A stretch of DNA of 64,000 nt from a bacterium (lineage in GTDB: Bacteria; Elusimicrobiota; Elusimicrobia; UBA1565; UBA9628), in contig JAJZCM010000003.1 in NCBI GenBank assembly GCA_021846045.1, forward strand, positions 23,604-87,603, read 5' to 3'. The translations under genes were made by a program, and so were the position numbers. Positions 1 through 64,000 of the stretch are shown piece after piece (positions within the stretch are counted from its first letter, which is position 1; each line of letters begins with the position of its first letter). The notes under the pieces are model-generated. The model saw only the letters and a program-made list of their open reading frames with translations, did no database searches and was not told the DNA's origin.

Positions 1-20
1 CCGTCGGATGAACCTCGTAG

Positions 21-314
21 CGGCTTGCCATCTCTGACGACGAGCTGGCTTTCTATGATGCTCTGGAGACCAACGACAGCGCGGTCAAAGTTCTCGGCGA
101 TGATACGCTTCGCACAATCGCCCGCGAGTTGGTTGAGACGGTCCGAAAGAATACGACGATAGACTGGACCGTCAAGGAGAGCGTGCGGGCAAAGTTGCGA
201 ATTCTCGTCAAACGCATCCTCCTAAAGCACGGATACCCGCCCGATAAGCAAGAGACCGCGACGAAGACCGTTCTTGAGCAGGCGCAAGTCATTTGCAAGG
301 ACTGGGCGGGTTAA
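21..314 (+). CDS. hsdR: C-terminal fragment of type I restriction enzyme R subunit (HsdR); in-frame TAG at 18-20 immediately upstream, so possibly a remnant or frameshifted gene
   Basis: Translation gives ...[86 protein letters not shown], which matches the conserved C-terminal helical domain of HsdR. Only 20 nt of upstream context exists in the window. Confidence 0.55.
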
Positions 315-922
315 TTTCCAAAGAGGCGCAAAACGAAAACGGTTGAAAGCGGCATCCAGAGATTGTCGTTGAAATAAACTGTCGTCGGCAGAAACTCGAT
401 AAAAGCGCCGGTTGCGGCGGCGAGAGAGGAGGCTTGCGGCCCAAACCCCAGCCAAAGCCCGATGGCCAGGCAAACTAAAAAGCAGGCGAGAGTTCCTTCC
501 CAGGATTTCGGGCCGCTCCCTATCTTGTGTCGGCCCAGCCTTTTTCCGACCAAGGCCGCGGCCGCGTCTCCAAAAGCGGCGTAAAAAACCCCGGCTTTAA
601 CCAAGGCGGCGTCGGTTCCGTAAAAATAAAATAGAAGGAGAATTCCCAGGGCGGTGTGAAGGGCTCCGCTGATTTTTTTCTTTTCTTCCATCCTAGCTAG
701 GCCTGAAAACAACCGAAAGAGGGTTTCGTTGACCCCGGGTCGTTTAAGGCGCGTGATTTCAAGCAAAAACAGGGATGCCGTCCAGAGAGACATCCAAAAA
801 ATAATGCGGGGGTATCCAATCAGGATGAAAGCGGCAAGATAAAGGAGCGACAAGAGATGAAAGGCTTTTCTGCGAATTTCATCGGCGAGGGTTTGCGCGG
901 TTCTAAAGGGGCCTTCGTCCAT
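311..922 (-). CDS. Polytopic membrane protein of the CTP-transferase/dolichol-phytol kinase-like family (CdsA-like fold)
   Basis: 203 aa with multiple TM helices. The C-terminal region [21 protein letters not shown] resembles the cytidylyltransferase/dolichol kinase family. Confidence 0.4.
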
Positions 923-932
923 GGAAAGAAAA

Positions 933-2093
933 TTACTTGAAGCGCGACAGGCGGAAGCGCTGGAGGTTTACGGACGGCTTTCCAGCGAGAATCCAATCCG
1001 ATAAAATTTTTCCTATCGCGGGTGCGAGGGAAAAGCCTTTCCCGTTGAAGCCTGCGGCGATATAGGCGTTGGGGAAATTTCGCAGCTTGTCGACGATGAA
1101 ATCGCCGTCCTTGGTGGCGTCGAAGTGGCAAAGGGAGGTCTCGGATTCGGAATAGGAGGCGATGTCGGGAATGTATTTTTTGAGAAAAGCGCGGCATTTT
1201 TTTTCAACGGAAGGGGGTGGGGCTTTGAGCTTGTCTTCATCGGGGTCTCCGAAGGGGCCGGGTTTGTAATCGATGATCTTCATGTAGCCGTGAACGTGCA
1301 TCGGGAATCCGCAAAAGCCCAAGGCGGTCAAGCGGAACACCGAAAAATGTTCTAGGCGGAATCTCCCGGGGTTTTGCGGAGGCTTGAGATAAATCTGGAA
1401 CTGCCGGGTTGGGCGCAGCGGGATGCGGTAGTCCTTGAGTATCTTGGGACTCCAGATGCCGGTCGTGAAAATAAAATTTTCAGCTTCCCAGGTTTTTCCG
1501 TTCGAGTCCTTGACTCCCTTGAGCTTGCCGGAGTTGTCCTTGATTAGGGACGCCACTTTGGAGCGCCCGTGGATGACCGCTCCTTCTTTTTGCGCCAAGG
1601 CCGCGATCAGAGACAATGCTCTCTGCGCCCAGATAAATCCTCCGTCTGGATGAAAGAGGGCGCCCTTAAGAGCGCGGGCGTTGAAGACTCCGTGTTCGCG
1701 CGGGAGGTTTTTTTTGTCGATCCACTCCGCGCGGATTTTCATTTTTTTGAGAGTCTCAAAGCTGTGCGTCTCAAAACCTGGAATCTTGCTGGCCAAATCC
1801 AGAAATCCGGTCTGGGAAAAAATAGTCTGCCCGCTTTCAGCGTTGAGTTTAAGCCAGAAGGGAAGAGCTGTCCGGGCCAACTCCGTGTAAAAAAAGTCTT
1901 TTCCGTGAGTTAGATAGAAGGCCCGCATGTGGTCGCCGGAGGGGGCCTTGAAATTGGGAACTTCGGCCTGGTCCAAAACGACGACTTTTTTGTGGTTTGA
2001 ACTCAGCCAATAGGCGAGGGTAAGCCCGACGACTCCTCCTCCAACGATGACGGCATCCAGTGCGGGGGAAGAGAGCGGTTTTAAGTTTTTCAT
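933..2093 (-). CDS. FAD-dependent oxidoreductase, DAO family (probable ETF-linked dehydrogenase)
   Basis: N-terminal DAVIVGGGVVGLTLAYWL dinucleotide-binding motif and C-terminal GFNGKGFSLAPAIGKILSDWI typical of the DAO family. Lies immediately downstream of etfBA in the same orientation. Confidence 0.7.
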   Translation of the reverse strand: MKNLKPLSSPALDAVIVGGGVVGLTLAYWLSSNHKKVVVLDQAEVPNFKAPSGDHMRAFYLTHGKDFFYTELARTALPFWLKLNAESGQTIFSQTGFLDLASKIPGFETHSFETLKKMKIRAEWIDKKNLPREHGVFNARALKGALFHPDGGFIWAQRALSLIAALAQKEGAVIHGRSKVASLIKDNSGKLKGVKDSNGKTWEAENFIFTTGIWSPKILKDYRIPLRPTRQFQIYLKPPQNPGRFRLEHFSVFRLTALGFCGFPMHVHGYMKIIDYKPGPFGDPDEDKLKAPPPSVEKKCRAFLKKYIPDIASYSESETSLCHFDATKDGDFIVDKLRNFPNAYIAAGFNGKGFSLAPAIGKILSDWILAGKPSVNLQRFRLSRFK

Positions 2094-3067
2094 CCGCCCC
2101 GGCGCTTCTTGATTTCGGCGACGATGAGGGGAATCATCTCATAGAGGTCGCCGGCGACCGACAAAGAAGCGGTTTTCATCATGGGGCATTCGGGATCGGT
2201 GTTTAAGGCAACGATGGTGCTGGAGGAAGACATGCCCGCCAGATGCTGGATTTGTCCCGAGATTCCGCAGGCCATGTAAAGCTTGGGGTGAACCGTTTTC
2301 CCGGTTAAGCCCACTTGATGGCTATAGGTAATCCACCCCGCGTCAACGGCCGCGCGGGAAGCCCCCACCGCGGCTTTAAGGGTCTCGGCGAGTTCTCGGA
2401 TGATTTTAAAGCCTTCCGCGTTTCCCAAGCCCCGTCCGCCGCTGACGATACGCTCAGCTGTGCCGAGATCGATTTCGGAGGAAGCCTCGGGCTGAAAGGA
2501 AACGTACTCCATTTTGGCCTCCTGGGGCGCAAAAGGGATGGGGACGATTTCGGGCGTGGCTGCATTTTTTTCCGCCTGTGGGAAAACCATGGGTAAAACG
2601 ATGAACAGGGCCGTTTCCTGGGCTACGGAGACGGTGGCCAGGGCGTTTCCGCTGTAGGCCGCGCGCTTGGCTTGAATCTTGCCGTTAGCCATGGTGATTT
2701 CGGTAATGTCAACGGCTAGGCCCGCTTTGAGACGCGCGCTCATCAAGGCCGCGAGGGATTTCCCAAAAATCGTCCCCGGAAAAAGAATCGCGCCGAATTT
2801 GTTTCCCTCGAGGATTTTTGAAATCGCCTGCGCGTGGATTTCGTCATTATTGGTCGCAAGCGCCGGGTGTTCGACGGCGAAAATTTTCTCGACGCCGGAA
2901 ACGGAGAGGTTCTTGGCCAGAGTTTGGGCCTTGTCTCCACAAACGGCGGCAAAGACCTTGCCTTGGGATTGTGCGGCGAGATTTTTTGCGACGCTCAAGA
3001 CTTCAAAGGCGCTGGAGGGAAGAGATCCCTGCTGCGGCAAACAAACGGCGAGAATTTGGTTTTCCAT
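2090..3067 (-). CDS. etfA: Electron transfer flavoprotein alpha subunit
   Basis: 325 aa. C-terminal FAD-binding signature YMACGISGQIQHLAGMSSSSTIVALNTDPECPM. Start overlaps the upstream etfB stop. Confidence 0.85.
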   Translation of the reverse strand: MENQILAVCLPQQGSLPSSAFEVLSVAKNLAAQSQGKVFAAVCGDKAQTLAKNLSVSGVEKIFAVEHPALATNNDEIHAQAISKILEGNKFGAILFPGTIFGKSLAALMSARLKAGLAVDITEITMANGKIQAKRAAYSGNALATVSVAQETALFIVLPMVFPQAEKNAATPEIVPIPFAPQEAKMEYVSFQPEASSEIDLGTAERIVSGGRGLGNAEGFKIIRELAETLKAAVGASRAAVDAGWITYSHQVGLTGKTVHPKLYMACGISGQIQHLAGMSSSSTIVALNTDPECPMMKTASLSVAGDLYEMIPLIVAEIKKRRGG

Positions 3068-3873
3068 TAGACAAGTTTCCTTTCAACGAGAATATCAACG
3101 AGCTTCTTCGCTTTTTCAGCGGCGCTTGAGCCCTCGATTTTAAGCCCGGCCGGCCTGGGGGGCGGGGCGGAAAATTTCTCAATTTTAAGGGGCTCTAAGA
3201 CCCCGCTAAAATCCTCGGCTTTAAGGCCGACGTCCGCGGCTGTCCATTTGGGAATGACGGATTTCTTGGAGGCCATTTTGCCCTTAAGAGACGGCAGCCT
3301 AGGCTCATTGATTTCCTTGAGCGTACCGACGCAGGCCGGAAGTTTGAGCTTTAAAACATCGACCCCGTTTTCCATTGCCCGCCAAACGACGGCCTCGGCC
3401 GCATTGATTGAATCAATTTTTTTGACCGAAATGGCCGCCGGCCAGTTAAGCCATCCGGCGATTTGAGAGGCGGTCACTCCGGCATTTCCGTCGCTGGCGT
3501 TTTTCCCGAATAAGACCAAATGGATGGGGCTCTCCGCGTGAATTTTTTTAAGCGCTTGGGCCAAGGCGTGGCTGGTTCCGTAGGAATTATGGGCGTCGCA
3601 TTCCGGGATGTTGAGCCACACGGCTTTGTCCGCGCCGCGGGCGATAGCTTCTCGAAGAACTCCTTCCGTGTGGTCCGGCCCCAGGGAAAGGGCGGTGACG
3701 CTTGATCCCGCGTTTTTTTCCTTGATGCGGACGGCTTCCTCAACTGCGTATTCATCAAAGGGATTCATGGCGAAAGACAATCCCGCCGTTTTTATTTTTC
3801 CGGCGGCTTCATCAATTGCGATGTTGACGGTGGTGGGCGTACTTTTGACGCAGACGACAATGTGAAGACTCAT
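3067..3873 (-). CDS. etfB: Electron transfer flavoprotein beta subunit
   Basis: 268 aa. N-terminus MSLHIVVCVKSTPTT matches the EtfB consensus (MKILVC.KQVPDT). Confidence 0.85.
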   Translation of the reverse strand: MSLHIVVCVKSTPTTVNIAIDEAAGKIKTAGLSFAMNPFDEYAVEEAVRIKEKNAGSSVTALSLGPDHTEGVLREAIARGADKAVWLNIPECDAHNSYGTSHALAQALKKIHAESPIHLVLFGKNASDGNAGVTASQIAGWLNWPAAISVKKIDSINAAEAVVWRAMENGVDVLKLKLPACVGTLKEINEPRLPSLKGKMASKKSVIPKWTAADVGLKAEDFSGVLEPLKIEKFSAPPPRPAGLKIEGSSAAEKAKKLVDILVERKLV

Positions 3874-3906
3874 GGCTTTTCTCCTTAGGCGTTGTCATGA
3901 AAAACG

Positions 3907-3990
3907 TGGTTGGGATAGGATTCGAACCTATGTAGGGCAGGGCCCGACGGTTTTACAGACCGTTGCTTTTGACCGCTCAGCCACCCAACC
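3907..3990 (-). tRNA. tRNA-Tyr (anticodon GTA) with long variable arm; CCA not encoded
   Basis: Reverse complement reads GGTTGGGTGGCTGAGCGGTCAAAAGCAACGGTCTGTAAAACCGTCGGGCCCTGCCCTACATAGGTTCGAATCCTATCCCAACCA. This gives a 7-bp acceptor stem, anticodon loop CTGTAAA, a long variable arm and the GGTTCGAATCC T-arm. Confidence 0.85.
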
Positions 3991-4102
3991 GAAAGCAATT
4001 TCCTATATCCGCTTGGGTGACTGCTCGCTGCCGCTCGCCGCCACCCAACCGAAAAACAGCCCTATTAACGAAATTTTACTTTTTTAATGAAGAAGAAGCC
4101 AA

Positions 4103-6289
4103 TTAGATTTTCCGATGCGTGAGCGTTTTAAGAAAGGAGCTAAATTGCCGCTTTTGATCGGCCTTGGGCAGGCTGCGCTTGATGGCCTTAAAGACTGAAA
4201 TAAGAGATTTTTTTGATAGCCTAGAATTTTTTTTGAGCGCCCACAATTTCCGGCTTAAAGTAATCGCCATGGGAAGAGCATTGGGGGTTTCGGCGAATTG
4301 ATTCCACCAATTAATGAGCGCCTGATTATCTTTCAATCCTTGATAAGCTGAAACGGCTTGGCTGATGCGCTTGTCCTCAAACGGTTTTGAAGCCCAAACG
4401 CCGCTTTTTTGCGGCAGGCTTGTGATTTTCCCCAACGCGACGGCTTTGGCCAATAAAATCGCGGACTCAACTTCCTCCGGCTTGGGGTATTTCAAGGCGT
4501 AAACCCATCCGGATTGAACGTAGGCGTCAAAGCCCGCTTCTTTTAGTAAGGAGGACGCGCGGTTGTTTTCCGAATCTTGAAAAACCAAAAGGACGGTTCC
4601 TTGAGCTTGAAGGGTTCCCTGATCCGCGAAAAAGACGGGACGCTTGGTATTTTCCGATGCGCGTTTTAAAGCTTGAAACAAAAAGGCGACGGCGGACGCG
4701 TAAATTCTCTCGGTCCAATAGCTCAGAATCTTGGAATCGGCCAAGGACGCCGGGGCGGCCTTGAGTGTGCGGGTCAAGTCCGAAAGGCCTTGAATGCCGG
4801 AAGAGTCTCCGCTCAAACTTTCATAGGCTTTAGCCAAATTTTCCGCAGCCCGGGCGGAGGGGGCGCGTTTGAAATCAAAATAGGGACCGGTGAGAGAGCG
4901 AAGGTCGAGAAAAACAACGGAGGAACCCGGAAGCTGGCCGCCGGAATTTTTATCCAAGAAGCGGAGAATTCCTTGAAACGCGGGGGTGTGGGTTTTAAAT
5001 TCAATTCCATTTCCAAAATTGACGCGCGTGGGTTCTCGTAGTAAAGAAACGACGCGCCAAAACCAATTCCATAATCTGCGTCCCGCGATTCGGACTGAGT
5101 ATTGGGCCGCAGTCCAGGCGGCGGCAAGAGGAGATTTTCTCCCCAGGTTTCTTTCCAAATCATAAAAGGCCTTCCAGCTGATGGCGACGGTCGGCGAAAA
5201 AACCTTCTGGGCTCCGAAAACTAAAGCCAGGTTGCCCGCTTGGGAAAAATCTCGCGGCAAGAATTTGAGCGAGAGGGTCGCAAGCTCAAAAGGCGGTAAG
5301 ACTGCCTTGAATTGTCCCGAAGGCATTTTTTCCATGCGCAGGCTGGAATTAACTTGAACCCGTGCGTCCGTTTCTTGGGGAGCAGATTTCTTGAGGTTTT
5401 GAAGATAGCTTCGGGTTTCCGTCCAGTTTAAGATGATCGGTTTTTTCCGGATTCCCAAAAGACCGTTCCAAGATTCAAAGGCCTTGAGACCGCGCGCAAA
5501 GAGAGAATCTCTTCGGTTGAGCGCCGCTTCGGCGGTGGATTTTAATAGCCCGGGCAGGGATTTTTCCGCTTTGATCAACGCTGATTGAAGGATGGCGCGC
5601 TTAAATTGAGAAGCGATTGCGCGGACGAGTTCTCCCTTTTTGACTGCCTTATCCGTCGTTGAAAGAGCTGATTTAAACAAAAGCGGCGCGTCATAAGCGG
5701 AGGCGGAAGCGGCAACGGAAGCCGCCTGATAGACGCGGTCAAAGGCATTTTCCGCTTTTCCTGGAACTTGAGGCGAAGAGGTTTTTTTGCGGCGCTTGGG
5801 GCTGGCGGCCTCGCGGTCGAAAATTTTTCGCAATTGATTTTGAAGCGCTTCGACGTCTTCGGGATTGGCGTTTTGAATAGAGTTAAGGCTTGGCTCTCTC
5901 GCCGTCCAAGCCTGATTGCTTGGGGGAATTCCAACCGGAAGATTTTTACTTTTGGCTTGGGTTTGAAAAAGCGAGCGGCGGGCTACGGCTTTGGCTGGAG
6001 ACTTATCTAGTGAAGGCGAGACCTTCGTTTTCTGCGTTTGGGGCGACGTCTTGGCTTGGGCCGGCAAAATGATTTGAGCGTTTTGAGCCTGGACGCTGGG
6101 CAGAGATTCAGACCCGGACGGCAAGGCGTTTTGAACCGGATTTTCTTGAATCCCCAAGTCCTGGTCGGGCGTTTGGGGCTGGGAAAGAACGGGCGAATTG
6201 TCGCTTGAGGGGGTTTCTGTTTCGACGTTCTGAGGCACGGCCTGAGCCTTCCAAGAAGTCAGGCAAAAGAATAGGAAGAGAAACCGCAT
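4103..6289 (-). CDS. Large secreted hypothetical protein (signal peptide, low-complexity Pro/Gln/Ser-rich N-terminal region)
   Basis: 728 aa. N-terminus MRFLFLFFCLTSWKAQA is signal-peptide-like. No domain recognised by eye. Confidence 0.5.
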   Translation of the reverse strand: MRFLFLFFCLTSWKAQAVPQNVETETPSSDNSPVLSQPQTPDQDLGIQENPVQNALPSGSESLPSVQAQNAQIILPAQAKTSPQTQKTKVSPSLDKSPAKAVARRSLFQTQAKSKNLPVGIPPSNQAWTAREPSLNSIQNANPEDVEALQNQLRKIFDREAASPKRRKKTSSPQVPGKAENAFDRVYQAASVAASASAYDAPLLFKSALSTTDKAVKKGELVRAIASQFKRAILQSALIKAEKSLPGLLKSTAEAALNRRDSLFARGLKAFESWNGLLGIRKKPIILNWTETRSYLQNLKKSAPQETDARVQVNSSLRMEKMPSGQFKAVLPPFELATLSLKFLPRDFSQAGNLALVFGAQKVFSPTVAISWKAFYDLERNLGRKSPLAAAWTAAQYSVRIAGRRLWNWFWRVVSLLREPTRVNFGNGIEFKTHTPAFQGILRFLDKNSGGQLPGSSVVFLDLRSLTGPYFDFKRAPSARAAENLAKAYESLSGDSSGIQGLSDLTRTLKAAPASLADSKILSYWTERIYASAVAFLFQALKRASENTKRPVFFADQGTLQAQGTVLLVFQDSENNRASSLLKEAGFDAYVQSGWVYALKYPKPEEVESAILLAKAVALGKITSLPQKSGVWASKPFEDKRISQAVSAYQGLKDNQALINWWNQFAETPNALPMAITLSRKLWALKKNSRLSKKSLISVFKAIKRSLPKADQKRQFSSFLKTLTHRKI

Positions 6290-6293
6290 CCTT

Positions 6294-8320
6294 TTATTGT
6301 ATCAGAGTTGGGCGCTGGCGCGCGTGGTGTGAAAGGACATAAAGGCAGATTCCGCTGATGCAGCGCAGAGGCCGGAGATTTTTTAAAAGGCCATCCATCA
6401 AGCGGTCGGCCTTTTCATAATAAGCCTGCTCAGCGGAGTTCCCCTTGTAGTTTCCAATGTAAGGATTGTAGAGAATATGAGTAAACCCCAATTCCCGCAA
6501 TTTTTTTTGCAATTGCCGCGAGCTTGTGATGGAGGAGTAATTTAAAACGCCCGGGTTTAAGGGGTCGCCCCAAGCGTACGGACGGTTGAGATAATAGCCC
6601 CGGACGTCGCGAAAAAGAAAAATTTTGGAATTGGCGGGCAGATGATTGGCCAGTTGGCTGAGGGAATAGAGAGGGCCCAGGCTTTTTTCAAGGTAATGTT
6701 CATCTGGAGGTTCCGTCGCCGCGTCGATATTAAAAAGAGCGTACATCTCATTATTAGCGGACAAATTTTTCAAGGGCCAAAGTCCGATAAGCAGAGCCGA
6801 GAGCGCGATAATTCGGAAAGACGCTTTTTTCTTGATCAATGCTGAACTCCAGGCGCCGATTAAAACCGCCAAGACAGCGGAGGCGGGCAGAAAATAGCGC
6901 CAATCTTGGTAAACCAAAAACCATTCCGTGTAGAAAAAGAAAACGAAAAGAAGCGTCTTCTTCTCGGCGGGCCTCAATTCTCGTGAACTTCGGGCGGCCA
7001 ACAAAATGAAAAAAGGAATCATCATCCATTGCGGATGATGAAGAAATTTTTGCGGCTCGGAAATGAGGAGAAAGGGAACGCTGAGATAATGAATGAAGGT
7101 CTTAGAGACCCCTTCCGTTACGGAGTCGGCCAAGCGCTTCCAAGCCGCGATGTCCGCTTGCCCGGCATGAAACCATTGTCCCAAATAAGGCCAAAATGGG
7201 TTTCCAGTTTGAACCCAGTTTTTCAGATACCAGGGAAATCCGAAAAGAAGGGCTCCGCCGGAATAGAGAAAAACTTCTTTTCCTTTTTCGCGGGTGGAAA
7301 CGGAATCTTGAATCAAAACGAGAAGGCCCAAGGCCGCAATGGCCCACAGCCCGGTAATTTTCGCGTCGGCGGCAAGGCCGCTGAGGATTCCAGAAAGAAA
7401 CAAAAGTCGCCGGCGCCGTGAAGGCTCTTTTTCCTCGGAGGAAACAAGGAAAACAAACAAGGCTGCCGCGATCGTTTGAGCAATGTTGAGATCGGTTTCC
7501 GCGTTGCCGATGACTCGCTGAAACAAGGGTTGAACCGATAGAAGAGCGCAGGAAATTTCCGCGGCTTTGGGGCCGAAAAACCGCCGGGCCATCAGCCAAA
7601 CCAAGGCCAAGAGCCCGAGCCCGTTGATGAAATTTACGGCGTGGGCGGCGCGAGCTCCTGTTAAGGCCAAGCATAAAAGATAAATCATTTCCGTGTTAAG
7701 GGGGTAATGGGCGTTGGCGGCCCAGCGGATGTCCAAAAAGGCCTTGTGGCTTAGAAAAATTTTAGGAAGCGCCAGATGATAGGCGAGCGAGTCCCAATCC
7801 GTGTCCGGGGCCGAAGCGCAGATAAAGCCTCTTAAAAGCGCGGCGAAAAGAACCGTCCAGGAAAGGATGGATAACCAATCTCTTTCTTTCCAAAAAGCGT
7901 CCTTGATTTTTCGAGCGGAAGCGATTAAAAAATCTCTTTCCCGCCAAGCGCCCCAAGCGAGAAAGATAAAAAGAATCGTCAATATTTTTTCCGCATAAAG
8001 AGAAAGAAGTCCCAAGGCCAAGAGGATGAGAGAAACGATGCCTTCCCCGAGGATCAAGGATAGCCACGATTGTTCCGTTAAATCCAGCGGGGTTTCGGAA
8101 ATCCTCAAAATTCTTAAAAGGCCGCGGCCCACGGATAAAAAACCGAGGGCCAAAACCCCCGCAAAAACGGCGCTCAGCGCGAAATGAAGCGAGCCTATAA
8201 GGCTTCTTGGCGTCAAGAACTGGGGGTGGGCAAAAAGATAAGCCAGGAAATAACGGCTTTGCAATAAAGTAAAGCTGGAGGCGAGAAAAAAAGAGAGAAA
8301 TAGATTCTTTCTTGGCAACG
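6294..8320 (-). CDS. Polytopic GT-C-fold glycosyltransferase (ArnT/PMT-like) with C-terminal soluble domain; true start uncertain because the listed ORF overlaps mltB
   Basis: More than 12 predicted TM helices followed by a roughly 200 aa soluble C-terminal domain. This architecture is typical of GT39/GT83 lipid-carrier-dependent glycosyltransferases. The ORF track lists 6294..8462, which overlaps the convergent mltB end at 8323. Confidence 0.45.
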
Positions 8321-8322
8321 CC

Positions 8323-9246
8323 TTAATTATTGTTCGAGAGCTTCTGGGAAATTTTTGCGCGCAGTTCCAAGATGGCTCGAACGTAGTTGTCGGAAGGATT
8401 GTAGGCGTAAATGGAATTCCAAACGGCGGAGCCTTGGCCATAACCCCCGGGGGCGTATCCATGGGCGATCAAATAATGGGAGACGCTGGCCAAAACATCG
8501 GGCCAAGTTTTCCAATCCTTGAGTCCATCCCCGTCGAAATCGACGGCGTAGGCGTTGTAGCTGGACGGCATGAATTGAAAGTAGCCGAAAGCTCCGGCGT
8601 AGGAGCCGTCCACGGATTGCGGCGGGATGCTTCCTTTGTAGCAAAGTTCCATGTAGGCCGCGAGTTCCTGGCGCGCCCAATCGGAAAGCGCCGGAATTTT
8701 AGCCGAAATGGTGTAAAGAGCGGAGATGACCGGAATGTTGCCGGTGACGTGTCCCCAACGCGTTTCAACTCCAACCAAACTCACCAAAACCAAGGGATCG
8801 ACCTGGTAGTCGCTTTGGATTTGGGTCAGAAGTTTCGCGTGTTTTTGATAAAAAGCGGCGCCATAATTGATGTTGGATTTGGTAATGAAGCGCTTGCGGT
8901 ATTCTTCATAGGGCATTTTCTCGGCGGAACGGTGGAATAGGGAAATAATGGCCGGGATAATCTTGGTTTTTGGGTTGAACAAGGCCTGGTGAACAAAGGA
9001 ATCGGGAACGCCGGTATTTGAAAGACGGTTGAGGATGTCCCGGTAAATGGTTTGCTTGCCGAGGGCTTTTTTGCTTTCGGTTAAATGGCCCAATGAGGAG
9101 GTCTTTTGTTTTAAGAGGACTTGGATCTGCCCCACTTGGTTAAAGAACGCGGAATCATTTTGCGGCAGGTTTACCGCTGATTGGACGGGGAGATTGCCGG
9201 CAAATAAAACGAAGACGAGTCCCAGAGACAATTTTTTGGTATTCAT
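8323..9246 (-). CDS. mltB: Lytic murein transglycosylase B family protein (start taken at second in-frame ATG, MNTKKLSLGLVFVLFAGN signal peptide)
   Basis: Motif SYAGAFGYFQFMPSSYNAYAVDFDGDGLKDWKTWPDVLASVSHYLIAHGY is diagnostic of MltB/SLT domain 2 proteins. The ORF extends to 9303 but the upstream 57 nt is a conserved leader also found at 60560-60616. Confidence 0.8.
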   Translation of the reverse strand: MNTKKLSLGLVFVLFAGNLPVQSAVNLPQNDSAFFNQVGQIQVLLKQKTSSLGHLTESKKALGKQTIYRDILNRLSNTGVPDSFVHQALFNPKTKIIPAIISLFHRSAEKMPYEEYRKRFITKSNINYGAAFYQKHAKLLTQIQSDYQVDPLVLVSLVGVETRWGHVTGNIPVISALYTISAKIPALSDWARQELAAYMELCYKGSIPPQSVDGSYAGAFGYFQFMPSSYNAYAVDFDGDGLKDWKTWPDVLASVSHYLIAHGYAPGGYGQGSAVWNSIYAYNPSDNYVRAILELRAKISQKLSNNN

Positions 9247-9303
9247 GGTTTCCTTTTGAAACAAACTCCGGAGCCAACCATTTCCTCGCTTAAGCTTGGT
9301 CAT
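9244..9303 (-). promoter_or_regulatory. Conserved 5' leader (copy A) shared with the ankyrin-caspase gene at 60557-60616; contains SD AAGGAAA and a possible AUGGUU/AACCAU stem overlapping the start codon
   Basis: About 60/63 nt are identical between the two loci and the flanks are unrelated. The block is in frame with an upstream ATG (MTKLKRGNGWLRSLFQKET). Confidence 0.5.
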
Positions 9304-9351
9304 AGTTCAAGTCTAGCATACAAGACTTACACAAGGCCATTGGAAATTCCT

Positions 9352-11634
9352 ATGATTATGGTGTTGCCAAGAAATAATATGAACGATTTGGAAGCGCGAT
9401 CAAAATCAACAGCGGAGCCCGTTTTAGAACTTTTTTCATGGCCGGACTTGGTTCGGCACTTTTTTTTGGTCGTCGCTTTTTTTGTTTCGCCGCTTATTTT
9501 TTTCACCAATTTAACCCGCAACCCCTACATCACTCAAATCTGCCTTCTCAATATCTCAATTTCGGTCGCCTTGACCCTTTGGATGTTTCAAAATCGCGGC
9601 AGTTTGGGAAAACTCAGAACCGTCCTCAATATTCCGCTTCTGTTTTGGACTTTGATTGTCTTCGCCAGTTGGGGATACGCTTTTTTTAGGCACGTAAAAT
9701 TTTACCGGCCCTCTGTTTTTAACGAAGGCCTCAATCATGAAATTTTCTGGGTCATTAATTGCGTGGGAGCCTTTTTTATCGGTGTGGCCGCAGTTCGGGA
9801 CCGGAACGGCTTGGATGAGACGGTCAATCTCGGGGCGTGGGCGGGTTTTTGCCTTCTCTGGGGCGGCTTATGGCTCTTCTTTCCATTGATGAAAAGTTCA
9901 AGTTCCCCGCCCACCGATATCGTCGCCTTGGTTTGGAACGGCTACGGCGGGTTTTTATGGGCGTTGGGCGTGAGCCTTTGCATGTGGCTGAGCTTTAAAA
10001 GACGAGCCGTCGATTATTTGCACTTGGCTTTGGCCGCGGGTTTTTTGGCCTCGACTTACGGAGTTCTCCAGTATTTTAATTTTGAGTTCATCTGGCCGCA
10101 TGCGCTCAACCCCTATGGCGGGCGCGCGGTTTCAACTTTCGGAAATCCTAACTTTCTTTCCTCCTACAACGTTGTTTTGCTTCCTTTTTGCGTGATCTTG
10201 TGGGCGCGCGCCAAAGGCGCGGCGCGTGCCGGATACGCGTTGTGCGCGCTGGTTCTTGAGGCGGGGCTTTTGTGTAGTCTGACGCGTTCTTCCTGGATGG
10301 GGGCTTTCGCTTCGATTTCTTTTTTGTTTTTTTCACGAGGATTTCGTAAGGCGCTCCGCAAGGAAGTGCGCCTGTTCGGGCTTTTTTTGGGGGTGGGTTT
10401 CGCCGTTTTTATCCTGTGGCCGCACAGCCTTCTTTCGGCGGGATATCGCCCCAGCGTCTTAGGGCGTTTGGAGGAAGCCGCGACAATTCTAAAGCCGGGA
10501 GAAAACAAGCAGGCTTACAGCCCTTGGCATCAAAGAGTGATGATTTGGACCTGCGCCTGGCTGATGGCCAAGGATAATCCCTTGACCGGACAGGGCTTTG
10601 GACTTTTCGAATTGTTTTATCCGTTTTATCAAGGGCCGGTTTTGCGCGCGACGCCTTTTTACTGGGGATTAAGAACTCACGCCAACAACGCCCATAATGA
10701 GATTCTTGAGGTTTTATCCCAGACGGGGCTTATCGGCCTCGGGCTGTTTGTTTGGGTCTGGGTTGTTTTTTTCCGTTTTGCGCGCGATTTTACAGGCGAA
10801 CCGGAAGATTCTTCGGCCGGCTTATGGGTTTCTGCGGGAGCCGCCGGAGTTGTGGGCATGATGGCGGACAATCTTCTCAACGTCTCTCTTCATTTCGCGG
10901 TTCCGGCTTTTCTTTTTTGGTGGGTCGTGGGAATGAGCGTGGGAAACGGGCGAATACCCAATGCCGAGCGCTCTGCCACGACAAAATCCCTAAAAAATCT
11001 CTGGGTTCCCACCCTGGTCTTATGTCTATGCGTCTGGATGCTCGGGCGCTGGAGCTGCGTTTGGGAAAGGGAAACGCATTATTTTTCCGGTTTTAAATTG
11101 GCGCGGCAGGGGGACATGGCCGGCGCGATTGATCAACTTGAGATTTCAAAGCATTGGGGGCCTCCGGAGGTCAACGCGATTTACGAATTAGGAAATGCCT
11201 ACGCTCGCTCCGGCTCTTTCAAAAAAGCCGAGGAAAATTACCAGGCGGCTCTGGATGCTAATGCGGGCTATGACGAGATTTTTTTCAACAAGGGGTCCAT
11301 CGAAGCCGTTCATCTGGGCAATATTCCCGCCGCCATCGATAATTTCCGCGTTTCGTGGTGGATCAACCCGCTTTTAAAAGACGTCTATAACAGCCTGGGC
11401 GCGCTCTATTTGCGGGATCCGGCCAAGTATTTGTCCCCGGCCTTGGATCTTCTTTCCTATGGAGTCAAGGTCTTTCCCCAGGCTTCCGGGTTCTGGAATA
11501 ATTTAGGCTATCTTGAGACCCTCAATAAAAACTATTCTGCGGCTGTCGGCGATTATCAGAGAGCTCTTCAAATCAGCCCCAATCTTACCGCCGCGCGGAA
11601 AAATCTGGAAATTCTGACCCACTCCCGTCCCTAA
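9352..11634 (+). CDS. O-antigen ligase/Wzy_C-family polytopic membrane protein with C-terminal TPR repeats (PglL/TfpO-like candidate O-oligosaccharyltransferase)
   Basis: Multi-TM core with an RSSWMGAFASISFLFF Wzy_C-like loop region. The C-terminal roughly 200 aa carry TPR-like repeats (AIYELGNAYARSGSFKKAEENYQAAL...). The ORF track start at 9256 overlaps the divergent leader, so the start is taken at ATG 9352. Confidence 0.65.
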   Translation: MIMVLPRNNMNDLEARSKSTAEPVLELFSWPDLVRHFFLVVAFFVSPLIFFTNLTRNPYITQICLLNISISVALTLWMFQNRGSLGKLRTVLNIPLLFWTLIVFASWGYAFFRHVKFYRPSVFNEGLNHEIFWVINCVGAFFIGVAAVRDRNGLDETVNLGAWAGFCLLWGGLWLFFPLMKSSSSPPTDIVALVWNGYGGFLWALGVSLCMWLSFKRRAVDYLHLALAAGFLASTYGVLQYFNFEFIWPHALNPYGGRAVSTFGNPNFLSSYNVVLLPFCVILWARAKGAARAGYALCALVLEAGLLCSLTRSSWMGAFASISFLFFSRGFRKALRKEVRLFGLFLGVGFAVFILWPHSLLSAGYRPSVLGRLEEAATILKPGENKQAYSPWHQRVMIWTCAWLMAKDNPLTGQGFGLFELFYPFYQGPVLRATPFYWGLRTHANNAHNEILEVLSQTGLIGLGLFVWVWVVFFRFARDFTGEPEDSSAGLWVSAGAAGVVGMMADNLLNVSLHFAVPAFLFWWVVGMSVGNGRIPNAERSATTKSLKNLWVPTLVLCLCVWMLGRWSCVWERETHYFSGFKLARQGDMAGAIDQLEISKHWGPPEVNAIYELGNAYARSGSFKKAEENYQAALDANAGYDEIFFNKGSIEAVHLGNIPAAIDNFRVSWWINPLLKDVYNSLGALYLRDPAKYLSPALDLLSYGVKVFPQASGFWNNLGYLETLNKNYSAAVGDYQRALQISPNLTAARKNLEILTHSRP

Positions 11635-11736
11635 AAATAGGGGTTTTAAACTGTAATAATTTAGCAAACACTTCGGAGCAATACTTATTGGGAGCAGTGG
11701 AAATTGTTTTAAGGGGGGAAGTATTCATTAAAGGCC

Positions 11737-13365
11737 ATGCCTAGAAGCGGGCGGAAATTCTTCTGGAGTTTTATTTTCAGCTCGGTCGCCATCGGCGCCT
11801 GGGGTGGAATTATCGTTGGAACACAGCCTCCGCCTCTTAGCCGCGACATGCAACTGGGAATTTTTTATTTTAAGAAGGGGGAAGACTCCGAGGCGATGGA
11901 CCGCTTTATTGAAGTCCTCAATGGCGGGAATCCCGCTGAACGGGTCATTGCCAATAAATACCTCAATCGCATTACCCGGCGCATGTCGGGAACCAAGCCC
12001 GGCCCGGAGGAGACATCGGCGCAAAACCCGGCGGCCCCGACCCGGATCAAAATTGTCCAATCCTCACCCCTAAGCGGTGTTGCTCTTCAACAAGAAATCA
12101 AAGGACAAATCCAGAATTTGACCGTTTCCGGACTTGCGCGATTAAAGCGCATTCATGGAATTGTCGTGCTTCGCAAAAAAGACGGGCGGCCTTGGGCGGC
12201 GGCCTTGCCTTCGAACCTCTTATTTAAAAAACGGATAACGTTTACGAAGAACGCGGATCAAATTCTTTCCGATTTGGCTCTGGTTTCTTATGGCGAGGGG
12301 AAAGCCAAGATATTCGTTTTTCCAGAAGGAGCGGCCTTGGGGGATGTGAAGGTTGGAAATATGCGCCGGGCGGTCGCGGTTGCCGATTCCCTTGTCGCTT
12401 CGGGAATTTCTCCGAGCCGGGTTCAATCGGAACTTTTGACCGGAAGTTCTTACCGCATTCCCAGTCCCCTTCTTTCTTTCAAGGGAATTATTCTTGTCTT
12501 TGCTTACCACGCGACTCTTGATCTTAAGGCGCCGCCGGATGAAGACGGGCCTCCCTTATCAATGGGGCTTTCTTCTTCCCGGTTCCTGGTGGACAAGGGG
12601 GAAGGCGTGTTGATTGAGTTTTCCATAGAAAAACCTCAATCAGGAGTGCGTTTTTGGAAATTTAGAATTTTAGGCCCGGAAAATGCCAAGCCGCGGACAA
12701 TCGAAGAAGTCGTGGGCAGCGGCTCCGTTTTTCACCAAGTTTACTGGGATGGAAGAAAAAACTATTCCGGTTCTCCGGAACCCTCCGGTTTTTATGAGTG
12801 CCTTCTGACGGCGGAAGACGGCGCCGGGCGGACTCGGGCAATTCACCGGTGGGTGGAACTCGTGGGGCCTCCCGAGGCGCAAAAAGGTCCTTCAAAACGC
12901 AGAAAAGCGGTCAAACCGGTGCGCCCAAATCCAATCAAGAGGAATTTCCCTGGACATAAAAAAATATCCTATGTCCAATTGCACGCAAATCATGGAAAGA
13001 AAAAGAAATTCCGGGCTAAAGCTCTTCTCGGCGCGAATGTCATCTCGTTTCAAGCCGGCAGCTATCAGACAAATAGGGAAATGGAGAATAAAATTTTGGC
13101 GCTTGCTAGAGGCATGGCTAAAAATAAGAAAGCGCGATATAATATCACCGGCTATGCCAAACCGGCGGAGAAAAATGCTAAAAACTTGTGTCGCCAGCGG
13201 GCGCAGATTGTAGCGGGACTGCTGATCAACAAGTATGGGATTAATTTTAGACGGCTCAAAATTAGCGGGCATGTGTTAAATTCAAAAGGCGATCGCGTCA
13301 TCGTTTTCACACGGGCCGTCGCCAAAAAAAGGAGCGCTCGAAAGCGTGGACGAAAATCTTATTGA
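11737..13365 (+). CDS. Membrane-anchored protein with OmpA-like C-terminal domain(s); first gene of the pilus cluster
   Basis: N-terminal TM segment FFWSFIFSSVAIGAWGGIIVG. C-terminal region ITGYAKPAEKNAKNLCRQRAQIVAGLLINKYGINFRRLKISGH resembles OmpA/MotB peptidoglycan-binding domains. Confidence 0.4.
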   Translation: MPRSGRKFFWSFIFSSVAIGAWGGIIVGTQPPPLSRDMQLGIFYFKKGEDSEAMDRFIEVLNGGNPAERVIANKYLNRITRRMSGTKPGPEETSAQNPAAPTRIKIVQSSPLSGVALQQEIKGQIQNLTVSGLARLKRIHGIVVLRKKDGRPWAAALPSNLLFKKRITFTKNADQILSDLALVSYGEGKAKIFVFPEGAALGDVKVGNMRRAVAVADSLVASGISPSRVQSELLTGSSYRIPSPLLSFKGIILVFAYHATLDLKAPPDEDGPPLSMGLSSSRFLVDKGEGVLIEFSIEKPQSGVRFWKFRILGPENAKPRTIEEVVGSGSVFHQVYWDGRKNYSGSPEPSGFYECLLTAEDGAGRTRAIHRWVELVGPPEAQKGPSKRRKAVKPVRPNPIKRNFPGHKKISYVQLHANHGKKKKFRAKALLGANVISFQAGSYQTNREMENKILALARGMAKNKKARYNITGYAKPAEKNAKNLCRQRAQIVAGLLINKYGINFRRLKISGHVLNSKGDRVIVFTRAVAKKRSARKRGRKSY

Positions 13366-14959
13366 CGAATGGGCCTTCGGAATCAAGGCCCCCAAGATTT
13401 CCCAAAACTTGGGCATTTATCTAAGTCCAAGCGTGGCCTATATCGCCCAATCCCATCTCAATAAAGGCAGTTTGGTCATAGACCAGCTTTTTAGAATTGC
13501 GCTTCCACAACCTAAAGTGGCGGTTGCGCCGAAAGATCCTTCCCAAATGCCGGGCGTGGAGTTGTGGGGAGATTTTAACGACATCACGGATATTTTAAAG
13601 GCGGCCTTGGGAAAACTAGTCCATGCGCCGAAGGAAGTCGTGGTTTCTCTTTCGCCGGAATTGAGTCTTCTTCGTTATTTCCAAATGCCCCAAATTGAGC
13701 AGAGATTTTGGAAAACGGCGATTCCGTTGGAAGCAAAAAAACATATTCCTTTCGCGTTTCAAGGCCTTACCAGCGATTTTCAGGTTTTTCCCTCCGTAGC
13801 GATGACTCCGGATGGAAAAGGGGTGCAAGGGGTTGCATTCGCCGTGACGTCGAAGTCAACCTGGGAAGGGGCGAATGCTTTGATCAAAGGTCTCAAGTTG
13901 GAGATGGTGGCGATAGAAACCGCGATCAACCCTTACTTGCGGTTTCTCTTGGCCATGGATAAAACGATTGTGGGGCCCGCTTGCCTTTGGGTCCATTTTT
14001 CAGATACCAAAGTCCGCATCATGGGGTTTGCAAAGGGAATTCCTCTTTTTTTCAGAGAAGCTGATTTGTATCCCAACGGCGACATTCGAACCTTGGGGCT
14101 TCCTAGCCTGGCTGATTTCATGAACCATAAACTGGGCTTTGGGCCCGTCCAAAGATGCCTGATTAGCGGCGCGGCCAATGAGGCCTTAGTCGCCAGCCTT
14201 TCTCAAGGAATGAATCTTCGGGCGGAATTTAAAAACCCAGGGCTTCCCTTGGGGCTTAAAAGCGGAGATTTTGAACCCTACGCCGCCATTGGAAGTTCTT
14301 TTCGTTTTACCGCTCCATCCCCGGCAAGCATGGACTTTTCCGCGTCCATGAAGGTGACCGACAGCGAGAGAAAGGCCGCAGTATTTCTTGTCGGAGCCGC
14401 CGCCGTAGTGGCCGCTCTTTTTATCGTCCTTGGCCTTTACTCGGGATTTCAGGCTTTCGCTAAATATCGGGAGTTGGCCGGAATCAAAAGAGACCCTCGC
14501 GTGGAGGCCCTTTTCCGCGGGAAGTCTTCCAATGACATTCAGAATATAATCGCTAAAATCGAGAAAGAAACGGTGTTTCTGGGGGCGGCGACGAGAAAGA
14601 AAAATTCCCCTACTCTTTTTTTTCAAGGCATTGCCGATACCATACCGGATAATATTTGGCTGACCAATATAGAGCTTCACAATCCGCTTAAAAGACCCGG
14701 AGTGAATTTCGGGGAAGGTCTAACACTCAAGTTGTCGGGGTATGCCGCGGCGAATTCTCGAATGGAAGAAGAAGACGACACCAGAAATTTTAAAGAGAGC
14801 CTTGGCGAATTGCCGGAATTTAAAAAGTTATCCGTTCAGATTCAGTTTCAGGAACAACAAAATCAGAGCCTCTATGGCGGCTTGAATAAAGATCCCTATG
14901 AAGTCGAACGCAAACAGGAGGAAAGGACGAGTTTTGATATTACGGCCCAATCACAATAG
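13346..14959 (+). CDS. pilM: Type IV pilus assembly protein PilM fused to a PilN-like TM/periplasmic domain
   Basis: The N-terminal roughly 340 aa are actin-like (FGIKAPKISQNLGIYLSPSVAYIAQ...). They are followed by TM helix AAVFLVGAAAVVAALFIVLGLY and a PilN-like segment IWLTNIELHN. Position is directly upstream of the PilO/PilP/PilQ homologues. Confidence 0.65.
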   Translation: MDENLIDEWAFGIKAPKISQNLGIYLSPSVAYIAQSHLNKGSLVIDQLFRIALPQPKVAVAPKDPSQMPGVELWGDFNDITDILKAALGKLVHAPKEVVVSLSPELSLLRYFQMPQIEQRFWKTAIPLEAKKHIPFAFQGLTSDFQVFPSVAMTPDGKGVQGVAFAVTSKSTWEGANALIKGLKLEMVAIETAINPYLRFLLAMDKTIVGPACLWVHFSDTKVRIMGFAKGIPLFFREADLYPNGDIRTLGLPSLADFMNHKLGFGPVQRCLISGAANEALVASLSQGMNLRAEFKNPGLPLGLKSGDFEPYAAIGSSFRFTAPSPASMDFSASMKVTDSERKAAVFLVGAAAVVAALFIVLGLYSGFQAFAKYRELAGIKRDPRVEALFRGKSSNDIQNIIAKIEKETVFLGAATRKKNSPTLFFQGIADTIPDNIWLTNIELHNPLKRPGVNFGEGLTLKLSGYAAANSRMEEEDDTRNFKESLGELPEFKKLSVQIQFQEQQNQSLYGGLNKDPYEVERKQEERTSFDITAQSQ

Positions 14960-14968
14960 AGCTCAATT

Positions 14969-15565
14969 TTGATAACCATGGACATAAAAGAGATCGAAAG
15001 AAAAATTCGCCATCTGCAAAGAGATTTTAGCGATACGATCTTTGTCCTTCAGAATAAGGGCTTAAATTTTTTTCAACGCGTTTGGCTTGCGGTGCTACTC
15101 ATCATATTTGTTCCCTATAAATTTTTTTATCAGACGATGAATAATGAAGTCGCGTCCCTTGAGATGAGAATTAATACAGCCAAGGCCGCCACCAAATACG
15201 CAAAAACCTATAACGACGCGATGGAAAATATTTCGGCCGTTAAACGCCACCTCCCGCCTCTGGGAAAGGAAGATAGCTGGTTGAGCGATGCCGCGATTTC
15301 TTCCCTTAAGAAAGAAGGTATCACTCCTGATTCCGTTTCCACCGTCCATCAGATTAAAAATGAAGAGTTAATCAAACAAACTATTTCCTTGGACTTTCGC
15401 GCGAAGTTCCCCGAGACTTTTGCCTGGATTTATCAAATCGAACATGATCGCTTTCTGATTCATGTTGATTCCTTGAGTATAAAGAAAGACGGATTGGATG
15501 AAAACAAGGTCCATTGCACGCTCTCAACTTTGATGCAATCGAACAAAGCTGGGGGGAACTCCTAG
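14969..15565 (+). CDS. pilO: Type IV pilus assembly protein PilO-like
   Basis: 198 aa. N-terminal TM helix (VWLAVLLIIFVPY) followed by a coiled-coil. Gene-order context PilM/N-PilO-PilP-PilQ. Confidence 0.55.
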   Translation: MITMDIKEIERKIRHLQRDFSDTIFVLQNKGLNFFQRVWLAVLLIIFVPYKFFYQTMNNEVASLEMRINTAKAATKYAKTYNDAMENISAVKRHLPPLGKEDSWLSDAAISSLKKEGITPDSVSTVHQIKNEELIKQTISLDFRAKFPETFAWIYQIEHDRFLIHVDSLSIKKDGLDENKVHCTLSTLMQSNKAGGNS

Positions 15566-15567
15566 CT

Positions 15568-16296
15568 ATGGCTAGAAAAAGCCCCGCTGGATGGCTGATT
15601 CTGGTTTTGGTCTTGGCCCTTCCAGGCTTGATTTTTTATTTTGGTTGGGTTCGTGTGAGAGAAAAGCGCGCATCTCGCTCTATTAGCGTGCCGCCTTCTT
15701 TGGGACAGGTTTTCAATTCCGCTCCTCCCGGGACGAGAGTTCTTAATTCACGTCCGGCAAAATCCATGGCGCCGGTTATTCCGACCGATAAATTCTCGGC
15801 CACAGCAAAAGCGCTTCCGGCTCCTGTTCCACATCCCGTGACTTCTCCTCAAGCGGCTACGCATGTGAAAACGCCGCTTTCCGAGCCCCGCGATCTCGCC
15901 AATGCCGGGAAACCCGTCTTGAAGACTCCTCCCGTGCTCGCCGCCAAGCCCGTTAGTGTGGAATCTCCAAAATTGACGGTTCCGCAGTTGAAAAGGGATC
16001 CGACTCTTTCTCCCACCGATAGAAAAGAAATCTACGATATGCTTCACCCTAGACCCAAACCGAGAGTCGTTCATCGGCGTTTCAAGAAAAAACGCGGGCC
16101 GCCAATTGAGACCCTCATTGATTTAGAAGGAATTATATTTGTCTCTCCCGCTAATGCAAAGGCGATTATTAACGGAAATATAATGAAGGTTGGTGGATTG
16201 GTTCACGGAGCCAAAATCATCAAAATTGAGAAACAGAAGGTGGTTTTTTCTTATCATGGAAGGCGAGTAATCAAAGTCATGAGTAATAAACTTTGA
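15568..16296 (+). CDS. pilP: Type IV pilus assembly lipoprotein PilP-like
   Basis: TM/signal segment, then a Pro-rich linker. The C-terminal beta domain IDLEGIIFVSPANAKAIINGNIMKVGGLVHGAKIIKIEKQKVVF resembles PilP/GspC. ATG at 15568 lies just after the pilO stop. Confidence 0.55.
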   Translation: MARKSPAGWLILVLVLALPGLIFYFGWVRVREKRASRSISVPPSLGQVFNSAPPGTRVLNSRPAKSMAPVIPTDKFSATAKALPAPVPHPVTSPQAATHVKTPLSEPRDLANAGKPVLKTPPVLAAKPVSVESPKLTVPQLKRDPTLSPTDRKEIYDMLHPRPKPRVVHRRFKKKRGPPIETLIDLEGIIFVSPANAKAIINGNIMKVGGLVHGAKIIKIEKQKVVFSYHGRRVIKVMSNKL

Positions 16297-16306
16297 GGAG
16301 AATATT

Positions 16307-18295
16307 ATGAACATCCAGGTCAGGCGTCTTAACGTTGCGCGGGATCAAGGCCTGTTTCGCGCCTTATGTCTTTTATCCGCTCTGGAATTGGGGCTTTTGC
16401 CGGGTTTAACAGTTTGGGGTCAATCTGACGGTTCAACTCCTGAGGCTAATCCTCAATTTCAAAATTCAGTGCAAACCCCCCGCGCGAACTCCGGGGGGCC
16501 GGTGGACAGCATTTCCGCGATTAAAGCTCATGCGGCTTCCGCTTCTAAAAATCTCGATCAGGCAATTTCTCCCTCCTCTAACAATTCTCCGCAACAGGGA
16601 ATACAAATCGGCGCTTCCACGGCGCCCGTTCTGCGGAAGAAAAAAGTCCTTTCTCCTCTGGAAACTCGCATATCTATTCGAGTTAAAAATGCTCCCCTAG
16701 CGACTTTTTTAGACGCCATTTCCGCTCAAGCAAAAATCAACTTCCTCATTACAGAAGGCCTTGAGGCGGTCAAAATCACGGCTTTTTTGCAGCACGTGAC
16801 GGTTCGGGAAGCCTTGCAGATCCTTCTTGAAATTAAAGGGCTCACCTATCGGCAAATTGGAAAAAGCAATACCTATGTGATTAGAAGAAAATCAAAAAAT
16901 GCTCCTAGTTTTACTACGCGCATTTATTCTCTTTCTTATATACCCTTGGTCAATATCTCTCAGCAGGGAACCCAAGGTCAACAGGGTGGAGCGGGGGGGG
17001 GCCAAGGAGGAATGTTGGGTGGGATGGGCGGCTCTTCCTCTGGAGGCGCGCAAGGGGGCGGCGGCGGTGGAAGCCCTCAAGGCGGCGGCCTGACTCCTGG
17101 CCAAGGCGGGCAAGCGATTGGAATGAGCGCGCAAAGCGCGGGTGGCGGCGCGGGCGGCGGCGCGCAAGGCATGGGTGGAATGCCCGGAGCTGGAGCGGGG
17201 GGGGCGAGCTCCATTGTCACGGTTGTCCAATCGGTTTTAACCAAGGCCGGGCGAGTGGCGGTGGACCCGAGAACCAATTCCTTAATCGTCACCGATGTTC
17301 CCGAAGTTTTTCCGCAAGTGGATCAGCTGATTGCCGATCTGGACAAGAAAGTTCCGCAAGTGATGATTGAGGCTCAGATCGTTGAAATTGATTCCAATCG
17401 CGCCAACGATCTCGGCTTTGAATGGGGCGGCCCCAACGGAGAAATGGGAACTTTCACCGGAGGCCAGAGAGACACTTCTTTTCCGATGGTTCTAACCGGA
17501 GCTTCAGGGCAAGCGCGTTTTTTTGATCCCGTCCAAAACGTCATGAGCACCTTGGCCCTTGAAGGCGGCGGCATGATGGGTGGCGGCGGTGGCGGCGGGA
17601 TGGGTGGCGGTATGATGGGCGGCATAGGCGGGCTGGGCGGTTTGGGCGGGAGTAGTGGTGGGATGTTGGCTATCCCCACGACAGCGCCCGGAATTAACCC
17701 CTTGACAGGGCTACCGATGTTAGGATCCAGCGTAATGACCAGCGTCCTTAATTTAAGCCAGCTGACCATTACTTTGCGCATGTTGGTTTCGCGTTCCGAG
17801 GCTCGCTATTTAGGCAAGCCAAAAATCTTGACGGTCAATAATACGCCGGCGACCATCTCCATTAATGGAGACACCGCTGTGTATATGGCGGAACAAACGA
17901 CCGGGGGCGGCATGGGTATATCGCAGGCGTCTTACTCTCCAGTGACGAAAACCACCGGTTTGTCCTTGACGGTGACCCCCCAGGTTAATGGCGATGGGTA
18001 TATCACGATGATGGTGTCTCCGAGTTTTACGGATGTCCAGCCGTCTGCGGTGGGGAGCCCGACCAGTCCTGTTTATGACACTTTGAAACGATCGGCTAAT
18101 ACCCTGGTTCGCGTCAAAAATGGAGAGACCTTGGTTTTGGGAGGGCTTTTACATTCAGTTGAGACAAAGATGGTTCGCAAGGTTCCCTTTTTGGGGTATA
18201 TCCCGGTGATTGGGTGGCTGTTTACCAGCGTTCAGGCTCAGCGAAAAAATACGGATCTTGTCATCTTCATCACGCCGACTATTATTAATGATTAG
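16307..18295 (+). CDS. pilQ: Type IV pilus secretin PilQ with two Gly/Met-rich low-complexity insertions
   Basis: C-terminal secretin signature VPFLGYIPVIGWLFTSVQAQRKNTDLVIFITPTII and N0/N1-like domains. Inserts are GGAGGGQGGMLGGMGGSSSGGAQGGGGGG... and GGGMMGGGGGGGMGGGMMGGIGGLGG. Confidence 0.85.
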   Translation: MNIQVRRLNVARDQGLFRALCLLSALELGLLPGLTVWGQSDGSTPEANPQFQNSVQTPRANSGGPVDSISAIKAHAASASKNLDQAISPSSNNSPQQGIQIGASTAPVLRKKKVLSPLETRISIRVKNAPLATFLDAISAQAKINFLITEGLEAVKITAFLQHVTVREALQILLEIKGLTYRQIGKSNTYVIRRKSKNAPSFTTRIYSLSYIPLVNISQQGTQGQQGGAGGGQGGMLGGMGGSSSGGAQGGGGGGSPQGGGLTPGQGGQAIGMSAQSAGGGAGGGAQGMGGMPGAGAGGASSIVTVVQSVLTKAGRVAVDPRTNSLIVTDVPEVFPQVDQLIADLDKKVPQVMIEAQIVEIDSNRANDLGFEWGGPNGEMGTFTGGQRDTSFPMVLTGASGQARFFDPVQNVMSTLALEGGGMMGGGGGGGMGGGMMGGIGGLGGLGGSSGGMLAIPTTAPGINPLTGLPMLGSSVMTSVLNLSQLTITLRMLVSRSEARYLGKPKILTVNNTPATISINGDTAVYMAEQTTGGGMGISQASYSPVTKTTGLSLTVTPQVNGDGYITMMVSPSFTDVQPSAVGSPTSPVYDTLKRSANTLVRVKNGETLVLGGLLHSVETKMVRKVPFLGYIPVIGWLFTSVQAQRKNTDLVIFITPTIIND

Positions 18296-18348
18296 GCCTT
18301 GACATATTCGAGAAACCCGCTATACTTCTAAAAGGGGTTAAATATTAA

Positions 18349-20103
18349 ATGGCTGATAGAGCGTTGCTTGCTGATGTGATGGTCGCTTCCGGCTCGCTGA
18401 CTTCAGAACAAAAAGATAAAGCCCTTAAAACTTCCCAAGAGGCTCAATGCAGCTTTGAAGAGGCGGTTATTAAGCTCGGTTTTGCCTCCGAAGGCGCGGT
18501 CACCACGGCTTTATCCAAACAGTTGGGGCTTCCCTTGGCTTCCCGTGAAAATAAGATTTTGATACCGGAAAAGGGCCAAGGGCTTGAGAAACTCATTCCG
18601 GAAAATTTTGCCCGGGAACATTTAACGATTCCTCTTTTTCTTGAAGACGGGACTCTGGGAATTGCGATGGTCGACCCCACCAACATCATGCTTCAAGATA
18701 ATATTCGAGTCCTAACTTCTAAAACCATTCACCCCTTCGTAGCGGCGAAAACCCAGATTTTAAAGGCCATTGATGAGCTTTATGGCGGCAACGGAGAAGG
18801 CGGTTTAATTGGGCGAACGCTGGAAGAAGGCAAGAAAAGCGGCGGCGCCGTCGCTGAAGAATCCGATTCGGCAGATGTGCGGGTTGACCTTGACAAAGCC
18901 GTTTCGGGCTTAAAAGACGCCCAAATTATTTCTCTTATTAACGCGGTTTTAAAACAAGCCGTGACTGAGAGGGCTTCCGATATTCATCTGGAGAGTTTTG
19001 ATAACCGGGCGAGTTTGCGCTTTCGCATCGACGGAATTTTGTATGAAAAGAGTTCTCCTCCGAAAGCCATGTTCTCATCCTTAGTTTCACGCATTAAGAT
19101 TCTTTCGAAACTCGACATCGCGGAAAGGCGTTTGCCTCAAGACGGAACCTTCTCAATTAAACTTCAAAACCGCAACATCGATTTGCGCGTTTCAATTTGC
19201 CCTACGGTTTATGGGGAAAAAGTGGTTATGCGTATTTTAGACAAGGGGGCGGTAAATCTCGACGTCGATAAAATAGGCTTTGAACCGAAACAGAAGGCGG
19301 ACTTTTTAGACGCCGCCCACCAGCCGCATGGACTCATTTTCCTGACCGGTCCGACCGGTTCCGGAAAAACGACCACTCTTTACTCCGTTCTCAATACGAT
19401 TAAAACCCCGGAACTTAATTTCATGACCATTGAGGACCCGGTCGAAATAAAGCTCGACGGTCTTAATCAAGTCCAAGTTCGTTCCGATATTGGGCTGACT
19501 TTCGCCGCGGCCCTGCGCTCCTTTTTGCGTCAAGACCCGGATGTGATTCTCGTGGGAGAGGTGCGCGATCAGGAAACGGCCCAAACTTGCCTGCGCGCGG
19601 CTTTGACGGGGCACTTGGTTCTCTCGACCCTGCATACCAATGACGCGATGTCAACCGTCGTTCGTTTAATCGATTTAGGCATAGAACCCTTTCTTTTGTC
19701 CGGAAGTCTTCTTTTGGCGGCGGCGCAGCGCCTAGTTCGCATTCTTTGCCCTCATTGTAAAACGCCCTATAAGCCGGATCCTTCTCAACTCGCGTCCGGC
19801 ATTAAAGAAGCCATGTTGCCTCAAGCTCAAATTCCCAATCTTGCCAATATCGTCTTCTATAAACCGCGCGGCTGCGATAAATGTTCCCAGACCGGCTATA
19901 TGGGCCGCCGGGCGATCTATGAAATTTACCGCATTATTCCTGAAATGCGGGAAATCATTTATAAATACGGCGGGGATTTGGCGCGGCTTCGAGAGGTGGC
20001 GGTTAAAAACGAAATGTGGGATTTAAGAGCCAGCGGCTGGCGAAAAGTTTTAGCGGGGCTCACAACGACGGATGAAGTTTTGTCGGTGACGATGAAGGAA
20101 TAG
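18349..20103 (+). CDS. pilB: Type IV pilus assembly ATPase PilB (GspE family)
   Basis: Walker A LTGPTGSGKTTTLYS, Asp box and His box. C-terminal tetracysteine motif CPHC...CDKC. Confidence 0.9.
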   Translation: MADRALLADVMVASGSLTSEQKDKALKTSQEAQCSFEEAVIKLGFASEGAVTTALSKQLGLPLASRENKILIPEKGQGLEKLIPENFAREHLTIPLFLEDGTLGIAMVDPTNIMLQDNIRVLTSKTIHPFVAAKTQILKAIDELYGGNGEGGLIGRTLEEGKKSGGAVAEESDSADVRVDLDKAVSGLKDAQIISLINAVLKQAVTERASDIHLESFDNRASLRFRIDGILYEKSSPPKAMFSSLVSRIKILSKLDIAERRLPQDGTFSIKLQNRNIDLRVSICPTVYGEKVVMRILDKGAVNLDVDKIGFEPKQKADFLDAAHQPHGLIFLTGPTGSGKTTTLYSVLNTIKTPELNFMTIEDPVEIKLDGLNQVQVRSDIGLTFAAALRSFLRQDPDVILVGEVRDQETAQTCLRAALTGHLVLSTLHTNDAMSTVVRLIDLGIEPFLLSGSLLLAAAQRLVRILCPHCKTPYKPDPSQLASGIKEAMLPQAQIPNLANIVFYKPRGCDKCSQTGYMGRRAIYEIYRIIPEMREIIYKYGGDLARLREVAVKNEMWDLRASGWRKVLAGLTTTDEVLSVTMKE

Positions 20104-20111
20104 GAGGCGGT

Positions 20112-21332
20112 ATGTCTCAGTTTTCCTATGTGGTTCAGGATCCCAGGGGGGAAGCTGTTTCCGGAACCCTTGAGGCGGGAGACGAAAATGAGGCGGTCGC
20201 TGCCCTGCAATCAAAGGGCTATTTTATTTTGTCCTTGTCTTCAAAGGATACAAAGACAAGCGCGAAAGGAGTCTCTTTATCTAAAGCGGCGAAAGTTGCC
20301 CAGCAAGACTTGATTTTTTTCTCGGAACAGCTGTCCACTCTTTTAACCGGCGGAGTCCCCTTGGTGCGCGCGTTGTCGTTGCTTGGCGAACATACCAATT
20401 CTCCGGGGCTTCATGCGGTGGTCGGGGCCGTGACTCAAGATGTGTCCCGGGGAACGGCGCTTTATAAAGCCCTGTCAAAACACCCCGCTATTTTCGATAC
20501 CCTATGGGTTTCCTTAGTTCAAGCGGGAGAAATGGGTGGGCAACTGCCCAAGGTTTTGCGGCAAATCGCCAATTACTTGACGGCCCAATCGGAACTCCGC
20601 GGGAAAATCATGACCGCCCTGGCTTATCCTGCGGTCCTTGCTTGTATGTCGGGAGGGGTCCTCGCTTTTTTCGTCATCCATATCGTCCCGGTATTTGCGG
20701 ATATCTTTAAACAATTCCATATCAAGCTCCCGGTTCTGACCCAAATGGTCGTTTCTACCTCAGAATTAATTGTTCATCATCTCGGGTTGATTATTTTTGT
20801 CGTCATCGGTGGGTATATGGCTTGGAAATCCTATACCTCGACCGACGCCGGAAAAATCGCCAAATGGAATTTGATATTTGGCGTTCCGTTCTTTGGCGAA
20901 TTCATCAAAGATATCCTGGTCGAAAGACTTTTAACGACGCTCTCGACCCTGATTGAAAGCGGCGTCAGTATTCTCAACGCCATCGCGGTCTTGGAAGGGG
21001 TTTTTTCGGCCAATATTATTTTCCAGATAGCCCTGTCCGCCATTAAGGTCGATGTCGCGGCCGGGAAATCCATATCAGCGGCTTTTAGAAAATCGGCGGT
21101 TCTTCCGCCTCTGGTCACCGAAATGATGTTCATGGGGGAAGAATCGGGAAAACTGCCGGATATGCTTCAGACCATGTCCGGATTTTATCGGCTCCAAATT
21201 GATCAATTTACGCGCCGTTTTACCGCCATTATAGACCCCATACTTGTCGTTGGCATTGGGGGACTCGTGGGAGTCATTGTCTTGGCGGTTTTCATGCCGA
21301 TATTTAAAATGTCAACGATGGGGGGAAAATGA
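20112..21332 (+). CDS. pilC: Type IV pilus platform protein PilC (GspF family)
   Basis: 406 aa with duplicated GspF domains and three TM segments. Position is immediately after pilB. Confidence 0.85.
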   Translation: MSQFSYVVQDPRGEAVSGTLEAGDENEAVAALQSKGYFILSLSSKDTKTSAKGVSLSKAAKVAQQDLIFFSEQLSTLLTGGVPLVRALSLLGEHTNSPGLHAVVGAVTQDVSRGTALYKALSKHPAIFDTLWVSLVQAGEMGGQLPKVLRQIANYLTAQSELRGKIMTALAYPAVLACMSGGVLAFFVIHIVPVFADIFKQFHIKLPVLTQMVVSTSELIVHHLGLIIFVVIGGYMAWKSYTSTDAGKIAKWNLIFGVPFFGEFIKDILVERLLTTLSTLIESGVSILNAIAVLEGVFSANIIFQIALSAIKVDVAAGKSISAAFRKSAVLPPLVTEMMFMGEESGKLPDMLQTMSGFYRLQIDQFTRRFTAIIDPILVVGIGGLVGVIVLAVFMPIFKMSTMGGK

Positions 21333-21333
21333 G

Positions 21334-21825
21334 ATGAGAGCGCGAGGCTTTACTCTTATTGAGCTTTTGGTGGTCATCTTAATTGTTGGAATACTCGCGG
21401 CCATTGGCTATCCCTCCTATATTCGCTCGATGGAGACCAGTAAGGCCAATGATGCCGTTGGATATTTGACGATGGCCGGAAACGCCGCTCGCATGTACGC
21501 GGTAGACCACAATGGATCTTACGTTCCAGCAGGCACAATTACCGATTCATGCGATGGCGTGCAAACTTGTCCGCAAGGGAATGTCTGTGACTTGGTTTAT
21601 TGCGGTTATATGCCAGCCGATAATTATAGCGAGAAGCCCTATACGATTACGATTCGAAATTGTAGTCCTAATACCTATTGTTCGCCATTGGCCTCTGTCA
21701 ATCGTCTCGGGGGCTCTTCCCCCGGCACAAACGCGTCCCCCTATGCATCTTGGGGCTACAACATTGATTCAAATGGAATCATTACTACGAACGGCGCCGC
21801 TGAGGTCCCACCCGTTCCGCAATGA
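21334..21825 (+). CDS. Type IV pilin (major pilin candidate), cysteine-rich
   Basis: Prepilin leader MRARG|FTLIELLVVILIVGILAAIGYPSY (class III signal peptide, Glu5). The C-terminal domain contains 8 Cys. RBS GGGGGAAAA precedes ATG 21334. Confidence 0.85.
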   Translation: MRARGFTLIELLVVILIVGILAAIGYPSYIRSMETSKANDAVGYLTMAGNAARMYAVDHNGSYVPAGTITDSCDGVQTCPQGNVCDLVYCGYMPADNYSEKPYTITIRNCSPNTYCSPLASVNRLGGSSPGTNASPYASWGYNIDSNGIITTNGAAEVPPVPQ

Positions 21826-21834
21826 CAGGCGACC

Positions 21835-22371
21835 ATGAAAGAAACAGGTTCGACCTTAATCGAGGTTTTAGCGGCCGTCCTTTTAACGGCTGTGATGACT
21901 TCCGCGGTTTTCAGCGTCGCTTTAGGCGCTAAGGGAGAATCAAAAATTACCGAAGAGCATAACTCGGCGTCTCAATGTATAACTCAACTGACCAATGAAC
22001 TCCATTCTTTCGTGACGGGCTATTGGAGTTACGGCACAAATTCTTTTAATCCCGTTATGCCGGAAATTTGTGGGCCGGAGTCTTCAGGGTGCGTTTATGG
22101 AGGAGGAAATTACTCGCAATGGACTTGGGCATCTTCAGGGGTCACGGATAGCTGTAGTGGTTGCTACGCGTTGTCGACCGGTGTGCATACCCTTACTGTT
22201 CAATCTAACGGCTTGACAGGTTTTAATGTGCCTTTTTGTATGCCTCCCTGGATGTGGCAGCCGCCGTACAGCGCGAATTTGTCCTACACGGTAACGTCTC
22301 CGCCGATTTCGTCAGGCCAACAAGTTGGCGGCCCCGGAGTTTCAGTCACGATAAACTGGAAAAATCAATGA
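21835..22371 (+). CDS. Minor pilin/pseudopilin (prepilin-type N-terminal cleavage/methylation domain), cysteine-rich
   Basis: MKETG|STLIEVLAAVLLTAVMTSAVFSV prepilin motif. Multiple Cys in the C-terminal domain. Confidence 0.75.
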   Translation: MKETGSTLIEVLAAVLLTAVMTSAVFSVALGAKGESKITEEHNSASQCITQLTNELHSFVTGYWSYGTNSFNPVMPEICGPESSGCVYGGGNYSQWTWASSGVTDSCSGCYALSTGVHTLTVQSNGLTGFNVPFCMPPWMWQPPYSANLSYTVTSPPISSGQQVGGPGVSVTINWKNQ

Positions 22372-23009
22372 TGAGAAAGGCTTTGGGCTTTACCTTGGTT
22401 GAGATGATTGTCGCTCTCCTTCTAAGCTCCATTGTGATGATCGGCCTTATTGACATTACCGCCAGCATGCTTATGCGCCATTTTGAGGGAATTCGACATG
22501 GAAAAATTGATAGCGAAACCCTTTATTCCTTGGATCAAATGAGACTTGAGCTGGAAGCCGCGACCTATTACTCTTACCCCAATACGTCGCAGCCTTACGG
22601 CATGGCCATTCAAGGCTGCGGAAATTATTCTTCAGCGACAGGAACGCAAATTTATACGGGCGCAGGGGCAACCATGAACTCCTTTGCCTATTGTGTTGAA
22701 AATCATTGCACAGGAACCAACCAAGCGTGTGACCCCTCCGGATATGGCGGACCTTATGACCTTGTGCGCTATTCTCAAACAGGAAGCTGTATTTCTCTTT
22801 CTTGCGGCGGCAGCGGCGGGCAAACCCTGGTTTACCAAAATGTCTACTTGGAACCAAGTTTTTCAAACCCTTTTTATCTCAATCCGCAATTCGGCGGAAT
22901 TGATTCGCATATGATCGTGGGCTATCCCGTTGAGACCGGAGTTGAAAAAACTCCGGCTTATTATCAGATTGACACGACTTATATTCCGGATACGGGGCGC
23001 CTGCAATGA
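22368..23009 (+). CDS. Minor pilin (PilW/GspJ-like), cysteine-rich
   Basis: Start at internal ATG 22368: MMRKALG|FTLVEMIVALLLSSIVMIGL prepilin motif. The ORF track entry 22236..23009 is 5'-extended over the previous gene. Confidence 0.7.
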   Translation: MMRKALGFTLVEMIVALLLSSIVMIGLIDITASMLMRHFEGIRHGKIDSETLYSLDQMRLELEAATYYSYPNTSQPYGMAIQGCGNYSSATGTQIYTGAGATMNSFAYCVENHCTGTNQACDPSGYGGPYDLVRYSQTGSCISLSCGGSGGQTLVYQNVYLEPSFSNPFYLNPQFGGIDSHMIVGYPVETGVEKTPAYYQIDTTYIPDTGRLQ

Positions 23010-23458
23010 AAAAAAAGGGCTCAGTTTCTAGGAGTTCCAAAGGGCAGATATTAACCAGCACTATTGTGACCGCTTTGATTGTGGTTATTATCGCGGCCGG
23101 CCTTATGCGCCTGGTGTTGATGAGATACATGGCCGCTAATAGAGTGACGCAGGAGGTTAAATATACCCGTTGCGTTCAATTGGCGGTGGCCCAATTTTTT
23201 TCAACCTGGGATAGGCTCACTACAGGCGCGAGTGGGGTGACTGATCCCTTTTGCAGTAGCGCACCGCCCCTGTTTAACTGTTCAGGGACCCCTGGCCAAT
23301 GCAGTTGCACTTGCACATTTACCAGTGGTTCCTTATCCGGCCTCACGGTTAGCGTTACGCCTGGTCCCAATGGTTTAAATCCGCCTTGCACTTTTACGGC
23401 GCAAACTACGACCAACACCTCCTCGCCATTTGCTTCGCAGACCCCTGTTTGCCAGTGA
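23006..23458 (+). CDS. PilX-like minor pilin, cysteine-rich (CSSAPPLFNCSGTPGQCSCTCTF)
   Basis: N-terminal hydrophobic helix GQILTSTIVTALIVVIIAAGLMRLVL, typical of PilX-type minor pilins that lack Glu5. Last gene of the pilin run. Confidence 0.55.
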   Translation: MKKKGSVSRSSKGQILTSTIVTALIVVIIAAGLMRLVLMRYMAANRVTQEVKYTRCVQLAVAQFFSTWDRLTTGASGVTDPFCSSAPPLFNCSGTPGQCSCTCTFTSGSLSGLTVSVTPGPNGLNPPCTFTAQTTTNTSSPFASQTPVCQ

Positions 23459-24357
23459 AGCGTCAAATATTTGTCACTGCCGATGATTTTGGGGCAAGCC
23501 CCGAGGTCAATGCCGCCATTATCCGCGCCTACAAAGAAGGGATTTTGCGCTACACGAGTTTGCTTGTTGACGCCCCGGCGGCTAAGGCGGCGGCGGAACT
23601 CGCCCGTCAAAACCCGGGCTTGGGAGTGGGGTTGCACTTGAATTTATGCGACTCAAATCCTGCCCTTTACGGACTTAAATATTTCTTCTTGCCGTCTTGG
23701 CGCAAGCGCTTGGAGCCTGAAATAAAGCGCCAGATGGAAAAACTGAAAAGTTTTGGCATTAATCCGACTCATGCCGACGGACATATCAATATCCATATCC
23801 ATCCCGTTATTTTCCCCGCTCTTTTGAGCGTTTGCAAAAAATTGGGCGTTTCCCGCGTCAGAATTCCTGCCGGAGAATACGGTCTGGGGATGCGCTATTT
23901 AAAAAAAGTCGTAACTACTCACGTCACCCCGACGAAAGTCGGGGTCCAGAGCAACGATTTTCTGGGTTCCGGCTTTCGCCGGAATGACGAACCTGAGCAG
24001 TTGCAAAAAATCTCTTTAGGAAGCAGAGTTGAATACGCGGCGTTTTGGACTTTGGGAAATTATTTAAAGAAAAAGGCCGAAATAATCGCGCCGGAAATTA
24101 AAATTTTTCCGCGCTCGTTTGGCCTTCTGCGTTCAGGGCGCATGAAAGAAGATTATGTTTTGTGGCTGCTTGAAAATCTGCCGGAAGGGGAAACTGAAAT
24201 TTATTTCCATCCCTCCTTGGACCCGGACAGCCGTGTTGCTGGAGAACGCCCAACTCCGAGCCATCAAACCTTAACCGAGTTTGAAACTTTGATTAGTCCG
24301 CGTATTTTAGAGGCTCTAAAACGTTCGGCTGTTTCATTGTCCCAGCGCGAGCTCTGA
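23455..24357 (+). CDS. hpnK: ChbG/YdjC-family carbohydrate deacetylase, HpnK-like; carries an in-frame insertion of a hairpin repeat (23909-24006)
   Basis: N-terminal FVTADDFGASPEVNAAI YdjC signature. GTG start at 23455 overlaps the preceding stop (GTGA). The peptide ...[30 protein letters not shown] is encoded by the repeat family also found at 52118 and 53748. Confidence 0.65.
   Translation: MKRQIFVTADDFGASPEVNAAIIRAYKEGILRYTSLLVDAPAAKAAAELARQNPGLGVGLHLNLCDSNPALYGLKYFFLPSWRKRLEPEIKRQMEKLKSFGINPTHADGHINIHIHPVIFPALLSVCKKLGVSRVRIPAGEYGLGMRYLKKVVTTHVTPTKVGVQSNDFLGSGFRRNDEPEQLQKISLGSRVEYAAFWTLGNYLKKKAEIIAPEIKIFPRSFGLLRSGRMKEDYVLWLLENLPEGETEIYFHPSLDPDSRVAGERPTPSHQTLTEFETLISPRILEALKRSAVSLSQREL
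23909..24006 (+). repeat. Double-hairpin dispersed repeat, family 1, copy 1 (inside the hpnK-like CDS)
   Basis: tcgtaactactcacgtcaccccgacgaaagtcggggtccag...ttccggctttcgccggaatgacgaacctgagcagttgca. It has two stem-loops (CCCCGACGAAAGTCGGGG and TTCCGGCTTTCGCCGGAA) and is about 85% identical to the copy at 52118-52213. Confidence 0.8.
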
Positions 24358-25300
24358 GATAAATCAAAAACCCAAAGGAAGACCATAAAATTTCTCGGAT
24401 ATGGCGGATGATGGCGAAACTCAGCCCTTGCCCTGCCGTATATCCAAAAGCCTTAAAGATGAGAACTTTTCCAGCCTCCTGGGTTCCGAGTTTTGCCGGC
24501 ACCATAAAAAACACCGCCTCAAAGGCGTTGGAGAGGGCCTCAATGACCAGAGCCCTAAGGGCGCCGATAGGCAAATTCATGAAAGAGCATATGACCGCGA
24601 CTTCGATCATCATGCTTGCATATCCAACGGTAAAAAATAAAACGGAAAGCCCCATGCGGATGGGATGGGCTAAGAGATAACGGCGCATATTGCTTCTGAT
24701 TCCAGAAACGGAGGGGCCGCCGACATCGCAGATAAATCTCCCTTGCTTGTTTTGGTAGGAGAGAATAAACAGCGAAAATGCGATCAGCCCCGCCACAAAG
24801 AGGGCGCCCAAAACAATCCAACGAATTTCTCCGTTGCCTAGGGCGTCCATTTTTCTTAAAAGTAAAAAAAGAATTCCAACTAAAATAAAGGCCATTTGCC
24901 CTAAACTTTGGGATAGCTTTCCAATGAAAACGCTGGCGTTTTTTACTTCAGAGGAAAGTTCGCTTCCCAAAAAAGGCGGGCGAACGAATTCCCCGGCAAC
25001 GGTGGCCGAGGGGGTTAGATAATTGACGCCGTCTCCGGCGAGTCTGCCTTTAGCTAACGATATAAAAGGGACTTTGCCTGCGTCTTGGGGGGCGAGCGTA
25101 AAGCGCCAGGCCCAGGCATTGAGGCTTTGCTCAAGAATTGGAATGGGGAGAATGGCAAGAAACCCCCAAACGCCGAATTCACGGATATGAGCCAGTATTC
25201 TCGCGGGGCCGAGATGCTCGACAAGAAAAAAAAGCGTGATAAGCCCGATGATGATGACGAACCGGTGAAACCAAAGAAGGGTTTTCTTGCCCGCGCTCAT
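24293..25300 (-). CDS. hpnL: Flippase-like/UPF0104 (lysylphosphatidylglycerol synthase TM region family) membrane protein, HpnL-like
   Basis: 335 aa with 8 or more TM helices and an N-terminal FHRFVIIIGLITLFFL segment. Lies immediately downstream of the GT2 gene, as in hpnIJKL clusters. Confidence 0.5.
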   Translation of the reverse strand: MSAGKKTLLWFHRFVIIIGLITLFFLVEHLGPARILAHIREFGVWGFLAILPIPILEQSLNAWAWRFTLAPQDAGKVPFISLAKGRLAGDGVNYLTPSATVAGEFVRPPFLGSELSSEVKNASVFIGKLSQSLGQMAFILVGILFLLLRKMDALGNGEIRWIVLGALFVAGLIAFSLFILSYQNKQGRFICDVGGPSVSGIRSNMRRYLLAHPIRMGLSVLFFTVGYASMMIEVAVICSFMNLPIGALRALVIEALSNAFEAVFFMVPAKLGTQEAGKVLIFKAFGYTAGQGLSFAIIRHIREILWSSFGFLIYLRARAGTMKQPNVLEPLKYAD

Positions 25301-26472
25301 CTCTCGGTTGCGGCCAAAACGGGTTCTTCAATGGTTCCGGAGAAGGAATAGGTTTCTCCTCTCCAGGAGACCGCTTGATTTCGCCAGCCAATGGTCCAGG
25401 CGAAAAAAACAATGAGTTCGCTCATGGGCAGGAGAAAAAAGGAGAGCCAGTTTGATTTCATTCCGGCAGCGCTTAAAATCCGCTTTTGGGCCAGGAATTT
25501 GGCCAGAATGACGGCGGCCATGAGGAGCAGAATAGTTGGATTGAATCCGAAGAAAACTAAAGATAGGGCTAAAAAGGAAAATCCATGGAGAAACAAAAGG
25601 CCCAAGTATCCGGAGGGACGGCAGGTATAAATCGTGTGGGCCCATCGAATCTGATGCTTTAGATGTTTGAGAAACCCTGAATCCTCAGTGACGCACTCAA
25701 CCAGCGACTGGGCGGCCGCGATCTTGAGCCCGGCGGACTTGACGGCTTCGCCTAAAACGAAATCATCGGCTAAATATTGAGCCAGATAGGGGAAACCGCC
25801 GATATTCTCAAAAATATTCCGCCGGATCAACATCGCCGCTCCCATGGCAAAGCGCATTCCGTAAGCATAGGCCGTCATGGCTTGGGGGAGAAAATAGGCG
25901 TTGATGGACAAAGCTTCCATGGTGGGCCAGAATTTGAGGCTTTGAGCTCCTTGGTAAAACGAGGTGACTAGCCCGATTTGAGGATTTAGAAGAGGTTCGA
26001 CCATTTGCTTTAGAAAATCCTTTTGGACCCGGACATCGGAATCGGTGATCATTAAAAATTCATGCTTAATCAAGGGTTGGGCGGAAGAAACGTTATTGAT
26101 TTTTGGGTTGAGACCGAGAGGGGGATTGTTTCCTGAAAATACGATCTGAATGTCTAAACCGGGAAATTGATTTTTAATTTTTTTTGCGACGGATGCGGCG
26201 GGATCATTGGGGGTCGCGACGGTCAAGATAATCTGAAACTCGGGATAGTCCATTTCACAGAAACTCCTCAGATTTTCAAGAAGCCCTGTTTCAGCGCCCT
26301 TGAGAGGCTTGAGAATGGTGACCGGCGGATAAATCTTGCTTTTGAATGGGCGCTTTTTTATGACCGATGGCGCGGCAAAGGCGGTCAAGAGGGAAAAGGC
26401 GATTGAAAAGAGGGCGATGCCGTCAACGGTAAGGGCTAAAACTCCATGAACGGCGCTCGGTCCGAAAATCAT
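25297..26472 (-). CDS. hpnI: Family 2 glycosyltransferase (HpnI/ceramide glucosyltransferase-like)
   Basis: 391 aa with an N-terminal TM helix then a GT-A domain (ILKPLKGAETGLLENLRSFCEMDYPEFQIILTVATPNDPA; DSDVRV DxD motif). Ends with C-terminal TM helices typical of HpnI/CGT-like GT2. Confidence 0.65.
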   Translation of the reverse strand: MIFGPSAVHGVLALTVDGIALFSIAFSLLTAFAAPSVIKKRPFKSKIYPPVTILKPLKGAETGLLENLRSFCEMDYPEFQIILTVATPNDPAASVAKKIKNQFPGLDIQIVFSGNNPPLGLNPKINNVSSAQPLIKHEFLMITDSDVRVQKDFLKQMVEPLLNPQIGLVTSFYQGAQSLKFWPTMEALSINAYFLPQAMTAYAYGMRFAMGAAMLIRRNIFENIGGFPYLAQYLADDFVLGEAVKSAGLKIAAAQSLVECVTEDSGFLKHLKHQIRWAHTIYTCRPSGYLGLLFLHGFSFLALSLVFFGFNPTILLLMAAVILAKFLAQKRILSAAGMKSNWLSFFLLPMSELIVFFAWTIGWRNQAVSWRGETYSFSGTIEEPVLAATER

Positions 26473-26480
26473 GCCAACGC

Positions 26481-27938
26481 CTAAACGGACGCCATGTCTT
26501 TTGCGGGAGACGCCGCTTGAGCGGTTTTTCGGTTGCGCAGGTATTGGAAAAACTCTTTTCCTTCCCGCAGACGGCGGCGGCGCTCGTTAGGATCTTTGAG
26601 CATTCCGGCCAGTATTCGCAATATGGGTTTCGGGCGGGCATAAAAGCGGGAATAAAAACGCAGTACCGCTTGCTCGATTTCAGCGCTTGAAAGATGCGGG
26701 TAGTGAAGGGTGCAGGCTTGGGTGCCGTCAGCGCGGGACAGGGCGCTTTCGTCATACCATTTGTTGGCCATGGCTTGACGATAGAGTTCGGTTCCGGGAT
26801 ACGGCGCCGACAAGGAGACTTGGATTGTCTTAACGTCGAGATCGCAGGCGTATTTCATCGTTTCTTCGATGGTTTCTTTGGTTTCTCCAGGAAGGCCAAG
26901 AATGAAGCAGCCATGGATGACGATGCCGAGTTCATGACAATTTTTCGTGAATTCCCTGGCGATGTCGGTGCGGACGCCCTTTTTGATGTTGTTGAGAATT
27001 TGCTGATTTCCCGATTCATAGCCCACCAAGAGGAGTCTCAACCCGTTTTCCCGGAATATTTTCAGGTATTCATAGGGGATATTGGCTCTCGAGTTGCAGG
27101 CCCAGGTGATGCCTAATTTTTTTAGCCCCTTGGCGATTTCAACAGCGCGCGATAGATTCGCGGTGAACGTATCATCGTCAAAAAAGAAATCTTTGACTTG
27201 GGGGAACATTTCTTTGGCGCGCGCCATTTCATTAAGGACGCTTTGAGCTGAGCGCACGCGGTAAAGATGCCCGCTGACGGTTTGCGGCCACAAGCAAAAG
27301 CTGCAGCGAGCCGGGCAACCGCGTCCGGTGTAAAGAGACAGGTAAGGGTGGCGGAGATACCCGTTGAAATAATTTTCGATGGTCAAGTCTCTTTTATAGA
27401 CGTCAATGACCGAGGGCAGCTCATCCATGTTTTCGATAAGCGGCCGGTCGTTGTTATGCGTAATACCGCCGTTTTTCCGGTAGCTCATTCCCAAGATACT
27501 CTCCCAGGGCTTTCCTTGGGCGATTTCAAGAATGGTGTAGTCGAATTCCTCGCGCGCGACAAAATCGAGATGCGGAGCGGCTTCCAATGATTCTTGCGGT
27601 AAAACCGCGACATGGGCGCCGACAAAGCCAATCAGTATTTGAGGATAAGCGTCTTTAAGAGCTTTGGCGACCTTGACGTCGCTGTCGAAAGAAGGGGTTG
27701 AGGTATGGATAATGCAGAGTTCAAAACCTTTCGCCCTTTGAATGACTTCGGTCAAACTCAGATCATCGGCCGGAGCGTCGATCAATTTTGAGCTTGGAAT
27801 CATCGCCGCCGGCTGAGCCAGCCAAGTCGGATACCAAAACGACCGAACCTCCCGGGTGGTTTGATAGCGGGAGCCCGCTCCGCCGTCGAAGCCTTCATAA
27901 GAAGGAGGGTTTAAAAAGAGCGTTCTCATTGTGTTCAT
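26481..27938 (-). CDS. hpnJ: B12-binding-domain radical SAM protein (HpnJ-like)
   Basis: 485 aa. N-terminal B12-binding-like domain, then radical SAM cysteine motif GRGCPARCSFCLWP. Length and context match HpnJ. Confidence 0.65.
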   Translation of the reverse strand: MNTMRTLFLNPPSYEGFDGGAGSRYQTTREVRSFWYPTWLAQPAAMIPSSKLIDAPADDLSLTEVIQRAKGFELCIIHTSTPSFDSDVKVAKALKDAYPQILIGFVGAHVAVLPQESLEAAPHLDFVAREEFDYTILEIAQGKPWESILGMSYRKNGGITHNNDRPLIENMDELPSVIDVYKRDLTIENYFNGYLRHPYLSLYTGRGCPARCSFCLWPQTVSGHLYRVRSAQSVLNEMARAKEMFPQVKDFFFDDDTFTANLSRAVEIAKGLKKLGITWACNSRANIPYEYLKIFRENGLRLLLVGYESGNQQILNNIKKGVRTDIAREFTKNCHELGIVIHGCFILGLPGETKETIEETMKYACDLDVKTIQVSLSAPYPGTELYRQAMANKWYDESALSRADGTQACTLHYPHLSSAEIEQAVLRFYSRFYARPKPILRILAGMLKDPNERRRRLREGKEFFQYLRNRKTAQAASPAKDMASV

Positions 27939-27955
27939 AGGAATATACCTCTTAT

Positions 27956-28462
27956 TTAGGCGGCGGCCGGAATCAGTTTAAGGGCGGCTGTTTCAATCGA
28001 GAAGAGAGCGGCGGTAAAGAATAGATCGCCCAAAGCTGAATTTCTCAAAAAAGGAAGAGCAGCCATGTAGCAATTGATAAGGCCGGAGGCGTTATGGGCA
28101 TAGAGGCCGGAAGTCATCCAGACGCCGAAATTGGTCAGGATGAAAAATAACAATGAGCTTCCCAGGCAAGCGGCGGCCACCATCTGCGCGTTGCGGCGTT
28201 TCTTGAGAAAAAGTCCCAAGGCCGAGACCAAGATGAAAGAAACGTAGACAAAGGGCATTGTCCCATGGAAGCCCAAAAACAAGTCGCTTAAGAAAAGAGC
28301 GCCTAAGGGAACGGTTAAGGCTAAAGCCGGGGTTAAATAAGCCCCGCCCAAAAGAGCGATGGCCGTGAGAGGCGTGACGTTCGCCGGATGCGGCAAGAGG
28401 CGCGCGACGGCGCCCATTAAAATGACGCTGACGCTGACTGATACTGTTTTCTTGTGGTTCAT
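27956..28462 (-). CDS. Small polytopic membrane protein (ECF-transporter S-component-like/DUF), function unknown
   Basis: 168 aa with about 5 TM helices and no diagnostic motif. Confidence 0.35.
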   Translation of the reverse strand: MNHKKTVSVSVSVILMGAVARLLPHPANVTPLTAIALLGGAYLTPALALTVPLGALFLSDLFLGFHGTMPFVYVSFILVSALGLFLKKRRNAQMVAAACLGSSLLFFILTNFGVWMTSGLYAHNASGLINCYMAALPFLRNSALGDLFFTAALFSIETAALKLIPAAA

Positions 28463-28485
28463 ATGTTTTTATTATACCAAATTAA

Positions 28486-29196
28486 TTAACTCCTCATTAA
28501 AAGGAGGCTTCCCTCAAAAAGAAGGATCGAAAACGCGGCAAGCGCGATTTGAGACACTGGGTCGGGAGTGACGAAAATCGGAAGGGCGAAGCAAGCCAGA
28601 TAAATTTGCCGCCAATATCCCCTTAAGAGCGATTTTTTGAGAAGGCCGGCGTGGTTGAGCGCATAAAGAATTAGCGGAAATTGAAAGAGGATCCCGCAAC
28701 CGAACATCAGGTGAACGACAAAGCGCAAATAATGTTCAAGGCCGATCAAGGGCTTGATTCGGGGCGTTCGGTAAGCGAGTAGAAATTTAAGCGCGGCGGG
28801 AACGGCGACAAAGAAGGCCAAGGCGGAGCCAACGAGAAAAAGAAAATAGGAAATAGGGAGCATCGTCAAAATTCGTTTTTTCCAAGGTTTGGAGAGGGCC
28901 GGGGCCGCGAAAAGATAGGCTTGTCCCAAAATAAGAGGCAAAGTCAAGATAAGGCCTGCAAAAGATGCAACTTCAAGACGGGTAAAGAAAGCTTCGGTCG
29001 GGCTCATAAAGACCAGATATCCCGCGGGTCTTGCCAAAAACGAGAGCAGGGGGCCTGAAAAATAAAATCCCACAACGATGCCGACGGAAAGGATGGCGAC
29101 GGAAATGGTGACTCTTCTTCTTAATTCATCAAGATGCGATAAAAATGGCATCGTCGCGTCTTTTTTGAGGGGCGCTTCAAGAACCTCGACGTTCAT
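28486..29196 (-). CDS. tatC: Twin-arginine translocase subunit TatC
   Basis: Motifs FLSHLDELRRR and FVTPDPVSQ with 6 TM helices. The true start may be the internal MPFLSHL at 29151. Confidence 0.85.
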   Translation of the reverse strand: MNVEVLEAPLKKDATMPFLSHLDELRRRVTISVAILSVGIVVGFYFSGPLLSFLARPAGYLVFMSPTEAFFTRLEVASFAGLILTLPLILGQAYLFAAPALSKPWKKRILTMLPISYFLFLVGSALAFFVAVPAALKFLLAYRTPRIKPLIGLEHYLRFVVHLMFGCGILFQFPLILYALNHAGLLKKSLLRGYWRQIYLACFALPIFVTPDPVSQIALAAFSILLFEGSLLLMRS

Positions 29197-29579
29197 TGGG
29201 AAAAGATCGCCTCTTCCTTGCCCTCAAACCACGGAAGGCGCACAACCTGGATTCCTAGGGTTTTGACTAGGCGTTCCGTTTCCTCATCCGGAAGCTTTTG
29301 ATCATATCCCAGGGCAAGAATATCGGGTTTTTCTTCAAGGAGAGACTTGGCAAAGCTGTTTTCTTCGCCCACCCGGATGGAATCGGCGATTTCTAGATCC
29401 TTGAGCCACTTAAGCCTAATTTGAGCCGGAACGGCGGTGGGCTTTTTGTTGTGGCTGTCGCTGGATAAAACCACAACCAACTCATCTCCGAGGCTTCGCG
29501 CTTCTTTGAGCATCTTGAGATGGGCTTTGTGAACGCGGTTAAAACATCCGGCGGTGAAAACTTTGCGTTTAGCGCTCAA
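29193..29579 (-). CDS. Cytidylyltransferase-like nucleotidyltransferase (FAD synthase RibL/GCT-like small family)
   Basis: 128 aa. N-terminal FTAGCFNRVHKAHLKML resembles the (H/T)xGH nucleotidyltransferase motif. Lies between tatA and tatC. Confidence 0.45.
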   Translation of the reverse strand: MSAKRKVFTAGCFNRVHKAHLKMLKEARSLGDELVVVLSSDSHNKKPTAVPAQIRLKWLKDLEIADSIRVGEENSFAKSLLEEKPDILALGYDQKLPDEETERLVKTLGIQVVRLPWFEGKEEAIFSQ

Positions 29580-29770
29580 GGTTTCGGGAGGGCGTCCTGA
29601 ACCTTGGCCGCTTCAATTTTTTTGTCGTCTTCCAAGCCTTCTTTGAGGCCTTGCTTGAACATATTCACCGCGCGTCCGCATTGCTTGGCAAATTCCGGAA
29701 TCTTGTTGGGGCCAAACAAAACCAGCGCTACGATTAAAACAACTAGAATTTCTCCAAAAGAAAGATCCAT
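29576..29770 (-). CDS. tatA: Twin-arginine translocase subunit TatA/E
   Basis: 64 aa. MDLSFGEILVVLIVALVLFGPNKIPEFAKQCGRA is the canonical TatA TM helix, hinge and amphipathic helix. Confidence 0.85.
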   Translation of the reverse strand: MDLSFGEILVVLIVALVLFGPNKIPEFAKQCGRAVNMFKQGLKEGLEDDKKIEAAKVQDALPKP

Positions 29771-29830
29771 GTCATTCCTCCAAAGAGACGGTGGGACAGT
29801 TCCCGCCTCTTTTATATATCATATCACGAA

Positions 29831-30547
29831 ATGGAGCCTAAGAGCCGGTCCCCGTGGCACGGATTGCGAACCCTTGGAGTCGCGATGGCGGCGTTTTTCT
29901 TGGGGGCCTGCTCGAATAAAAAAATAGAGGGGGGAAGCGGGCGCGCCTATTACCAGGCTTTGAATTGCCAGGTCTGCCACCGAATTGGAACGGAGGGCGG
30001 CGCCCAAAAAGGTCCGGACCTTTCTTTCGTCGGTTTTCGAAAAAGCGCCGATTGGCTGAACCTTTGGCTTAAGAATCCCCAGGCATGGAAGCCGCAAACG
30101 CCGATGCCCAACTTCCATTTGTCCTCATCCGCGCGAAAAGCCTTGGCGGGGTATTTATCGAGCTTGAAAGGCCAGGTTTGGGATGATCACCGCCCGTGGA
30201 ATACTCCGGAGCTTCTCCGCAATCCGGTTTTACGCGGGCACATGATTTATATCCGAGTCGGATGCGTGACTTGCCATGGAATTGAAGGCGTCGGCGGGTA
30301 CCCTGACAATAATGTGGTTGGGGGGCTCATCCCGCCGCTTGATTCTGTGTCCCAATCATTTACTAAAAAAGAATTAGTTCAAAAAATAAAATTTGGAGCG
30401 ATTCCCCAAAAAGCGGGTCCCAAAGGCCCAGCGCCGCTTCTTCAAATGCCTGCTTGGGGGCAAGTCCTTGGCGACGGCGAAATTTCTGCGGTCGCTGATT
30501 ATCTGCTTTCGCTTAAATCCAAAAAATCTTCGTCCGGAAATTGGTAG
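29831..30547 (+). CDS. Diheme c-type cytochrome (lipoprotein-like signal)
   Basis: Two CxxCH motifs (CQVCH, CVTCH). N-terminal signal with LGAC lipobox-like sequence. Confidence 0.75.
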   Translation: MEPKSRSPWHGLRTLGVAMAAFFLGACSNKKIEGGSGRAYYQALNCQVCHRIGTEGGAQKGPDLSFVGFRKSADWLNLWLKNPQAWKPQTPMPNFHLSSSARKALAGYLSSLKGQVWDDHRPWNTPELLRNPVLRGHMIYIRVGCVTCHGIEGVGGYPDNNVVGGLIPPLDSVSQSFTKKELVQKIKFGAIPQKAGPKGPAPLLQMPAWGQVLGDGEISAVADYLLSLKSKKSSSGNW

Positions 30548-30561
30548 GATGAAACCCTGAT

Positions 30562-31185
30562 ATGGCGATTGCAAGCTTGCGCGGGCGGGTGATTGGCTCC
30601 GAGAATGAGCGCTTGGTGCTGGAGGTCTCGGGGGTAGGCTATGAGGTTTTTGTTTTTCGGGGGGTTTTAGATCGGATTCGAGAAAAAGGAGAAAATGAGA
30701 CTTTATTCCAAATCGTATCCGTGTCCGGAATGTACGGCGGCGGAGAAACCCTGTATGGATTTTTAACGGCGGAAGAAAAAGAGGTTTTTCTCCTTTTTAA
30801 GGATAATATTCCCGGCGCCGGAGCCAAGAAGGCTATGGAGTATGTGGAAAAAGCCTCGAAATCCTTTCCTGATTTTCGGCGCGCCATTATCGAAAAAGAT
30901 TCTAAAGTCTTGGGCGGAATTTTCGGGTTTACCGCTAAGACCGCTGATAAACTCATTGCCGGGCTTAAAGATAAGATAGGAGAATTGTCTCTGTCTGGTT
31001 CTGAAAAAATGCGCTATTCTCAAATGCCGGCGGATGGGGCGCTATCCCAAGCGCTCAGCGCCTTGTCGGCTTTGGGATATAAAAACATGGAAGCGCGAAC
31101 GGCCTTGCAGGCCGTCATTGATGAAAACGGGGCGGCGCATTTGGGAGCGGAAGAAATTGTTCGCCTAGCGCTTAAGAAACTTTAA
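30562..31185 (+). CDS. ruvA: Holliday junction branch migration complex subunit RuvA
   Basis: [33 protein letters not shown]-fold N-terminus, HhH region and C-terminal RuvB-interaction domain. Confidence 0.85.
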
Positions 31186-32216
31186 TGAATGATTCTTCGG
31201 ATTCTGTTTTGACTCCCGAAACATCGGCGGGAGAAGAGGTTTTCGATAGGGCCCTTCGCCCTAAGACCTTGGAGGAGTTCATCGGCCAAGAAAAGCTGAA
31301 GGCGAATTTGAGGGTCTTTATCGAGGCCGCGCGTAAACGCAAGGAACCCTTGGACCACTGTTTGTTTTATTCTCCGCCGGGATTGGGAAAGACGACGTTA
31401 TCCTACATTTTGGCGCGGGAAATGGGCGTTAATTTGAGGACTTCCTCCGGACCCATTTTGGAGCGTGCCGGGGATTTGGCCGCTCTTTTGACCGATTTAA
31501 GCGAAGGCGACATTTTTTTTATCGATGAAATCCACCGCTTAAATGCGGTTGTGGAAGAGGCCTTGTATCCCGTGATGGAGGATTTCACATTTTTTGTTTC
31601 AACCGGCAAGGGCCCTTCCGCCTCAACCTTGAAATTAGCGGTTCCGCGTTTTACCTTGGTAGGGGCAACGACGAGGGCAGGGCTTTTGACTGGGCCCTTG
31701 CGGGATCGCTTCGGTATCGTCGGAAATCTTGGTTTTTATGATAATGGAGAACTCGAAAAAATCATTCTCCGGAGCGCGGGAATTTTAAAGATTCGCGTGC
31801 TGGATGAGGGGGCTTCCGAAATCGCGCGTCGCTGTCGTCAAACGCCTAGAATCGCCAACCGTATTTTGCGCCGCGTGCGGGATTTCGCCGACATCAAAGG
31901 CCGGGGGTTGATTGACGGTCCCATCGCCCGCTATGCGCTGGACGCTCTTGAAGTCGACAACGCGGGCCTGGATGCGATTGATCGCCGCCTTCTTCTTGCG
32001 TTGATTGAAAAATTTTCCGGAGGGCCGGTCGGCCTTGAGAACTTGGCGATTGCCATTGGGGAAGAGTTGGACACTTTAACAGATGTTGTTGAGCCTTTTT
32101 TGATCCAATCCGGATTCATGTCGCGCACCCCTAGAGGGAGAGTCGCCGCTCAAAAAGCTTACCGGCATTTGAATTTCCCCGTTCCTTCCACGCAACAAGA
32201 TGCCGGACTTTTTTAA
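31185..32216 (+). CDS. ruvB: Holliday junction DNA helicase RuvB
   Basis: Walker [15 protein letters not shown], sensor motifs and a winged-helix C-terminus. Translationally coupled to ruvA (ATGA overlap). Confidence 0.9.
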
Positions 32217-33348
32217 AAAAATTATCAAAATTAGCCGCTTTGTATTAATCGCGGTTTTTTTTATCCATTTGAACGCTTGGTCGCATGAACGAGCCATTCG
32301 CGTGGGAATTGTTCCGCAAGCGGATTCATTCGTTTTTATTCCAAAAGGTCATTACCAAACAGTTGATTTCTTGGGGCGCCCAAAGACCCTCATTGACGGA
32401 AAGACTTACACGGTCAAGCCGTCGGCAAAGCTCTTATCCTTGGACTTGTGGACCTTGCCGGCCAATGCGTGGTTTCGAAGTCAAGATCCCAACGCGGCTT
32501 TATGGATCGGCAATAGGCGCTATCCGGGAAATTTTCTCATCCTTTTAAATTCCAATAAGACGGTCACGGGGATTGAAATTCTTGGGATTGAGACTTATTT
32601 GTTGGGCGTTGTCGGGCATGAAATGGACGGGTCTTGGCCGCTCGAGGCTTTAAAGGCCCAGGCGGTGGTGGCCCGGACGTTCGCGTATTTTCAGCTTGAA
32701 AAATCTCACCCGCATGGTTACGATCTTGGAGACGACGCGGGATATCAAATGTACGGCGGCGTCAAAGAGACGCCGAAAAATATTATTTTGGCGGTTAAAG
32801 AAACGGAGGGCGAGGTTTTAGGATACAAAGGAAAGTTGTTGAGCGTCTACTATCATTCCTGCTGCGGGGGCCACACTGCGGATGCGGGATGGGTGTGGGG
32901 GCTTAAGCATACGCCTCGACCCTTGAGGGGAGTTTCAGATCCCTACTGTAAATTTTCCCCTTATTACCGCTGGAAGATTTTTTTTAGATCTGATGAAATC
33001 AAGGCGGCCCTCGAAAGTCGCCGTCTTTTAGGCGGAGCGCTTAATTTTTTCGGCCTTGGGTCCGAGAAATACGACTACGTAAAAAATTTCAAGGCGCAGA
33101 TTGGAACGACCCATTTGGTCGTTGGCGCGAACCGTTTTCGGTTGGCTTTGGGAGCTTCCAGCCTTAAGAGCGTGAGGATTTTTGGTATGGAAAAGGAAGG
33201 TAATGGCGTGGAATTTTCCGGAGGGGGCTCCGGACACGGGGTCGGCTTGTGCCAGTGGGGGGCGCGCGGGCAAGCGGCGCGCGGCAGAAGCTATGAAAAG
33301 ATACTGAAATTTTATTTTCCGGGCTCGGTTCTTTCTGTCGTCGAGTGA
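32200..33348 (+). CDS. SpoIID/LytB domain protein (amidase enhancer/lytic transglycosylase family)
   Basis: Conserved block [17 protein letters not shown] and the C-terminal GVGLCQWGA motif. Confidence 0.8.
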
Positions 33349-33469
33349 AGACGGATTTTTTTGATTTTTTTGACCCTTGCCTCTTGAATCTTCGTTTTAG
33401 TTCTGTTAATCTGTTGGAGTCATTGGCTGGGCAAGGGTTTCAAGTGTTTAAAGAAAGGGGAGGACTGTT

Positions 33470-33901
33470 ATGAACTATCATTTAAAGCGAATTAATCCGT
33501 ATTGGCACAATCACCCGATGATTCCCACGGGGGTCGCTGTGGGGGCCATTTGCGCAGCTATGGGTTTTGCCGCCCAGCGCCCCGCTATTGAAATTATAGG
33601 CGTGGCCATCGCGGGCTTGTCTCTCTTTGTGGCCGTTAAGCCTGTTTTTTCCCTTTTGTTTTGTCTCATCGGGCTTTTTGGGGGCGTCAGCACGTTTCTA
33701 ATCGCCCCCGGCCTCAATGCCGACAGCTTGACGGCTCCTCTTAAATTTGTCTCCATCATTCTCTTCACCGCTTTTTATGCGGCGTTGATGGATGCGATGC
33801 TCTTGGTCGTGGCGGTGATTTACAATTTTTTGGTGGGCCCGGGCGGTCTTTCGGGTCTCCATATCGAATTATCCGAAGCGGAGGCGGAGGAAGAGGCATA
33901 G
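33470..33901 (+). CDS. Small membrane protein, hypothetical
   Basis: 143 aa with 4 predicted TM helices and an acidic C-terminal tail. Confidence 0.4.
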   Translation: MNYHLKRINPYWHNHPMIPTGVAVGAICAAMGFAAQRPAIEIIGVAIAGLSLFVAVKPVFSLLFCLIGLFGGVSTFLIAPGLNADSLTAPLKFVSIILFTAFYAALMDAMLLVVAVIYNFLVGPGGLSGLHIELSEAEAEEEA

Positions 33902-34726
33902 ATGAAAATCAACGCCATTTACGCCTCGCGCGAGCCTAATCGCGCGGCTGTTTTAGTCGAAGCGTTATCGGCGAATCAATTTTCGGTTTCCATTGCGCAA
34001 AAATCCAAGGAGGTTTTGGATCAACTCTCCAAACAGAACGCCGGTCTTCTCTTGATTGGGGAAAAGTTGACGGATTTAGACGGGGTTGCGTTCGTAAAAA
34101 ATTTAAGGACGAAGGGGCCGTACAAGCAAATGCCGGTCGTTGCCGTGGTCGAACACGGGGAAGCCCAGGCGGCGGCGCCGCAGCGAAGCGCTTATGCCGC
34201 TTTTGGGAAAAAGCCCGTGGACGCGATTCGCGTTAAATTTTCCAGCGAGGCGGCGGCCAATGGCGCGGCCGCGCCCGGATCTTCCCAGGCCGTCATCCGT
34301 CTTGCATTTTTTAACGCGGGAGCGGATGAGTGCTTGTCGCTTAATTGGGACGCTGCGGAGTGCGTGGCCCGCATTAAGGCGCTTCTTCGACGCACCCAAA
34401 CAACGCCTTCCGAAGAAATCATTAAGATGGGAATAATCGAGCTTAATTTGACGAGCTATACCCTCCATATCAGCGGGAAAAAGGTCAATTTGACTTCCAA
34501 GGAACTCGATTTACTTTATGTTTTTTTAAGCTCATCTAATCGCGTTCTGAGCCGCCCCTATTTAATTGAGCGCGTTTGGGGTTATAACTATTTCGGCTCC
34601 CCTCGAACGGTGGATGTTCATGTGAGGCGCTTACGGGAAAAATTGGGTTCCGCGGCGAAATATGTGACGACTATTCCCTGCGTGGGCTACAAACTGATTC
34701 CACCAGGTTCCGAAATGCGGAGGTAG
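33902..34726 (+). CDS. OmpR-family winged-helix transcriptional regulator with a degenerate (pseudo-)receiver domain
   Basis: C-terminal trans_reg_C (LTSKELDLLYVFLSSSNRVLSRPYLIERVWGYNYFGSPRTVDVHVRRLREKLG...VGYKL). The N-terminal receiver-like fold lacks the acidic pocket: there is no DD pair and the phospho-acceptor position reads LLLIGEKLTDLDG. An Ala/Pro-rich insertion is present. Confidence 0.6.
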   Translation: MKINAIYASREPNRAAVLVEALSANQFSVSIAQKSKEVLDQLSKQNAGLLLIGEKLTDLDGVAFVKNLRTKGPYKQMPVVAVVEHGEAQAAAPQRSAYAAFGKKPVDAIRVKFSSEAAANGAAAPGSSQAVIRLAFFNAGADECLSLNWDAAECVARIKALLRRTQTTPSEEIIKMGIIELNLTSYTLHISGKKVNLTSKELDLLYVFLSSSNRVLSRPYLIERVWGYNYFGSPRTVDVHVRRLREKLGSAAKYVTTIPCVGYKLIPPGSEMRR

Positions 34727-34731
34727 CGAAC

Positions 34732-35118
34732 ATGACGAAACAAAATCATTCCAAGCTTTTGGTTATTGACGACGACGCTCATCTGCGCGAAAGTCTGGCC
34801 GAGGTTTTGGAATTGGACGGCTTTGAGTGTTCCTTGGCCGGAACGGCCAAGACGGGTCTTGAATGCGCGGCGAAGATCAACCCCGATATCGTCATCATGG
34901 ATATTCAATTGCCGGATTCTTCCGGGTTTCAGATATGCCAAGAATTGCGTAAGCGTTCTAAAACGACGATCTTGATCATGATGACGGGGCGCTTTTTGTC
35001 ATTGGACGAGAAAAAACAAGGTTTTGCTCTGGGGGCGGATGATTATCTGACAAAACCCTTTGATATCGTCGAACTTTCCGCGCGGATTCGACAAATGTTA
35101 ACTCGCCGGAAGGGATAG
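34732..35118 (+). CDS. Stand-alone response regulator receiver (CheY-like)
   Basis: LLVIDDD...DIVIMDIQLPDSSG...ILIMMTG...GADDYLTKPF carries all the canonical receiver residues. Confidence 0.85.
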   Translation: MTKQNHSKLLVIDDDAHLRESLAEVLELDGFECSLAGTAKTGLECAAKINPDIVIMDIQLPDSSGFQICQELRKRSKTTILIMMTGRFLSLDEKKQGFALGADDYLTKPFDIVELSARIRQMLTRRKG

Positions 35119-35145
35119 TTAGGGTCAAGGACCCCTAGCGGCCTC

Positions 35146-37026
35146 ATGCCATTACCCTCTCAAAGAGGCAGACTTGCCTACAAGATTCTCCTCTGGTTTT
35201 TGATCATTTCCCTGATCCCGATGGGAGTCGCGGGTCTCTACTTGATTGATATTTCCCAGGCTTCCCTCCATCAGCAAATTTTGGGAACGGAGAAATCCTT
35301 GGCCCAAAGTTTTGCCGAAACGGTTTATAAATATATCGCGACCTATCGGGATATTTTGGAAGAATCTGCGGCATTGCCCCAATTTGCTTCTGGAAATAAG
35401 TCGGAAGAGCAATTTTATCTGAAGCATCTGATGAGTCTTCATGTCGCTATTCTTGAACTTTCCGTTCTGGATTCTTCTGGGCATGAAGTCATTCGAGAAG
35501 GGCGGTTCCTCGGGCCTAACCCGCAATTGCGCAACATGGAATCCGAGGGGTTTTTTGATACGGCTTTGGCCAGAGGGGAATTTATCGGCGCTCTTAAAAG
35601 GTTTCAAGGCATTTACCCGACGGTGACGATTGCGGTTTCCATTGGATCCGCGAAATCTGGGAAAATTCCGTCCGGGATATTGGCCGCGAAAATCAGCCTC
35701 AACGGACTTTCCTCCATGCTGTCGATGGAGTTTCCGCCTTCCAGCGCAACCTCGGCCGCCGTTGCCGCTCCAGATGGATTTTTAATCGCCCATTCCGATC
35801 CGGAAAAAGTCTATAAGCCTGATGCGCGCTTAAACAGTGAAATCCTGAAAATCCTTACGACCCAGGTCGCCGATTCCGGCGGCGGGGAAATGACTCTTTC
35901 AAACGGCCAAAGCTTTTTAAGCGCTTATGCCGACGTCAACGGTTTGGATTGGATCGTCTACGTTCAGGAATCCATTCAAGCCGCTTATCACACGGCCGCT
36001 CGAATGCGCTCTCAAATTCTGCGGCTTTTGATTTGGGTCATCATCGCTATTATCGTTTTATCCTTGGCTGTTTCCAGGCACATCACGCAGCCATTGCGCG
36101 CTCTTAAGGACGCCGCGCGGAAAGTGGGGATGGGCCAATTCGAGGATTTTCCAGAAGTGTTGACGACCAACGATGAAATAGGGGACTTGGCTCAGGCGTT
36201 TTTGTCCATGAGCGAGTCCTTAAAAGAGAAGACTGGCGAACTCGTCGACACCAAACAGGAGCTTGAGCGCTTGAACCGGACCCTTGAAAAACGGGTCGAA
36301 GCGCGCACGCGGGAGCTTAAAGCGGCCCAAGAAGAGCTCATTAAAAAAGAGCGTTTAGCCGCGATCGGGCAAATGGCTTCCGTGGTCGGACATGAGATCC
36401 GAAATCCGCTGGCCGTCATTAATAATTCCATCTACTTCATCAAAACAAAGTTGGCTTCCGTCTTGTCTCAAGACCCGAAAGTTTCCAAACATGTAAAAAT
36501 TATCGAGTCCGAGATTCAGCAAGCGAACGGGATTATCAACGAAATATTGACCTATTCAAGACAGCGCGAGCTTCAGCCTGAACCGGTTAGGCTCAATGAT
36601 TGGCTGGAAGAACTATTGTCGGTTTATCCGTTTCCGCCGCATATTACGCTTCAGAAAATTTTTGTTCCGTCGAATCCTCCGGTTGAGATTGATTTAACTG
36701 AAATGCAGCAGGCGCTTAGAAATCTAATTGGAAACGCTATTGAGGTGATGCCGGAAAAGGGAATTTTGGGTGTGAAGACCTTTTTGTCCCAAGCCAATAT
36801 GGCGGCGATTGAAATTTCAGATACCGGCCCCGGCATTCCGCAGGAAACATTGGAAAAAATATTTGCTCCGTTTTTTACCACCAAAGCTCGCGGGACGGGC
36901 TTGGGGCTTGCGGTCGTCAAAAAAGTAATTGATCGCCATGGAGGGAAAGTTGAGGTGGCAAGCATCGTCGGTCGAGGCACTGTTTTTCGCCTTCATATTC
37001 CCATTTCTCAAAAGGTTGAGGCATGA
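35146..37026 (+). CDS. Sensor histidine kinase (periplasmic Cache-like sensor, HAMP, HisKA, HATPase_c)
   Basis: Two TM helices flank a roughly 270 aa periplasmic domain. HAMP region, H-box AAIGQMASVVGHEIRNPL, and N, G1 and G2 boxes in the C-terminus. Confidence 0.85.
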   Translation: MPLPSQRGRLAYKILLWFLIISLIPMGVAGLYLIDISQASLHQQILGTEKSLAQSFAETVYKYIATYRDILEESAALPQFASGNKSEEQFYLKHLMSLHVAILELSVLDSSGHEVIREGRFLGPNPQLRNMESEGFFDTALARGEFIGALKRFQGIYPTVTIAVSIGSAKSGKIPSGILAAKISLNGLSSMLSMEFPPSSATSAAVAAPDGFLIAHSDPEKVYKPDARLNSEILKILTTQVADSGGGEMTLSNGQSFLSAYADVNGLDWIVYVQESIQAAYHTAARMRSQILRLLIWVIIAIIVLSLAVSRHITQPLRALKDAARKVGMGQFEDFPEVLTTNDEIGDLAQAFLSMSESLKEKTGELVDTKQELERLNRTLEKRVEARTRELKAAQEELIKKERLAAIGQMASVVGHEIRNPLAVINNSIYFIKTKLASVLSQDPKVSKHVKIIESEIQQANGIINEILTYSRQRELQPEPVRLNDWLEELLSVYPFPPHITLQKIFVPSNPPVEIDLTEMQQALRNLIGNAIEVMPEKGILGVKTFLSQANMAAIEISDTGPGIPQETLEKIFAPFFTTKARGTGLGLAVVKKVIDRHGGKVEVASIVGRGTVFRLHIPISQKVEA

Positions 37027-38165
37027 CGGAATCAAAAGTTCGCATTTTGATCGTCGATGACGACCCGCATATTCGCGAGTCTTTGTTTGACGTTCTTGAA
37101 GATGCCGGCTACGAGGTTTTTAAGGCATCCGGAGAAAAAGAGGCTTTGTCCGAGGTCCGAACGCATTCCTTTGACGTGATCCTGATGGATTATAACTTGC
37201 CGAACTCAACCGGAATCCAGGTCATCAAGAAAATCAGAAAAATCGATTTGAAAAGCCAGATATTGATGCTGACGGCGGATCGGACTCAAGAAACCGCGGT
37301 CATGGCCATTCAGGAATCCGTGGCGGATTTTTTGGTCAAGCCGGTCGACGTCGATCACCTCAAACACGCGATTTCAAACTCTCTGGAAAAATTGCGCCTG
37401 ATGCGGGAAAACGAGCGGATGTCTCTTGAATTGAAAAAAACCAACGAGAACTTGGAACATTTAGACCGGATGAAATCCAAGTTCCTTTCGATGTCTTCGC
37501 ATGATTTGTCGAACGCCTTGATGGCCCTTCAGGCCAGCTTCGAACTTCTTTCTCAAACAATCAATCCCTCCGAAGAACAGAAGAAAAGAATGACCGCGAT
37601 TTCTTCGAGCATTAGTCAGTTGACCCGCTTGACTGCCGATCTGGTCGATTGGGCTTCCATTGAAAACGGAAAATTCAGGATTGAGCGGGAAATGTGCAGG
37701 CCGGAGATCCTTTTGCAGGAAATTCTTCCGGGCTCTCAAGCGCGGGCGCAGGCGCGGGGGATTAAGTTCACGGAAAAAATAGAAAAGTCCTTGCCCGACA
37801 TCTACGCCGATAAAAGACGCATTTCCCAGGTTCTCAATAATTTGCTTGAAAATGCCATTCGCTATACTTCGAAGGGCGGGGAAATTTCAGTTTATGCGAT
37901 GCGGGCCTTAAATGAAAACTCAAAACCCGCCATTCGATTCGGAGTGAAGGACTCCGGAGATGGAATTTTGCCGACCGAACTCAATAAAATTTTTCAGAGC
38001 TTCTATCAAGGCCCGGATGCTTCGAAGGGTGGACGTCTCGGCTTGGGATTGGCCACCTCGAAAGAAATCATCGAAGCCCATGACGGGAAAATGGGCGTTG
38101 AAAGCGAGGGCATTGGCCACGGCGCGACCTTCTTTTTTACGATTCCAACCTCGAAAAATTCATGA
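37023..38165 (+). CDS. Hybrid response regulator receiver fused to histidine kinase (REC-HisKA-HATPase_c)
   Basis: Receiver ILIVDDD...DVILMDYNLPNSTG, then H-box MKSKFLSMSSHDLSNAL and ATPase G-boxes. The stop lies at the edge of the 66-bp repeat array. Confidence 0.8.
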   Translation: MTESKVRILIVDDDPHIRESLFDVLEDAGYEVFKASGEKEALSEVRTHSFDVILMDYNLPNSTGIQVIKKIRKIDLKSQILMLTADRTQETAVMAIQESVADFLVKPVDVDHLKHAISNSLEKLRLMRENERMSLELKKTNENLEHLDRMKSKFLSMSSHDLSNALMALQASFELLSQTINPSEEQKKRMTAISSSISQLTRLTADLVDWASIENGKFRIEREMCRPEILLQEILPGSQARAQARGIKFTEKIEKSLPDIYADKRRISQVLNNLLENAIRYTSKGGEISVYAMRALNENSKPAIRFGVKDSGDGILPTELNKIFQSFYQGPDASKGGRLGLGLATSKEIIEAHDGKMGVESEGIGHGATFFFTIPTSKNS

Positions 38166-38575
38166 CCGGCTGCGTTCCTTGCTCGCGAAGCGAGAGCGTG
38201 CCGAAACATCTTGAGAAAAGGCGTTATGATTCGGCCTGCGTTCCTTGCTCGCGAAGCGAGAGCGTGCCGAAACATCTTGAGAAAAGGCGTTATGATTCGG
38301 CCTGCGTTCCTTGCTCGCGGAGCGAGAGCGTGCCGAAACATCTTGAGAAAAGGCGTTATGATTCGGCCTGCGTTCCTTGCTCGCGAAGCGAGAGCGTGCC
38401 GAAACATCTTGAGAAAAGGCGTTATGATTCGGCCTGCGTTCCTTGCTCGCGGAGCGAGAGCGTGCCGAAACATCTTGAGAAAAGGCGTTATGATTCGGCC
38501 TGCGTTCCTTGCTCGCGGAGCGAGAGCGTGCCGAAACATCTTGAGAAAAGGCGTTATGATTCGGCCCGCCGAATA
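38158..38575 (+). repeat. Tandem array of about 6.3 copies of a 66-bp hairpin-containing unit (family 2)
   Basis: Unit ggcctgcgttccttgctcgcgaagcgagagcgtgccgaaacatcttgagaaaaggcgttatgattc is repeated at period 66 with at most 1 mismatch per unit. Each unit contains the stem-loop CTCGC-GAA-GCGAG. It is not CRISPR-like because there are no unique spacers. Confidence 0.9.
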
Positions 38576-40621
38576 GGATGGTTTGTCCTCCCTTTTTTCC
38601 TTGCTTCCTGCGCCACGGTCCAGGTCCCCATGTCGGTTACCTTTCCTCCGGCGGTTGATTTGTCTCCGTATCGGCGTTTTGCGTTCGGCGATATGAATGG
38701 AAACTCTGGGCGTCGTTTTCAGGACGCCTTGGCAACGGATTTGGCGCGTTCAAAAAAATTTAATTTCATCAATCGGGACCGGCTGAATGTGTTGGTCGCG
38801 GAATATGATTTGACGCAAACTCAAAATCCGACAAGCGCCAAGACCGGCCAAATCGCGATTGAAATTCATGATGCGGCGTTTATTTCTGGAACGATCAATA
38901 AAAATTACTATGAATTTGTGAGGGAGTCTCCAGATACCTGCCAGCGGAATAATCGCGCCCATCCGTGCCCTTTAAGAACGCGCGTGGGCCGGATTCGCAT
39001 TGGCGGACATTTGGATGTAATGGATGCGGCAACCGGACGATTGATCCATTCACAGACGATAGCCAAGGTGTGCCAAGCCCAAAGTCAAGCTAAAAATGCC
39101 TTTCCTGAAGCCATCAACCGAGCGCAGCTGGCTGAAAATTGCGTCAATTCCGCCGCCTATGATCTAGCGGCGCTTTTCTTGCCCTCCAGAAAAATGTTTT
39201 ATCCGGATTTTAAAAAAGTAGGAGATATCCCGGCTGTTGCCCAAGGAATCAAGGACGTGGAGGCCGGCAAAATAGGAGAAGCGGCCAAGGATTTTAGCGC
39301 GGCCCTTAAAGACCCGAAGGCGACGAGCCGGAATTTTAGTAAAAAATCCTTGTCAGAAATCTATTGGGACGGCGCGCTGGCCCAAGAATATTCCTGGCAG
39401 TTCGGCCCGGCCCTGGATTCCTTGAAAAAATCCTACGCGCTCAATCCCCTCGCGGAAACGCGAAAAGAGGAGTCGCAGCTTCTCGGCCTTGAATCCGCGC
39501 GGAGAAGGCTTTTGGGCGTTACTCCGCTCATGCTGGCGGTTGAGGGTGGAGCTTTCAACCAGGTTAAGGCGCTTCTTGAAAAAGGCGCGGACCCCAACGC
39601 TCAGGACGTTTCAGGCAACACCGCTCTAATGGGGGCGGCGCAAAAGCGGAATTTGCCCATGGTTCAAATTCTTCTTCGCTATGGGGCTTGGCCCAGCATC
39701 AGAAACAATCAGGGACTAAGCGCTCAAGACATGTCCCGGGATCAAAAAATTTCCAATTTGTTGAGCGAGAATTTTTCAAAACCATCCGCGCCGCGGCAAG
39801 AGGGGGCTTTGCCTTCTCCCAAGGCCGTGATTCATTCCGATGTGGATCAGGTTCCCTACCATTTTCCCGAAGACCCGTTTAAAATCGCCTTGGTCATCGG
39901 CATCGAGCATTATGAGAACAATCTCCCCTCGGCGGATTTCGCCGATCATGATGCCGAAGTCATGCGTGAACATTTAATGGCTTTAGGTTACGCTCCGCGC
40001 CACATTCATTGGCTCAAAGATCAGCAAGCGACTCGCGCCGCCTTGGTCAAGAATCTGGAAGGCTGGCTCCCACAAGTCGTTTCTTCCTCAGCGACCGTTT
40101 TTGTCTATTATTCCGGTCATGGGGCGGCGGACCCGGAAACTCATACAACCTATTTGGTTCCCGCAGATGGGGATTCCGGTTATCTTCAGGAAACGGCTTA
40201 TCCTCTCTCAAGGCTTTATTTGACTCTTGGAAAATTGCCCGCCAAACAAGTGATTGTCGCTTTGGACTCGTGTTTTTCCGGTAGGGGCGCGCGGTCTTTA
40301 TCTCCTGCGGGAGTGCGGCCTTTAGTCACTTTATCTCCGGTGGTTCCTTTAGTGGAAGGGGTGGTCGCGATGACGGCGGCTTCCGGGACTCAGATTGCGG
40401 AAGTTCTCAATTCCGAGGGACATGGCCTATTTACCTATTATTTTTTGAAAGGTCTTAACGGCCCGGCAAAAAACAAGTCGAATAAAATATCGGTGCAGTC
40501 GTTATACCGGTATTTGCGTCCGCAAGTCGAGGATGCGGCGGGAATGAAAAACCGCACGCAAACGCCCGAACTTTTACCCGGAAGCGTTGCCCATTCAAAT
40601 GCCATCGTTTTAGTTCCATGA
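38521..40621 (+). CDS. Lipoprotein with ankyrin repeats and C-terminal caspase-like (peptidase C14) domain; likely GTG start inside the last repeat unit
   Basis: Lipobox LPFFLASC after a basic n-region. Ankyrin repeats (TPLMLAVEGGAFNQVKALLEKGADPNAQDVSGNTALMGAA...). Caspase fold with catalytic dyad context YYSGHGA and ALDSCFSGRG. The ORF track version 38162..40621 reads through the repeat array. Confidence 0.7.
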
Positions 40622-41772
40622 ATGAAGATAGTCCTGATTTAAATATTCCGGTCGATTTCGATTTGGAATCCTATCGCTTTTCCTATCCTGAGGAATTGTT
40701 GGCCGCGAGTCCTCTTGATAAGAGAGATGATTGCCGCCTGTTGGTTTTAGACCGCTCTTTAGGAACGGTCTTTCATGAACAATTTCACTCGCTTCCCAAG
40801 CATCTCAAGCCCGGGGATTGCTTGGTTCTCAATGAGACTCGGGTCTTTTCCTGCCGCTTGGTCGGCAAGAAAAAGAGCGGCGGAAAGGCGGAAATTCTTC
40901 TAACCCGAGAAATCAGTCCCGGATACTGGGCGGCATTGGGTTCGGGTTTTAAGAAGGGGCATGAATTAATTTTTACGGGCAACCTGACGGGGCAAATTGA
41001 AGGGTTAAACGAGGATGGCGAGTATTTGATAAGGTTTGACCGCGAGGATATCCAGTCTTACATGGAGCGTAATGGTTTGCCGCCTCTTCCTCCCTACATT
41101 CTCAAAAAAAGAAAATTTTCGCCTGCGTTCCTTGCTCGCGAAGCGAGAGCGTGCGAGGGCATCTCGGGGAAAGATTTTAGGCACGCGCCCGTTGCGGAAT
41201 CATCCGAAAAAAACGATCAAGAATCTTATCAAACCGTTTATGCGCGGAATTTGGGCTCGATTGCCGCTCCCACCGCCGGGCTTCATTTTACGCCGGAGCT
41301 CCTTCGGGAAATCGAGCGCCAAGGAGTTTTCATTTGCCGGCTGACCCTTCATGTCGGACGCGGAACCTTTAAACCGATTGTTTCAAGAGACATTCGCCGG
41401 CATAAAATGCTTCCGGAATATTATCACGTCAATTTGGAAAATTCGCGGAAACTAAAAGAGGCTCAAGAACGCGGCGGAAAAATAATTGCTGTTGGCACGA
41501 CAGTCGTGAGAACCCTTGAGACCTTGGCCAAAAATCAAAACAGAGACGGTCCCATTTCTGAAATGTCCGGCTGGACCGATCTTTTTGTATATCCGGGGTA
41601 TCCGCTTAGGATGGCGTCGGCCTTGGTGACCAATTTTCATTTGCCGGAGTCGACCCCTCTTATTCTCGCCGCTGCCTTTGCCGGGCGAGAAAAATTGCTT
41701 AAGATTTACCAGGAGGCTTTTCTTTTGAAATACCGTCTCTTTTCTTACGGCGACGCAATGCTGATTTTGTAG
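40618..41772 (+). CDS. queA: S-adenosylmethionine:tRNA ribosyltransferase-isomerase QueA, carrying an in-frame insertion of a family-2 repeat unit
   Basis: QueA blocks LLVLDR, PLPPYI, YQTVYA...GSIAAPTAGLHFT and a C-terminal TNFHLPESTPLIL motif. About 30 extra residues (KKRKFSPAFLAREARACEGISGKDFRHAPVAESSEK) sit between PLPPYI and YQTVYA, encoded by the repeat at 41112-41175. Confidence 0.85.
   Translation: MNEDSPDLNIPVDFDLESYRFSYPEELLAASPLDKRDDCRLLVLDRSLGTVFHEQFHSLPKHLKPGDCLVLNETRVFSCRLVGKKKSGGKAEILLTREISPGYWAALGSGFKKGHELIFTGNLTGQIEGLNEDGEYLIRFDREDIQSYMERNGLPPLPPYILKKRKFSPAFLAREARACEGISGKDFRHAPVAESSEKNDQESYQTVYARNLGSIAAPTAGLHFTPELLREIERQGVFICRLTLHVGRGTFKPIVSRDIRRHKMLPEYYHVNLENSRKLKEAQERGGKIIAVGTTVVRTLETLAKNQNRDGPISEMSGWTDLFVYPGYPLRMASALVTNFHLPESTPLILAAAFAGREKLLKIYQEAFLLKYRLFSYGDAMLIL
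41112..41175 (+). repeat. Solo copy of the family-2 66-bp hairpin repeat inside queA
   Basis: ttcgcctgcgttccttgctcgcgaagcgagagcgtgcgagggcatctcggggaaag matches the tandem-array unit (38158-38575) over about 45 nt, including the CTCGC-GAA-GCGAG hairpin. Confidence 0.8.
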
Positions 41773-41783
41773 GATTTGTATCA

Positions 41784-42926
41784 ATGGGATTTAAAATTAT
41801 CGGACGGGAAGGTCGCGCGCGAGCCGGGGTTTTAAAAACCGCCCACGGGGAAGTCGAGACTCCCGTTTACATGCCGGTCGCGACCCAAGCCTCGGTCAAG
41901 GCTTTATCACAAGAAGATTTGGATTCCCTGGGGGTCAAGGCTATTTTGTCCAACAGCTACCACCTTTATCTAAGACCGGGAACCTCGGTGATAAAACAAG
42001 CGGGCGGTCTTCATCGCTTCATGAAATATGAGGGGATGATTTTGACTGATTCCGGAGGTTTTCAAGTCCTTAGCCAAGCGGATTTAAGAACCATCGATGA
42101 CTTCGGCGTCTCTTTTAAGTCGCATATCGACGGCAGCGCCCACCGGCTGACGCCGGAAAAAGTTATCGCCATACAATCGGAGTTGGGCTCCGATTGTTGG
42201 ACGGCGCTGGATGTTTGCGCGCCCTATCCTTCGGATGAGGCGCAGACTAAATTAGCCCTTGAACGCACGATGAGGTGGCTCGATCTTTCTGAAAAGACGT
42301 TTCTTCAGAAGAAAGCCGAGGGCTCTGAATCTCTATTTTTCCCGATCCTGCAAGGGGGATTTTTTGCGCCTCTGCGCTTACAAGCGGCCGAACACATGAG
42401 TAAAATCCAGGCCGATGGAATTTCTCTTGGGGGCTTTTCCGTAGGGGAACCGAAGGCATTGACTTGGGAGATTCTGGGAAAGACAACCGAAGTCCTTCCT
42501 GAACAAAAACCGCGTTATCTCATGGGAGTGGGAACTCCAGAAGACTTATGGGATGCGGTTTCTTTAGGCATCGATATGATGGATTGTGTTTGGCCCACAA
42601 GGGTCGCCAGGAACGGTCAGGTCATGACCCGCGTTGGGCGCTACAATATCTCAAACAGTTTTTGCCGGACTAATTTTGAGCCATTGGAGTCTTCGTGCTC
42701 CTGTTTTGTCTGCCGAAGATATTCGAAGGCTTATTTGTCCCATTTGCACCGGAGCCGCGAGCTTTCGGCCCATCGTTTGATTTCCTACCATAACATCCAC
42801 TTGATGCTGGTTTTGGCCCGCGAAATCCGGCAAAGCATCTTGGATGGAAACTTCGCCGAAAAGAGACGTGAGTTCTTTTCCCGGATCAAAAAAGATTCAA
42901 AAGACGTTCTGGCCCTTGTCTCGTAA
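41784..42926 (+). CDS. tgt: Queuine tRNA-ribosyltransferase
   Basis: N-terminal GRARAGVLKTAHGEVETPVYMPV, LGGFSVGEP and a C-terminal zinc site CxCxxC...H (CSCFVCRRYSKAYLSHL). Confidence 0.9.
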   Translation: MGFKIIGREGRARAGVLKTAHGEVETPVYMPVATQASVKALSQEDLDSLGVKAILSNSYHLYLRPGTSVIKQAGGLHRFMKYEGMILTDSGGFQVLSQADLRTIDDFGVSFKSHIDGSAHRLTPEKVIAIQSELGSDCWTALDVCAPYPSDEAQTKLALERTMRWLDLSEKTFLQKKAEGSESLFFPILQGGFFAPLRLQAAEHMSKIQADGISLGGFSVGEPKALTWEILGKTTEVLPEQKPRYLMGVGTPEDLWDAVSLGIDMMDCVWPTRVARNGQVMTRVGRYNISNSFCRTNFEPLESSCSCFVCRRYSKAYLSHLHRSRELSAHRLISYHNIHLMLVLAREIRQSILDGNFAEKRREFFSRIKKDSKDVLALVS

Positions 42927-42936
42927 AAGAGTTCTT

Positions 42937-45003
42937 TTATTCTTTTAGGCTGTTTTGTGTCTGTTGGGGAACGGAAAGCTGCGAATAATCGGGTTCGGTC
43001 CCCATGTTCCAGAGAGCTTCGAGATATTCCACTAGGGCTCCGAGATAGGGGTCTTTCAAATAGACCGTATTCTCGAAATTATGGCGGTTTCCGTTGAAGC
43101 TCATGTTGGTTGAGCCCGTGGCGACGATTCCGCCGGATTTTCCGTCTCCGATCACAAGCTTATTGTGGAAAAGCCCGGTTTCTCCGGCGCCGGCTATGAC
43201 GCGCACTTGAGCTCCGGCGTCTTTTACTTTTTTCATGTCGGCGATGGAAGCCGGGTTGTGGGATTGGTGGATGTCGGATAATATACGGATAGACAAGCCA
43301 TTGTTGAGTTTTGAAACGATGGTTGAGACCAAATCAGGCCAAGGATAGAAGCCGAACATTCCGATCAAGGCGTCTTGTTTGGAGGCATTGATGATTTTTG
43401 CCCACGCTTCTCCGGTTCCTCCATTAGGCGAGAAGGAAGCGATGGGAAGAGAAACCCCGTTAAAATTTTGGCCCATGATTGGGTCTGTGGGAATCGGGCT
43501 GGTGATAGACGGTTCCTCGGGGTCTAAGTCGTCGGAATAAGGGCGCGCGACGCTTTTCGCCCAATTGAAGAATGTCTGATAGAGGGCGATAATTTTTTTG
43601 TCATCAATAAAAACCACGTTTTCCCAATTATTTTCCTGCGAGTGGGTTGAATAATTGTAGGAGCCGGTCTCGAGTATTTGGGAACTCCCAAAAAAATGAG
43701 GGACATTCCAAATCCGGAACTTAGCGTGTTGAATTCCGATGCTTCCCAAGCCTTTGAGTGCGTAAAGTTTGAGATTTGGGTTTCCTGCATTGGACTCATC
43801 CACCAATTTTTGAAGCTGAGGACTGCGGGTTATGCTTCTCTGACGCATTTTTTCAGGGAAAAGGTTGGAATAATCCGCGATGATTTCAAATTTCTTTCCC
43901 TGTTTGAGCCCTTGGAGAATGGAGGCGACGTCCTCATCCAAGGTTTCTTCATAGAGCATGATTTGAGTCGAGTTGGAGGCGTTATTTCCAGCGGCGAGTA
44001 TTGCGGGAATATCGTCTCCGGTCCCATTGGGAACATTGGGGAAAAGAGTTCTCTTCACGTTTTGATTTCCAATCTTGATGAGATCATTATGCGTGGGAAT
44101 AAAAATATGCGGGAATTGAAATTGTAAATTTTCGGAGCGAAGATTGAACTCCCGCGGCGTCATGACTTTTTGAGTTTCCGCTGATTTAAGCCACAGCGGG
44201 CCTTCTCTTGGCGCATCAACGTTGAAGGCGGGGTCGCTTAATAACTTTTCATCATTGGAGCCTTGTTGAGGATTTTTGCCGCTGGCCCAATAAGGTTCGA
44301 GAGTCTTTGAGATGTGTTGAGCTTGAATCGAGGCAAGGGTTTGGGAAAGTCTGTTGATTTCTTTTTCTTGCTGAGAATCGCGGATATAGATTTTGGTCAA
44401 GGGCGTTAAGATTTGATCAAGTCCTTTGGCCTTTTCAAAGGATTCTTGAGAGAGCGAGGAATGTCCCGCATCCGAGGTCAAACCCTCTGCGTATCTTTGG
44501 ATAGATTCTAAAACCTGCGCGGCCGATTTTTTTCTGCCTTTTTCCAGAAGCGCGGTAATTTGAGAGAGAAGAGCTTTTTGGCGCTGCGGATTCTTGGAGG
44601 ATAGGAGGGCGTTCAGCCGTCCCTTGATTTGAGCCTTGGCTTTTGGGTTGAGGGCGTTAAATAAAGGCGCCAAAAGCCGCTGCCCTTCGGGGGTGGAGGC
44701 GGTTTTTAAAACCGAAACCCACTCGGAGGTTTTTGCCTCTTCATTTAAATTAAAAGACGGATTTGCGGACCATTGCGAGAAGCTTTGAAGGGATGCGCTT
44801 AACCCGGCATTGGCGTTCATCGTAAAGAGCGGTTGGGTGAGAAAACCGGTTTCCGCGGGCATCGCGGAATTGAGCCCTGCGAAGGCTTGCGCCGATGACA
44901 AGAAGAGAATAAACGCAAAAACGGCGCGCGGGGTTGTTTTTAATGGAGTCAGGGGTTGCTCCCTTGGGAGGGCTGGCTTGGAGCTTTGTTGTCGCCATCC
45001 CAA
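42937..45003 (-). CDS. Secreted phospholipase D-superfamily protein (two HKD motifs; PLD/Nuc-like phosphodiesterase)
   Basis: Signal-like N-terminus AVFAFILFLSSAQAFA. HKD motifs HAKFRIW... and HNKLVIGDG...GSTN. The annotated start overlaps the upstream convergent-orientation neighbour by 55 nt, so the real start is probably an alternative codon downstream. Confidence 0.65.
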   Translation of the reverse strand: MGWRQQSSKPALPREQPLTPLKTTPRAVFAFILFLSSAQAFAGLNSAMPAETGFLTQPLFTMNANAGLSASLQSFSQWSANPSFNLNEEAKTSEWVSVLKTASTPEGQRLLAPLFNALNPKAKAQIKGRLNALLSSKNPQRQKALLSQITALLEKGRKKSAAQVLESIQRYAEGLTSDAGHSSLSQESFEKAKGLDQILTPLTKIYIRDSQQEKEINRLSQTLASIQAQHISKTLEPYWASGKNPQQGSNDEKLLSDPAFNVDAPREGPLWLKSAETQKVMTPREFNLRSENLQFQFPHIFIPTHNDLIKIGNQNVKRTLFPNVPNGTGDDIPAILAAGNNASNSTQIMLYEETLDEDVASILQGLKQGKKFEIIADYSNLFPEKMRQRSITRSPQLQKLVDESNAGNPNLKLYALKGLGSIGIQHAKFRIWNVPHFFGSSQILETGSYNYSTHSQENNWENVVFIDDKKIIALYQTFFNWAKSVARPYSDDLDPEEPSITSPIPTDPIMGQNFNGVSLPIASFSPNGGTGEAWAKIINASKQDALIGMFGFYPWPDLVSTIVSKLNNGLSIRILSDIHQSHNPASIADMKKVKDAGAQVRVIAGAGETGLFHNKLVIGDGKSGGIVATGSTNMSFNGNRHNFENTVYLKDPYLGALVEYLEALWNMGTEPDYSQLSVPQQTQNSLKE

Positions 45004-46013
45004 TTGACTTGGTTGAGAATGTGGGCCAAGCGTACCCCCGCCATCTGAAGTCGCTGATGGGCAATCGGCTGCATTTTTGCTTGGTAGTCGGCGGGTAGGA
45101 CCAGCGGTTGAGCGCTTGGCTGGCCGTTTAGCGATTTGTAATAGTCCGGATAAATCGTGTTTTTGGATATGTTGAAGCTCTCTCCGATCGCGTTATTGAT
45201 CGTGGTCTCAACGTCGCTGTCAATCCAGCTTGCCACTTCGTTTGCGGGGAGAGAATTCAAATCGGCGAGCAACTGCTGGGCTAGGATGTTTGCGGCGCCG
45301 GGTGTCTGGTTCTGCCAGCTGGTTTTGTCGATCAAGTCATCCCAGAGTTCGTGCAGCCGTTCAAGTTTGCCCTCAAATTGAACGTTTTCGGTATTGCCGC
45401 CGGCGTCATTATTATTTTCAGCGGTGTGCATGGGTTGATGCGCGTCGCCCACTAAATGCACGACATAAGACAGCGCTATAATTCTCCTATCCCGCCATAA
45501 GGCGTCCGCTTGCGCGGACTCCGCCGATGAGGCTTGCGGGTTTGGAGCCGGTCGTGGGGCGCTTAATTGGGATAGGGCGAACTTGATTTGCGCATGAATG
45601 CAATCCTGAACCGAGTCTCCCATAAACTGGGCGGTGGCTCCGGAGGCCTGCTTGTCGCAGTCCGGGTATTGATTGAGCTCATCGGTTGTCGGGGTCTGGC
45701 TGACATTTTGTTGGATCGGAATATTCGTGAAGTGCCATGAGCCGGTGGCCGCATCCTTTGCCAGCGTCCGCGAAAGAAGCCCTCCGAAGTTCGTGGGGCC
45801 ATAGCGCAGCGTATCCGGGTAGTTTGAAATGTCGGAAAGACTGACATTGGGCCCAAGAATGCCGGTGATAGCCGCTTGGGTTTGCGGATCCAAACGGGTC
45901 TGGGCGATATCGGAAATAGTTTCATGTCCTTCCGGTCCCCAGCTGAAAGCCGCGATAGGGCCAAAAAGAAGGGCTACCGCTAATGGCGCAATTCCTGCGA
46001 GTCTTTTTTTCAC
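44949..46013 (-). CDS. Secreted S1/P1-family zinc nuclease
   Basis: Signal peptide followed by the hallmark WGPEGHETI N-terminus of mature S1/P1 nucleases. Later His/Asp zinc ligands (HLVGDAHQPMH). Confidence 0.75.
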   Translation of the reverse strand: MKKRLAGIAPLAVALLFGPIAAFSWGPEGHETISDIAQTRLDPQTQAAITGILGPNVSLSDISNYPDTLRYGPTNFGGLLSRTLAKDAATGSWHFTNIPIQQNVSQTPTTDELNQYPDCDKQASGATAQFMGDSVQDCIHAQIKFALSQLSAPRPAPNPQASSAESAQADALWRDRRIIALSYVVHLVGDAHQPMHTAENNNDAGGNTENVQFEGKLERLHELWDDLIDKTSWQNQTPGAANILAQQLLADLNSLPANEVASWIDSDVETTINNAIGESFNISKNTIYPDYYKSLNGQPSAQPLVLPADYQAKMQPIAHQRLQMAGVRLAHILNQVNWDGDNKAPSQPSQGSNP

Positions 46014-46741
46014 TTTGAATTCCTCCCGACGATTCTTTCTAGATCTTCTTTTTGGAGAGTTTCTTTCTCCAAAAGTTCAGAGACGACGCTTTCAAGCGTT
46101 TTTCGGTGGGTCTCTAAAAGAGTTTTGGCTTTAGCGAGGGCTTCTCCTGTGAGTTTTTTGACTGCCTGGTCCATTTCACGGGCCGTTTCCTCGCTGTTTT
46201 TTCGCACTCCGGGAGCGCTGATGCCGAAAGTGAGAATGCCGACGGTTGCATCCATAATAAGGGGGTTGTTGCGGGTTTCAGCGGAGGGCAAAAATTCTGG
46301 GGCGGGTTTTTTCCAAGGCAGATTTTTACGGATATTCTCAATCAGGAGATGGACGCCTTTCAAATTCCCTTTGGTTGGACTTAGGGCGTTCCGGTTGTTT
46401 CCATTTTGGACTTGCGTCAGGGAAGGAACAAATCTTCCCTCAGCCTGTTTTTGATTTGTGGCAAAGACGTTGCCAGGAATTGGGGCTTCGGCGCGGAGTA
46501 TCTTTTTTTCCTGCCCTATAATGAGATGAAGCTCTTCTGGAGACTTTGATGGGGGAAGGGAACCCAATTCAGGCGTTTCAAAATTAATCTGGATGGGGAT
46601 GGCGGCGGTTTCCGTTCGTGGAGCCCCCGTGCGCTCGATTTCTTCCCCGGCGTGAAAAGCTTGCGCCAAACTTGGCATCGGCAGAAGCGCCGATAAGACA
46701 ATGGCTAAGGCTTGGTCCCTCAATCTTTTCACCATAGGCAT
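46010..46741 (-). CDS. Secreted hypothetical protein; the C-terminal about 60 aa resemble the C-terminal helical tail of FtsH
   Basis: Signal peptide MPMVKRLRDQALAIVLSALLPMPSLAQA. C-terminus ETAREMDQAVKKLTGEALAKAKTLLETHRKTLESVVSELLEKETLQKEDLERIV. Confidence 0.4.
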   Translation of the reverse strand: MPMVKRLRDQALAIVLSALLPMPSLAQAFHAGEEIERTGAPRTETAAIPIQINFETPELGSLPPSKSPEELHLIIGQEKKILRAEAPIPGNVFATNQKQAEGRFVPSLTQVQNGNNRNALSPTKGNLKGVHLLIENIRKNLPWKKPAPEFLPSAETRNNPLIMDATVGILTFGISAPGVRKNSEETAREMDQAVKKLTGEALAKAKTLLETHRKTLESVVSELLEKETLQKEDLERIVGRNSK

Positions 46742-46878
46742 AGTCTAAACCAATTCCGCGCAAGTAAACAGGGCCAAAAGGCCCAGTATGGCGCGGGCCA
46801 AAGGACCTAGTGTTGGGCCCCTGAAATACCTAGAAATTATGCCTATTGACAGAAGGCACACAACGTATTACACTTTAA

Positions 46879-47175
46879 ATGATGAAGCCCTTCACTTGGG
46901 ATGAACGGAAAAACGAGTGGCTAAAGTCGCAGCGCGGGGTAGGGTTCGAGGATGTGGTCTTTTGCATCAGCCGGGGCGCGGTATTAGACGTCTTGGATCA
47001 TCCCAACGAAAAGAAGTATCGCGGACAACGTATTTTCTTCGTGGCGATAAACGACTACGCCTACTTGGTCCCGTTCGTTGAGACGGACCGTGAGATTTTT
47101 CTGAAAACGGTCATTCCAAGTCGTAAGGCGATGAAGAAATATTTAGGGGGCCAACCTGATGCCAAAAATGACTAG
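46879..47175 (+). CDS. brnT: BrnT-family type II toxin (DUF497 ribonuclease toxin)
   Basis: MMKPFTWDERKNEWLKSQRGVGFEDVVFCI...RIFFVAINDYAYLVPFVETDREIFLKTVIPSRKAMKKY matches the BrnT fold signature (FEWDE.KN..N..KHG.SFEEA). Confidence 0.75.
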   Translation: MMKPFTWDERKNEWLKSQRGVGFEDVVFCISRGAVLDVLDHPNEKKYRGQRIFFVAINDYAYLVPFVETDREIFLKTVIPSRKAMKKYLGGQPDAKND

Positions 47176-47431
47176 AGAGGAAAATGAACTTTTGCGGTCG
47201 GTGGAACGCGGAGAGTGGAAGTCAACGCGGCGACTTAAACCCGAAACCCACCGCTACAGCCGCTATGCCCGCGCCGCCCTCCAAAAGGACAAGCGCATTA
47301 ACATTCGCATCTCGTCCAAGGATTTGGAAGGAGTGCAGAAAAAAGCGGTCGAGGAGGGCCTGCCCTACCAGACGCTGATTTCCAGCGTGATTCATAAATA
47401 TGTTTCCGGTTCGCTGATGGCCCGACCTTGA
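47159..47431 (+). CDS. brnA: BrnA-family antitoxin (CopG/RHH-like)
   Basis: 90 aa. Overlaps brnT by 17 nt. C-terminal INIRISSKDLEGVQKKAVEEGLPYQTLISSVIHKYVSG is typical of BrnA. Confidence 0.7.
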   Translation: MPKMTREENELLRSVERGEWKSTRRLKPETHRYSRYARAALQKDKRINIRISSKDLEGVQKKAVEEGLPYQTLISSVIHKYVSGSLMARP

Positions 47432-47616
47432 GAGAATCTTGCCTCATGTACAGCTATTCCCAAAAGGTTTGAGCCGGCTGAGACTATCCTGCTTCGTCCA
47501 AATTCAGGGCAAGGTTCTGTAAGCCAGCGCCGAAGCGGTGCCTAGAGCGTAGTTAGCGGGCCCAGCAGTAAAACGTTTTTTTGAGGTAGCGAGAATTCTG
47601 GGCCCTGAAAATTCGC

Positions 47617-47645
47617 TTGACATCGCGCGTTAGTCCTGCTATTCT
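47617..47645 (+). promoter_or_regulatory. Sigma-70-like promoter upstream of trxA (TTGACA, 17 bp spacer, TATTCT)
   Basis: ttgacatcgcgcgttagtcctgctattct. The spacing is ideal and the -10 box ends about 55 nt upstream of the trxA ATG. Confidence 0.5.
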
Positions 47646-47706
47646 ATTTACATAGACGTGGAAATGCTCCGCTGCCGTAAAATATCTTCATAGCGAGGTC
47701 AATAAA

Positions 47707-48042
47707 ATGTCAGAAATTCAATTAACGGACGCCGGTTTTGATAAGGACGTTCTTCAAAGCGCCGAGCCGGTTTTAGTCGATTTTTGGGCGCCGTGGTGCG
47801 GCCCGTGCAGAATGCTGGCTCCGGTCGTCGAGGAATTAGCCAAGGAGTACGCGGGGAAAATCAAGGTTGGCAAGCTCAATACCGATGAACAGCAAAATAC
47901 CGCCAGCCGCTATCAGATTTCCGCGATTCCGACCCTTTTGTTTTTCAAAGGCGGGAAAGTGGCCGAGCAGTTGGTGGGACTTCATTCGAAAGCCGAAATT
48001 AAGAAGATTCTCGATAACCTTATTTCCGTTCCGCAGCATTGA
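47707..48042 (+). CDS. trxA: Thioredoxin
   Basis: WAPWCGPCRMLAPVVEELAKEY active site. 111 aa. Confidence 0.9.
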   Translation: MSEIQLTDAGFDKDVLQSAEPVLVDFWAPWCGPCRMLAPVVEELAKEYAGKIKVGKLNTDEQQNTASRYQISAIPTLLFFKGGKVAEQLVGLHSKAEIKKILDNLISVPQH

Positions 48043-48056
48043 TTTAAACGCCTCAA

Positions 48057-48095
48057 CGTTCCCGCTCCGCCTGTTTTGAGGTGGAGCGGGCCGGT
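48057..48095 (+). terminator. Possible stem-loop downstream of trxA (CCCGCTCC...GGAGCGGG), weak U-tract
   Basis: ttcccgctccgcctgttttgaggtggagcgggcc forms an 8-10 bp GC-rich stem. No strong T-run follows, so the call is tentative. Confidence 0.3.
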
Positions 48096-48122
48096 TTGCC
48101 GTTCGACCCGCGTGTATCCTTT

Positions 48123-50693
48123 ATGAAACCCCGTATTTATCTCATTGATGCCCATGCTTACCTCCATCGGGCTTATCATGCTTTGCCGCCCTTAACCAAT
48201 GCGGCCAAGGAACCCGTGGGAGCGCTTTACGGCTTTGCCCGGATGCTGATTTTGACTCTTAAAAAGGAGAAGCCGGATTATATCGTCGTTTGTTTTGATT
48301 CTCCGGGGCCAACTTTCAGGCACGAAATTTATAAGGAATACAAAGCCACGCGAAAAAAAATAGATGAAGACCTTTTGGTTCAATTGCGCGCGGCGCCAAA
48401 ACTGGCGGAGGACATGGGATTTCGCTGGTTGGCCTCTCCCGGCTATGAAGCTGACGATTTGATGGCGACTATGGCCCAGGCCGCTGAGAAAGAAGGAATG
48501 GAAGCGGTCCTTGTGACGGGAGACAAGGACGCCCTTCAAATGGTGGGGGAGGGGATCAAGGTTTTGCGCGATGTCAATAAGGGAGAATGGCTGGATGCGG
48601 GCGGAGTGCAAAAAAAATTGGGAATTTCTCCGCTTTCGGTCGTGGATTACCTGGCTCTGATTGGGGATTCTTCCGACAATGTGCCTGGAGTTGAGGGAAT
48701 AGGCCCGGTAACGGCGGTAAAACTTATTCATCAATATGGGAATTTGGACGGAATTTTTCAAGCGGCGGTGTCCGGCGATCCGGGCCTCAACCAAAGAGCG
48801 CTCCATTCTCTTTTGAAGGGCAGGGAATCGGCGTTCGCGGCGTTGCGCCTTTTAGAGCTTAAAAAAGACGTGCCGCTGACTCTTAAACCTTCGGAATGCG
48901 CTCATTTATCTCCTGATCCGGAAAAATTGAAAAGCAGCTTTTTACATTTCGGCTTTAGTTCCCTGCTTCAAGAATTTTCCTTGTCTGAGCCCAATGGACA
49001 CGTTCCCGCGCCGCCCGAGGAAAAAACGGCGTTTGTCTTTCAGGAGAAGACTTTTGGAGATTTAACCCCCGCCTTTATGAAGGCTCAAGAAATCGCCGTC
49101 GCCGTTTCTTCCGAGCCCGATAAATCCGGACTTGCCTTGGCCTTGCCGGATCGACAAGTCGCTTTTTTGACGGGGGCCGAAATTAAAGCCCATCAAACGG
49201 ATTTATCCCATGTTTTTAAGTCTTCTTCGCTCAAAACCGCTTATGATCTTAAAGAGGTTTATGCCTTCGCCGAGGAAATGGGGCTTTCTCGTCCGGAACC
49301 CGCTTTTGATGTCCGGATGGCGGCTTATTGCCTTAATCCTGTGAGACCCCGAGAAGGCGCCTTGGATAAAAAAGCCGATTGGAAAGAGCGCCTTATCTGG
49401 AAATTGGGGGAGGCTTTGAACGCCTCGACTCTTAAGAATCGCCTCAAGGAAGAAGGTCTTCTAAATCTTTATGACGATATTGAGTTTCCCTTAATCCACG
49501 TATTGGCTTTAATGGAAGAAGAGGGAATCGGGGTTGATCAGCCGTATTTAGAAAAACTCTCCAAGGAATTTGAGGAAAAAATCGCGAATATTCAAGAAGA
49601 GATTAATCGCGAAGCCGGGTTTCCTCTGAATGTGAACTCTCCCAAGCAATTGGCCGAGCTTTTGTTCGACAAATTGGCTCTTCCCGTCGTTCATAAGACC
49701 GCCAAGGGCGGGCGCTCAACGGATGAGGATTGCCTTAAGATTTTAGCGCAAAAGCATTCCTTGCCGGAAAAAATTTTGGAGTTCCGCGAGGCCTTCAAGC
49801 TCAAGTCGACCTATGTCGACGGCCTTTTGGCCCGGATTGATTCAAAGACCGGAAAAATTCATACCCATTTCGATCAAGCGGGGGCGGAAACCGGAAGGCT
49901 CTCAAGTTATGATCCAAATCTCCAAAACATCCCTATTCGAACCGAAGCGGGGCAGAAAATTCGCCGCGCCTTTGTCGCCGGGAAAGGCCGCCAGCTTGTT
50001 TGCGCCGATTATTCTCAAATCGAATTGAGGATTTTGGCGCACGTATCGAATGACGAGGCCTTAAAAAAAGCTTTTGAAAAAAACGAGGACATTCACGCCT
50101 TGACGGCCGCGGCAATTTTTCACGTTTCGCCTGAAGAGGTGGATGCGGAGATGCGAAGGCGCGCGAAAGCGGTCAATTTTGGAATCGCTTATGGTCAGAC
50201 GGCTTTTGGCCTTTCTCAAGAACTTCAAATACCCCAATCGGAAGCCGCTTCCATCATCAAAAAATATTTTGGGCGCTATCAGGGCGTGTTCCGCTGGATT
50301 GAAGAAAATTTAGCCGAGGCGAGAAAAGAAAAGAAGACCAAGACATTCTTGGGGCGCGTGCGCTATTTGCCGGAGTTGGACGCAAAAAATACGGTCCTTC
50401 GCCAATACGCGGAAAGATCCGCGAGAAATACTCCGGTCCAGGGCGCGGCTTCCGACATCATCAAAATCGCGATGATTCAAATCGCTCGGGCTCTCTCTGA
50501 AAAAAACGAGTTTCATTCTAAGATGCTTTTACAAATCCACGACGAATTGGTGTTCGAGGTTCCGGACAAGGAAGTGGATGGGTTTTCCCTCTGGGTTAAG
50601 AAGATGATGGAAGGCGCGGTTTCTTTGGATGTTCCCTTGGTGGTTGCGGTCAAGGCCGGGCATAATTGGCGAGATTTGGAGGTTGTAAGATGA
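48123..50693 (+). CDS. polA: DNA polymerase I
   Basis: N-terminal 5'-3' exonuclease (IYLIDAHAYLHRAYHA, GYEADDLMATMA). C-terminal pol domain motifs A (LVCADYSQIELRILAH), B (RRRAKAVNFGIAYG) and C (QIHDELVFE). Start taken at MKPRIY (48123). Confidence 0.9.
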   Translation: MKPRIYLIDAHAYLHRAYHALPPLTNAAKEPVGALYGFARMLILTLKKEKPDYIVVCFDSPGPTFRHEIYKEYKATRKKIDEDLLVQLRAAPKLAEDMGFRWLASPGYEADDLMATMAQAAEKEGMEAVLVTGDKDALQMVGEGIKVLRDVNKGEWLDAGGVQKKLGISPLSVVDYLALIGDSSDNVPGVEGIGPVTAVKLIHQYGNLDGIFQAAVSGDPGLNQRALHSLLKGRESAFAALRLLELKKDVPLTLKPSECAHLSPDPEKLKSSFLHFGFSSLLQEFSLSEPNGHVPAPPEEKTAFVFQEKTFGDLTPAFMKAQEIAVAVSSEPDKSGLALALPDRQVAFLTGAEIKAHQTDLSHVFKSSSLKTAYDLKEVYAFAEEMGLSRPEPAFDVRMAAYCLNPVRPREGALDKKADWKERLIWKLGEALNASTLKNRLKEEGLLNLYDDIEFPLIHVLALMEEEGIGVDQPYLEKLSKEFEEKIANIQEEINREAGFPLNVNSPKQLAELLFDKLALPVVHKTAKGGRSTDEDCLKILAQKHSLPEKILEFREAFKLKSTYVDGLLARIDSKTGKIHTHFDQAGAETGRLSSYDPNLQNIPIRTEAGQKIRRAFVAGKGRQLVCADYSQIELRILAHVSNDEALKKAFEKNEDIHALTAAAIFHVSPEEVDAEMRRRAKAVNFGIAYGQTAFGLSQELQIPQSEAASIIKKYFGRYQGVFRWIEENLAEARKEKKTKTFLGRVRYLPELDAKNTVLRQYAERSARNTPVQGAASDIIKIAMIQIARALSEKNEFHSKMLLQIHDELVFEVPDKEVDGFSLWVKKMMEGAVSLDVPLVVAVKAGHNWRDLEVVR

Positions 50694-51529
50694 GCCCCGA
50701 AGTTTTTTCACATGAGCCGATGAGCTATAGGCGACTTCCTCCGGCGCTAAAATCCCTGATTATCGCCAATGTCGCCGTTTTTATCGTCGCGACCCTAGTC
50801 GGGAATTCTTTCTTTGAGCTGTTCGGCCTGGTGCCCCACCGCGTCTTGGCCGACCGTTGGGTTTGGCAGCCGCTTTCCTACTTGTTCGTGCACGGCAGCA
50901 TCATGCATCTGCTTCTTAATTTGTTCGCCCTTTGGATGTTCGGCGTTCCGGTGGAGACGCAATGGGGTTCAAAAGATTTCCTGAAATATTATTTTATCTG
51001 CGGCTTGGGCGCGGCGGCGGCCTCCGTTATTTTGTCTCCGCATTCGATGAACCCTGTGATTGGCGCTTCCGGCGCGATTTACGGGCTTTTGGTCGCTTTC
51101 GCGATGCTTTACCCCGATGCTGTCGTCTATCTCTATTTTTTAATTCCGGTCAAAGCCGCTCATGTGGCGATTCTCTTTGGGCTCGTTGAGTTTTTCGCCG
51201 GCGCCACCCATGCGACGCCTGGAATTGCGCGTTTCGCCCATTTGGGCGGAATGATCACGGGATATCTTTATTTAAGATGGTGGTGGGTTCTTAAAATCAA
51301 GGTTAAGTCTTTGTGGCGGGATTCTTTTTCTGGAAGCGCCATTCGCCCGGGAATTCGGCGTACGGCGACTTCTTCTCAACAGAAACCTGCCCCGAAAGAA
51401 GAAGCGGGTTCCTCGATGGGTGAAATCGATAAGATCTTAGACAAGATTCTGGTCAGCGGCATCGATTCCTTGACGGAAGAGGAAAAAGCGATTATGCGCC
51501 GCTACTCCAATAAAGGAGGCAACGCCTAA
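50690..51529 (+). CDS. Rhomboid-family intramembrane serine protease
   Basis: GASGAIYGLL catalytic Ser motif and a downstream AHLGGMITGYLY His motif. 6-7 TM helices. ATGA overlap with the polA stop. Confidence 0.8.
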   Translation: MSPEVFSHEPMSYRRLPPALKSLIIANVAVFIVATLVGNSFFELFGLVPHRVLADRWVWQPLSYLFVHGSIMHLLLNLFALWMFGVPVETQWGSKDFLKYYFICGLGAAAASVILSPHSMNPVIGASGAIYGLLVAFAMLYPDAVVYLYFLIPVKAAHVAILFGLVEFFAGATHATPGIARFAHLGGMITGYLYLRWWWVLKIKVKSLWRDSFSGSAIRPGIRRTATSSQQKPAPKEEAGSSMGEIDKILDKILVSGIDSLTEEEKAIMRRYSNKGGNA

Positions 51530-52239
51530 TGAGGCGCCGGTTTTCCATAGGCTTGACCGGGGGCATCGGTTCGGGAAAAACAGAGGCTCTCCGCCGTTTT
51601 TCCGCCTTGGGAGCCGCAACTATTTCCTTGGATGAAATCGCGCATGAGCAGTCTCGCCCCGGAGGACCGGCTTTCTTGAAAATGATCAGGGCTTTTGGAC
51701 GCCAAATTTTAGATGAGTCAGGCTGCATTGACCGGAAAAAAGTAGCCGACCGGGTCTTCTTAAATTCTAATTTACGAAAACGCTTGGAACGTTTGACTCA
51801 CCCTTTAATCCTTAAAGAGATGCAAAGCCAAATGAAACTTTTGTTCGGGATTGTGGTGGTCGATGTCCCGCTTCTTTTTGAAGGACGCCATGAAAAAAAT
51901 TTTGACGCGACCTTGGCCGTTCTCGCGCCGGCCAACGTTAGGCTTCATCGCGTTTCTAAAAGAGACCGGCTTTCGCCTTCGGAAATAAGAAAAAGAATGT
52001 TTGCCCAGATTTCAGATGAAGAGCGCATGAAACGCGCAGATGTCGTCATCGATAATGACGGAGACTTGGCCGCCTTTCACCAAGATGTTAAACGATATTA
52101 TCAGGCTTTTTGTTTAATCGTAACTACTCAGGTCACCCCGGCGCAAGCCGGGGTCCAGAACAGCGATTTCCTGGATTCCGGCTTGCGCCGGAATGACGAA
52201 CCTGAGCAGTTGCATTTAATCAATCAAGAACAAAGATAG
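51529..52239 (+). CDS. coaE: Dephospho-CoA kinase with C-terminal extension encoded by a family-1 hairpin repeat
   Basis: [15 protein letters not shown]-loop. The final about 35 codons (...[38 protein letters not shown]) are the repeat copy at 52118-52213. Confidence 0.85.
52118..52213 (+). repeat. Double-hairpin dispersed repeat, family 1, copy 2 (3' end of coaE)
   Basis: tcgtaactactcaggtcaccccggcgcaagccggggtccagaacagcgatttcctggattccggcttgcgccggaatgacgaacctgagcagttgca. Confidence 0.8.
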
Positions 52240-52324
52240 TCCCTTTCCTCATAATCTTAAGGTCGGGACAATGCCATCCCTAAGAATTATGAGGAAGAGG
52301 CATAGAAAAATTAGGAGAATAAGT

Positions 52325-53665
52325 ATGGAAACAACCACTCAAACCTCGGCGGCTCAAAATTCGCCTCAAACCACGGGACCCCAGCCCGCGACTGCGCAAT
52401 TGGACGCGACTCAGCTCTCTAAGATGACGGTCGCCGAACTTTCTCAAATCGTCAAGGACCTGAAAATAGAGGGCGTTTCCGGCCTTCGAAAACAGGAGAT
52501 GATCGCAAAAATTCTCGAAGGGCAGTTGAAGGCCAACGGCATGATTTATGACGAAGGCGTTCTCGAGATTTTGCCGGACGGCTTTGGGTTCTTGCGTTCC
52601 CAGGATTATAATTATTTGCCGGGGCCGGATGATATTTATATTTCGCCGTCCCAGATCAAACGCTTTGGCCTTAGAAAAGGGGACACCGTCGGCGGGCACG
52701 TCAGGCCTCCGAAAGATGGAGAGAGATTTTTCGCTCTTTTGCAGGTTAAAAAGATTAACGGAATCGAAGCGGAAACAATGAAAGACCGGACGTTTTTCGA
52801 CAACTTGACCCCGCTTCATCCGAACAAGCGTTTCACTCTTGAAACAGAGCGCGTGGAATTGACGACCCGTCTGATGGATTTAATCGCGCCTATAGGTAAG
52901 GGGCAAAGAGGCCTTATCGTCGCCTCTCCCAAAACCGGCAAGACCGTGATTCTTCAAAAAATCGCCAACGCCATCGCGGCCAATCATAAAGGGGTCGTCA
53001 TCATGGTTTTATTGATCGACGAACGTCCGGAAGAAGTAACCGAGATGCAAAGAGGCGTCAAGGGGGAAGTGATCGCGTCGACTTTTGACGAGCCGGCGGA
53101 CCGGCACGTTCAAGTCGCCGAAATGGTGCTTGAGAAAGCCAAAAGGCAAGTGGAACTTGGAAAAGACGTCGTGATTCTGCTTGATTCCATTACGCGATTG
53201 GCGCGGGCCTACAACACGATTACCCCGTCTTCGGGGCGGGTTCTCTCCGGCGGAATTGAAGCGACTTCTCTTCAAAGGCCCAAACGCTTCTTGGGCGCGG
53301 CCAGAAACATCGAAGAGGGAGGATCGCTCACCATCATCGCGACCGCCTTGGTCGATACGGGAAGCCGCATGGATGAAGTCATCTTTGAGGAGTTTAAAGG
53401 GACCGGCAACAGCGAAGTGTATCTGGATCGGAAACTGGCTGACAGGCGCATGTTCCCGGCTTTTGAGATTAACCGATCCGGAACGCGCAAGGAAGAGCTT
53501 CTTCTATCGGAAGACGAGATCAACAAGATGTGGATTCTACGCAAGGTCTTGGCTCCGCTTTCATCCGTTGAGGCGATGGAACTGCTGAGAGACAAAATTC
53601 TTCAGACAAAATCGAACGCCGATTTCCTCAAGTCCATGGAGTTATCCAATCTCAGCGAGGAATAA
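52325..53665 (+). CDS. rho: Transcription termination factor Rho
   Basis: N-terminal RNA-binding domain, P-loop ASPKTGKT, and Q/R loops. Start chosen at METTT (RBS AGGAGA 8 nt upstream). The ORF track has a 5'-extended version from 52271. Confidence 0.9.
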
Positions 53666-53747
53666 GGGCGTGGAAAGAAATCCTCCAAGCCCTAGCGTAG
53701 TGAGTCCAACGCTTCTTTACATTTGGAAAGGCCGTAATTCCGGCGCT

Positions 53748-53826
53748 CTCCTCACCGTCATTCCGGCGCAAGCCGGAATCCAATTGGAAACCTGGACCCC
53801 GACTTTCGTCGGGGTGACGAATGTAA
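53748..53826 (-). repeat. Double-hairpin dispersed repeat, family 1, copy 3 (inverted, intergenic downstream of rho)
   Basis: Reverse complement reads gtcaccccgacgaaagtcggggtccag...attccggcttgcgccggaatgacg. The centre between the two hairpins differs from copies 1 and 2. Confidence 0.75.
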
Positions 53827-53950
53827 AGGAATTTTTAGGACACTGCACTAAATTGGCGTTTCGCAAAATTGTTTTTCTCCTTCTAGGCCTTGGCTTGGGG
53901 CTTTTGCCGCAGGGCCGGCCCATTAATCCCATGAAAGAAATCGGCAGGGG

Positions 53951-54616
53951 GTGATGAATACTTTTCGGACGTTTTTCATTTTTCTCGGGGTCGCCTTTTG
54001 CATGGGATATTTCGTGAGGGAAGTCCGGGCCGCGCCCGCTCCGCTTTTATGGCAGGAGCATTACTATTTTGACGCGCTTCTTGAGGCGCGCGATCGCCAG
54101 AGCCGCTCGGAAAGCGATCCCAATTTGGTTCCGGTTTTGCGCTCAATAGCGGGAGAGGCCTTGCAGCAAGCCGCCAACGTCGGGCAAATTGATTCCTACG
54201 TCAAAACGCAATTTGGGAGCCTTCACTATGCCTTTCATCAGGAAGATTCGGACGCAAGTCTTAAGATCATAGGCCTTAACCTCAGCACTCTTGGGCAGGG
54301 AATGGTCCAGGTCAAAAATAATTTGGCTTATCTGACGGTGCGTTCCAATATCGCTTTTTCTCAGGCTTTGCCGGATCCGAAAATTTATCAAAACGCCTTG
54401 TTGATTCTCGCGGAAGTCAAGCGCCTTCAATTGGAAGTAAACTCTTTGTATTTAGACGCTTCTTCCAATGACAAGGTGATTAAATCCCATGCGGATGAGG
54501 AGTCCCCTTTGTTTATCTACCAGTCTCATTTCTTCATTCGAAGCCTCTACAGCTTGCAGGGAGAAGTCTTTGCTCTGTATAATTCTGCTTATGACATTGC
54601 TTTGCGGGCTCGTTAG
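53951..54616 (+). CDS. Secreted hypothetical protein
   Basis: 221 aa. Signal peptide MMNTFRTFFIFLGVAFCMGYFVREVRA. No recognised domain. Confidence 0.45.
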   Translation: MMNTFRTFFIFLGVAFCMGYFVREVRAAPAPLLWQEHYYFDALLEARDRQSRSESDPNLVPVLRSIAGEALQQAANVGQIDSYVKTQFGSLHYAFHQEDSDASLKIIGLNLSTLGQGMVQVKNNLAYLTVRSNIAFSQALPDPKIYQNALLILAEVKRLQLEVNSLYLDASSNDKVIKSHADEESPLFIYQSHFFIRSLYSLQGEVFALYNSAYDIALRAR

Positions 54617-55313
54617 GGTTTTAAGCGCCGTTGCGTTGGCGGCCGCGGGGCCGAAGGCGCAGCTGGTTCATTTCAAGACTCCTGACGGATGGACTATCGC
54701 CGGAATGTATTATGTTCCTCCCAAAGCGAGGGGGGCGGTCGTCTTGGTCCACGGAGTTGGCGCGGGGTTTGGCGAGTGGGACCCTTTAGAACCGAAACTT
54801 TGGAAAATGGGACTGGGCAGCTTGGCCATTGATCTAAGGGGGCATGGGAAAAGCGCGAGGGCGGGAAAGAAAACTTGGAAGGATTTTTCCGATTCCGATT
54901 GGGTTTCCGCCCAAAGAGACGTTGAGGCCGCGGTTCGTTTCTTAAACCGTCACGGAGTTAAAGGAAAGCGGATCGGTTTAATCGGCGGTTCCATTGGGGC
55001 TAATCTCGCCTCCCGCGCCGCTGAAAAACTGCATCTTCCATGGGAAGCCCTTCTTTCTCCCGGAGAAGATTACCGCGGAGTGCGGCTTCGGGTCTCGCGA
55101 AACGTCCGCATTTGCGTCGCGGCTTCTCCCCAGGATTCCTATGCGTTTCAAACCGCGTTGTCCTTGGTGACGGCGCCGAACGTGGTTTTTTTGCAATCTT
55201 CTTCCGGACATGGAGCCCAGATGCTGGCTCACCCAAGGTTTGTTGAACGACTATTGTCCTGGATATCCCGTAATTCAACTGCTGTTAAAAAACCTTATGT
55301 CGGTGGATATTAG
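54591..55313 (+). CDS. Secreted alpha/beta hydrolase (serine hydrolase; GGSIG nucleophile elbow)
   Basis: Signal peptide MTLLCGLVRVLSAVALAAAG, then VVLVHGVGAGFGEW and GLIGGSIGANLA. Start taken at ATG 54591 after the upstream stop. Confidence 0.65.
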   Translation: MTLLCGLVRVLSAVALAAAGPKAQLVHFKTPDGWTIAGMYYVPPKARGAVVLVHGVGAGFGEWDPLEPKLWKMGLGSLAIDLRGHGKSARAGKKTWKDFSDSDWVSAQRDVEAAVRFLNRHGVKGKRIGLIGGSIGANLASRAAEKLHLPWEALLSPGEDYRGVRLRVSRNVRICVAASPQDSYAFQTALSLVTAPNVVFLQSSSGHGAQMLAHPRFVERLLSWISRNSTAVKKPYVGGY

Positions 55314-55318
55314 CCTCA

Positions 55319-56629
55319 ATGAGACTCACCATTCACCGCGGCGCTAAAGAAATTGGCGGGTCCTGCGTTGAGATCACGGCGGGCCGGACGCGGGTCATCG
55401 TGGACCTCGGGATGCCTTTGGTCTCGCCTTGGAACAAGAAGGAAAAACTCGAAACGCGCGGTTTTGCGAAAAAATCATCACAGGAACTGCTCGATATGGC
55501 CGTACTCCCGAAGGTCGCCGGACTTTATGCGATGGATGGGGGCGGGGCTGCGGTCGACGCCGTGCTTCTCTCTCATCCCCACCAGGATCATTACGGGCTT
55601 CTTGGACATATCCGGCCCGGAATTCCGGTGTATCTCAGTGACGGTTGTCGCCGCATCATCGAGGCCTCGGATATTTTTCTTCCCATCAAGGCGAATATCC
55701 GCAACCCCGTCGTGATTGATGACCGCAAGCCGGTGAAGATCGGCGACATCACGGTCACGCCCTACCTCATGGACCATTCCGGCTACGGCGCGCTGGCTTT
55801 CCTCATAGAAGGAGACGGCAAGAAGGTCTTTTATTCCGGCGATTTTCGCGCTCATGGACGTAAGGCAGCGCTCTTTCCGAAGTTTGTGCGCACAGCTCCG
55901 CAGGGCGTGGACTGCCTTCTCATGGAGGGAACGACCCTCGGGCGCGAGGGCCGCGCGCCGGAAACGGAGACCGATATCGAGGAAAAAATCGCCGGAATCG
56001 CCCGCCGATATAAAGGGATCAAGCTCGTCTACGCCTCGGGACAAAATATCGACCGCCTCGTTTCCTTCTACAAAGCAGCCAAGAGTATCGGTGGGGTCTT
56101 CGTCGTGGACCTCTACACAGCCTTCGTTCTCGACTCCTTGGGGAACAAGAATATCCCTCATCCCTGCGCGAGTTGCAGAAACTTGAGGGTACTCTATACC
56201 AAGAATTATGTGATAAAACTGGCGCAGGCGGGGCGCGAGGACGCCGTCAAGCGCTATCGCGGCTCGGAGATCACGCTGCGGGAGATCGCGAAGGCGGGGG
56301 AAAAGGCTTTCCTGATGTATCGGGAGTCCATCCGGCCCAAGATCGAAAAAATCGGGGACTTAAAGGACGCGGCCATGATCTATTCGATGTACGAAGGCTA
56401 TAAGCGGGAGGAGTCGTTCAAGAAGGTTCAGTCGTTTCTGGATGAGAACAAAATCATGCTTGAAACCGCGCACACGAGCGGCCACGCCTCTTTCGACGAC
56501 CTCAAACGCTTGGCCGCGGCGCTCAAGCCCAATGTCCTGACCCCGATTCATACCTTCAACCCCGAGCGCTATGCCGAGCTCTGGCCCAAGGTTCGTTCAC
56601 TCAACGACGGCGAGACCTTTGAGCCGTGA
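55319..56629 (+). CDS. MBL-fold metallo-hydrolase, beta-CASP-like nuclease/RNase family
   Basis: HPHQDHYG (HxHxDH) motif 2, later DHSGY and EGTTLGRE blocks, and C-terminal HTSGHAS. 436 aa. Confidence 0.65.
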   Translation: MRLTIHRGAKEIGGSCVEITAGRTRVIVDLGMPLVSPWNKKEKLETRGFAKKSSQELLDMAVLPKVAGLYAMDGGGAAVDAVLLSHPHQDHYGLLGHIRPGIPVYLSDGCRRIIEASDIFLPIKANIRNPVVIDDRKPVKIGDITVTPYLMDHSGYGALAFLIEGDGKKVFYSGDFRAHGRKAALFPKFVRTAPQGVDCLLMEGTTLGREGRAPETETDIEEKIAGIARRYKGIKLVYASGQNIDRLVSFYKAAKSIGGVFVVDLYTAFVLDSLGNKNIPHPCASCRNLRVLYTKNYVIKLAQAGREDAVKRYRGSEITLREIAKAGEKAFLMYRESIRPKIEKIGDLKDAAMIYSMYEGYKREESFKKVQSFLDENKIMLETAHTSGHASFDDLKRLAAALKPNVLTPIHTFNPERYAELWPKVRSLNDGETFEP

Positions 56630-56665
56630 GTTGGTGACGGGAGGTCAAGAAAAGATACGCCAGCC

Positions 56666-57067
56666 CTATACCTCACCCTTATTGATTCGCTCAGATGTCT
56701 TATATGCGTCAACCATCCCAAAAATCCAGAAGGAAATTATAGGTAAGACTCCGAAAATAAAGGGTATGAGAAGCACCGCAGTCAACGATCCCATGAATAT
56801 GCTTCCAATTCCCATAAACCCTGCCCATATCAAGAGGATCACGAAGACGAAGAAATATAAAAATCCTTTTATGAATTGCCCATTATAGATTTGGCCTAGA
56901 CCCACACAACAGAGCGAAAGAATGGCGGCAAGGCCGGAACTTTTCTTCGGGATATATTGTGGCTGGGGGCGCACCCCTTTCTCAAGGAACTCACCGCAGT
57001 GCTTGCATTTCTTTGCGTCCTTCAGTATCTCTTCGCTACAAAATGGGCACTTGGTTGTTTCTTCCAT
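56666..57067 (-). CDS. Zinc-ribbon (CPFC...CKHC) membrane protein, hypothetical
   Basis: N-terminal MEETTKCPFCSEEILKDAKKCKHCGEF followed by 3-4 TM helices. Embedded in an AT-rich segment. Confidence 0.45.
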   Translation of the reverse strand: MEETTKCPFCSEEILKDAKKCKHCGEFLEKGVRPQPQYIPKKSSGLAAILSLCCVGLGQIYNGQFIKGFLYFFVFVILLIWAGFMGIGSIFMGSLTAVLLIPFIFGVLPIISFWIFGMVDAYKTSERINKGEV

Positions 57068-57141
57068 TATTAGGATTGTAAAATAAAAAACTGGACTTAT
57101 CAAATGCAGTTTGACATTCGCGTATTGACTGTTCGTTAATT

Positions 57142-57870
57142 ATGTATATTGTGGACGTAACCATGCCAGTACAAGAGTCATCCAAAGATTGGGCGCGGCT
57201 CCGCAAATGTCCCTCAGAGGCCAGTATCCGTGAAATTTGCCGCCGGGTTGACGATGATTCCTGGGAAAATGCGAGTCCGAAACTTGAAAATAAAAAAGCG
57301 TTCGTTTCGGGAAGGTCTCCTAAAGATTCCAATGGGAGCGGGCCAGAGGCTCGTTTGGAGCGGCGATTGATCGAAGAGGTTCGTACGGTTGCGCTACCAA
57401 GGCAACGCAAAGGGATATCGACCATAACATTCGTGGCGTCGGCGTTCCCCGTTGGTGCAGGCAAGCGCGGACAGATAGATCTTCTAGGGGTTTCTGATAC
57501 AGGTGGCGTAATTGTTGTCGAACTTAAGGCCGTCTCAAATAATCCTTGGTGGGCAGTAGTTGAGGTGACTGAGTATCTTCTTCGTTTGCGCGCCAATTAT
57601 CCTCGCGTTAAGGCCTGGCTGGAGAATAAATGCAATGTGGCCGTCGGCACCCTGAAGTCTAGCCGAGGTTTGGCGGTATTGCCGCAAGGTTTATTTCGCG
57701 AGAAAGAGAAAGAATCTAATTTTGCAAAGGACTTGGTGAAGGCGCTTCGTAAGAAGGAGCTTAATATCGAGCTATATGAAATGGGCTATGAGGGGAGTGG
57801 GCGCTTGCCGCAATTTCACAAGCTAACGAAATGGATGTGTGTATTTGGTCGCAAAAACCCAAAACGTTAG
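57142..57870 (+). CDS. PD-(D/E)xK-fold nuclease-like protein (Hjc/NucS-like motif GQIDLLGVSDTGGVIVVELK)
   Basis: Motif IDLL...D..G...VVELK matches restriction-endonuclease-fold catalytic core spacing. No other recognised domains. Confidence 0.45.
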   Translation: MYIVDVTMPVQESSKDWARLRKCPSEASIREICRRVDDDSWENASPKLENKKAFVSGRSPKDSNGSGPEARLERRLIEEVRTVALPRQRKGISTITFVASAFPVGAGKRGQIDLLGVSDTGGVIVVELKAVSNNPWWAVVEVTEYLLRLRANYPRVKAWLENKCNVAVGTLKSSRGLAVLPQGLFREKEKESNFAKDLVKALRKKELNIELYEMGYEGSGRLPQFHKLTKWMCVFGRKNPKR

Positions 57871-58019
57871 TGGTAGCAATTTGCTGATCGATCCGAAGAA
57901 TGTCCATTTGTGCGCCCTTGCCACCTCCAATTATTACAAGGACTGGTATTTGTCACCAGTGACGGACACAATAAATAAGGACACTGTTCGATAAATTTCT
58001 GCGTATCCATCACGGGAAT

Positions 58020-58451
58020 GTGGACTGCCTGCTCATGGAGGGAACGACCCTCGGGCGCGAGGACGCCGTCAAGCGCTATCGCGGCTCGGAGATCACGCTG
58101 CGGGAGATCGCGAAGGCGGGGGAAAAGGCTTTCCTGATGTATCGGGAGTCCATCCGGCCCAAGATCGAAAAAATCGGGGACTTAAAGGACGCGGCCATGA
58201 TCTATTCGATGTATGAAGGCTATAAGCGGGAGGAGTCGTTCAAGAAGGTCCAGTCGTTTCTGGATGAGAAGAAAATCACGCTTGAAACTGCGCACACGAG
58301 CGGCCACGCCTCTTTTGACGACCTCAAACGCTTGGCCGCAGCGCTCAAGCCCAATGTCCTGACCCCGATTCATACCTTCAACCCCGAGCGCTATGCCGAG
58401 CTCTGGCCCAAGGTTCGTTCGCTCAACGACGGCGAGACCTTTGAGCCGTGA
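58020..58451 (+). pseudogene. Truncated, internally deleted duplicate of the 3' part of the MBL-fold gene (copy of 55910-56629)
   Basis: About 98% nucleotide identity to 55910-55950 plus 56238-56629. The missing 288 bp are bounded in the intact gene by the short direct repeat GGGCGCGAGG. Similarity continues about 25 nt past the stop. Confidence 0.8.
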
Positions 58452-58495
58452 GTCGGGGACGGGAGGTCGTGTGCCACGCTGGGACACCCGCGCTC

Positions 58496-60559
58496 CTATC
58501 GAATTCTGACTAAAGCAATTTTCCCCACCGGTTTCGGTTCCACCTGAGGGACCTGGTCGGCGTTGTTGTCGAGACTGGCGGCGGCCGGAACCTTTCGCTT
58601 GAGATATCGCGACAGGGATCCCACCGTCACATGGCCAGCCCTCTTTGCTCCTCCATCTATTCCCTTCAGAAAGTAGTAGGTGAAAAGCCCGTGACCAGTC
58701 TTCTCATCCGGCCCCGCCTCCTGGTCGGCTTTTGCGGCAGAAAAGGCGATCAGCTTCCCAGTCCGTGGAAAGCTCCCTTCCTTAACAACCGTGACAAGGG
58801 CGCGCACGCCCTTCCCTATGACGGAGCGTCCGGGCCTCCCGGAAAAGCAGGCGTCTAAAGCGATAAGGACCCGTTTCGCATGAAGACGGTTGAGATCATT
58901 GTAAAAGCTGGTTTCACGGTAGGCGGTGTCTCTTAGGTCGTTGGGATTTCCTCCGGATGGAACGAGGTAGGTGTGACCATGAGCCCCCGGAGCTCCATGA
59001 CCCGAGAAATAGACCCAGACGGTTGAGTCCGGCTTTGCGTTCCGCCCGAGCCAGCGTATCCCTCCCTTGATTCCACCCCGTGTGGCCGTGCCGTTTGTGA
59101 GACGTTTGATATGGTCGGGAGGAACCCCTAGGGCAATCAGTGTGCGATAGACTGCACGGGAGTCCCGATCGGCGAACTGGACGGACGGAAGACCCCCGGG
59201 GTATTTTTCCACGCCGATCACGAGGGCAAACATGTGGCGGTTCCTGGGGGCCTTGAAGGTCGGACGATCAACGGAGGAATGAAAGACGCGAGCCTTGGGC
59301 TTAGCCTTGCGTTTGCCAATCTTCCTCACCTGCCGCTCAAGATTGGACAGCGCCTCGATCACCTGTGGCGAGGCCTGAGAAGACTGCGCGGGTTGCGCCT
59401 GTTGCTCCGCGATGGCGTTTTTTATGAGGTTGGCAACTTTATAATGGTTTTCATCTTCAGCCCATGTAAGAGCGGTCCCGCCTTTTACATCTACGACATT
59501 GAGATCGGCCCCGCTGGCAATCAAGAGCTTGACGATATTGGCGTGACCATATGTCGCGGCCAATATAAGAGCGGTAGCACCGAATTGGTTATTTACGGCA
59601 TTGACATTGGCACCGGCGGCAATCAAGAGCTTGGCGATATCTGTATGGCCTTTTACAGCGGCATTCATGAGAGCGGTAGTACTGCCGTAGCCGTATTGGT
59701 TATTTGTGGCATTGACATTGGCACCGGCGGCAATCAAGAGCTTGGCGATATCGGCATGATCAGCAACCCCGGCACCTATAAGAGCGGTATTGCCAGATTC
59801 GTCCGCGGCATTGACATTGGCGCCGCTGGCGATCAAGAGCTTGGCGACATTGGCGTGACCATAGTACGCGGCATTCATGAGAGCGGTTCCGCCGTTTTTG
59901 GCTGTGGCATTGACATCCGCCCCATCAGCAATCAAGAGCTTGGCGATATCCGTATGGCCTTTTACCGCGGCATTCATGAGAGCGGTTATGCCGTCTTTGT
60001 CTGCGGCATTGACGTCGGCCCTGGCCTTGAGAAGAAGGGAGATTATGTTCGCATTACCATTCTTAGCCGCATTCATCAGCGCGGTGTTCCCAGCATTGCC
60101 CCTAGCATTGACATCGGCCCCAGCCTTGAGAAGAGTGGTGACCATGTCCGCATTACCATTCTCAGCTGCATTCATCAGCGCGGTGAACCCAATATCGTCC
60201 CTAGCATTGATGTCAGCCCCGGCCTTGATAAGAAGTGTGACCACGTTTGCATGACCAGTTGCAGCCGCAGCCATCAGCGCGGTGTTGTCATAAGGCTCGT
60301 CCACGGCATTGATGGAAGCCCCGGCCTTGAGAAGAGCAGCGACCACGTTCGCTTGACCATTCGAAGCCGCATATAGCAACGCGGTGAACCCAATATCATC
60401 CTTGGCATTGACGTCGGCCCCGGCTTTGATGGCTTTCTCAACACCACCAAGGTCTCCGTTTTGTGCCGCGGAAAAAAGAGCTGCAGACGCGCATCCCAAA
60501 ATGTTCAGGGCGCCCGCCAAAAACAAGATGATAAAGAACATTGAAAGACCTCTATTCAT
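58496..60559 (-). CDS. Secreted ankyrin-repeat protein with C-terminal caspase-like (peptidase C14) domain; paralogue of 38521..40621
   Basis: Signal peptide MNRGLSMFFIILFLAGALNILGCASA. At least 9 ankyrin repeats (GADVNAKDDIGFTALLYAA...). Caspase fold with YFSGHGA and ALDACFSGRPG dyad contexts. The ORF track start 60616 includes the conserved leader. Confidence 0.75.
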   Translation of the reverse strand: MNRGLSMFFIILFLAGALNILGCASAALFSAAQNGDLGGVEKAIKAGADVNAKDDIGFTALLYAASNGQANVVAALLKAGASINAVDEPYDNTALMAAAATGHANVVTLLIKAGADINARDDIGFTALMNAAENGNADMVTTLLKAGADVNARGNAGNTALMNAAKNGNANIISLLLKARADVNAADKDGITALMNAAVKGHTDIAKLLIADGADVNATAKNGGTALMNAAYYGHANVAKLLIASGANVNAADESGNTALIGAGVADHADIAKLLIAAGANVNATNNQYGYGSTTALMNAAVKGHTDIAKLLIAAGANVNAVNNQFGATALILAATYGHANIVKLLIASGADLNVVDVKGGTALTWAEDENHYKVANLIKNAIAEQQAQPAQSSQASPQVIEALSNLERQVRKIGKRKAKPKARVFHSSVDRPTFKAPRNRHMFALVIGVEKYPGGLPSVQFADRDSRAVYRTLIALGVPPDHIKRLTNGTATRGGIKGGIRWLGRNAKPDSTVWVYFSGHGAPGAHGHTYLVPSGGNPNDLRDTAYRETSFYNDLNRLHAKRVLIALDACFSGRPGRSVIGKGVRALVTVVKEGSFPRTGKLIAFSAAKADQEAGPDEKTGHGLFTYYFLKGIDGGAKRAGHVTVGSLSRYLKRKVPAAASLDNNADQVPQVEPKPVGKIALVRIR

Positions 60560-60616
60560 GGTTTCCTTTTGAAACATACTCTGGAGCCAACCATTTCCTC
60601 GCTTAAGCTCGGTCAT
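60557..60616 (-). promoter_or_regulatory. Conserved 5' leader (copy B), about 95% identical to 9244-9303
   Basis: ATGACCGAGCTTAAGCGAGGAAATGGTTGGCTCCAGAGTATGTTTCAAAAGGAAACC precedes the signal-peptide ATG. There are 3 mismatches to copy A. Confidence 0.5.
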
Positions 60617-60708
60617 GGTTTCCCTCCGTACGAACTCCCGCGTTCAGCCTGCCGCGATCTCGACACATGACCCGCCAATTTCTTTAGCACCGCGATGGAT
60701 GGTGATGT

Positions 60709-61467
60709 TCATGAACAACCAGCCCTCAGATTTTTTTTAACGACCTTGAATAACAGCTCTAGCTGATAGATGCTGACGTTCAATGTCTCTATGAGTTTTT
60801 TAAGCGCGGGACGCTTGTCCTTTTTAATTTCTTCTGCTTCGTCGAAGGCACGGCAGTTTCCAAACAAAAGAATTGACTTTTGAATTTCCTTTTTTTCGGC
60901 GCCGAAATCCTTTAGGAATTTTGTGTCGCATAACTGACGGGAATAGGTCTCAATTTCAAGGACTGCTCGCAACAGGGTGTCCTTGCTGTCATATTTGAAT
61001 TCAATAAGGTGAAGGGAGTCTTCCGTTTCCGAAACCAAATCAATTTTCCCCGCTTTGTCGGCCCGTTCATCGTTGAGCGGGACCTGATATTCGATAATCT
61101 GGCCCAATTCTCCCAAGCTCGCTTGATGGCAGAAGAGCATTTTGGCAAACGTAACTTCACCGCAGAGGCTTTTCTTCATGTCATCACCGCAAGGCACAGG
61201 TTTATGCCACTTATAAGTGCTTTTCCTTGTTATTTGCTTTATTTTCTCGAATCTTTGTTTGTTTTTCTCTAACTCTTTCGCCATTACTTCCGTGTAGTAC
61301 TCCTCGGTATCCTTCGTTTTCCCTTTCTGTTTAATAAATTCCTTATTATAGAGCCTCGAAAAATCCCCAACGTTGTTTAGGCGATATAGTGTCTCGGCGC
61401 GTGTGTATTCTTTAGACATAATCCCTCCTCGCAGCTTGTTTTGCTCCTGGCTACATTGGCGTCCCAC
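60709..61467 (-). CDS. Hypothetical protein with PD-(D/E)xK-like motif (GKIDLVSETEDSLHLIEFKYD); AT-rich gene
   Basis: 252 aa. GC content is visibly lower than in neighbouring genes. The start codon abuts the stop of the upstream AAA+ ATPase gene. Confidence 0.4.
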   Translation of the reverse strand: MGRQCSQEQNKLRGGIMSKEYTRAETLYRLNNVGDFSRLYNKEFIKQKGKTKDTEEYYTEVMAKELEKNKQRFEKIKQITRKSTYKWHKPVPCGDDMKKSLCGEVTFAKMLFCHQASLGELGQIIEYQVPLNDERADKAGKIDLVSETEDSLHLIEFKYDSKDTLLRAVLEIETYSRQLCDTKFLKDFGAEKKEIQKSILLFGNCRAFDEAEEIKKDKRPALKKLIETLNVSIYQLELLFKVVKKNLRAGCS

Positions 61468-62802
61468 TCATTCCAATTCGATCCCGTCGCCGGAGGCGTT
61501 TCTCGCGCCGTCGAGTCCCGGCGTCTCAAGCGCGCCATCGTTACCTGCGGGCGGCTCGGGGAGACTAAAACCGATTGGATCCCCTGCCCCACCCACGGAA
61601 GGCGGCGCGGTTTTATAGGTCTTAACCTGGGCCTTGATCTGCTTGCTTAAGATATCCACCGCCCTTGTTAAATCCCGATCCGCAATCTCCCTGTTCTCCC
61701 CTATCGCATAAGCCACCGCACTCGCGAGGATCTCCTGAACATAGGCCATTGAGAATCCTTCGGAGCGACGCGCGGCGTCCTTAAGAGCTTCGGGGCTGAA
61801 AGTCCCTTGAGCCTTGCGCTCTAGGAACTTCAACCTCAAGGCGTAATTGGGAAGCGGAAATGTCCAGACCCGGTCAAAGCGGCTTGGCCTGAGCAGGAGC
61901 GCCGGGTCCAGGCGTTCCGGCTCGTTGGTCGTCGCGATCACAAGGATTCCGCTCAGGCTGCTCAAGCCGTCGAGGAGATTGAGGATGCTGGATATCGAGA
62001 TGTTCTGGGAGAATTTATCTAAGTCCTCTAAGACCAGGATCGCAGGCGCCATGCTCCAGGCTGAGCGGAAGGCCATCTCGAGAAAGTCCTCTTCCCTCGC
62101 CCCGTTTTTCGGGGCATAAACGACGCAGGAGGCCTGCTTCATTGAGGCGATGCTTCGCACCGCCGAGGTTTTTCCGCATCCCGGGGGGCCGGCGAAGAGA
62201 AAGCCCCGGCGATAGGCGAGTCCAAACTGACGGTACATTTTCTTCGCCTTAAAAAAACTCTCGACGCTCATTTGGATTTCCTCACTCATGCCGGGCGGCA
62301 GGAAGAGTTCCTCCCACGACTGTTTCGGTTTCGGGAAGTCCGCTCCATTAACGACCTTGACCATGCCGCTTCTTTTCGCTCGAGCTATGGCAAAACGCCT
62401 AAGTTCTTCAAGGAAGCTCGTCACGGAGGTTCGTGACTTGGCGGCCACCAGGACCACCGAAAGAGTCGCCATCACATTGACCAGCAGCGTGACGCTCCGA
62501 CAATGAATGGGCTCGCCCTTCCACGCGAACCTGATTTCTCCGCGCCAATCCCAATCCTCATAGCGATCGCGCCGCCGCAGTTTCCCGTTGGGATCGACGA
62601 CGCGCTTGAGCCCTCTGACGATGTTTACTTCCGTCGCGGCCGATGGAGGCCGCAAGTCCAGGAAATCGGGGATGTCCGCTGTGTCGATGTTGTCGGACAT
62701 ATTGATTTCGAAGACATGCCATCCCTCTCCCGCCGGGTGCTCGGCGTGAAAACGCCTGCGTTCGTCGTTATAATATTGCGAGTCGCCCATTGTTTCTCTC
62801 AA
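61468..62802 (-). CDS. Classical AAA+ family ATPase with unique roughly 200 aa N-terminal domain
   Basis: Walker A FAGPPGCGKTSAVRSI, Walker B ILVLEDLDKF, sensor-1 VIATTNEP, Arg finger region LLRPSRFDR and a C-terminal lid. 444 aa. Confidence 0.75.
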   Translation of the reverse strand: MRETMGDSQYYNDERRRFHAEHPAGEGWHVFEINMSDNIDTADIPDFLDLRPPSAATEVNIVRGLKRVVDPNGKLRRRDRYEDWDWRGEIRFAWKGEPIHCRSVTLLVNVMATLSVVLVAAKSRTSVTSFLEELRRFAIARAKRSGMVKVVNGADFPKPKQSWEELFLPPGMSEEIQMSVESFFKAKKMYRQFGLAYRRGFLFAGPPGCGKTSAVRSIASMKQASCVVYAPKNGAREEDFLEMAFRSAWSMAPAILVLEDLDKFSQNISISSILNLLDGLSSLSGILVIATTNEPERLDPALLLRPSRFDRVWTFPLPNYALRLKFLERKAQGTFSPEALKDAARRSEGFSMAYVQEILASAVAYAIGENREIADRDLTRAVDILSKQIKAQVKTYKTAPPSVGGAGDPIGFSLPEPPAGNDGALETPGLDGARNASGDGIELE

Positions 62803-62920
62803 TTTAAGAGCAATACCCTTTGGGAAGGGTAACAGCCTCTTCTAAGCCTGTCAAGGCCAAAAAATAGAGTCATGTCAAGTAAAGTTCGGACTTTTGGACA
62901 TTTAGGTATAATAACTTCAT

Positions 62921-64000
62921 TATGTGGAAAAATCTTTTTGCGGCGAAACCTCTTTCCCTCATCATGGAGGAGATGAATAGCGGAAAACGGCTAAGCCGGG
63001 TTTTGGGGCGCTGGCAGTTGGCCGGAATCGGCATCGGCGGGATTATCGGCACCGGAATTTTCGTTTTGACCGGAGTCGCGGCGCACGATAAGGCGGGGCC
63101 GGCCTTGATTCTCTCTTTTGTCTTCGCCGGAATCGCCTGCATTTTCGCGGCTCTTTGCTACGCGGAGTTTGCGGCGATGGTCCCTGTCGCGGGTTCGGCC
63201 TACACCTACGCCTATGCGACCTTGGGGGAACTCTTTGCCTGGATTATCGGCTGGGATTTGATTCTGGAATACACCGTCGCCTCCGCCGCCGTCGCTCACG
63301 GCTGGTCGCATTATTTTCAAGACTTCATCAGCATTTTCGGACTCGCGATTCCGCACGCCTTGACGAATGCCCCGTTTGATTTTAGCCCGGCTTTGGGCCG
63401 CCTTTTGCCTACGGGCACGGTTTGCGATTTTCCCGCCATCGTCATCACCTTCATTATCATGGGCATTTTGATCGTCGGCGTCAGGGAAAGCGCCTCTTTT
63501 AACGCCTCCATGGTGTTTATAAAACTGGCCGTGGTTCTTTTTGTCATCGGCGTGGGGGCTCTGTATGTCAGGCCTCATAACTGGATTCCCTTCGCTCCCT
63601 ACGGATACACCGGGATCAGCTTTTTTGGAAAAACTATTTTTGGGCAAACGGGGGCAAGCGGCGAGCCTTTGGGGGTTTTCGCCGGCGCCGCGATGATTTT
63701 TTTCGCCTATATCGGCTTTGACGCCGTTTCAACCCAGGCGGAGGAGGCCATTGACCCGCAAACAAGCGTTCCCTTCGGAATCATTACGTCCCTGATCGTC
63801 TGCACCGTCCTCTACATTGCGGTGACGGCGGTTTTGACCGGAATGATTCCCTACAAACAGATCAATATCGACGCCCCGATTTCGGAAGCCTTTAAGCAGG
63901 TGGGACTTCCTTGGGCGCAAGGGATTATTTCCTTGGGCGCCTTGGCCGGCATCACCTCGGTTTTACTTGTGATGATGCTCAGTCAACCCCGCGTTTTTCT
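62921..64000 (+). CDS. APC-family amino acid permease, partial at window end; apparent +1 frameshift at a T5 run (63000-63004)
   Basis: Frame from ATG 62921 gives MWKNLFAAKPLSLIMEEMNSGKRLSRV, then a stop. The adjacent frame continues LGRWQLAGIGIGGIIGTGIFVLTGVAAHDKAGPALILSFVFAGIACIFAALCYAEFAAMVPVAGSAYTYAYATLGE..., an uninterrupted APC permease to the window end. The minus-strand ORFs 62991..63647 and 63317..63547 are antisense artefacts. Confidence 0.6.

Follow-up and report, generated by a model that had tools for sequence, protein, structure and literature searches.

The mltB gene is preceded by a precise insertion of 57 nt, and the inserted element, found in related genomes also in a slightly shorter form, consists entirely of these 56–57 nt. 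It is probably a non-autonomous element of one narrow clade within the Elusimicrobiota, which integrates at the ATGA containing a start codon, duplicates this tetranucleotide and is transparent to translation of the gene it precedes.

Copies in the window

The window, that is, the whole 64-kb stretch of DNA analysed here, contains two copies of the 57-nt form (Table 1). Both end at the ATG of the gene and coincide at 54 of 57 positions; with the next codons included (minus strand, 9303..9238 against 60616..60551), the identity is 63/66. Self-blastn of the window aligns 60553–60620 with 9240–9307 (68 nt, 94.1%, E 5e-23), and the exact cores of 27 nt and 22 nt occur twice each, the respective expectations from shuffled sequences being 0.00 and 0.02. 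The similarity starts at the upstream ATG, with at most 3–4 extra bases (AACY), and ends at ATGAAT(A), while the flanks are unrelated. Thus the block proposed at these two gene starts by an earlier, sequence-only reading of the window is indeed there, and so are its details: an upstream ATG in frame with the gene in both copies, three differences between the copies, all non-synonymous (K/E, R/Q and L/M), the Shine–Dalgarno-like run AAGGAAACC, and the 6-nt inverted repeat AUGGUU/AACCAU. Copy 1 is base-for-base the same in an independent ENA assembly, and therefore is not an assembly artefact.

Table 1. Features at the two copies of the element in the window.
Feature	Coordinates	Strand	Comment
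Element copy 1, 57-nt form, ATGACCAAGCTTAAGCGAGGAAATGGTTGGCTCCGGAGTTTGTTTCAAAAGGAAACC	9247..9303	(-)	At the mltB start codon; orthologous site in L014, L018 and L019 without the element, flanks align on both sides; identical in L033
Second ATGA of the duplicated tetranucleotide, copy 1	9243..9246	(-)	mltB start codon and the next base; first ATGA at 9300–9303; empty sites have a single ATGA/ATGG
mltB, SLT_2 lytic transglycosylase	8323..9246	(-)	307 aa from the second ATG, 326 aa if the in-frame ATG of the element is used; Pfam SLT_2, E 2e-58
Extended −10-like motif TGCTAGACT	9310..9318	(-)	6 nt before the ATG of the element; kept as TGCTAAACT in relatives without the element; read directly from the alignment
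AUGGUUGGCUCC, element nt 23–34	9270..9281	(-)	Complementary to GGA-AACCAU at the Shine–Dalgarno/start region; proposed arm of a masking stem
AAAGGAAAC, Shine–Dalgarno-like run	9248..9256	(-)	Supplied by the element for the gene's own ATG; sequence reading
Element copy 2, 57-nt form	60560..60616	(-)	Precedes the gene of the ankyrin-caspase lipoprotein, at its start codon
Second ATGA at copy 2	60556..60559	(-)	Ankyrin-caspase start codon and the next base; first ATGA at 60613–60616
Ankyrin-repeat and caspase (Peptidase_C14) protein	58496..60559	(-)	687 aa if read from the second ATG; matches Pfam Ank families and Peptidase_C14; lipoprotein-type signal peptide (…NILGC)
AGTTCGTACGGAGGGAAACC, 20-nt remnant resembling the 3' end of the 56-nt form	60617..60636	(-)	Abuts copy 2; nhmmer partial match 60638–60613, E 0.13 (weak); cf. 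the 3' ends of L003 and L006
Metallo-beta-lactamase-fold pseudogene, N-terminal fragment	60637..60705	(-)	85.5% identical to 55326–55394; tblastn MNITIHRGAKEIGGSCVEIAAG-stop

The junction between copy 2 and the adjacent remnant, whose assignment is weak, reads GGAAACC/ATGACC, as expected for a tandem copy. The fragment of the metallo-beta-lactamase-fold pseudogene is fused to this remnant and forms a rearrangement scar next to copy 2, outside the element. Neither the ankyrin-caspase protein nor the metallo-beta-lactamase-fold protein of the window was on record when looked up, and thus the comparison with empty sites covers copy 1, not copy 2.

Empty and filled sites

The first empty site is that of mltB. 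In three relatives (L014, L018 and L019, with MltB proteins 78%, 79% or 85% identical) synteny is conserved on both sides of the gene, and the orthologues run from ...AAATT straight into ATGAAT with nothing between. The empty sites read TATGCTAAACTTAAAWT followed by ATGAAT (ATGGAC in L019), whereas the window reads TATGCTAGACTTGAACT, then the 57 nt of the element, then ATGAAT. The mltB orthologues (301–307 aa) begin at the position of the second ATG.

The second empty site is the junction of tadB and tadC, which overlap by 4 nt (ATGA; gene coordinates 10004/10001) in relatives with TadC 91–96% identical. Here the empty sites read gggagatgtccaRgt followed by atgag (mostly aggt; aagt in L022 and L023), while in the metagenome-assembled genome (MAG) YF2.bin79 and other assemblies with identical TadC exactly 56 nt are situated between two copies of ATGA. 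At both filled sites, mltB and tadB/tadC, the ATGA tetranucleotide is duplicated.

These comparisons bear on another interpretation of the window copies, as attL/attR direct repeats of a 51-kb island, or as what a segmental duplication, or gene conversion involving the starts of two genes, has left behind. The copies do have the same orientation, are 51.3 kb apart, and copy 2 adjoins rearranged pseudogene fragments. Yet copy 1 is flanked on both sides by core chromosome, syntenic with that of the three relatives that differ by the 57-nt indel only, the interval between the copies contains core genes (polA, rho, coaE, tgt and similar), other contigs hold single copies before other genes, and no coding sequence is common beyond ATGAAT(A). 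The empty-site alignments, the synteny and the precision of the indel refute this interpretation, to which we assign practically no chance. An integron attC site does not fit either: the GCYTAAG and GTTGGCT segments of the element miss the core consensus RYYYAAC...GTTRRRY, and the unit is not palindromic, as seen by direct reading of the sequence.

One more proposal of the sequence-only reading, that the block is the end of a small mobile promoter cassette, holds in part. Its mobility follows from the two empty/filled comparisons. On the other hand, the element is only 56–57 nt long and lies downstream of the native promoter region of mltB; as this region is conserved in relatives lacking the element, the latter is not part of a promoter cassette. 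The extended −10-like motif in this region implies, as we infer from its position, a leaderless or nearly leaderless mltB transcript. The same layout, TGnTAnnnT followed in 6–8 nt by ATG, recurs at other genes of the window. Sigma-70 scans near the copies produced no convincing −35/−10 pair beside the element, the extended −10 assignment coming from direct inspection only.

Copies in related genomes

A search for further copies yielded five in related Elusimicrobiota assemblies, each standing singly before an unrelated gene: acs and tadC in YF2.bin79, motB in the MAG LSA5.bin12, and an enoyl reductase gene and an unknown gene in VFSW01 contigs. With these copies, and with no coding sequence shared by the two in the window, a recent segmental duplication, the explanation that the sequence-only reading had set against a regulatory element, does not describe the data. 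In total, the element is present at seven independent loci in at least four genomes, in all of them directly at a gene start and in the gene orientation (7/7). Since gene starts account for about 19 of the 571 ATGA sites in the window (∼3%), this placement cannot be ascribed to chance.

The element is 88–93% identical between genomes, more than mltB of the same genomes (81% at the nucleotide level), and the filled sites differ from species to species. Taken together, this points to activity after speciation and thus to young insertions.

The copy number looks low, two in the 64-kb window and two exact-core matches in the whole YF2.bin79 MAG, and about 340 kb of other related loci contained no copy. 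Viral contigs scanned with the 21-mer and with the 5' module gave no match, and neither did a blastn search of plasmids. The surroundings of the copies showed no gene for a transposase, a recombinase or another mobilising function, and the element has no terminal inverted repeats; hence it is called mobile solely on account of the insertion polymorphism. Its sole inverted repeat is the internal 6-nt ATGGTT/AACCAT. A divergent composite, L029, features a 19-nt imperfect inverted repeat.

Structure of the element

All seven copies begin with ATGA, contain an open frame of 19 codons (the mini-ORF), and have a 3' end of the GGAAACC-ATG(A) type. The motif GGAAACCATG is present in six of them, and L001 has TGAAACCATG. 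Both window copies (w1 and w2) and L001 are of the 57-nt form, and in these three of the seven copies the mini-ORF reads on in frame into the gene. The gene upstream of the element in L002 (T2SSF protein) and in L003 (MotA) stops at the TGA inside the first ATGA of the element. The mini-ORF itself stops at the TGA inside the second ATGA in L002, L003 and L008, and four codons later in L006. Accordingly, both ends of the mini-ORF overlap the neighbouring genes in L002 (tadB/tadC) and L003 (motA/motB), and the 3' end only does so in L008.

Positions 1–34 and 51–60 are nearly invariant, while the linker between them varies. The first 34 nt are about ten times less variable than nt 35–50, a part of this contrast being due to ascertainment, as nt 14–34 were required by the pattern that found L001–L003. 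Such conservation is unlike that of a purely neutral passenger and indicates that some sequence-specific function exists; it could be recognition for mobility, a function at the RNA level, or protein binding.

Proposed mechanism of insertion and translation

In the proposed mechanism, the target would be the ATGA formed either by a start codon and one following base or by the stop/start overlap of two genes; insertion duplicates it, as the filled sites at mltB and tadB/tadC show. The first ATG of the element would then substitute for the original start codon and therefore inherit the initiation signal that had existed there, be it the 5'-terminal AUG of a leaderless mRNA, an upstream Shine–Dalgarno sequence, or re-initiation after the UGA of the upstream gene. 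The ribosome would translate the 19-codon frame and arrive at the 3' end, where the element would provide GGAAACC, resembling a Shine–Dalgarno sequence, immediately before the gene's own ATG.

From this point the two forms would behave differently. In the 56-nt form the mini-ORF would terminate at the UGA of the second AUGA, and ribosomes would be handed over to the gene by termination and re-initiation; with the upstream stop, the start and stop of the mini-ORF, and the gene start all overlapping as ATGA, this would be a relay of translational coupling. The 57-nt form, to which both window copies belong, would yield one of two products, the protein lengthened at its N-terminus by 19 residues or the usual protein, initiated at the internal Shine–Dalgarno sequence and ATG. 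In the former case, judging by the reading frame, the signal peptide may be preceded by these 19 residues. This in-frame extension had been noted earlier as an odd topology, and its oddity is accounted for by in-frame insertion right after the original start codon. In either form the insertion would be nearly neutral for the host.

Possible alternatives: a regulatory RNA or a leader peptide

An alternative is that the block is a cis-regulatory mRNA leader (a riboswitch, a thermosensor, or a site for an sRNA or a CsrA-like protein) used at several genes, with the Shine–Dalgarno sequence and the start codon masked by pairing of AUGGUUGGCUCC with GGAAACCAU. The near-invariance of nt 1–34 and 51–60 against the variable linker would agree with it, as would two GGA motifs about 30 nt apart, and a regulatory effect acquired after insertion is compatible with a mobile origin. 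Pairing of 6+3 bp over the Shine–Dalgarno sequence and AUG, recovered as the RNAalifold consensus, can form in each of the seven copies, though with eight of the nine pairs in L001, the energy of the masking duplex being −7.8 kcal/mol. Still, the copies fold no better than shuffled sequences (z from −0.86 to +0.43), compensatory changes among the copies are seen at none of the pairs (covariation term +0.02), and the helix probability depends on the copy, from 0.00 to 0.81. Hence neither folding energy nor covariation lends support to the start-occluding AUGGUU/AACCAU stem suggested from the sequence. The shared regulatory leader as such fares poorly too: the downstream genes have no common function or pathway, the block is missing at the same genes in relatives with proteins 78–96% identical, and a search of Rfam gave no match at the gathering score or at E up to 5. 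Overall, we consider a regulatory leader unlikely. A pseudoknot combining a GAGYY/GGCUC helix with AUGGUU/AACCAU was rejected, as its sole support is Y-to-Y changes that retain G-C or G-U pairing, and the helix is disrupted in w1.

The block may also be thought to encode a conserved peptide, MT(E/K)xKRGNGWL..., that would regulate as a nascent leader peptide or serve the downstream protein as an N-terminal tag. All seven copies have this frame open, the first eleven residues are nearly constant, and three 56-nt copies (L002, L003 and L008) end in ...RKP-stop; Pro-stop is a slow termination context. The conservation is, however, that of nucleotides. A metagenome scan with free third codon positions (ATGACNNNNNNNAARCGNGGNAAYGGNTGG) returned two true copies (L006 and L008), with the same nucleotides, and eight others that were chance matches in unrelated ORFs or lacked the 3' half; it contained no synonymous variants of the mini-ORF. 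Further, all three differences between the window copies alter the amino acid, codon 4 encodes P, L or F, the C-terminal third differs both in sequence and in frame between the 56-nt and 57-nt forms, and only three of the seven copies join the peptide to the gene product. Thus, of the leader peptide considered in the sequence-only reading, the conserved mini-ORF opening at the upstream ATG stands, while the peptide itself is not conserved, and a functional peptide seems very improbable. A profile search of 5.8 billion protein clusters for the MTxxKRGNGWL extension, with a 60-column alignment as the query, gave nine word candidates and no scored family; this is a weak test for so short a peptide, and an uninformative one, since P0001 does carry the extension. 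KRGNGW also resembles the N-termini of integrases (L011), which we take to be a coincidence.

Similarity to known systems

The closest known counterpart of the insertion element is the mycobacterial interspersed repetitive unit (MIRU; Supply et al. 1997, as summarised in PMC12548453 and PMC3184786). Likened to it by architecture, and not by sequence alignment, the element is an unrelated, low-copy analogue in another phylum. MIRUs are described as mobile and as inserting at start codons, with the ORF coupled at −4 nt (review PMC12548453); filled sites differ from empty ones by tetranucleotide direct repeats, and the ORF ends overlap the flanking genes (PMC3184786). Both are short dispersed repeats, of 40–100 bp in MIRUs and 56–57 nt here, in the gene orientation at start codons or intercistronic junctions (7/7 loci of the element). 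The small ORF overlapping the stop and start of its neighbours by −4 nt corresponds to both mini-ORF ends in L002 and L003, not to the 57-nt form, and the direct repeat corresponds to ATGA at mltB and tadB/tadC. In both cases the target gene is presumed to be expressed almost as before the insertion.

The differences are also clear. The hosts are Actinomycetota and Elusimicrobiota, respectively, and hence we do not assign the element to the MIRU family; no shared sequence is expected between repeats of GC-rich genomes and an AT-balanced element. About 40–50 MIRU copies per genome compare with about two seen here, and tandem VNTR arrays with single copies and one 20-nt partial tandem remnant (60617–60636). 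Unlike MIRUs, the element has a 57-nt subtype fused in frame to the gene, and several copies are situated at the presumed 5' end of mRNAs with short leaders or none rather than inside operons.

Some features are shared with other systems. In synthetic bicistronic design (BCD) cassettes, a short leader cistron contains the gene's Shine–Dalgarno sequence, its stop overlaps the gene's start, and ribosomes on it deliver initiation to the gene of interest (PMC12548453, ref. 78). These are engineered parts, whereas the insertion described here seems to have come by such an architecture naturally. IS200/IS605-type PATE or REP sequences, the substrates of HUH enzymes (TnpA/RAYT), insert 3' of a fixed tetra- or pentanucleotide, which is not duplicated, and have subterminal hairpins. 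A fixed ATGA beside the element would be compatible with this class; the element has only one weak hairpin. Classical bacterial MITEs and the Rickettsia palindromic elements (RPE) are small non-autonomous repeats, some of them tolerated in or at the edge of coding sequence. The element resembles them in being small and non-autonomous, in having empty and filled sites, and in the short target duplication (ATGA), and differs in the lack of terminal inverted repeats, the much shorter length, and the strict start-codon position and orientation.

The typing of tuberculosis strains has relied on MIRUs for decades, and we know of no explanation of the mechanism by which they insert at start codons. 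An unrelated element of the same architecture in another phylum suggests that small selfish DNA has repeatedly adopted translation-transparent insertion at start codons, and that this is no peculiarity of mycobacteria. It is conceivable, while rather doubtful, that the element is an active mobile unit homing to translation start sites by recognition tied to the ATGA start or stop/start context, with the invariant 34-nt 5' block being recognised by a hitherto undescribed enzyme, or serving as a guide. If so, the unexplained mobility of the MIRU type would gain an independent second example, one amenable to experiment. On the same doubtful reading, the element might have been recruited as a transferable unit through which translation of a gene comes to depend on translation arriving from upstream. 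Handles for finding the mobilising activity are the clean empty and filled sites, the exact ATGA duplication, the two length classes (coupled and in-frame), and the invariant 34-nt block.

A minor consequence concerns annotation. Gene callers lengthen genes preceded by the 57-nt form by 19 codons, as in the case of P0001, called at 326 aa, and this creates spurious N-terminal extensions before signal peptides.

Copies of the element

The sequence-only reading had reported two near-identical blocks at the starts of mltB and of an ankyrin-caspase gene, and this is confirmed: a direct comparison of minus-strand positions 9303..9238 and 60616..60551 yields 63/66 identities, blastn of the window against itself returns the pair as a 68-nt match (94.1%, E 5e-23), and the mltB copy recurs unchanged in L033, an independent ENA assembly. 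On the minus strand both read ATGACC(A/G)AGCTTAAGCGAGGAAATGGTTGGCTCC(G/A)GAGT(T/A)TGTTTCAAAAGGAAACC-ATG-AATA. The likeness runs from the upstream ATG to just past the ATG of the gene, with unrelated sequence on either side. Each exact core is present twice in the window, against about zero expected in shuffled sequence.

Scanning one genome from each species for an exact 21-mer yielded three further copies, in two unclassified MAGs, and a codon-degenerate scan of metagenome contigs yielded two more (see the table), its remaining matches lying inside unrelated ORFs. Other related loci that were fetched, about 340 kb in all, contained no copy. By the names that its MltB homologues bear, the organism belongs to Elusimicrobiota. 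The genes downstream of the five added copies, named by Pfam, are mutually unrelated. In the seven-copy alignment the conserved block is bounded exactly by ATGACC at the 5' end and by the gene's ATG at the 3' end, and, measured from ATG to ATG, two length classes are seen. In the 57-nt class (both window copies and L001) the upstream ATG is in the frame of the gene. In the 56-nt class (L002, L003, L006, L008) it starts a separate 19-codon mini-ORF, whose stop is the TGA inside the gene's ATGA, except in L006, where it is four codons further. All seven copies are situated at gene starts and in gene orientation; this cannot be chance, since gene starts make up only about 19 of the window's 571 ATGA sites.

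Features in the window and in related loci
Feature	Position	Strand	Remarks
Remnant resembling the 3' end of the 56-nt form	60617-60636		20 nt, AGTTCGTACGGAGGGAAACC; abuts copy 2 upstream
MBL-fold (metallo-beta-lactamase) gene, N-terminal fragment	60637-60705	-	23 codons, fused to the remnant; has a stop codon
Full MBL/beta-CASP-type gene	55319-56629		436 aa
MBL C-terminal fragments	57981-58468	+	97.6% identical to the full gene, internal deletion; strand opposite to the N-terminal fragment
Ankyrin-caspase gene	58496-60559	-	lipoprotein-type signal peptide, at least about 9 ankyrin repeats, C-terminal caspase (Peptidase_C14)
AAA ATPase of 444 aa; two proteins (about 250 aa each) without Pfam family	60709-62802; 57142-57870	-; +	near copy 2
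TGnTAnnnT 6-8 nt before ATG, no Shine-Dalgarno	4103..6289; 27956..28462	-; -	also mltB
mltB as annotated publicly (P0001)	L033 886-1866		326 aa, started at the element's ATG
Element copy L001	YF2.bin79 (MAG)		acetyl-CoA synthetase downstream
Element copy L002	YF2.bin79 (MAG)		second of two T2SSF (TadB/TadC-type) genes downstream
Element copy L003	LSA5.bin12 (MAG)		motB downstream, immediately 3' of motA
Element copy L006	VFSW01 contig		enoyl reductase/SDR downstream
Element copy L008	VFSW01 contig		150-aa protein without Pfam family downstream
Composite in a divergent relative	L029 2405-2494		GGAAACC/ATGACCGAGTCTAAGCGAGG, then a degenerate inverted copy
Repeat family, about 100 nt	52110-52223; 23909-24005; 53756-53819	+; +; -	
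Tandem 66-nt repeats	38170-38569		about 6 units, 97-99% identical, within 819-aa ORF 38162..40621
34-nt piece of the 66-nt unit	41121-41154		in the following ORF
Match across the rho start region	52236-52303; L001 467-534		69 nt, 85.5%

Empty and filled sites

Empty and filled states were compared at two sites, mltB and tadB/tadC. The mltB orthologues of YF2.bin79 (85% aa, 81% nt identity to the window) and of the relatives L018 and L019 (78–79% aa) have the gene order of the window on both sides, with the Wzy/TPR gene, OmpA-like, secretin and T2SSE on one side and the PMT_2 and ETF genes on the other. Their upstream regions align with the window as far as the start codon, and the alignment resumes from there, the sole difference at the junction being 57 additional bases in the window: ...TATGCTAAACTTAAAWT/ATGAAT... 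(ATGGAC in L019) against ...TATGCTAGACTTGAACT/ATGACC...GGAAACC/ATGAAT.... At tadB/tadC, six loci of relatives (TadC 91–96% identical) have a 4-nt gene overlap with the empty junction gggagatgtccaRgtATGAG (aggt in most, aagt in L022/L023), while YF2.bin79 and other assemblies with identical TadC have exactly 56 nt between two ATGA copies, the flanks otherwise matching. In both L002 and L003 the stop of the upstream gene is the TGA within the first ATGA of the element.

As these alignments show, the element was inserted precisely, with duplication of ATGA. The earlier interpretation is partly supported: mobility is borne out, whereas the promoter cassette and the regulon leader are not. An att-site or island, as well as segmental duplication, is excluded by the conserved synteny and by the presence of polA, rho, coaE and tgt between the window copies.

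Between the window species and YF2.bin79 the element copies are 88–93% identical, compared with 81% for mltB, and different genes carry the element; therefore it was active, or exchanged, after the two lineages split. A divergent relative is L029 (TadC 78% identical), where the intergenic region 3' of the TPR gene exceeds that of other relatives by about 67 nt. The composite situated there forms an imperfect inverted repeat (19 nt, spacer of 34 nt), and opens a 32-codon uORF (MTESKRG...) overlapping the start of the next gene. Since it contains nt 1-20 of the element, these predate the 56/57-nt forms.

Structure and proposed translation

All copies share the 5' ATGA, an open frame, a nearly invariant 34-nt 5' block, a variable linker and the GGAAACC-ATG 3' end. 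Among seven copies, 3 columns vary in the 5' block, 12/16 in the linker and 1/10 in the GGAAACC-ATG end, the contrast between 5' block and linker being partly ascertainment, as the search pattern that yielded L001-L003 demanded nt 14-34. The first ATG of the element stands where the original start codon was. The element-less mltB of relatives has no Shine-Dalgarno sequence, and has the extended -10-like TGCTAAACT 6 nt 5' of its ATG; the window mltB retains TGCTAGACT 6 nt 5' of the element's ATG. Further, TGATATAAT lies 8 nt upstream of the copy in L006, and TTGACA-17-TATCAC lies 9 nt upstream of that in L008. The layout TGnTAnnnT, 6-8 nt, ATG is also seen at other window genes. From these layouts we infer that several target genes are probably leaderless or nearly so.

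In our reading the element would be "translation-transparent", as initiation once occurring at the old ATG would now launch the mini-ORF. In the 57-nt form the mini-ORF would read on into the gene in frame; in the 56-nt form it would end at the AUGA overlap by the added Shine-Dalgarno, and ribosomes would re-initiate. The architecture is read directly from the sequence, while the hand-over of ribosomes to the downstream gene is suggested by analogy with known -4 overlaps, whose behaviour is reviewed in PMC12548453. Elements of this kind produce "N-terminal extensions" at the annotation level.

Several genes, mltB among them, combine an extended -10-like TGnTAnnnT motif only 6-8 nt before the ATG with the lack of a Shine-Dalgarno sequence, which suggests that leaderless mRNAs may be widespread in this genome. 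Shine-Dalgarno-like motifs precede only about half of crude gene starts.

The block had also been proposed to encode a conserved leader peptide. The N-terminus MT(E/K)xKRGNGWL of the mini-ORF is indeed constant, but its codons are likewise constant, and the metagenome-contig scan with free third codon positions contained no synonymous variants. All three differences between the window copies change amino acids, codon 4 varies between P, L and F, and the frame of the 3' third differs between the 56-nt and 57-nt forms. We consider a functional peptide unlikely.

The start-occluding stem of the sequence-only reading is feasible, AUGGUUGGCUCC (nt 23-34) being able to pair with GGA-AACCAU in the RNAalifold consensus. 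However, single-sequence folds are not more stable than shuffles (z from -0.86 to +0.43), and the helix probability varies from 0.00 to 0.81 with copy and downstream context. All pairs are invariant across copies, so covariation is uninformative for or against. An Rfam search of the element, permissive thresholds included, matched no family. A start-masking stem is possible but unsupported; if real, it would be opened by the ribosome on the mini-ORF, making the coupling stronger.

Relation to known systems

The nearest known counterpart is the mycobacterial MIRU, a mobile repeat whose insertions lie at start codons and whose ORF is coupled at -4 nt (PMC12548453). For MIRUs, PMC3184786 describes filled as well as empty sites, direct repeats of a tetranucleotide, and ORFs that overlap neighbour genes at their ends. 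All four MIRU features compared are found in the element. The likeness is one of architecture, and since the host belongs to another phylum, the copy number is low, tandem arrays are absent and there is an in-frame 57-nt subtype, we do not assign it to MIRU proper. The contexts, which seem leaderless, are another difference. A classical MITE is rejected, as terminal inverted repeats are absent. The architecture is identical to that of synthetic bicistronic-design coupling cassettes.

We consider the block to be quite probably an insertion element, and classify it as an independent MIRU-like start-codon insertion element in Elusimicrobiota. It demonstrates no new principle, but offers a clean second case of a kind of mobility that is poorly understood, with an invariant 34-nt block.

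Surroundings of copy 2 and other repeats

The GGAAACC/ATGACC junction between the 20-nt remnant and copy 2 is as expected of a tandem copy, which is a weak indication. The MBL fragments are a scrambled second gene copy, lying on both sides of the ankyrin-caspase gene; given the full MBL gene in addition, this points to local rearrangement around copy 2. The ankyrin-caspase product is an unusual exported fusion. The two Pfam-less proteins have, by eye, nuclease-like IDL...E.K motifs, and the stop of the 252-aa gene overlaps the ATG of the MBL fragment as ATGA. The cluster beside copy 2 may be of the defence type.

The separate family of about 100-nt repeats contains two GC-rich hairpins, CCCCGAC-GAAA-GTCGGGG and TTCCGGC-TTGC-GCCGGAA, within GTCA...TGAC, and resembles REP or MITE repeats. 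The coaE ORF has one copy in its 3' end, and another lies downstream of rho. The stretch at the rho start and the element are the only nucleotide-level matches between the window and L001; rho adjoins acs in L001 but follows coaE in the window, hence the gene order differs.

Follow-up and report, generated by a model that had tools for sequence, protein, structure and literature searches.

The window, by which we mean the whole 64,000-nt stretch of DNA that was analysed, carries a hybrid kinase gene, a lipoprotein gene and queA one after another on the forward strand, and copies of a 66-bp unit lie within the last two of these. The features discussed below are the following.

37023..38165, + strand: upstream response-regulator/histidine-kinase hybrid gene (ORF list; Pfam domains)
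38162..40621, + strand: ankyrin-caspase lipoprotein ORF, 819 aa as assembled (ORF list; Pfam Ank, Peptidase_C14)
38170..38565, + strand: tandem array of six 66-bp units, starting at 38170, 38236, 38302, 38368, 38434 and 38500 (Tandem Repeats Finder [TRF], core search, covariance-model matches)
38182..38194, + strand: hairpin 1 of the first unit, CTCGC-GAA-GCGAG, within the invariant 5′ half (unit positions 1-31)
38200..38235, + strand: hairpin 2 of the first unit, a 10-bp stem, GCCGAAACAT / ATGATTCGGC, with one A.A mismatch
38517..38530, + strand: putative second start codon, an in-frame GTG (38528-38530) of the last unit with GGAG (38517-38520) 7 nt ahead of it (direct sequence reading)
40618..41772, + strand: queA, 384 aa, intact (ORF list), with a unit in a linker that is flanked by the motifs PLPPYI and YQTVYA
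41123..41188, + strand: solo unit of subfamily 2, in frame in queA (covariance-model match, 82.3 bits)

TRF reports a 66-bp period at 38170-38566 with 6.0 copies and 99% matches, and each array unit scores 89.5-91.5 bits against the covariance model. A 32-nt core, CTGCGTTCCTTGCTCGCGAAGCGAGAGCGTGC, occurs seven times in the window, six times in the array and once in queA, and not once across 100 shuffles. The near-identical array units differ solely by a loop base, which is A or G (A A G A G G in unit order). The tandem repeat described in an earlier note on this DNA is thus real, but it extends over 38170-38565 rather than 38158-38575, where some 6.3 copies had been counted. One frame of the array translates as (CVPCSRSESVPKHLEKRRYDSA)n, as that note stated; its claim that the array is open in every frame fails, because four of the six frames are open and stops occur in frames +0 and -0.

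The array had been placed in front of the lipoprotein gene, but it lies inside the ORF. Its first base is 4 nt beyond the kinase stop, and the ancestral lipoprotein ATG (38162-38164), which overlaps that stop (ATGA), is upstream of it. The six units add 6 x 22 codons, in frame past codon 3 and within the signal-peptide n-region, and the lipobox LASC follows at 38600-38611, with its Cys codon at 38609-38611. In three sister species (loci L042, L045 and L046) the array site is empty and the gene starts at an ATG that overlaps the kinase stop and reads MTxRR...lipobox (the N-termini, for these loci as a group, are MTRPRAGYFLIPFLFASC, MTFRRIVCFFIPLLLISC and MILRRWGRLLLPLAFISC); subtraction of the array from the window gene restores MTGRRIGWFVLPFFLASC. 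Similarly, the kinase gene, formerly thought to end in fragments of the unit, contains no repeat sequence, and its C-terminus (...SKNS) matches the sister loci. The GTG in the last unit, proposed earlier as the lipoprotein start, may be in use, but the ancestral start is the upstream ATG. The GGAG ahead of this GTG is a product of the loop G variant, and translation from 38528 would yield MPKHLEKRRYDSARRIGWFVLPFFLASC. The sister species at L046 has a separate, degenerate copy at another position of the same lipoprotein gene, an independent event.

The queA copy reported earlier is indeed in frame, but it occupies 41123-41188 (alternatively 41122-41187, since its junction is ambiguous by 1 nt) instead of 41112-41175, and it adds 22 residues, (P)AFLAREARACEGISGKDFRHA, not about 30. 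Near-identity to an array unit is confined to its 5′ half, whereas the 3′ half is that of a second subfamily. Elusimicrobia is the name attached to QueA relatives. The orthologue comparison that had been proposed as a check came out as expected for an insertion: three syntenic sister species lack the segment, with an exact 66-nt gap in the nucleotide comparison and an exact 22-aa gap in the protein alignment opposite the unit.

Anatomy of the 66-bp unit

Every unit in the array and in queA carries CTCGC-GRA-GCGAG, so that the stem noted previously is present throughout, with a loop that is GRA and not always GAA. This hairpin is invariant in 13 of the 14 distinct family members, the exception being the degenerate L046 copy, which lacks it. 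Hairpin 2, in contrast, differs in sequence among copies while its pairing is retained. Compensatory changes are found in eight of its ten pairs, and 88% of cells are paired, compared with 25-43% when the registers are slid by 1-3 columns. The pairs are almost all Watson-Crick. Single units show no unusual folding stability relative to shuffled sequence (z -0.1 to -1.5), and it is thus covariation by itself that supports the structure. The anatomy of the unit splits an invariant, putative recognition half from a covarying structural half.

The two hairpins are internal and lie side by side. Units begin with CTGCG... and end with ...CGGC or CGCGC, and there is no complementarity between the left end (CTGCGTTCC) and the right one (...GATTCGGC), so that no terminal inverted repeats were found. 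The length is exactly 22 codons, mostly without stop codons, and the peptides predicted from units include CVPCSRSESVPK and AFLAREAR.

Dispersal, and gain or loss

The unit also occurs elsewhere in the genome, a point on which the earlier note had asked for a search. In a MAG of this species (GCA_027330785.1), three contigs contain six loci with the unit, namely the lipoprotein gene, queA, the mnmG tail, two sites in ispG and the gene for a 994-aa protein. In other genomes, units are present in a RumA-like methyltransferase gene, at the N-termini of a short-chain dehydrogenase (SDR) and of a secreted protein, in the tail of a 564-aa protein and in intergenic DNA. The host ORFs with in-frame copies (lipoprotein, queA, mnmG, both ispG cases, 994-aa, RumA-like, SDR, secreted and 564-aa) are intact. 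The core of the earlier reading, that proteins can accommodate in frame a small repeat of the mobile type, holds. For the two ispG copies, comparison with relatives at no more than 53% identity places both inserts in variable regions, which is compatible with insertion but imprecise.

These distributions are best regarded with the search procedure in mind. The element itself served as the query that brought up most of the further loci, and any estimate of copy density is therefore biased. A 382-aa chimeric query made of unit frame translations retrieved MnmG, the RumA-like protein, the SDR and the 564-aa protein, and a 1126-aa query retrieved only the lipoprotein, IspG and the 994-aa protein; the peptide-based census is a lower bound, with an E-value ceiling of 10 that hides copies diverging from the query. 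A scan of GTDB species representatives yielded only one other genome (L006), and the window's own species gave no match. No viral contig matched the core pattern, and a two-unit blastn query found nothing in plasmids or phages. A weak model match at 3381-3443 of L058 was rejected as a GC-rich hairpin without the core. In the literature, full-text searching found the core sequence in no paper, and nothing relevant was found on Elusimicrobia plus repeats.

All of the data are short-read metagenome assemblies, and such assemblies are broken by the repeat. The array is assembled with 3, 4 or 6 copies, and certain contigs end inside it. Gene calls are likewise inflated or mis-started, as exemplified by the 819-aa 'lipoprotein' and by a shifted SDR gene start.

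Gain or loss at the level of strains is evident from two loci, L050 and L056, that share 98% DNA identity and are distinguished by two precise 66-bp indels, one in the RumA-like gene and one at an intergenic site. The corresponding proteins are identical at 443 of 449 positions besides a 22-aa gap. One of the two junctions is ambiguous by 1 nt and the other by 6 nt, the latter being the sole such case and matching the unit junction GGC|CTG. When filled and empty sites were compared at queA, the array and the RumA-like gene, no target-site duplication was found, only 1-nt ambiguity. Because such polymorphisms exist between strains, the element may still be active. Alternatively, precise deletion could account for them.

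Nature of the unit

On this evidence, we consider it likely that the 66-bp unit represents a family of small, non-autonomous hairpin repeats that is spreading, or has recently spread, in an uncultivated Elusimicrobiota-like clade. Family copies use all six reading frames and both orientations, and the unit is thus a nucleotide-level element rather than a peptide module. A copy that landed in a permissive part of a coding region, such as a signal-peptide n-region, a protein tail or an interdomain linker, would be translated with its host gene, judging solely from the intact ORFs, and the gene stays intact because the unit is 22 codons long and mostly stop-free. In the window, one unit would have been inserted past lipoprotein codon 3 and then amplified in tandem, perhaps through slippage or unequal recombination, and a separate unit would have entered the queA linker. 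The array is probably harmless, since it resides in a signal peptide that would be removed by cleavage at the lipobox.

Could the unit instead be a structured, cis-acting RNA, a signal for stability, translation or termination that happens to be translatable, with the array acting as a regulatory leader at the 5′ end of the lipoprotein transcript? Repeats of the REP, ERIC and BOX types do act at the RNA level (PMC3733652), hairpin 2 is maintained through compensatory changes, and the loop G variant creates a GGAG at a spacing of 7 nt from an in-frame GTG. However, seven copies have the same direction as the host gene and four the opposite one, and copies are found in coding sequence, in every frame, at termini and linkers of unrelated genes. 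Moreover, G-U pairs are nearly missing from hairpin 2, Rfam has no match at the repeats in the window and 12 related loci, and the array is downstream of a conserved start codon. We therefore think it quite improbable that the unit functions as an RNA, and the use of both orientations and all frames speaks against the earlier idea of a translated structured RNA.

Selection on the encoded protein, for example on a basic, metal- or nucleic-acid-binding CxxC peptide repeat recruited by several proteins, seems still less plausible. The array, mnmG and both ispG copies do share a frame, CVPCSRSES..., that includes a CxxC motif. Given that only two forward frames are open, however, four copies would be expected to share one frame about one time in eight, and other copies use the five other frames and encode unrelated peptides. 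Conservation is at the nucleotide level, including in an intergenic copy, and the QueA insert falls in a region with pLDDT below 50 (residues 158-215 of an AlphaFold2 model; an alignment to PDB 1VKY skips residues 163-200).

The two occurrences in the window might also be ordinary and unconnected, a lineage-specific variable loop in QueA, whose linker length varies across the family, and a minisatellite that happens to adjoin the lipoprotein gene. We find this very hard to accept, because 31-33 nt are shared by the array, queA and at least 10 further loci in unrelated genes and genomes, the insert is always exactly 66 nt, and strain-level indels were found. There is next to no chance that the array is a degenerate or orphan CRISPR-like array with a ~34-nt hairpin repeat ending in GAAAC and a 32-nt 'spacer': the window units do look like a class 1 CRISPR repeat in their 66-bp period, in having a hairpin inside and in carrying GAAAC (unit positions 34-38), but the 'spacers' are identical within the array, homologous between genomes and show compensatory pairing, solo units lie inside genes, other family members lack GAAAC, and Pfam finds no Cas domains in the window. 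There is nevertheless a risk of misreading the repeat as a CRISPR array or as a 5′ leader.

Relationship to known repeats and mode of movement

The closest behavioural parallel to the repeat family favoured here is with the Rickettsia palindromic elements (RPEs), short palindromic repeats that lie in frame in unrelated housekeeping genes and add extra peptide segments (PMC10969869). Copies of the 66-bp unit likewise occur in frame in unrelated, intact genes and are absent from the orthologues of close relatives, and both families include several subfamilies with presence or absence differing between related species. RPEs, however, are about 100-150 bp, are restricted to Rickettsia and have a reported CGTC end tag (PMC3733652), whereas the unit described here is 66 bp, has two side-by-side hairpins and an invariant 5′ half, and forms head-to-tail arrays; neither CGTC nor GACG occurs in the window units or at either end of the copies examined. 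No sequence relationship is evident, and the unit resides in uncultivated Elusimicrobiota-like bacteria. Length, tag and host set it apart, and it is not a Rickettsia RPE proper. The family is probably a new RPE-like selfish repeat that is still mobile. In-frame selfish DNA in essential genes has been documented in depth mainly for Rickettsia, and here it occurs in a distant, uncultivated lineage, in the form of an element much smaller than an RPE, fixed at 22 codons and polymorphic between strains.

Similarity to other repeats is more limited. REPs are palindromes of 20-40 bp with a GTAG or CGTC tag at one end, some of which lie in ORFs (PMC3733652). Like the unit, they are short and GC-rich, form hairpins, lack terminal inverted repeats and keep pairing as stem sequence varies, but they are mostly found outside genes and often as inverted dimers rather than as 66-bp units in direct tandem arrays. 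There is no GTAG/CTAC at the unit ends, and no gene for the REP-associated tyrosine transposase (RAYT) was seen in Pfam listings for loci of this species (~110 kb). Bacterial MITEs (Correia, ERIC, Coxiella QMITE1/2) are non-autonomous, dispersed repeats that can overlap or extend ORFs (PMC5896051), as does the unit. Nevertheless, MITEs, usually 100-400 bp long, are defined by terminal inverted repeats together with target duplications in the form of direct repeats. Both of these hallmarks were looked for here without success, and the unit, which had been likened to a MITE earlier, is by definition not one.

For its possible mode of action, the unit may be compared with another group. The 'peel and paste' elements of the IS200/IS605 type, with their short palindrome-associated derivatives, lack terminal inverted repeats, produce no target duplication, have hairpins near both ends and are gained or lost precisely; their insertion sites lie 3′ of a fixed tetra- or pentanucleotide, and they require the Y1 transposase TnpA. 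The unit shares the first four of these properties, but its flanks are not constant (on the left side they end in differing tetranucleotides, such as ccgg, tcgc, ccgc, aata and ttcc, and no fixed target tetra- or pentanucleotide was found), and no TnpA was found in the loci examined, with no Y1_Tnp domain in Pfam listings for ~110 kb of this species and no transposase, recombinase or reverse transcriptase in ~250 kb of loci. We therefore offer IS200/IS605 as an analogy and not as a family to which the unit belongs. As a separate observation made post hoc, A-tracts are enriched upstream of insertion sites, a loose preference.

In IS200/IS605 and REP/RAYT systems, a trans-acting enzyme recognises a hairpin on folded DNA. 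We infer that the 66-bp unit may move in a comparable manner, through an enzyme supplied in trans that would recognise the invariant half, with hairpin 1, when the DNA is folded and probably single-stranded. The family offers a tractable system for learning by what means very small repeats move when they have neither terminal inverted repeats nor target duplications, and at which positions (signal-peptide n-regions, tails, interdomain linkers) proteins tolerate random 22-residue inserts.

A bolder proposal, which we judge unlikely, is that the unit is an active element without target duplications or terminal inverted repeats and that an enzyme new to such repeats recognises an invariant 24-nt hairpin tip, TTCCTTGCTCGCGAAGCGAGAGCG. 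Were this true, the 22-codon length would be an adaptation to life in genes, signal peptides included. The same tip also caps a structurally different long-hairpin repeat of ~70 nt in AT-rich, Firmicutes-like metagenome contigs, a sharing that, under this proposal, would suggest a mobilisation system that acts across phyla on a single hairpin.

The array within the lipoprotein gene and the copy in queA

Tandem Repeats Finder detects a single strong array in the window, at 38170-38566 (period 66, 6.0 copies, 99% matches), whose repeated unit consists of two hairpins. The 32-nt core CTGCGTTCCTTGCTCGCGAAGCGAGAGCGTGC has seven matches at no more than one mismatch in the window, six of them in the array and one at 41123 in queA, and was absent from all 100 shuffles of the control search; matches to the 3′ half of the unit are confined to the array. 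The array is real, and its copy number, which is as assembled from short reads, differs between assemblies: six units here, four in another assembly of the same species (L001) and three in a 753-aa protein of that species (P0125), with two further contigs (L002 and L003) breaking off inside the array. Its units vary at one base only, in the loop of CTCGC-GRA-GCGAG, in the order A A G A G G. Of the six frames of the unit, two forward and two reverse ones are open and stops interrupt the remaining two, so the statement in an earlier note that every frame stays open is wrong.

Genes flanking or containing the array in the window
37023-38165, plus strand: hybrid kinase gene
38162-40621, plus strand: ankyrin-caspase lipoprotein gene

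The order kinase, lipoprotein, queA, tgt is kept in all three sister species, whose QueA proteins are 76% identical overall and 81-82% over the aligned part. In each of them the lipoprotein ATG overlaps the kinase stop codon (ATGA) and leads straight into a lipoprotein signal peptide, with the N-termini MTRPRAGYFLIPFLFASC, MTFRRIVCFFIPLLLISC and MILRRWGRLLLPLAFISC. Read from the same ATG at 38162, the window protein begins with MTG, followed by six times 22 repeat residues and RRIGWFVLPFFLASC, and removal of 38170-38565 restores MTGRRIGWFVLPFFLASC. The shared start and this restored sequence together indicate, from gene comparison, that the array was inserted in frame behind codon 3 and lies within the signal-peptide n-region. 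The array had earlier been placed in front of the lipoprotein gene; it is neither a spacer nor a leader there, and the kinase gene, which had been thought to end in fragments of the unit, has an unchanged C-terminus.

The last unit carries GGAG (38517-38520) and, 7 nt further on, an in-frame GTG (38528), a candidate start, suggested in the earlier note, that would yield a signal peptide of normal length. The lipobox is intact with either start codon (ATG 38162 or GTG 38528), and with the usual cleavage at the Cys the mature lipoprotein would be unaffected. The A-to-G variant of the hairpin 1 loop creates this GGAG 7 nt before the in-frame GTG (38517-38530, and likewise in units 3 and 5), and the G variant is present in the last array units of every assembly seen.

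In queA, the copy separates the PLPPYI motif from YQTVYA. Its 22-residue segment occurs only in the window in the protein alignment, and in the nucleotide alignment each of the three sister species lacks exactly 66 nt there, the junction being ambiguous by 1 nt. The earlier reading of a lineage-specific in-frame insert thus stands, with a size of 22 residues (66 nt) in place of about 30. The spacing between the two motifs is only ~4 residues in the solved T. maritima enzyme, the alignment to 1VKY leaves out query residues 163-200, and an AlphaFold2 model of the window QueA has pLDDT below 50 over residues 158-215. These data fit an exposed, tolerant linker, for which the pLDDT values are weak evidence because the low-confidence stretch includes conserved residues. 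QueA homologues at ~50% identity are named Elusimicrobiota, and the organism is placed among Elusimicrobiota-like MAGs.

A dispersed family with an invariant and a covarying half

A covariance model built from six units recovers only the seven known units in the window (next match, E = 0.31). Further copies came from translated-unit searches followed by covariance-model searches of the retrieved contigs. The earlier note had proposed looking for the unit elsewhere in the genome and in related ones; these searches located it at six loci on three contigs of MAG GCA_027330785.1, which belongs to the window's species, and at more in others.

Unit copies in MAG GCA_027330785.1 and in other fetched loci (L numbers)
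GCA_027330785.1: lipoprotein gene
GCA_027330785.1: queA
GCA_027330785.1: mnmG, C-terminal tail
GCA_027330785.1: gene for a 994-aa hypothetical protein, opposite strand
GCA_027330785.1: ispG, two sites
L050: RumA-like methyltransferase gene, internal
L050: secreted protein, n-region of the signal peptide
L050: intergenic, 4 nt past a stop codon
L051 and L058: short-chain dehydrogenase, directly after codon 2
L015: last 22 codons of a 564-aa protein
L006: three copies, in front of a secreted-protein gene or within its 5′ end
L046 (sister species), 9787-9843, minus strand: degenerate, independent 57-nt unit that has lost hairpin 1, in frame in the C-terminal part of the lipoprotein

The degenerate copy accounts for the length of the orthologous L046 lipoprotein (707 aa versus 687 aa) and, since it is independent of the window array, one lipoprotein gene has been struck twice, in two lineages. 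Across the loci found, all six reading frames of the unit are used, and its orientation matches that of the host gene in seven cases and opposes it in four; the unit is therefore a nucleotide-level element. A strand-specific RNA signal is rejected by the two orientations, and a peptide module by the use of all six frames. Every non-degenerate copy is exactly 66 nt long except one (L006 4647-4709, 63 nt).

Apart from position 6, unit positions 1-31 (a stretch that contains hairpin 1) do not vary except in the most degenerate copies. Hairpin 2, in which positions 31-40 pair with 57-66, is variable in sequence between copies, with compensatory changes in eight of its ten pairs, 88% of cells paired and very few G-U pairs; slid registers pair at 25-43%, and an ungapped alignment gives the same picture as the model-fitted one used here. 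Hairpin 2 also defines two subfamilies, an array type and a queA type, each present in at least two species. The folding energy of the unit is unremarkable.

Two insertions directly follow a start codon that overlaps an upstream stop (ATGA), namely that after lipoprotein codon 3 (window 38162) and that after codon 2 of the short-chain dehydrogenase (L051 49-119; L058 10001-10071). Signal-peptide n-regions hold at least two copies (window, L050) and possibly a third (L006).

Recent gain or loss and a possible mechanism

Over 4.6 kb, contigs L050 and L056 have 98% identity and share one unit copy. Two other copies, one intergenic and one within the RumA-like gene, are precise 66-bp indels between them, and the two versions of the RumA-like protein are identical at 443 of 449 residues outside the 22-residue gap. 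The junctions at the RumA-like gene, queA and the array are ambiguous by 1 nt and that at the intergenic site by 6 nt, which correspond to GGCCTG, the unit-to-unit junction. No target-site duplication was found at these four junctions, and the unit has no terminal inverted repeats. Of 14 copies (from the window, L006, L015, L046, L047, L050, L051 and L054), 11 have an AAAA tract in the 36 nt on their 5′ side, read on the strand of the unit, against a window background of 27% (binomial p ~1e-4, for a pattern spotted post hoc); either a preferred target or base composition may lie behind it.

By appearance, the invariant half would serve for recognition, and the covarying half would meet a structural requirement valid on either strand. 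IS200/IS605 and REP/RAYT elements move by hairpin-dependent single-strand DNA transposition. The two halves of the unit, its precise gain or loss and the lack of inverted repeats or target duplication resemble these systems (a comparison that also draws on PMC3733652), and we consider a related mechanism of movement possible rather than probable. The defining features of both families are absent: unit copies carry neither a GTAG or CGTC tag nor a constant flanking tetranucleotide, and none of the fetched loci showed a transposase. Slippage, or unequal exchange between units lying head to tail, would best account for the array, and the same tandem tendency is seen in L006 (two units) and L015 (1.15 units). 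Copies would survive inside genes because the unit spans 22 codons and has few stops, and because selection would spare only those at permissive positions.

Known repeats and neighboring loci

The closest known behavior is that of Rickettsia palindromic elements, which, like the 66-mer, insert in frame, in their case in many metabolic genes (PMC10969869). Among other repeats, REPs are reported inside genes as well (PMC3733652), and overlap with ORFs is described for the QMITEs of Coxiella (PMC5896051). Unlike all of these, the 66-mer is 66 bp in size, comprises two adjacent hairpins, has untagged ends, is amplified in direct tandem and occupies another host lineage. No description of the family was found in the literature searched, and the 66-mer has no match in Rfam or in phage, plasmid or viral collections.

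The 24 nt of TTCCTTGCTCGCGAAGCGAGAGCG form the invariant core of the 66-mer and also the tip of another dispersed repeat, a long hairpin of ~70 nt on AT-rich, Firmicutes-like metagenome contigs (L008-L041), where their conservation arises partly by construction, as the scan pattern was that core. The outer stem of this long hairpin covaries (7 pairs), and many copies lie at contig ends, beside promoter-like sequences.

Examples of the long-hairpin repeat
L010, 9290-9380
L020, 8280-8370

Other features of the window and of a sister locus
11737-23009: type IV pilus or type II secretion-like cluster with secretin, T2SSE, T2SSF and several N-terminally methylated pilin genes
46010-46741, minus strand: 243-aa FtsH-like remnant matching only the end of Peptidase_M41, adjoined by a BrnT/CopG-like toxin-antitoxin pair
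L045 15811-18582 (sister locus): intact 923-aa AAA+M41 gene, in contrast to the FtsH-like remnant
58496-60616, minus strand: second ankyrin-caspase gene
59492-60284: 99-bp/111-bp tandem periodicity (Tandem Repeats Finder), due to ankyrin repeats of 33 aa each and not to a repeat element

Two assemblies of one species diverge downstream of the ispG locus (L053/L055 17877-22040 versus L054 17747-22040), a difference that is a strain-level island or rearrangement. One carries an SMC-like ATPase gene and a ResIII/restriction-endonuclease gene, and the other carries pterin-binding, transketolase-like, E1 dehydrogenase and lipoyl synthase genes.

Follow-up and report, generated by a model that had tools for sequence, protein, structure and literature searches.

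Within the 64,000-nucleotide stretch of DNA analyzed here (the window), two genes, A and B, each encode a lipoprotein-type signal, ankyrin repeats and a C-terminal caspase-like domain, and gene A directly follows a group of kinase genes. Bacterial caspase homologues have so far been discussed almost solely as cytoplasmic stress or cell-death enzymes. The locus raises the question of what such a protein would do in the cell envelope, and whether A belongs to the signaling system encoded in front of it. We consider it moderately likely that A and B are lipid-anchored, extracytoplasmic C14 endopeptidases, and that A serves as an accessory or effector protease of the signaling system. The fold, the dyad, the export signals, the fusion that gave rise to A, its linkage to the operon and the size of the family are shown by the analysis, while enzymatic activity, preference for Arg/Lys, tethering to the outer membrane and any effect on the signaling pathway are inferred. 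The features on which this reading is based are collected in Table 1.

Table 1. Features of genes A and B and of the genes surrounding A (positions in the window)
Feature	Position	Strand	Details	Basis
Five upstream genes conserved with A	33470..38165	+		Pfam; synteny
Small membrane protein	33470-33901	+
OmpR-like regulator with pseudo-receiver	33902-34726	+	phospho-Asp replaced	receiver alignment
CheY-like receiver	34732-35118	+
dCache-HAMP histidine kinase	35146-37026	+
REC-HisKA-HATPase kinase	37023-38165	+
Gene A, ancestral reading frame	38162..40621	+	819 aa including the array, 687 aa excluding it
A, tandem array of six 66-bp hairpin units	38170..38566	+	in frame, n-region of the signal peptide; encodes (CVPCSRSESVPKHLEKRRYDSA)x6
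A, alternative in-frame GTG start	38528..38530	+	within the last repeat unit	read from sequence
A, signal-peptide core and lipobox	38567..38611	+	RRIGWFVLPFFLAS-C	translation
A, CsgG/LpoB/LptE-like lipoprotein domain	38666..39178	+		Pfam, AF2, Foldseek
A, TPR-like helical region	39221..39508	+	about two repeats	matches in stand-alone relatives, AF2
A, ankyrin repeats	39503..39772	+	two to three; aa 326-415	Pfam, AF2
A, caspase-like (Peptidase_C14) domain	39827..40618	+	His 40118-40120, Cys 40271-40273
queA	40618-41772	+	start overlaps stop of A by 4 bp
tgt	41784-42926	+
Gene B	58496..60616	-	706 aa from first ATG; probable start M20 at 60559
B, caspase-like domain, after a linker	58499-59278	-	His 58997-58999, Cys 58847-58849
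B, ankyrin repeats	59417-60481	-	about 9-11	Ank_2 1e-74, 9 stretches; 99-nt DNA periodicity
B, lipoprotein signal	60491-60559	-	MNRGLSMFFIILFLAGALNILG-C

Reading frames, export signals and domain layout

Open reading frames were present for both genes, as the initial annotation had indicated. The start that it assigned to A, at 38521, was out of frame, and translation from there ran into 30 stops. The open frame read from the sequence begins instead at an ATG at 38162, which overlaps the stop codon of the preceding kinase. The 66-bp array had been taken for a spacer between the kinases and gene A, but it lies in frame inside the signal peptide of A. The 819 residues of A equal the 687 of its orthologues plus six units of 22 aa (132 aa), which places the array between codon 2 and the signal peptide. 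The parts of A thus follow one another as the ATG on the kinase stop, the array, the lipoprotein signal, a CsgG-like domain, TPR, ankyrin repeats and the caspase-like domain. Orthologues P0002-P0008 shared 61-83% identity with A and had 686-707 aa where full length.

The array was nearly perfect, with a period of 66, 6.0 copies and 99% matches in TRF. Two units folded as RNA at -55 kcal/mol (z -3.2), and Rfam contained no family matching the repeat. The orthologous loci were without the array; among members of the A cluster, the copy number as assembled was 1, 2, 3, 4 or 6 units. The open frame through the array was rejected as a proof of coding selection, because four of the six frames of the unit are stop-free and queA reads the unit in another frame. 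The array puts 150 residues between the ATG and the lipobox of A. Counted from the GTG at 38528, which is preceded by GGAG with a 7-nt spacer, the distance is 28 residues, and the signal peptide from this codon would be MPKHLEKRRYDSARRIGWFVLPFFLASC. We infer from this arrangement that A may be translated from the GTG. The in-frame array may impair export or translation of A in this genome.

Mature A is predicted to begin with the lipobox Cys (38609-38611), which would carry the lipid. The equivalent region in the orthologues read MTFRRIVCFFIPLLLISC, MILRRWGRLLLPLAFISC and similar. For B, the start previously placed at 60559 (MNRGLS...ILGC) gave a good lipobox signal and was kept. Judged by eye, the signals were canonical in B (from M20) and in all A orthologues, and both A and B appear to bear lipoprotein-type export signals.

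The layout proposed earlier for the two proteins stood in part. Both proteins combine a lipoprotein signal with ankyrin repeats, which Pfam matched as Ank in each, and with a Peptidase_C14 domain at the C-terminus. The long ankyrin run did not hold for A, which has two to three repeats, and its CsgG-like/TPR module had been missed. Pfam placed Ank (9e-14) and Ank_2 (3e-11) at aa 326-389 of A, where two clear repeats and a capping one were modeled by AF2 as helical pairs with pLDDT above 90. The CsgG-like domain scored 21.3 bits against Pfam CsgG, its stand-alone relatives reached 9e-17, and the AF2 pLDDT was about 80 across the domain. In Foldseek, the top matches of the N-terminal domain were CsgG (1.6e-7), HpaA, LptE, PelC and FlgT. 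The CsgG/LpoB/LptE/PelC/HpaA fold is common to these proteins and A, together with the predicted lipid anchor, as a match at the fold level with low TM-scores (0.3-0.5), and Pfam CsgG and LpoB were both matched among relatives. Curli (csg) genes were not present with the CsgG-like domain of A. Four Cys within the domain were invariant and likely form two disulfides, which would fit an oxidizing compartment. In the region that follows, the model of A was helical with low confidence, and TPR_2, TPR_12 and TPR_8 matched the equivalent region of stand-alone relatives.

The CsgG-like and TPR parts together form an N-module of 300 aa. It matched 380 cluster representatives, and nearly all of the 150 listed were stand-alone proteins of 300-390 aa; among these listed matches, only A's own cluster was long. 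Ten stand-alone relatives were sampled, of which nine matched Pfam CsgG and all ten matched TPR families. Neither of two stand-alone genes viewed in context had a caspase or kinase gene adjacent. When an HMM of the N-module was run against the 559 ORFs of 84 other loci, no match appeared except in L016, which had been included because it contains a stand-alone N-module gene, so the exact module of A is not a general neighbor of caspase genes. The broader CsgG family accounted for 3 of 144 neighboring ORFs, and in a Nitrospirae locus a CsgG gene and a PDZ-S41-C14 fusion adjoin ankyrin-caspase genes. A genome scan with very specific back-translated patterns of the N-module retrieved five close A orthologues only. 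A is a lineage-specific fusion within a common family type. It originated when a stand-alone CsgG-like/TPR outer-membrane lipoprotein was joined to an ankyrin-caspase cassette in one Elusimicrobia-like lineage.

A and B shared 39% identity over 360 aa (E 1e-61). The term paralogous, applied to the pair earlier, is valid in a broad sense, but the caspase domain of B was nearer to other lineages (up to 60% identity) than to A (about 40%). For B, an exact-sequence look-up retrieved no record, and the relatives from a homology search reached 60% identity at most. B is an ordinary family member with a long ankyrin run, and it lies in a variable region.

The caspase-like domain and its predicted specificity

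Assignment of the C-terminal domains to the caspase clan was confirmed by Pfam C14, the AF2 model and Foldseek. Peptidase_C14 matched A with E 7e-16 and B with E 1e-13, and the PF00656 scores of 59 and 51.9 bits lay well above the cut-off of 21.4. The dyad motifs were intact as first described (YSGHGA and DSCFSGR in A, FSGHGA and DACFSGR in B). The positional conservation of the catalytic His and Cys also held, both being invariant in 62 diverse relatives and in an alignment of 10 relatives; the SGHG and DSC motifs aligned to those of GSU0716 and Yca1. The AF2 model of the domain had a pLDDT of 85, and Foldseek returned 3BIJ (3e-11), MALT1, metacaspases and caspases with E values from 1e-9 to 3e-11. 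The CHAT profile PF12770 did not match A or B at E<=0.01; it occurred as a secondary precomputed match in a few distant relatives.

The best structural match, and the best single-sequence PDB match with both catalytic motifs aligned, was GSU0716 of Geobacter sulfurreducens (PDB 3BIJ; Foldseek E 3e-11, TM 0.64 on target). It is, however, a single-domain structural-genomics protein without an assigned function and with only 18% identity. A profile search with the domain matched GSU0716 and the metacaspases Yca1 and MCA2. Metacaspases and orthocaspases (MEROPS C14B; T. brucei MCA2, Yca1) share with A and B the caspase-hemoglobinase fold and the SGHG and DSC(x)SG dyad motifs. However, they are cytoplasmic, whereas A and B have lipoprotein export signals and N-terminal ankyrin repeats, and the similarity is remote (E 1e-7, by profile). 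MALT1 paracaspase ranked second in the structure search (7e-11) and is likewise a caspase-fold protease joined to interaction domains and used in signaling. It differs in being eukaryotic and cytosolic, with death and Ig domains and activation by scaffold oligomerization, and its homology to A and B is confined to the protease domain. MALT1 is Arg-specific.

An S1 pocket formed by Asp95, Ser156 and Asp211 has been proposed for TbMCA2 (PMC4357240). By alignment, the equivalents of these three residues, in a pocket that is itself only a proposal, are kept in the caspase domain. The Asp of the 'HDA' motif aligns with that of 'ND(A/V)' in MCA2 and Yca1, Ser lies at His-2 and Asp at Cys-2, and the Asp of 'xDA' and that of 'DSC' were invariant in the 62 relatives. 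The conservation of acidic and Ser residues in S1 suggests cleavage after Arg or Lys. The loop directly after the catalytic Cys was disordered in the model (pLDDT <50) and contains the conserved R156 and R164; it would likely be an activation loop for self-cleavage. A and B would be clan CD cysteine endopeptidases (MEROPS C14) of the caspase/metacaspase family acting outside the cytoplasm, with the ankyrin repeats, and in A also the TPR, binding proteins and so choosing substrates or partners.

The clan-CD fold, now confirmed, would also suit an enzyme of transpeptidase or sortase-like type, or a scaffold without catalytic activity, on which the ankyrin and TPR repeats hold cargo. The clan-CD enzymes GPI8 and PorU attach proteins to surface anchors, and one locus of the family (L013) lies among genes for an SLH-domain protein and outer-membrane lipoproteins (CsgG, FlgO-like and GNA1162-like). 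We regard this as very unlikely, because the matches are to C14 (metacaspase, paracaspase, GSU0716) and not to C13 or C25, and neither a cargo-sorting signal nor anchor-synthesis genes were seen.

The closest NCBIfam model, 'caspase, EACC1-associated type' (NF047832), could point to an intracellular conflict or programmed-cell-death system of the EACC1-associated or CRISPR/gasdermin-linked type. The generic 'caspase' and 'Ankyrin' models of PADLOC also matched, and an IetA-like AAA ATPase (2e-19) is encoded near B, in a region of odd composition. However, the NCBIfam scores of 92.7 and 72.1 bits were below the cut-off of 140, the PADLOC matches were at the domain level only, and no EACC1 partner was present for A or B. 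An NTPase or sensor partner was neither fused nor adjacent to A. Since only generic domain models matched and the export signals of both proteins place the protease outside the cytoplasm, we rejected a role in defense as extremely unlikely.

An abundant family of exported caspase homologues

Exported ankyrin-protease fusions were initially thought to be uncommon. The profile search with the caspase domain contradicted this, retrieving at least 4135 relatives at E<=1e-10. Among the best 117 of these, ankyrin repeats occurred in 63 (54%) and a lipobox in 67 (57%), and a further 20% had an N-terminal hydrophobic segment. The relatives are filed as "caspase family protein" and come mainly from MAGs of Elusimicrobia, Nitrospirae and Deltaproteobacteria; they abound in metagenomes from groundwater, sediment and soil. 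MAG entries of Elusimicrobiota, Nitrospirota and Desulfobacterota named 'caspase family protein' or 'ankyrin repeat domain-containing protein' constitute the family to which A and B themselves belong. They have 40-60% identity in the caspase domain, about 430-480 aa, and the order lipobox, ankyrin, linker, (S-D-V-D), caspase. Unlike them, A adds the 300-aa CsgG-like/TPR module and the kinase operon, and B has an unusually long ankyrin array. Downstream of the typical members lies a DUF4384 gene, which both A and B lack. A DUF4384 protein was the recurrent neighbor of the family (19 of 292 neighbor ORFs), and the literature searched mentioned DUF4384 only as a co-occurring domain. Very large and uncharacterized, this subfamily is characteristic of anaerobic bacteria from environmental sources.

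Ankyrin went unmentioned in a 2012 survey of caspase homologues in prokaryotes (PMC3501461). Nothing relevant emerged from the literature when ankyrin was searched together with orthocaspase or Peptidase_C14, or caspase together with CsgG, lipoprotein or periplasm. As predicted from sequence, a large branch of caspases would be exported and lipid-anchored, often with ankyrin repeats and commonly with a DUF4384 partner. A offers a handle on this branch, as a natural fusion to an outer-membrane-type lipoprotein that is fixed behind a sensor kinase.

The abundance of the family also bears on the suggestion that A and B are effectors directed at a host or prey, with ankyrins that mimic eukaryotic proteins and a protease that acts within another cell. 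Some Elusimicrobia are symbionts of protists, and the ankyrin repeats scored against models of Legionella Dot/Icm ankyrin effectors, though far below the cut-offs. The signals, however, are of the Sec/lipoprotein type and not effector signals, and the relatives stem from free-living anaerobes of groundwater and sediment, occurring also in soil metagenomes and among Nitrospirae and Deltaproteobacteria MAGs. Genes for T3SS, T4SS or T6SS were absent near either copy, secretion-system neighbors were likewise missing around the relatives, and A is set among housekeeping genes in a conserved order. An effector role thus seems highly improbable.

More weight can be given to the idea that A and B are general extracytoplasmic or surface proteases, with a function in nutrition or envelope housekeeping, and that the adjacency of A to kinases is accidental. 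Variable modules (Ank, Sel1, TPR, PDZ, PEGA) would then widen the range of targets. The large family, its many different N-terminal modules and its several copies per locus (99 caspase ORFs in 84 loci) all agree with this. So do the family neighbors, among which kinase genes were not enriched; HATPase_c was found in 2 of 144 ORFs in one batch and did not rank among the 25 commonest families in the other, which disposes of two-component genes as a general partner of the family. The source taxa of the relatives mostly belong to groups that are largely anaerobic, in which an exposed catalytic thiol would survive. Gingipains, the clan-CD Arg/Lys-specific proteases of an anaerobe, provide an analogy. 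Nevertheless, we consider a general protease rather unlikely. The lipid anchor and the CsgG/LpoB-like tether suggest that the protease stays fixed in the periplasm and does not digest freely, adjacent genes for transporters or peptide uptake were not found, and the tight coupling of A to the kinase gene is retained where other genes follow downstream.

Linkage of gene A to the kinase operon

Support for co-regulation of A with the phosphorelay, as first proposed, came from gene order. The same five genes precede A in nine orthologous loci, and A lies on the same strand as the kinase genes, without a gap and independently of its other neighbors. The ATGA overlap between the kinase stop and the start of A was read in L003 and L010 and followed from gene coordinates in L001, L002 and L006. 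In L010 it was kept although queA and tgt were replaced by a GT9 glycosyltransferase. Taken together, the synteny and the retained overlap argue that A is probably co-regulated with the kinases. Identity among the orthologous loci was 77-82% in seven and 60-61% in two, all from one narrow clade, so the conserved order could reflect inheritance and not function. The initial annotation had also made A the terminal gene, but queA overlaps its stop by 4 bp and is followed by tgt in the same orientation. As no link to queuosine synthesis is expected, an overlap alone is weak evidence. A scan for promoters and terminators across 33300-43000 gave results at or below chance.

That A immediately follows the genes for a dCache sensor kinase and a receiver-kinase, with apparent translational coupling, suggests that it is made together with the signaling system. 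If A and B are anchored envelope endopeptidases, as we favor, the most likely role of A in the periplasm would be to cleave an envelope protein, perhaps the sensor itself or one of its partners. In a more specific form, A would be a proteolytic input or output device of the two-component pathway, and the copy number of the array a population-level dial on export. Tethered to the outer membrane, A would grasp the periplasmic dCache sensor or its partner through the TPR/ankyrin arm and cleave it. We hold this version to be unlikely; if true, it would represent a caspase-type switch in bacterial envelope signaling. A functional link between A and the kinases would define a novel type of accessory protease for two-component signaling. 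If the link is not functional, A and B would simply add two proteins to the many envelope proteases of this abundant family in anaerobes.

Established precedents exist both for a lipoprotein gene within a sensor-kinase operon and for a periplasmic protease that acts on a sensor. Outer-membrane lipoproteins modulate two-component sensors in QseG-QseE, RcsF and NlpE-CpxA, and the periplasmic protease Prc cleaves the VgrS sensor. A has no sequence relationship to QseG, RcsF, NlpE or Prc. In L013, the same caspase subfamily was found fused to a Prc/CtpB-like PDZ-S41 protease.

Architecture and reading frames of genes A and B

Scanning all six frames of the window with the caspase-domain profile recovered two copies only, the kinase-linked gene A and gene B. 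Pfam placed a C-terminal Peptidase_C14 (caspase-like) domain in both proteins (E 7e-16 in A, 1e-13 in B). The run of ankyrin repeats ascribed to both by the initial annotation was found in B as nine matched stretches, but A has just two clear repeats (aa 326-389). A and B align over 360 residues at 39% identity (E 1e-61), in a stretch that takes in the last repeat, linker and caspase domain. Proteins of other lineages resemble the B caspase domain more closely than A does, so "paralogues" holds only in the sense of two members of one large family. The homology search returned no relative of B above 60% identity. At the DNA level, the B ankyrin array repeats every 99 nt and adjacent units reach 83% identity, which indicates recent internal repeat expansion.

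Features around genes A and B (window positions unless a locus is named)
Feature	Position	Strand	Remarks
OmpR-like regulator	33902-34726		pseudo-receiver
Gene A	38162-40621	+	one open frame, 819 aa
Hairpin array	38170-38566		66-bp unit, six copies, 99% identical
Hairpin core in queA	~41110-41180		core match 41125-41155
MBL/RMMBL hydrolase C-terminal fragment	58020-58451		duplicates part of 55319-56629
Gene B	58496-60616	-	706 aa counted from first ATG
B ankyrin array	59417-60481		
Two ORFs near B	60709-61467 (one of them)		no Pfam matches; the one located is weakly Cas4-like
AAA ATPase	61468-62802		resembles defence protein IetA (PADLOC 2e-19)
Nitrospirae MAG cluster	L013 1-15308		order: FlgO-like, CsgG, PDZ-S41-caspase fusion, Ank-caspase, DUF4384, Ank-caspase, caspase, GNA1162-like/TPR/beta-helix protein

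The frame of A opens at an ATG that shares bases with the upstream kinase gene: its final TG and the base after it make up that gene's TGA stop. The start originally placed at 38521 is out of frame, and translation from it meets 30 stops; the sole other plausible start is an in-frame GTG at 38528.

Residues 28-327 of A, absent from the initial annotation, belong to neither the ankyrin nor the caspase part. A search of 1.84 billion cluster representatives with a profile of this N-terminal module gave 380 matches at E<=1e-3. Of the 150 listed, nearly all are stand-alone proteins of ~300-390 aa, and A's own cluster is the only long protein among the matches listed. Pfam assigned CsgG to nine of ten relatives (E down to 9e-17), LpoB also to six, and TPR families to all ten. 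The AlphaFold2 model of the module was confident just for residues 20-190, and its best PDB matches were CsgG (1.6e-7), HpaA, LptE, PelC and FlgT, all of them outer-membrane-associated lipoprotein folds. Since the relatives stand alone and carry these matches, sequence and model identify gene A as an ankyrin-caspase cassette fused to a CsgG-like/TPR lipoprotein. The distribution of this fusion is confined to a narrow clade: eight A clusters (61-100% identity) are present in the protein database, and a scan of the species-representative collection using two highly specific peptide patterns recovered orthologues in five genomes, three "Elusimicrobia bacterium" MAGs and two titled "bacterium".

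Predicted export, catalysis and family breadth

Read from M20 (60559, the start first proposed), B begins with MNRGLSMFFIILFLAGALNILG-C, and the A orthologues begin with MTFRRIVCFFIPLLLIS-C, MILRRWGRLLLPLAFIS-C and similar sequences. Judged by eye, these N-termini look like textbook lipoprotein signals, in agreement with the signal or lipoprotein peptides suggested initially. Mature A has four further cysteines in the N-terminal module, all invariant, plus the catalytic one, while mature B has the catalytic one only.

The assignment of the C-terminal domains to the caspase-fold proteases was upheld by Pfam, PDB sequences, profiles and structure. In a single-sequence search of PDB sequences, the YSGHG and DSCFSG motifs of A aligned with the same motifs in GSU0716 (3BIJ), and a ten-member family profile reached the metacaspases Yca1 (2.6e-7), MCA2, AtMC4 and AtMC9. 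An AlphaFold2 model of the ankyrin and caspase part of A, built from a 62-sequence alignment, had a mean pLDDT of 85; its best structural matches were 3BIJ (3e-11), the MALT1 paracaspase, metacaspases and caspases. All 62 sequences keep the catalytic His and Cys. Within the caspase-domain model, confidence is low only in the 20 residues following the catalytic Cys, a loop with nearly invariant Arg (R156 and R164 in domain-alignment numbering). The activation cut of caspase-type enzymes falls in the region after the catalytic Cys, and we infer that this loop is the activation-cleavage site. Besides the dyad, an "xDA" Asp, a Ser two residues before the His and an Asp two residues before the Cys are conserved. 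They align with Asp95, Ser156 and Asp211 of Trypanosoma brucei MCA2, which are proposed S1-pocket residues (PMC4357240). Because these equivalents are conserved, A and B are predicted to cleave after Arg or Lys, not Asp.

Both proteins are probably exported and catalytically active. We propose that they would act as lipid-anchored extracytoplasmic Arg/Lys-specific cysteine endopeptidases, with the protein partner chosen by the ankyrin repeats, and in A also by the TPR; A would be tethered via its CsgG/LpoB-like domain.

The initial annotation regarded exported ankyrin-protease fusions as uncommon in bacteria, which the family does not bear out. Among 8000 candidates scored, the caspase-domain profile matched at least 4135 proteins at E<=1e-10. 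The best 120 matches (432-451 bits) were ~42-48% identical to A and included 117 new proteins, of which 63 have ankyrin repeats (by a profile built from the B repeats), 67 have a hydrophobic N-terminal core with a lipobox, and 23 more have a hydrophobic N-terminus only. The ankyrin-caspase architecture is very common. Its sources include Nitrospirae, Nitrospinae, Deltaproteobacteria/Thermodesulfobacteriota, Smithellaceae and Elusimicrobiota MAGs, and in other members Sel1, PDZ, PEGA or DUF2846 replaces ankyrin. The protease family is already known, and ankyrin-caspase lipoproteins are abundant in databases under generic names such as "caspase family protein" or "ankyrin repeat domain-containing protein". 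The exported fusions are nonetheless unstudied: ankyrin is absent from a 2012 survey of caspase homologues in prokaryotes (PMC3501461), and our literature search for such fusions found nothing. The new elements are gene A's three-part fusion, its constant position within a kinase operon, and the recognition of this caspase branch as exported.

Linkage of gene A to the kinase operon

Nine orthologous loci, two at 60-61% identity to A and seven at 77-82%, share the same upstream genes wherever the contig reaches them: a small membrane protein, the OmpR-like regulator, a CheY-like receiver, a dCache-HAMP histidine kinase and a receiver-kinase. The ATGA overlap of the A start with the kinase stop was read in the sequences of L003 and L010, and gene coordinates imply an identical 4-bp overlap at L001, L002 and L006; in L004 and L005 a gap of 10-13 bp takes its place. 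In L010 (12108-13160), from one related species, queA and tgt were not found downstream of A, and a family-9 (heptosyltransferase-like) glycosyltransferase stands there instead. That the overlap is retained despite this replacement is the strongest argument for grouping A with the kinases and not with queA. However, the clade is narrow, queA overlaps the A stop likewise, and promoter and terminator scans around the gene string were uninformative. The suggested co-regulation of A with the kinase genes is supported by synteny and overlap, and qualified by these points.

A evolves faster than its kinase neighbours, with 77-82% identity in the same loci versus 94-97% for the dCache kinase and CheY. 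Across L001, L003-L007 and L009-L011 compared with window 33470-42926, A and queA were 75-82% identical versus 91-97% for the dCache kinase, CheY and the regulator.

The OmpR-like regulator has lost its acidic pocket, with SR in place of the DD pair, and Gly (LLLIGEKL) stands where the phospho-acceptor Asp should be. The pathway therefore has no ordinary transcriptional output, and the four-gene "phosphorelay" lacks a normal phosphorylatable DNA-binding output. The regulator also has an Ala-rich insertion of ~45 residues before its last helix.

Neighbours in the wider family were surveyed at 80 metagenome loci fetched with the caspase profile (L017-L096) and two earlier loci. From these, 292 of 339 ORFs lying <=6 kb from a caspase gene, at 69 loci, were assigned to Pfam families counted in two batches. 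DUF4384 was the most frequent (8 + 11, or 19/292), usually as a ~270-aa protein with a signal peptide directly downstream of the caspase gene. HATPase_c (2/144) and CsgG (3/144) occurred in the first batch, and neither ranked among the 25 commonest families of the second. Kinases are a partner in the A lineage only among the loci examined, and not a general family rule. In view of the L013 cluster, the CsgG-like fusion in A looks more than chance, although three CsgG occurrences are too few to call enrichment. The L013 cluster places the family in the company of periplasmic or outer-membrane lipoproteins and a Prc/CtpB-type periplasmic protease, which fits an envelope role, and clusters of this type may represent an unrecognised envelope system.

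The main rival to a kinase-linked function is an envelope protease with general digestive or housekeeping duties, for which the operon position of A would be a historical accident. A functional tie between A and the kinases seems to us about as likely as not. On the kinase-linked reading, A would be made together with the dCache sensor-kinase system, as an accessory or effector protease; action on the sensor itself is improbable. Readings of A and B as effectors, conflict-system components or transpeptidases are possible, although poorly supported.

Hairpin array and surroundings of gene B

The array had been taken as a spacer between the kinases and A. Orthologues lack it and have 687 aa, and the excess of 132 aa (819 - 687) equals 6 x 22, which places the array in frame between codon 2 and the signal-peptide Arg-Arg of A, within the n-region; it is absent from both L003 and L010. 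Members of A's 90%-identity cluster with 1, 2, 3, 4 and 6 units are a 575-aa fragment and proteins of 731, 753, 775 and 819 aa, differences that may be true population variation or collapse in short-read assembly. Translation from 38162 would place 134 charged, Cys-rich residues ahead of the hydrophobic core; a start at GTG 38528, which has a GGAG ahead of it, would yield a usable signal of 28 residues.

A copy of the unit's hairpin core (~38 nt) also lies in frame inside queA, within a 20-22 aa insertion (FSPAFLAREARACEGISGKDFRH) that occupies a variable loop and is missing from three orthologues; the core is read there in a frame other than that of the gene A copies. The unit is stop-free in 4 of 6 frames, so an open frame through the array is by itself no evidence of selection. 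The queA copy is reminiscent of the Rickettsia RPE, palindromic elements tolerated inside genes.

The region around gene B (57142-63647) looks variable, and GC content is 0.568 at 58-60 kb versus ~0.50 elsewhere.
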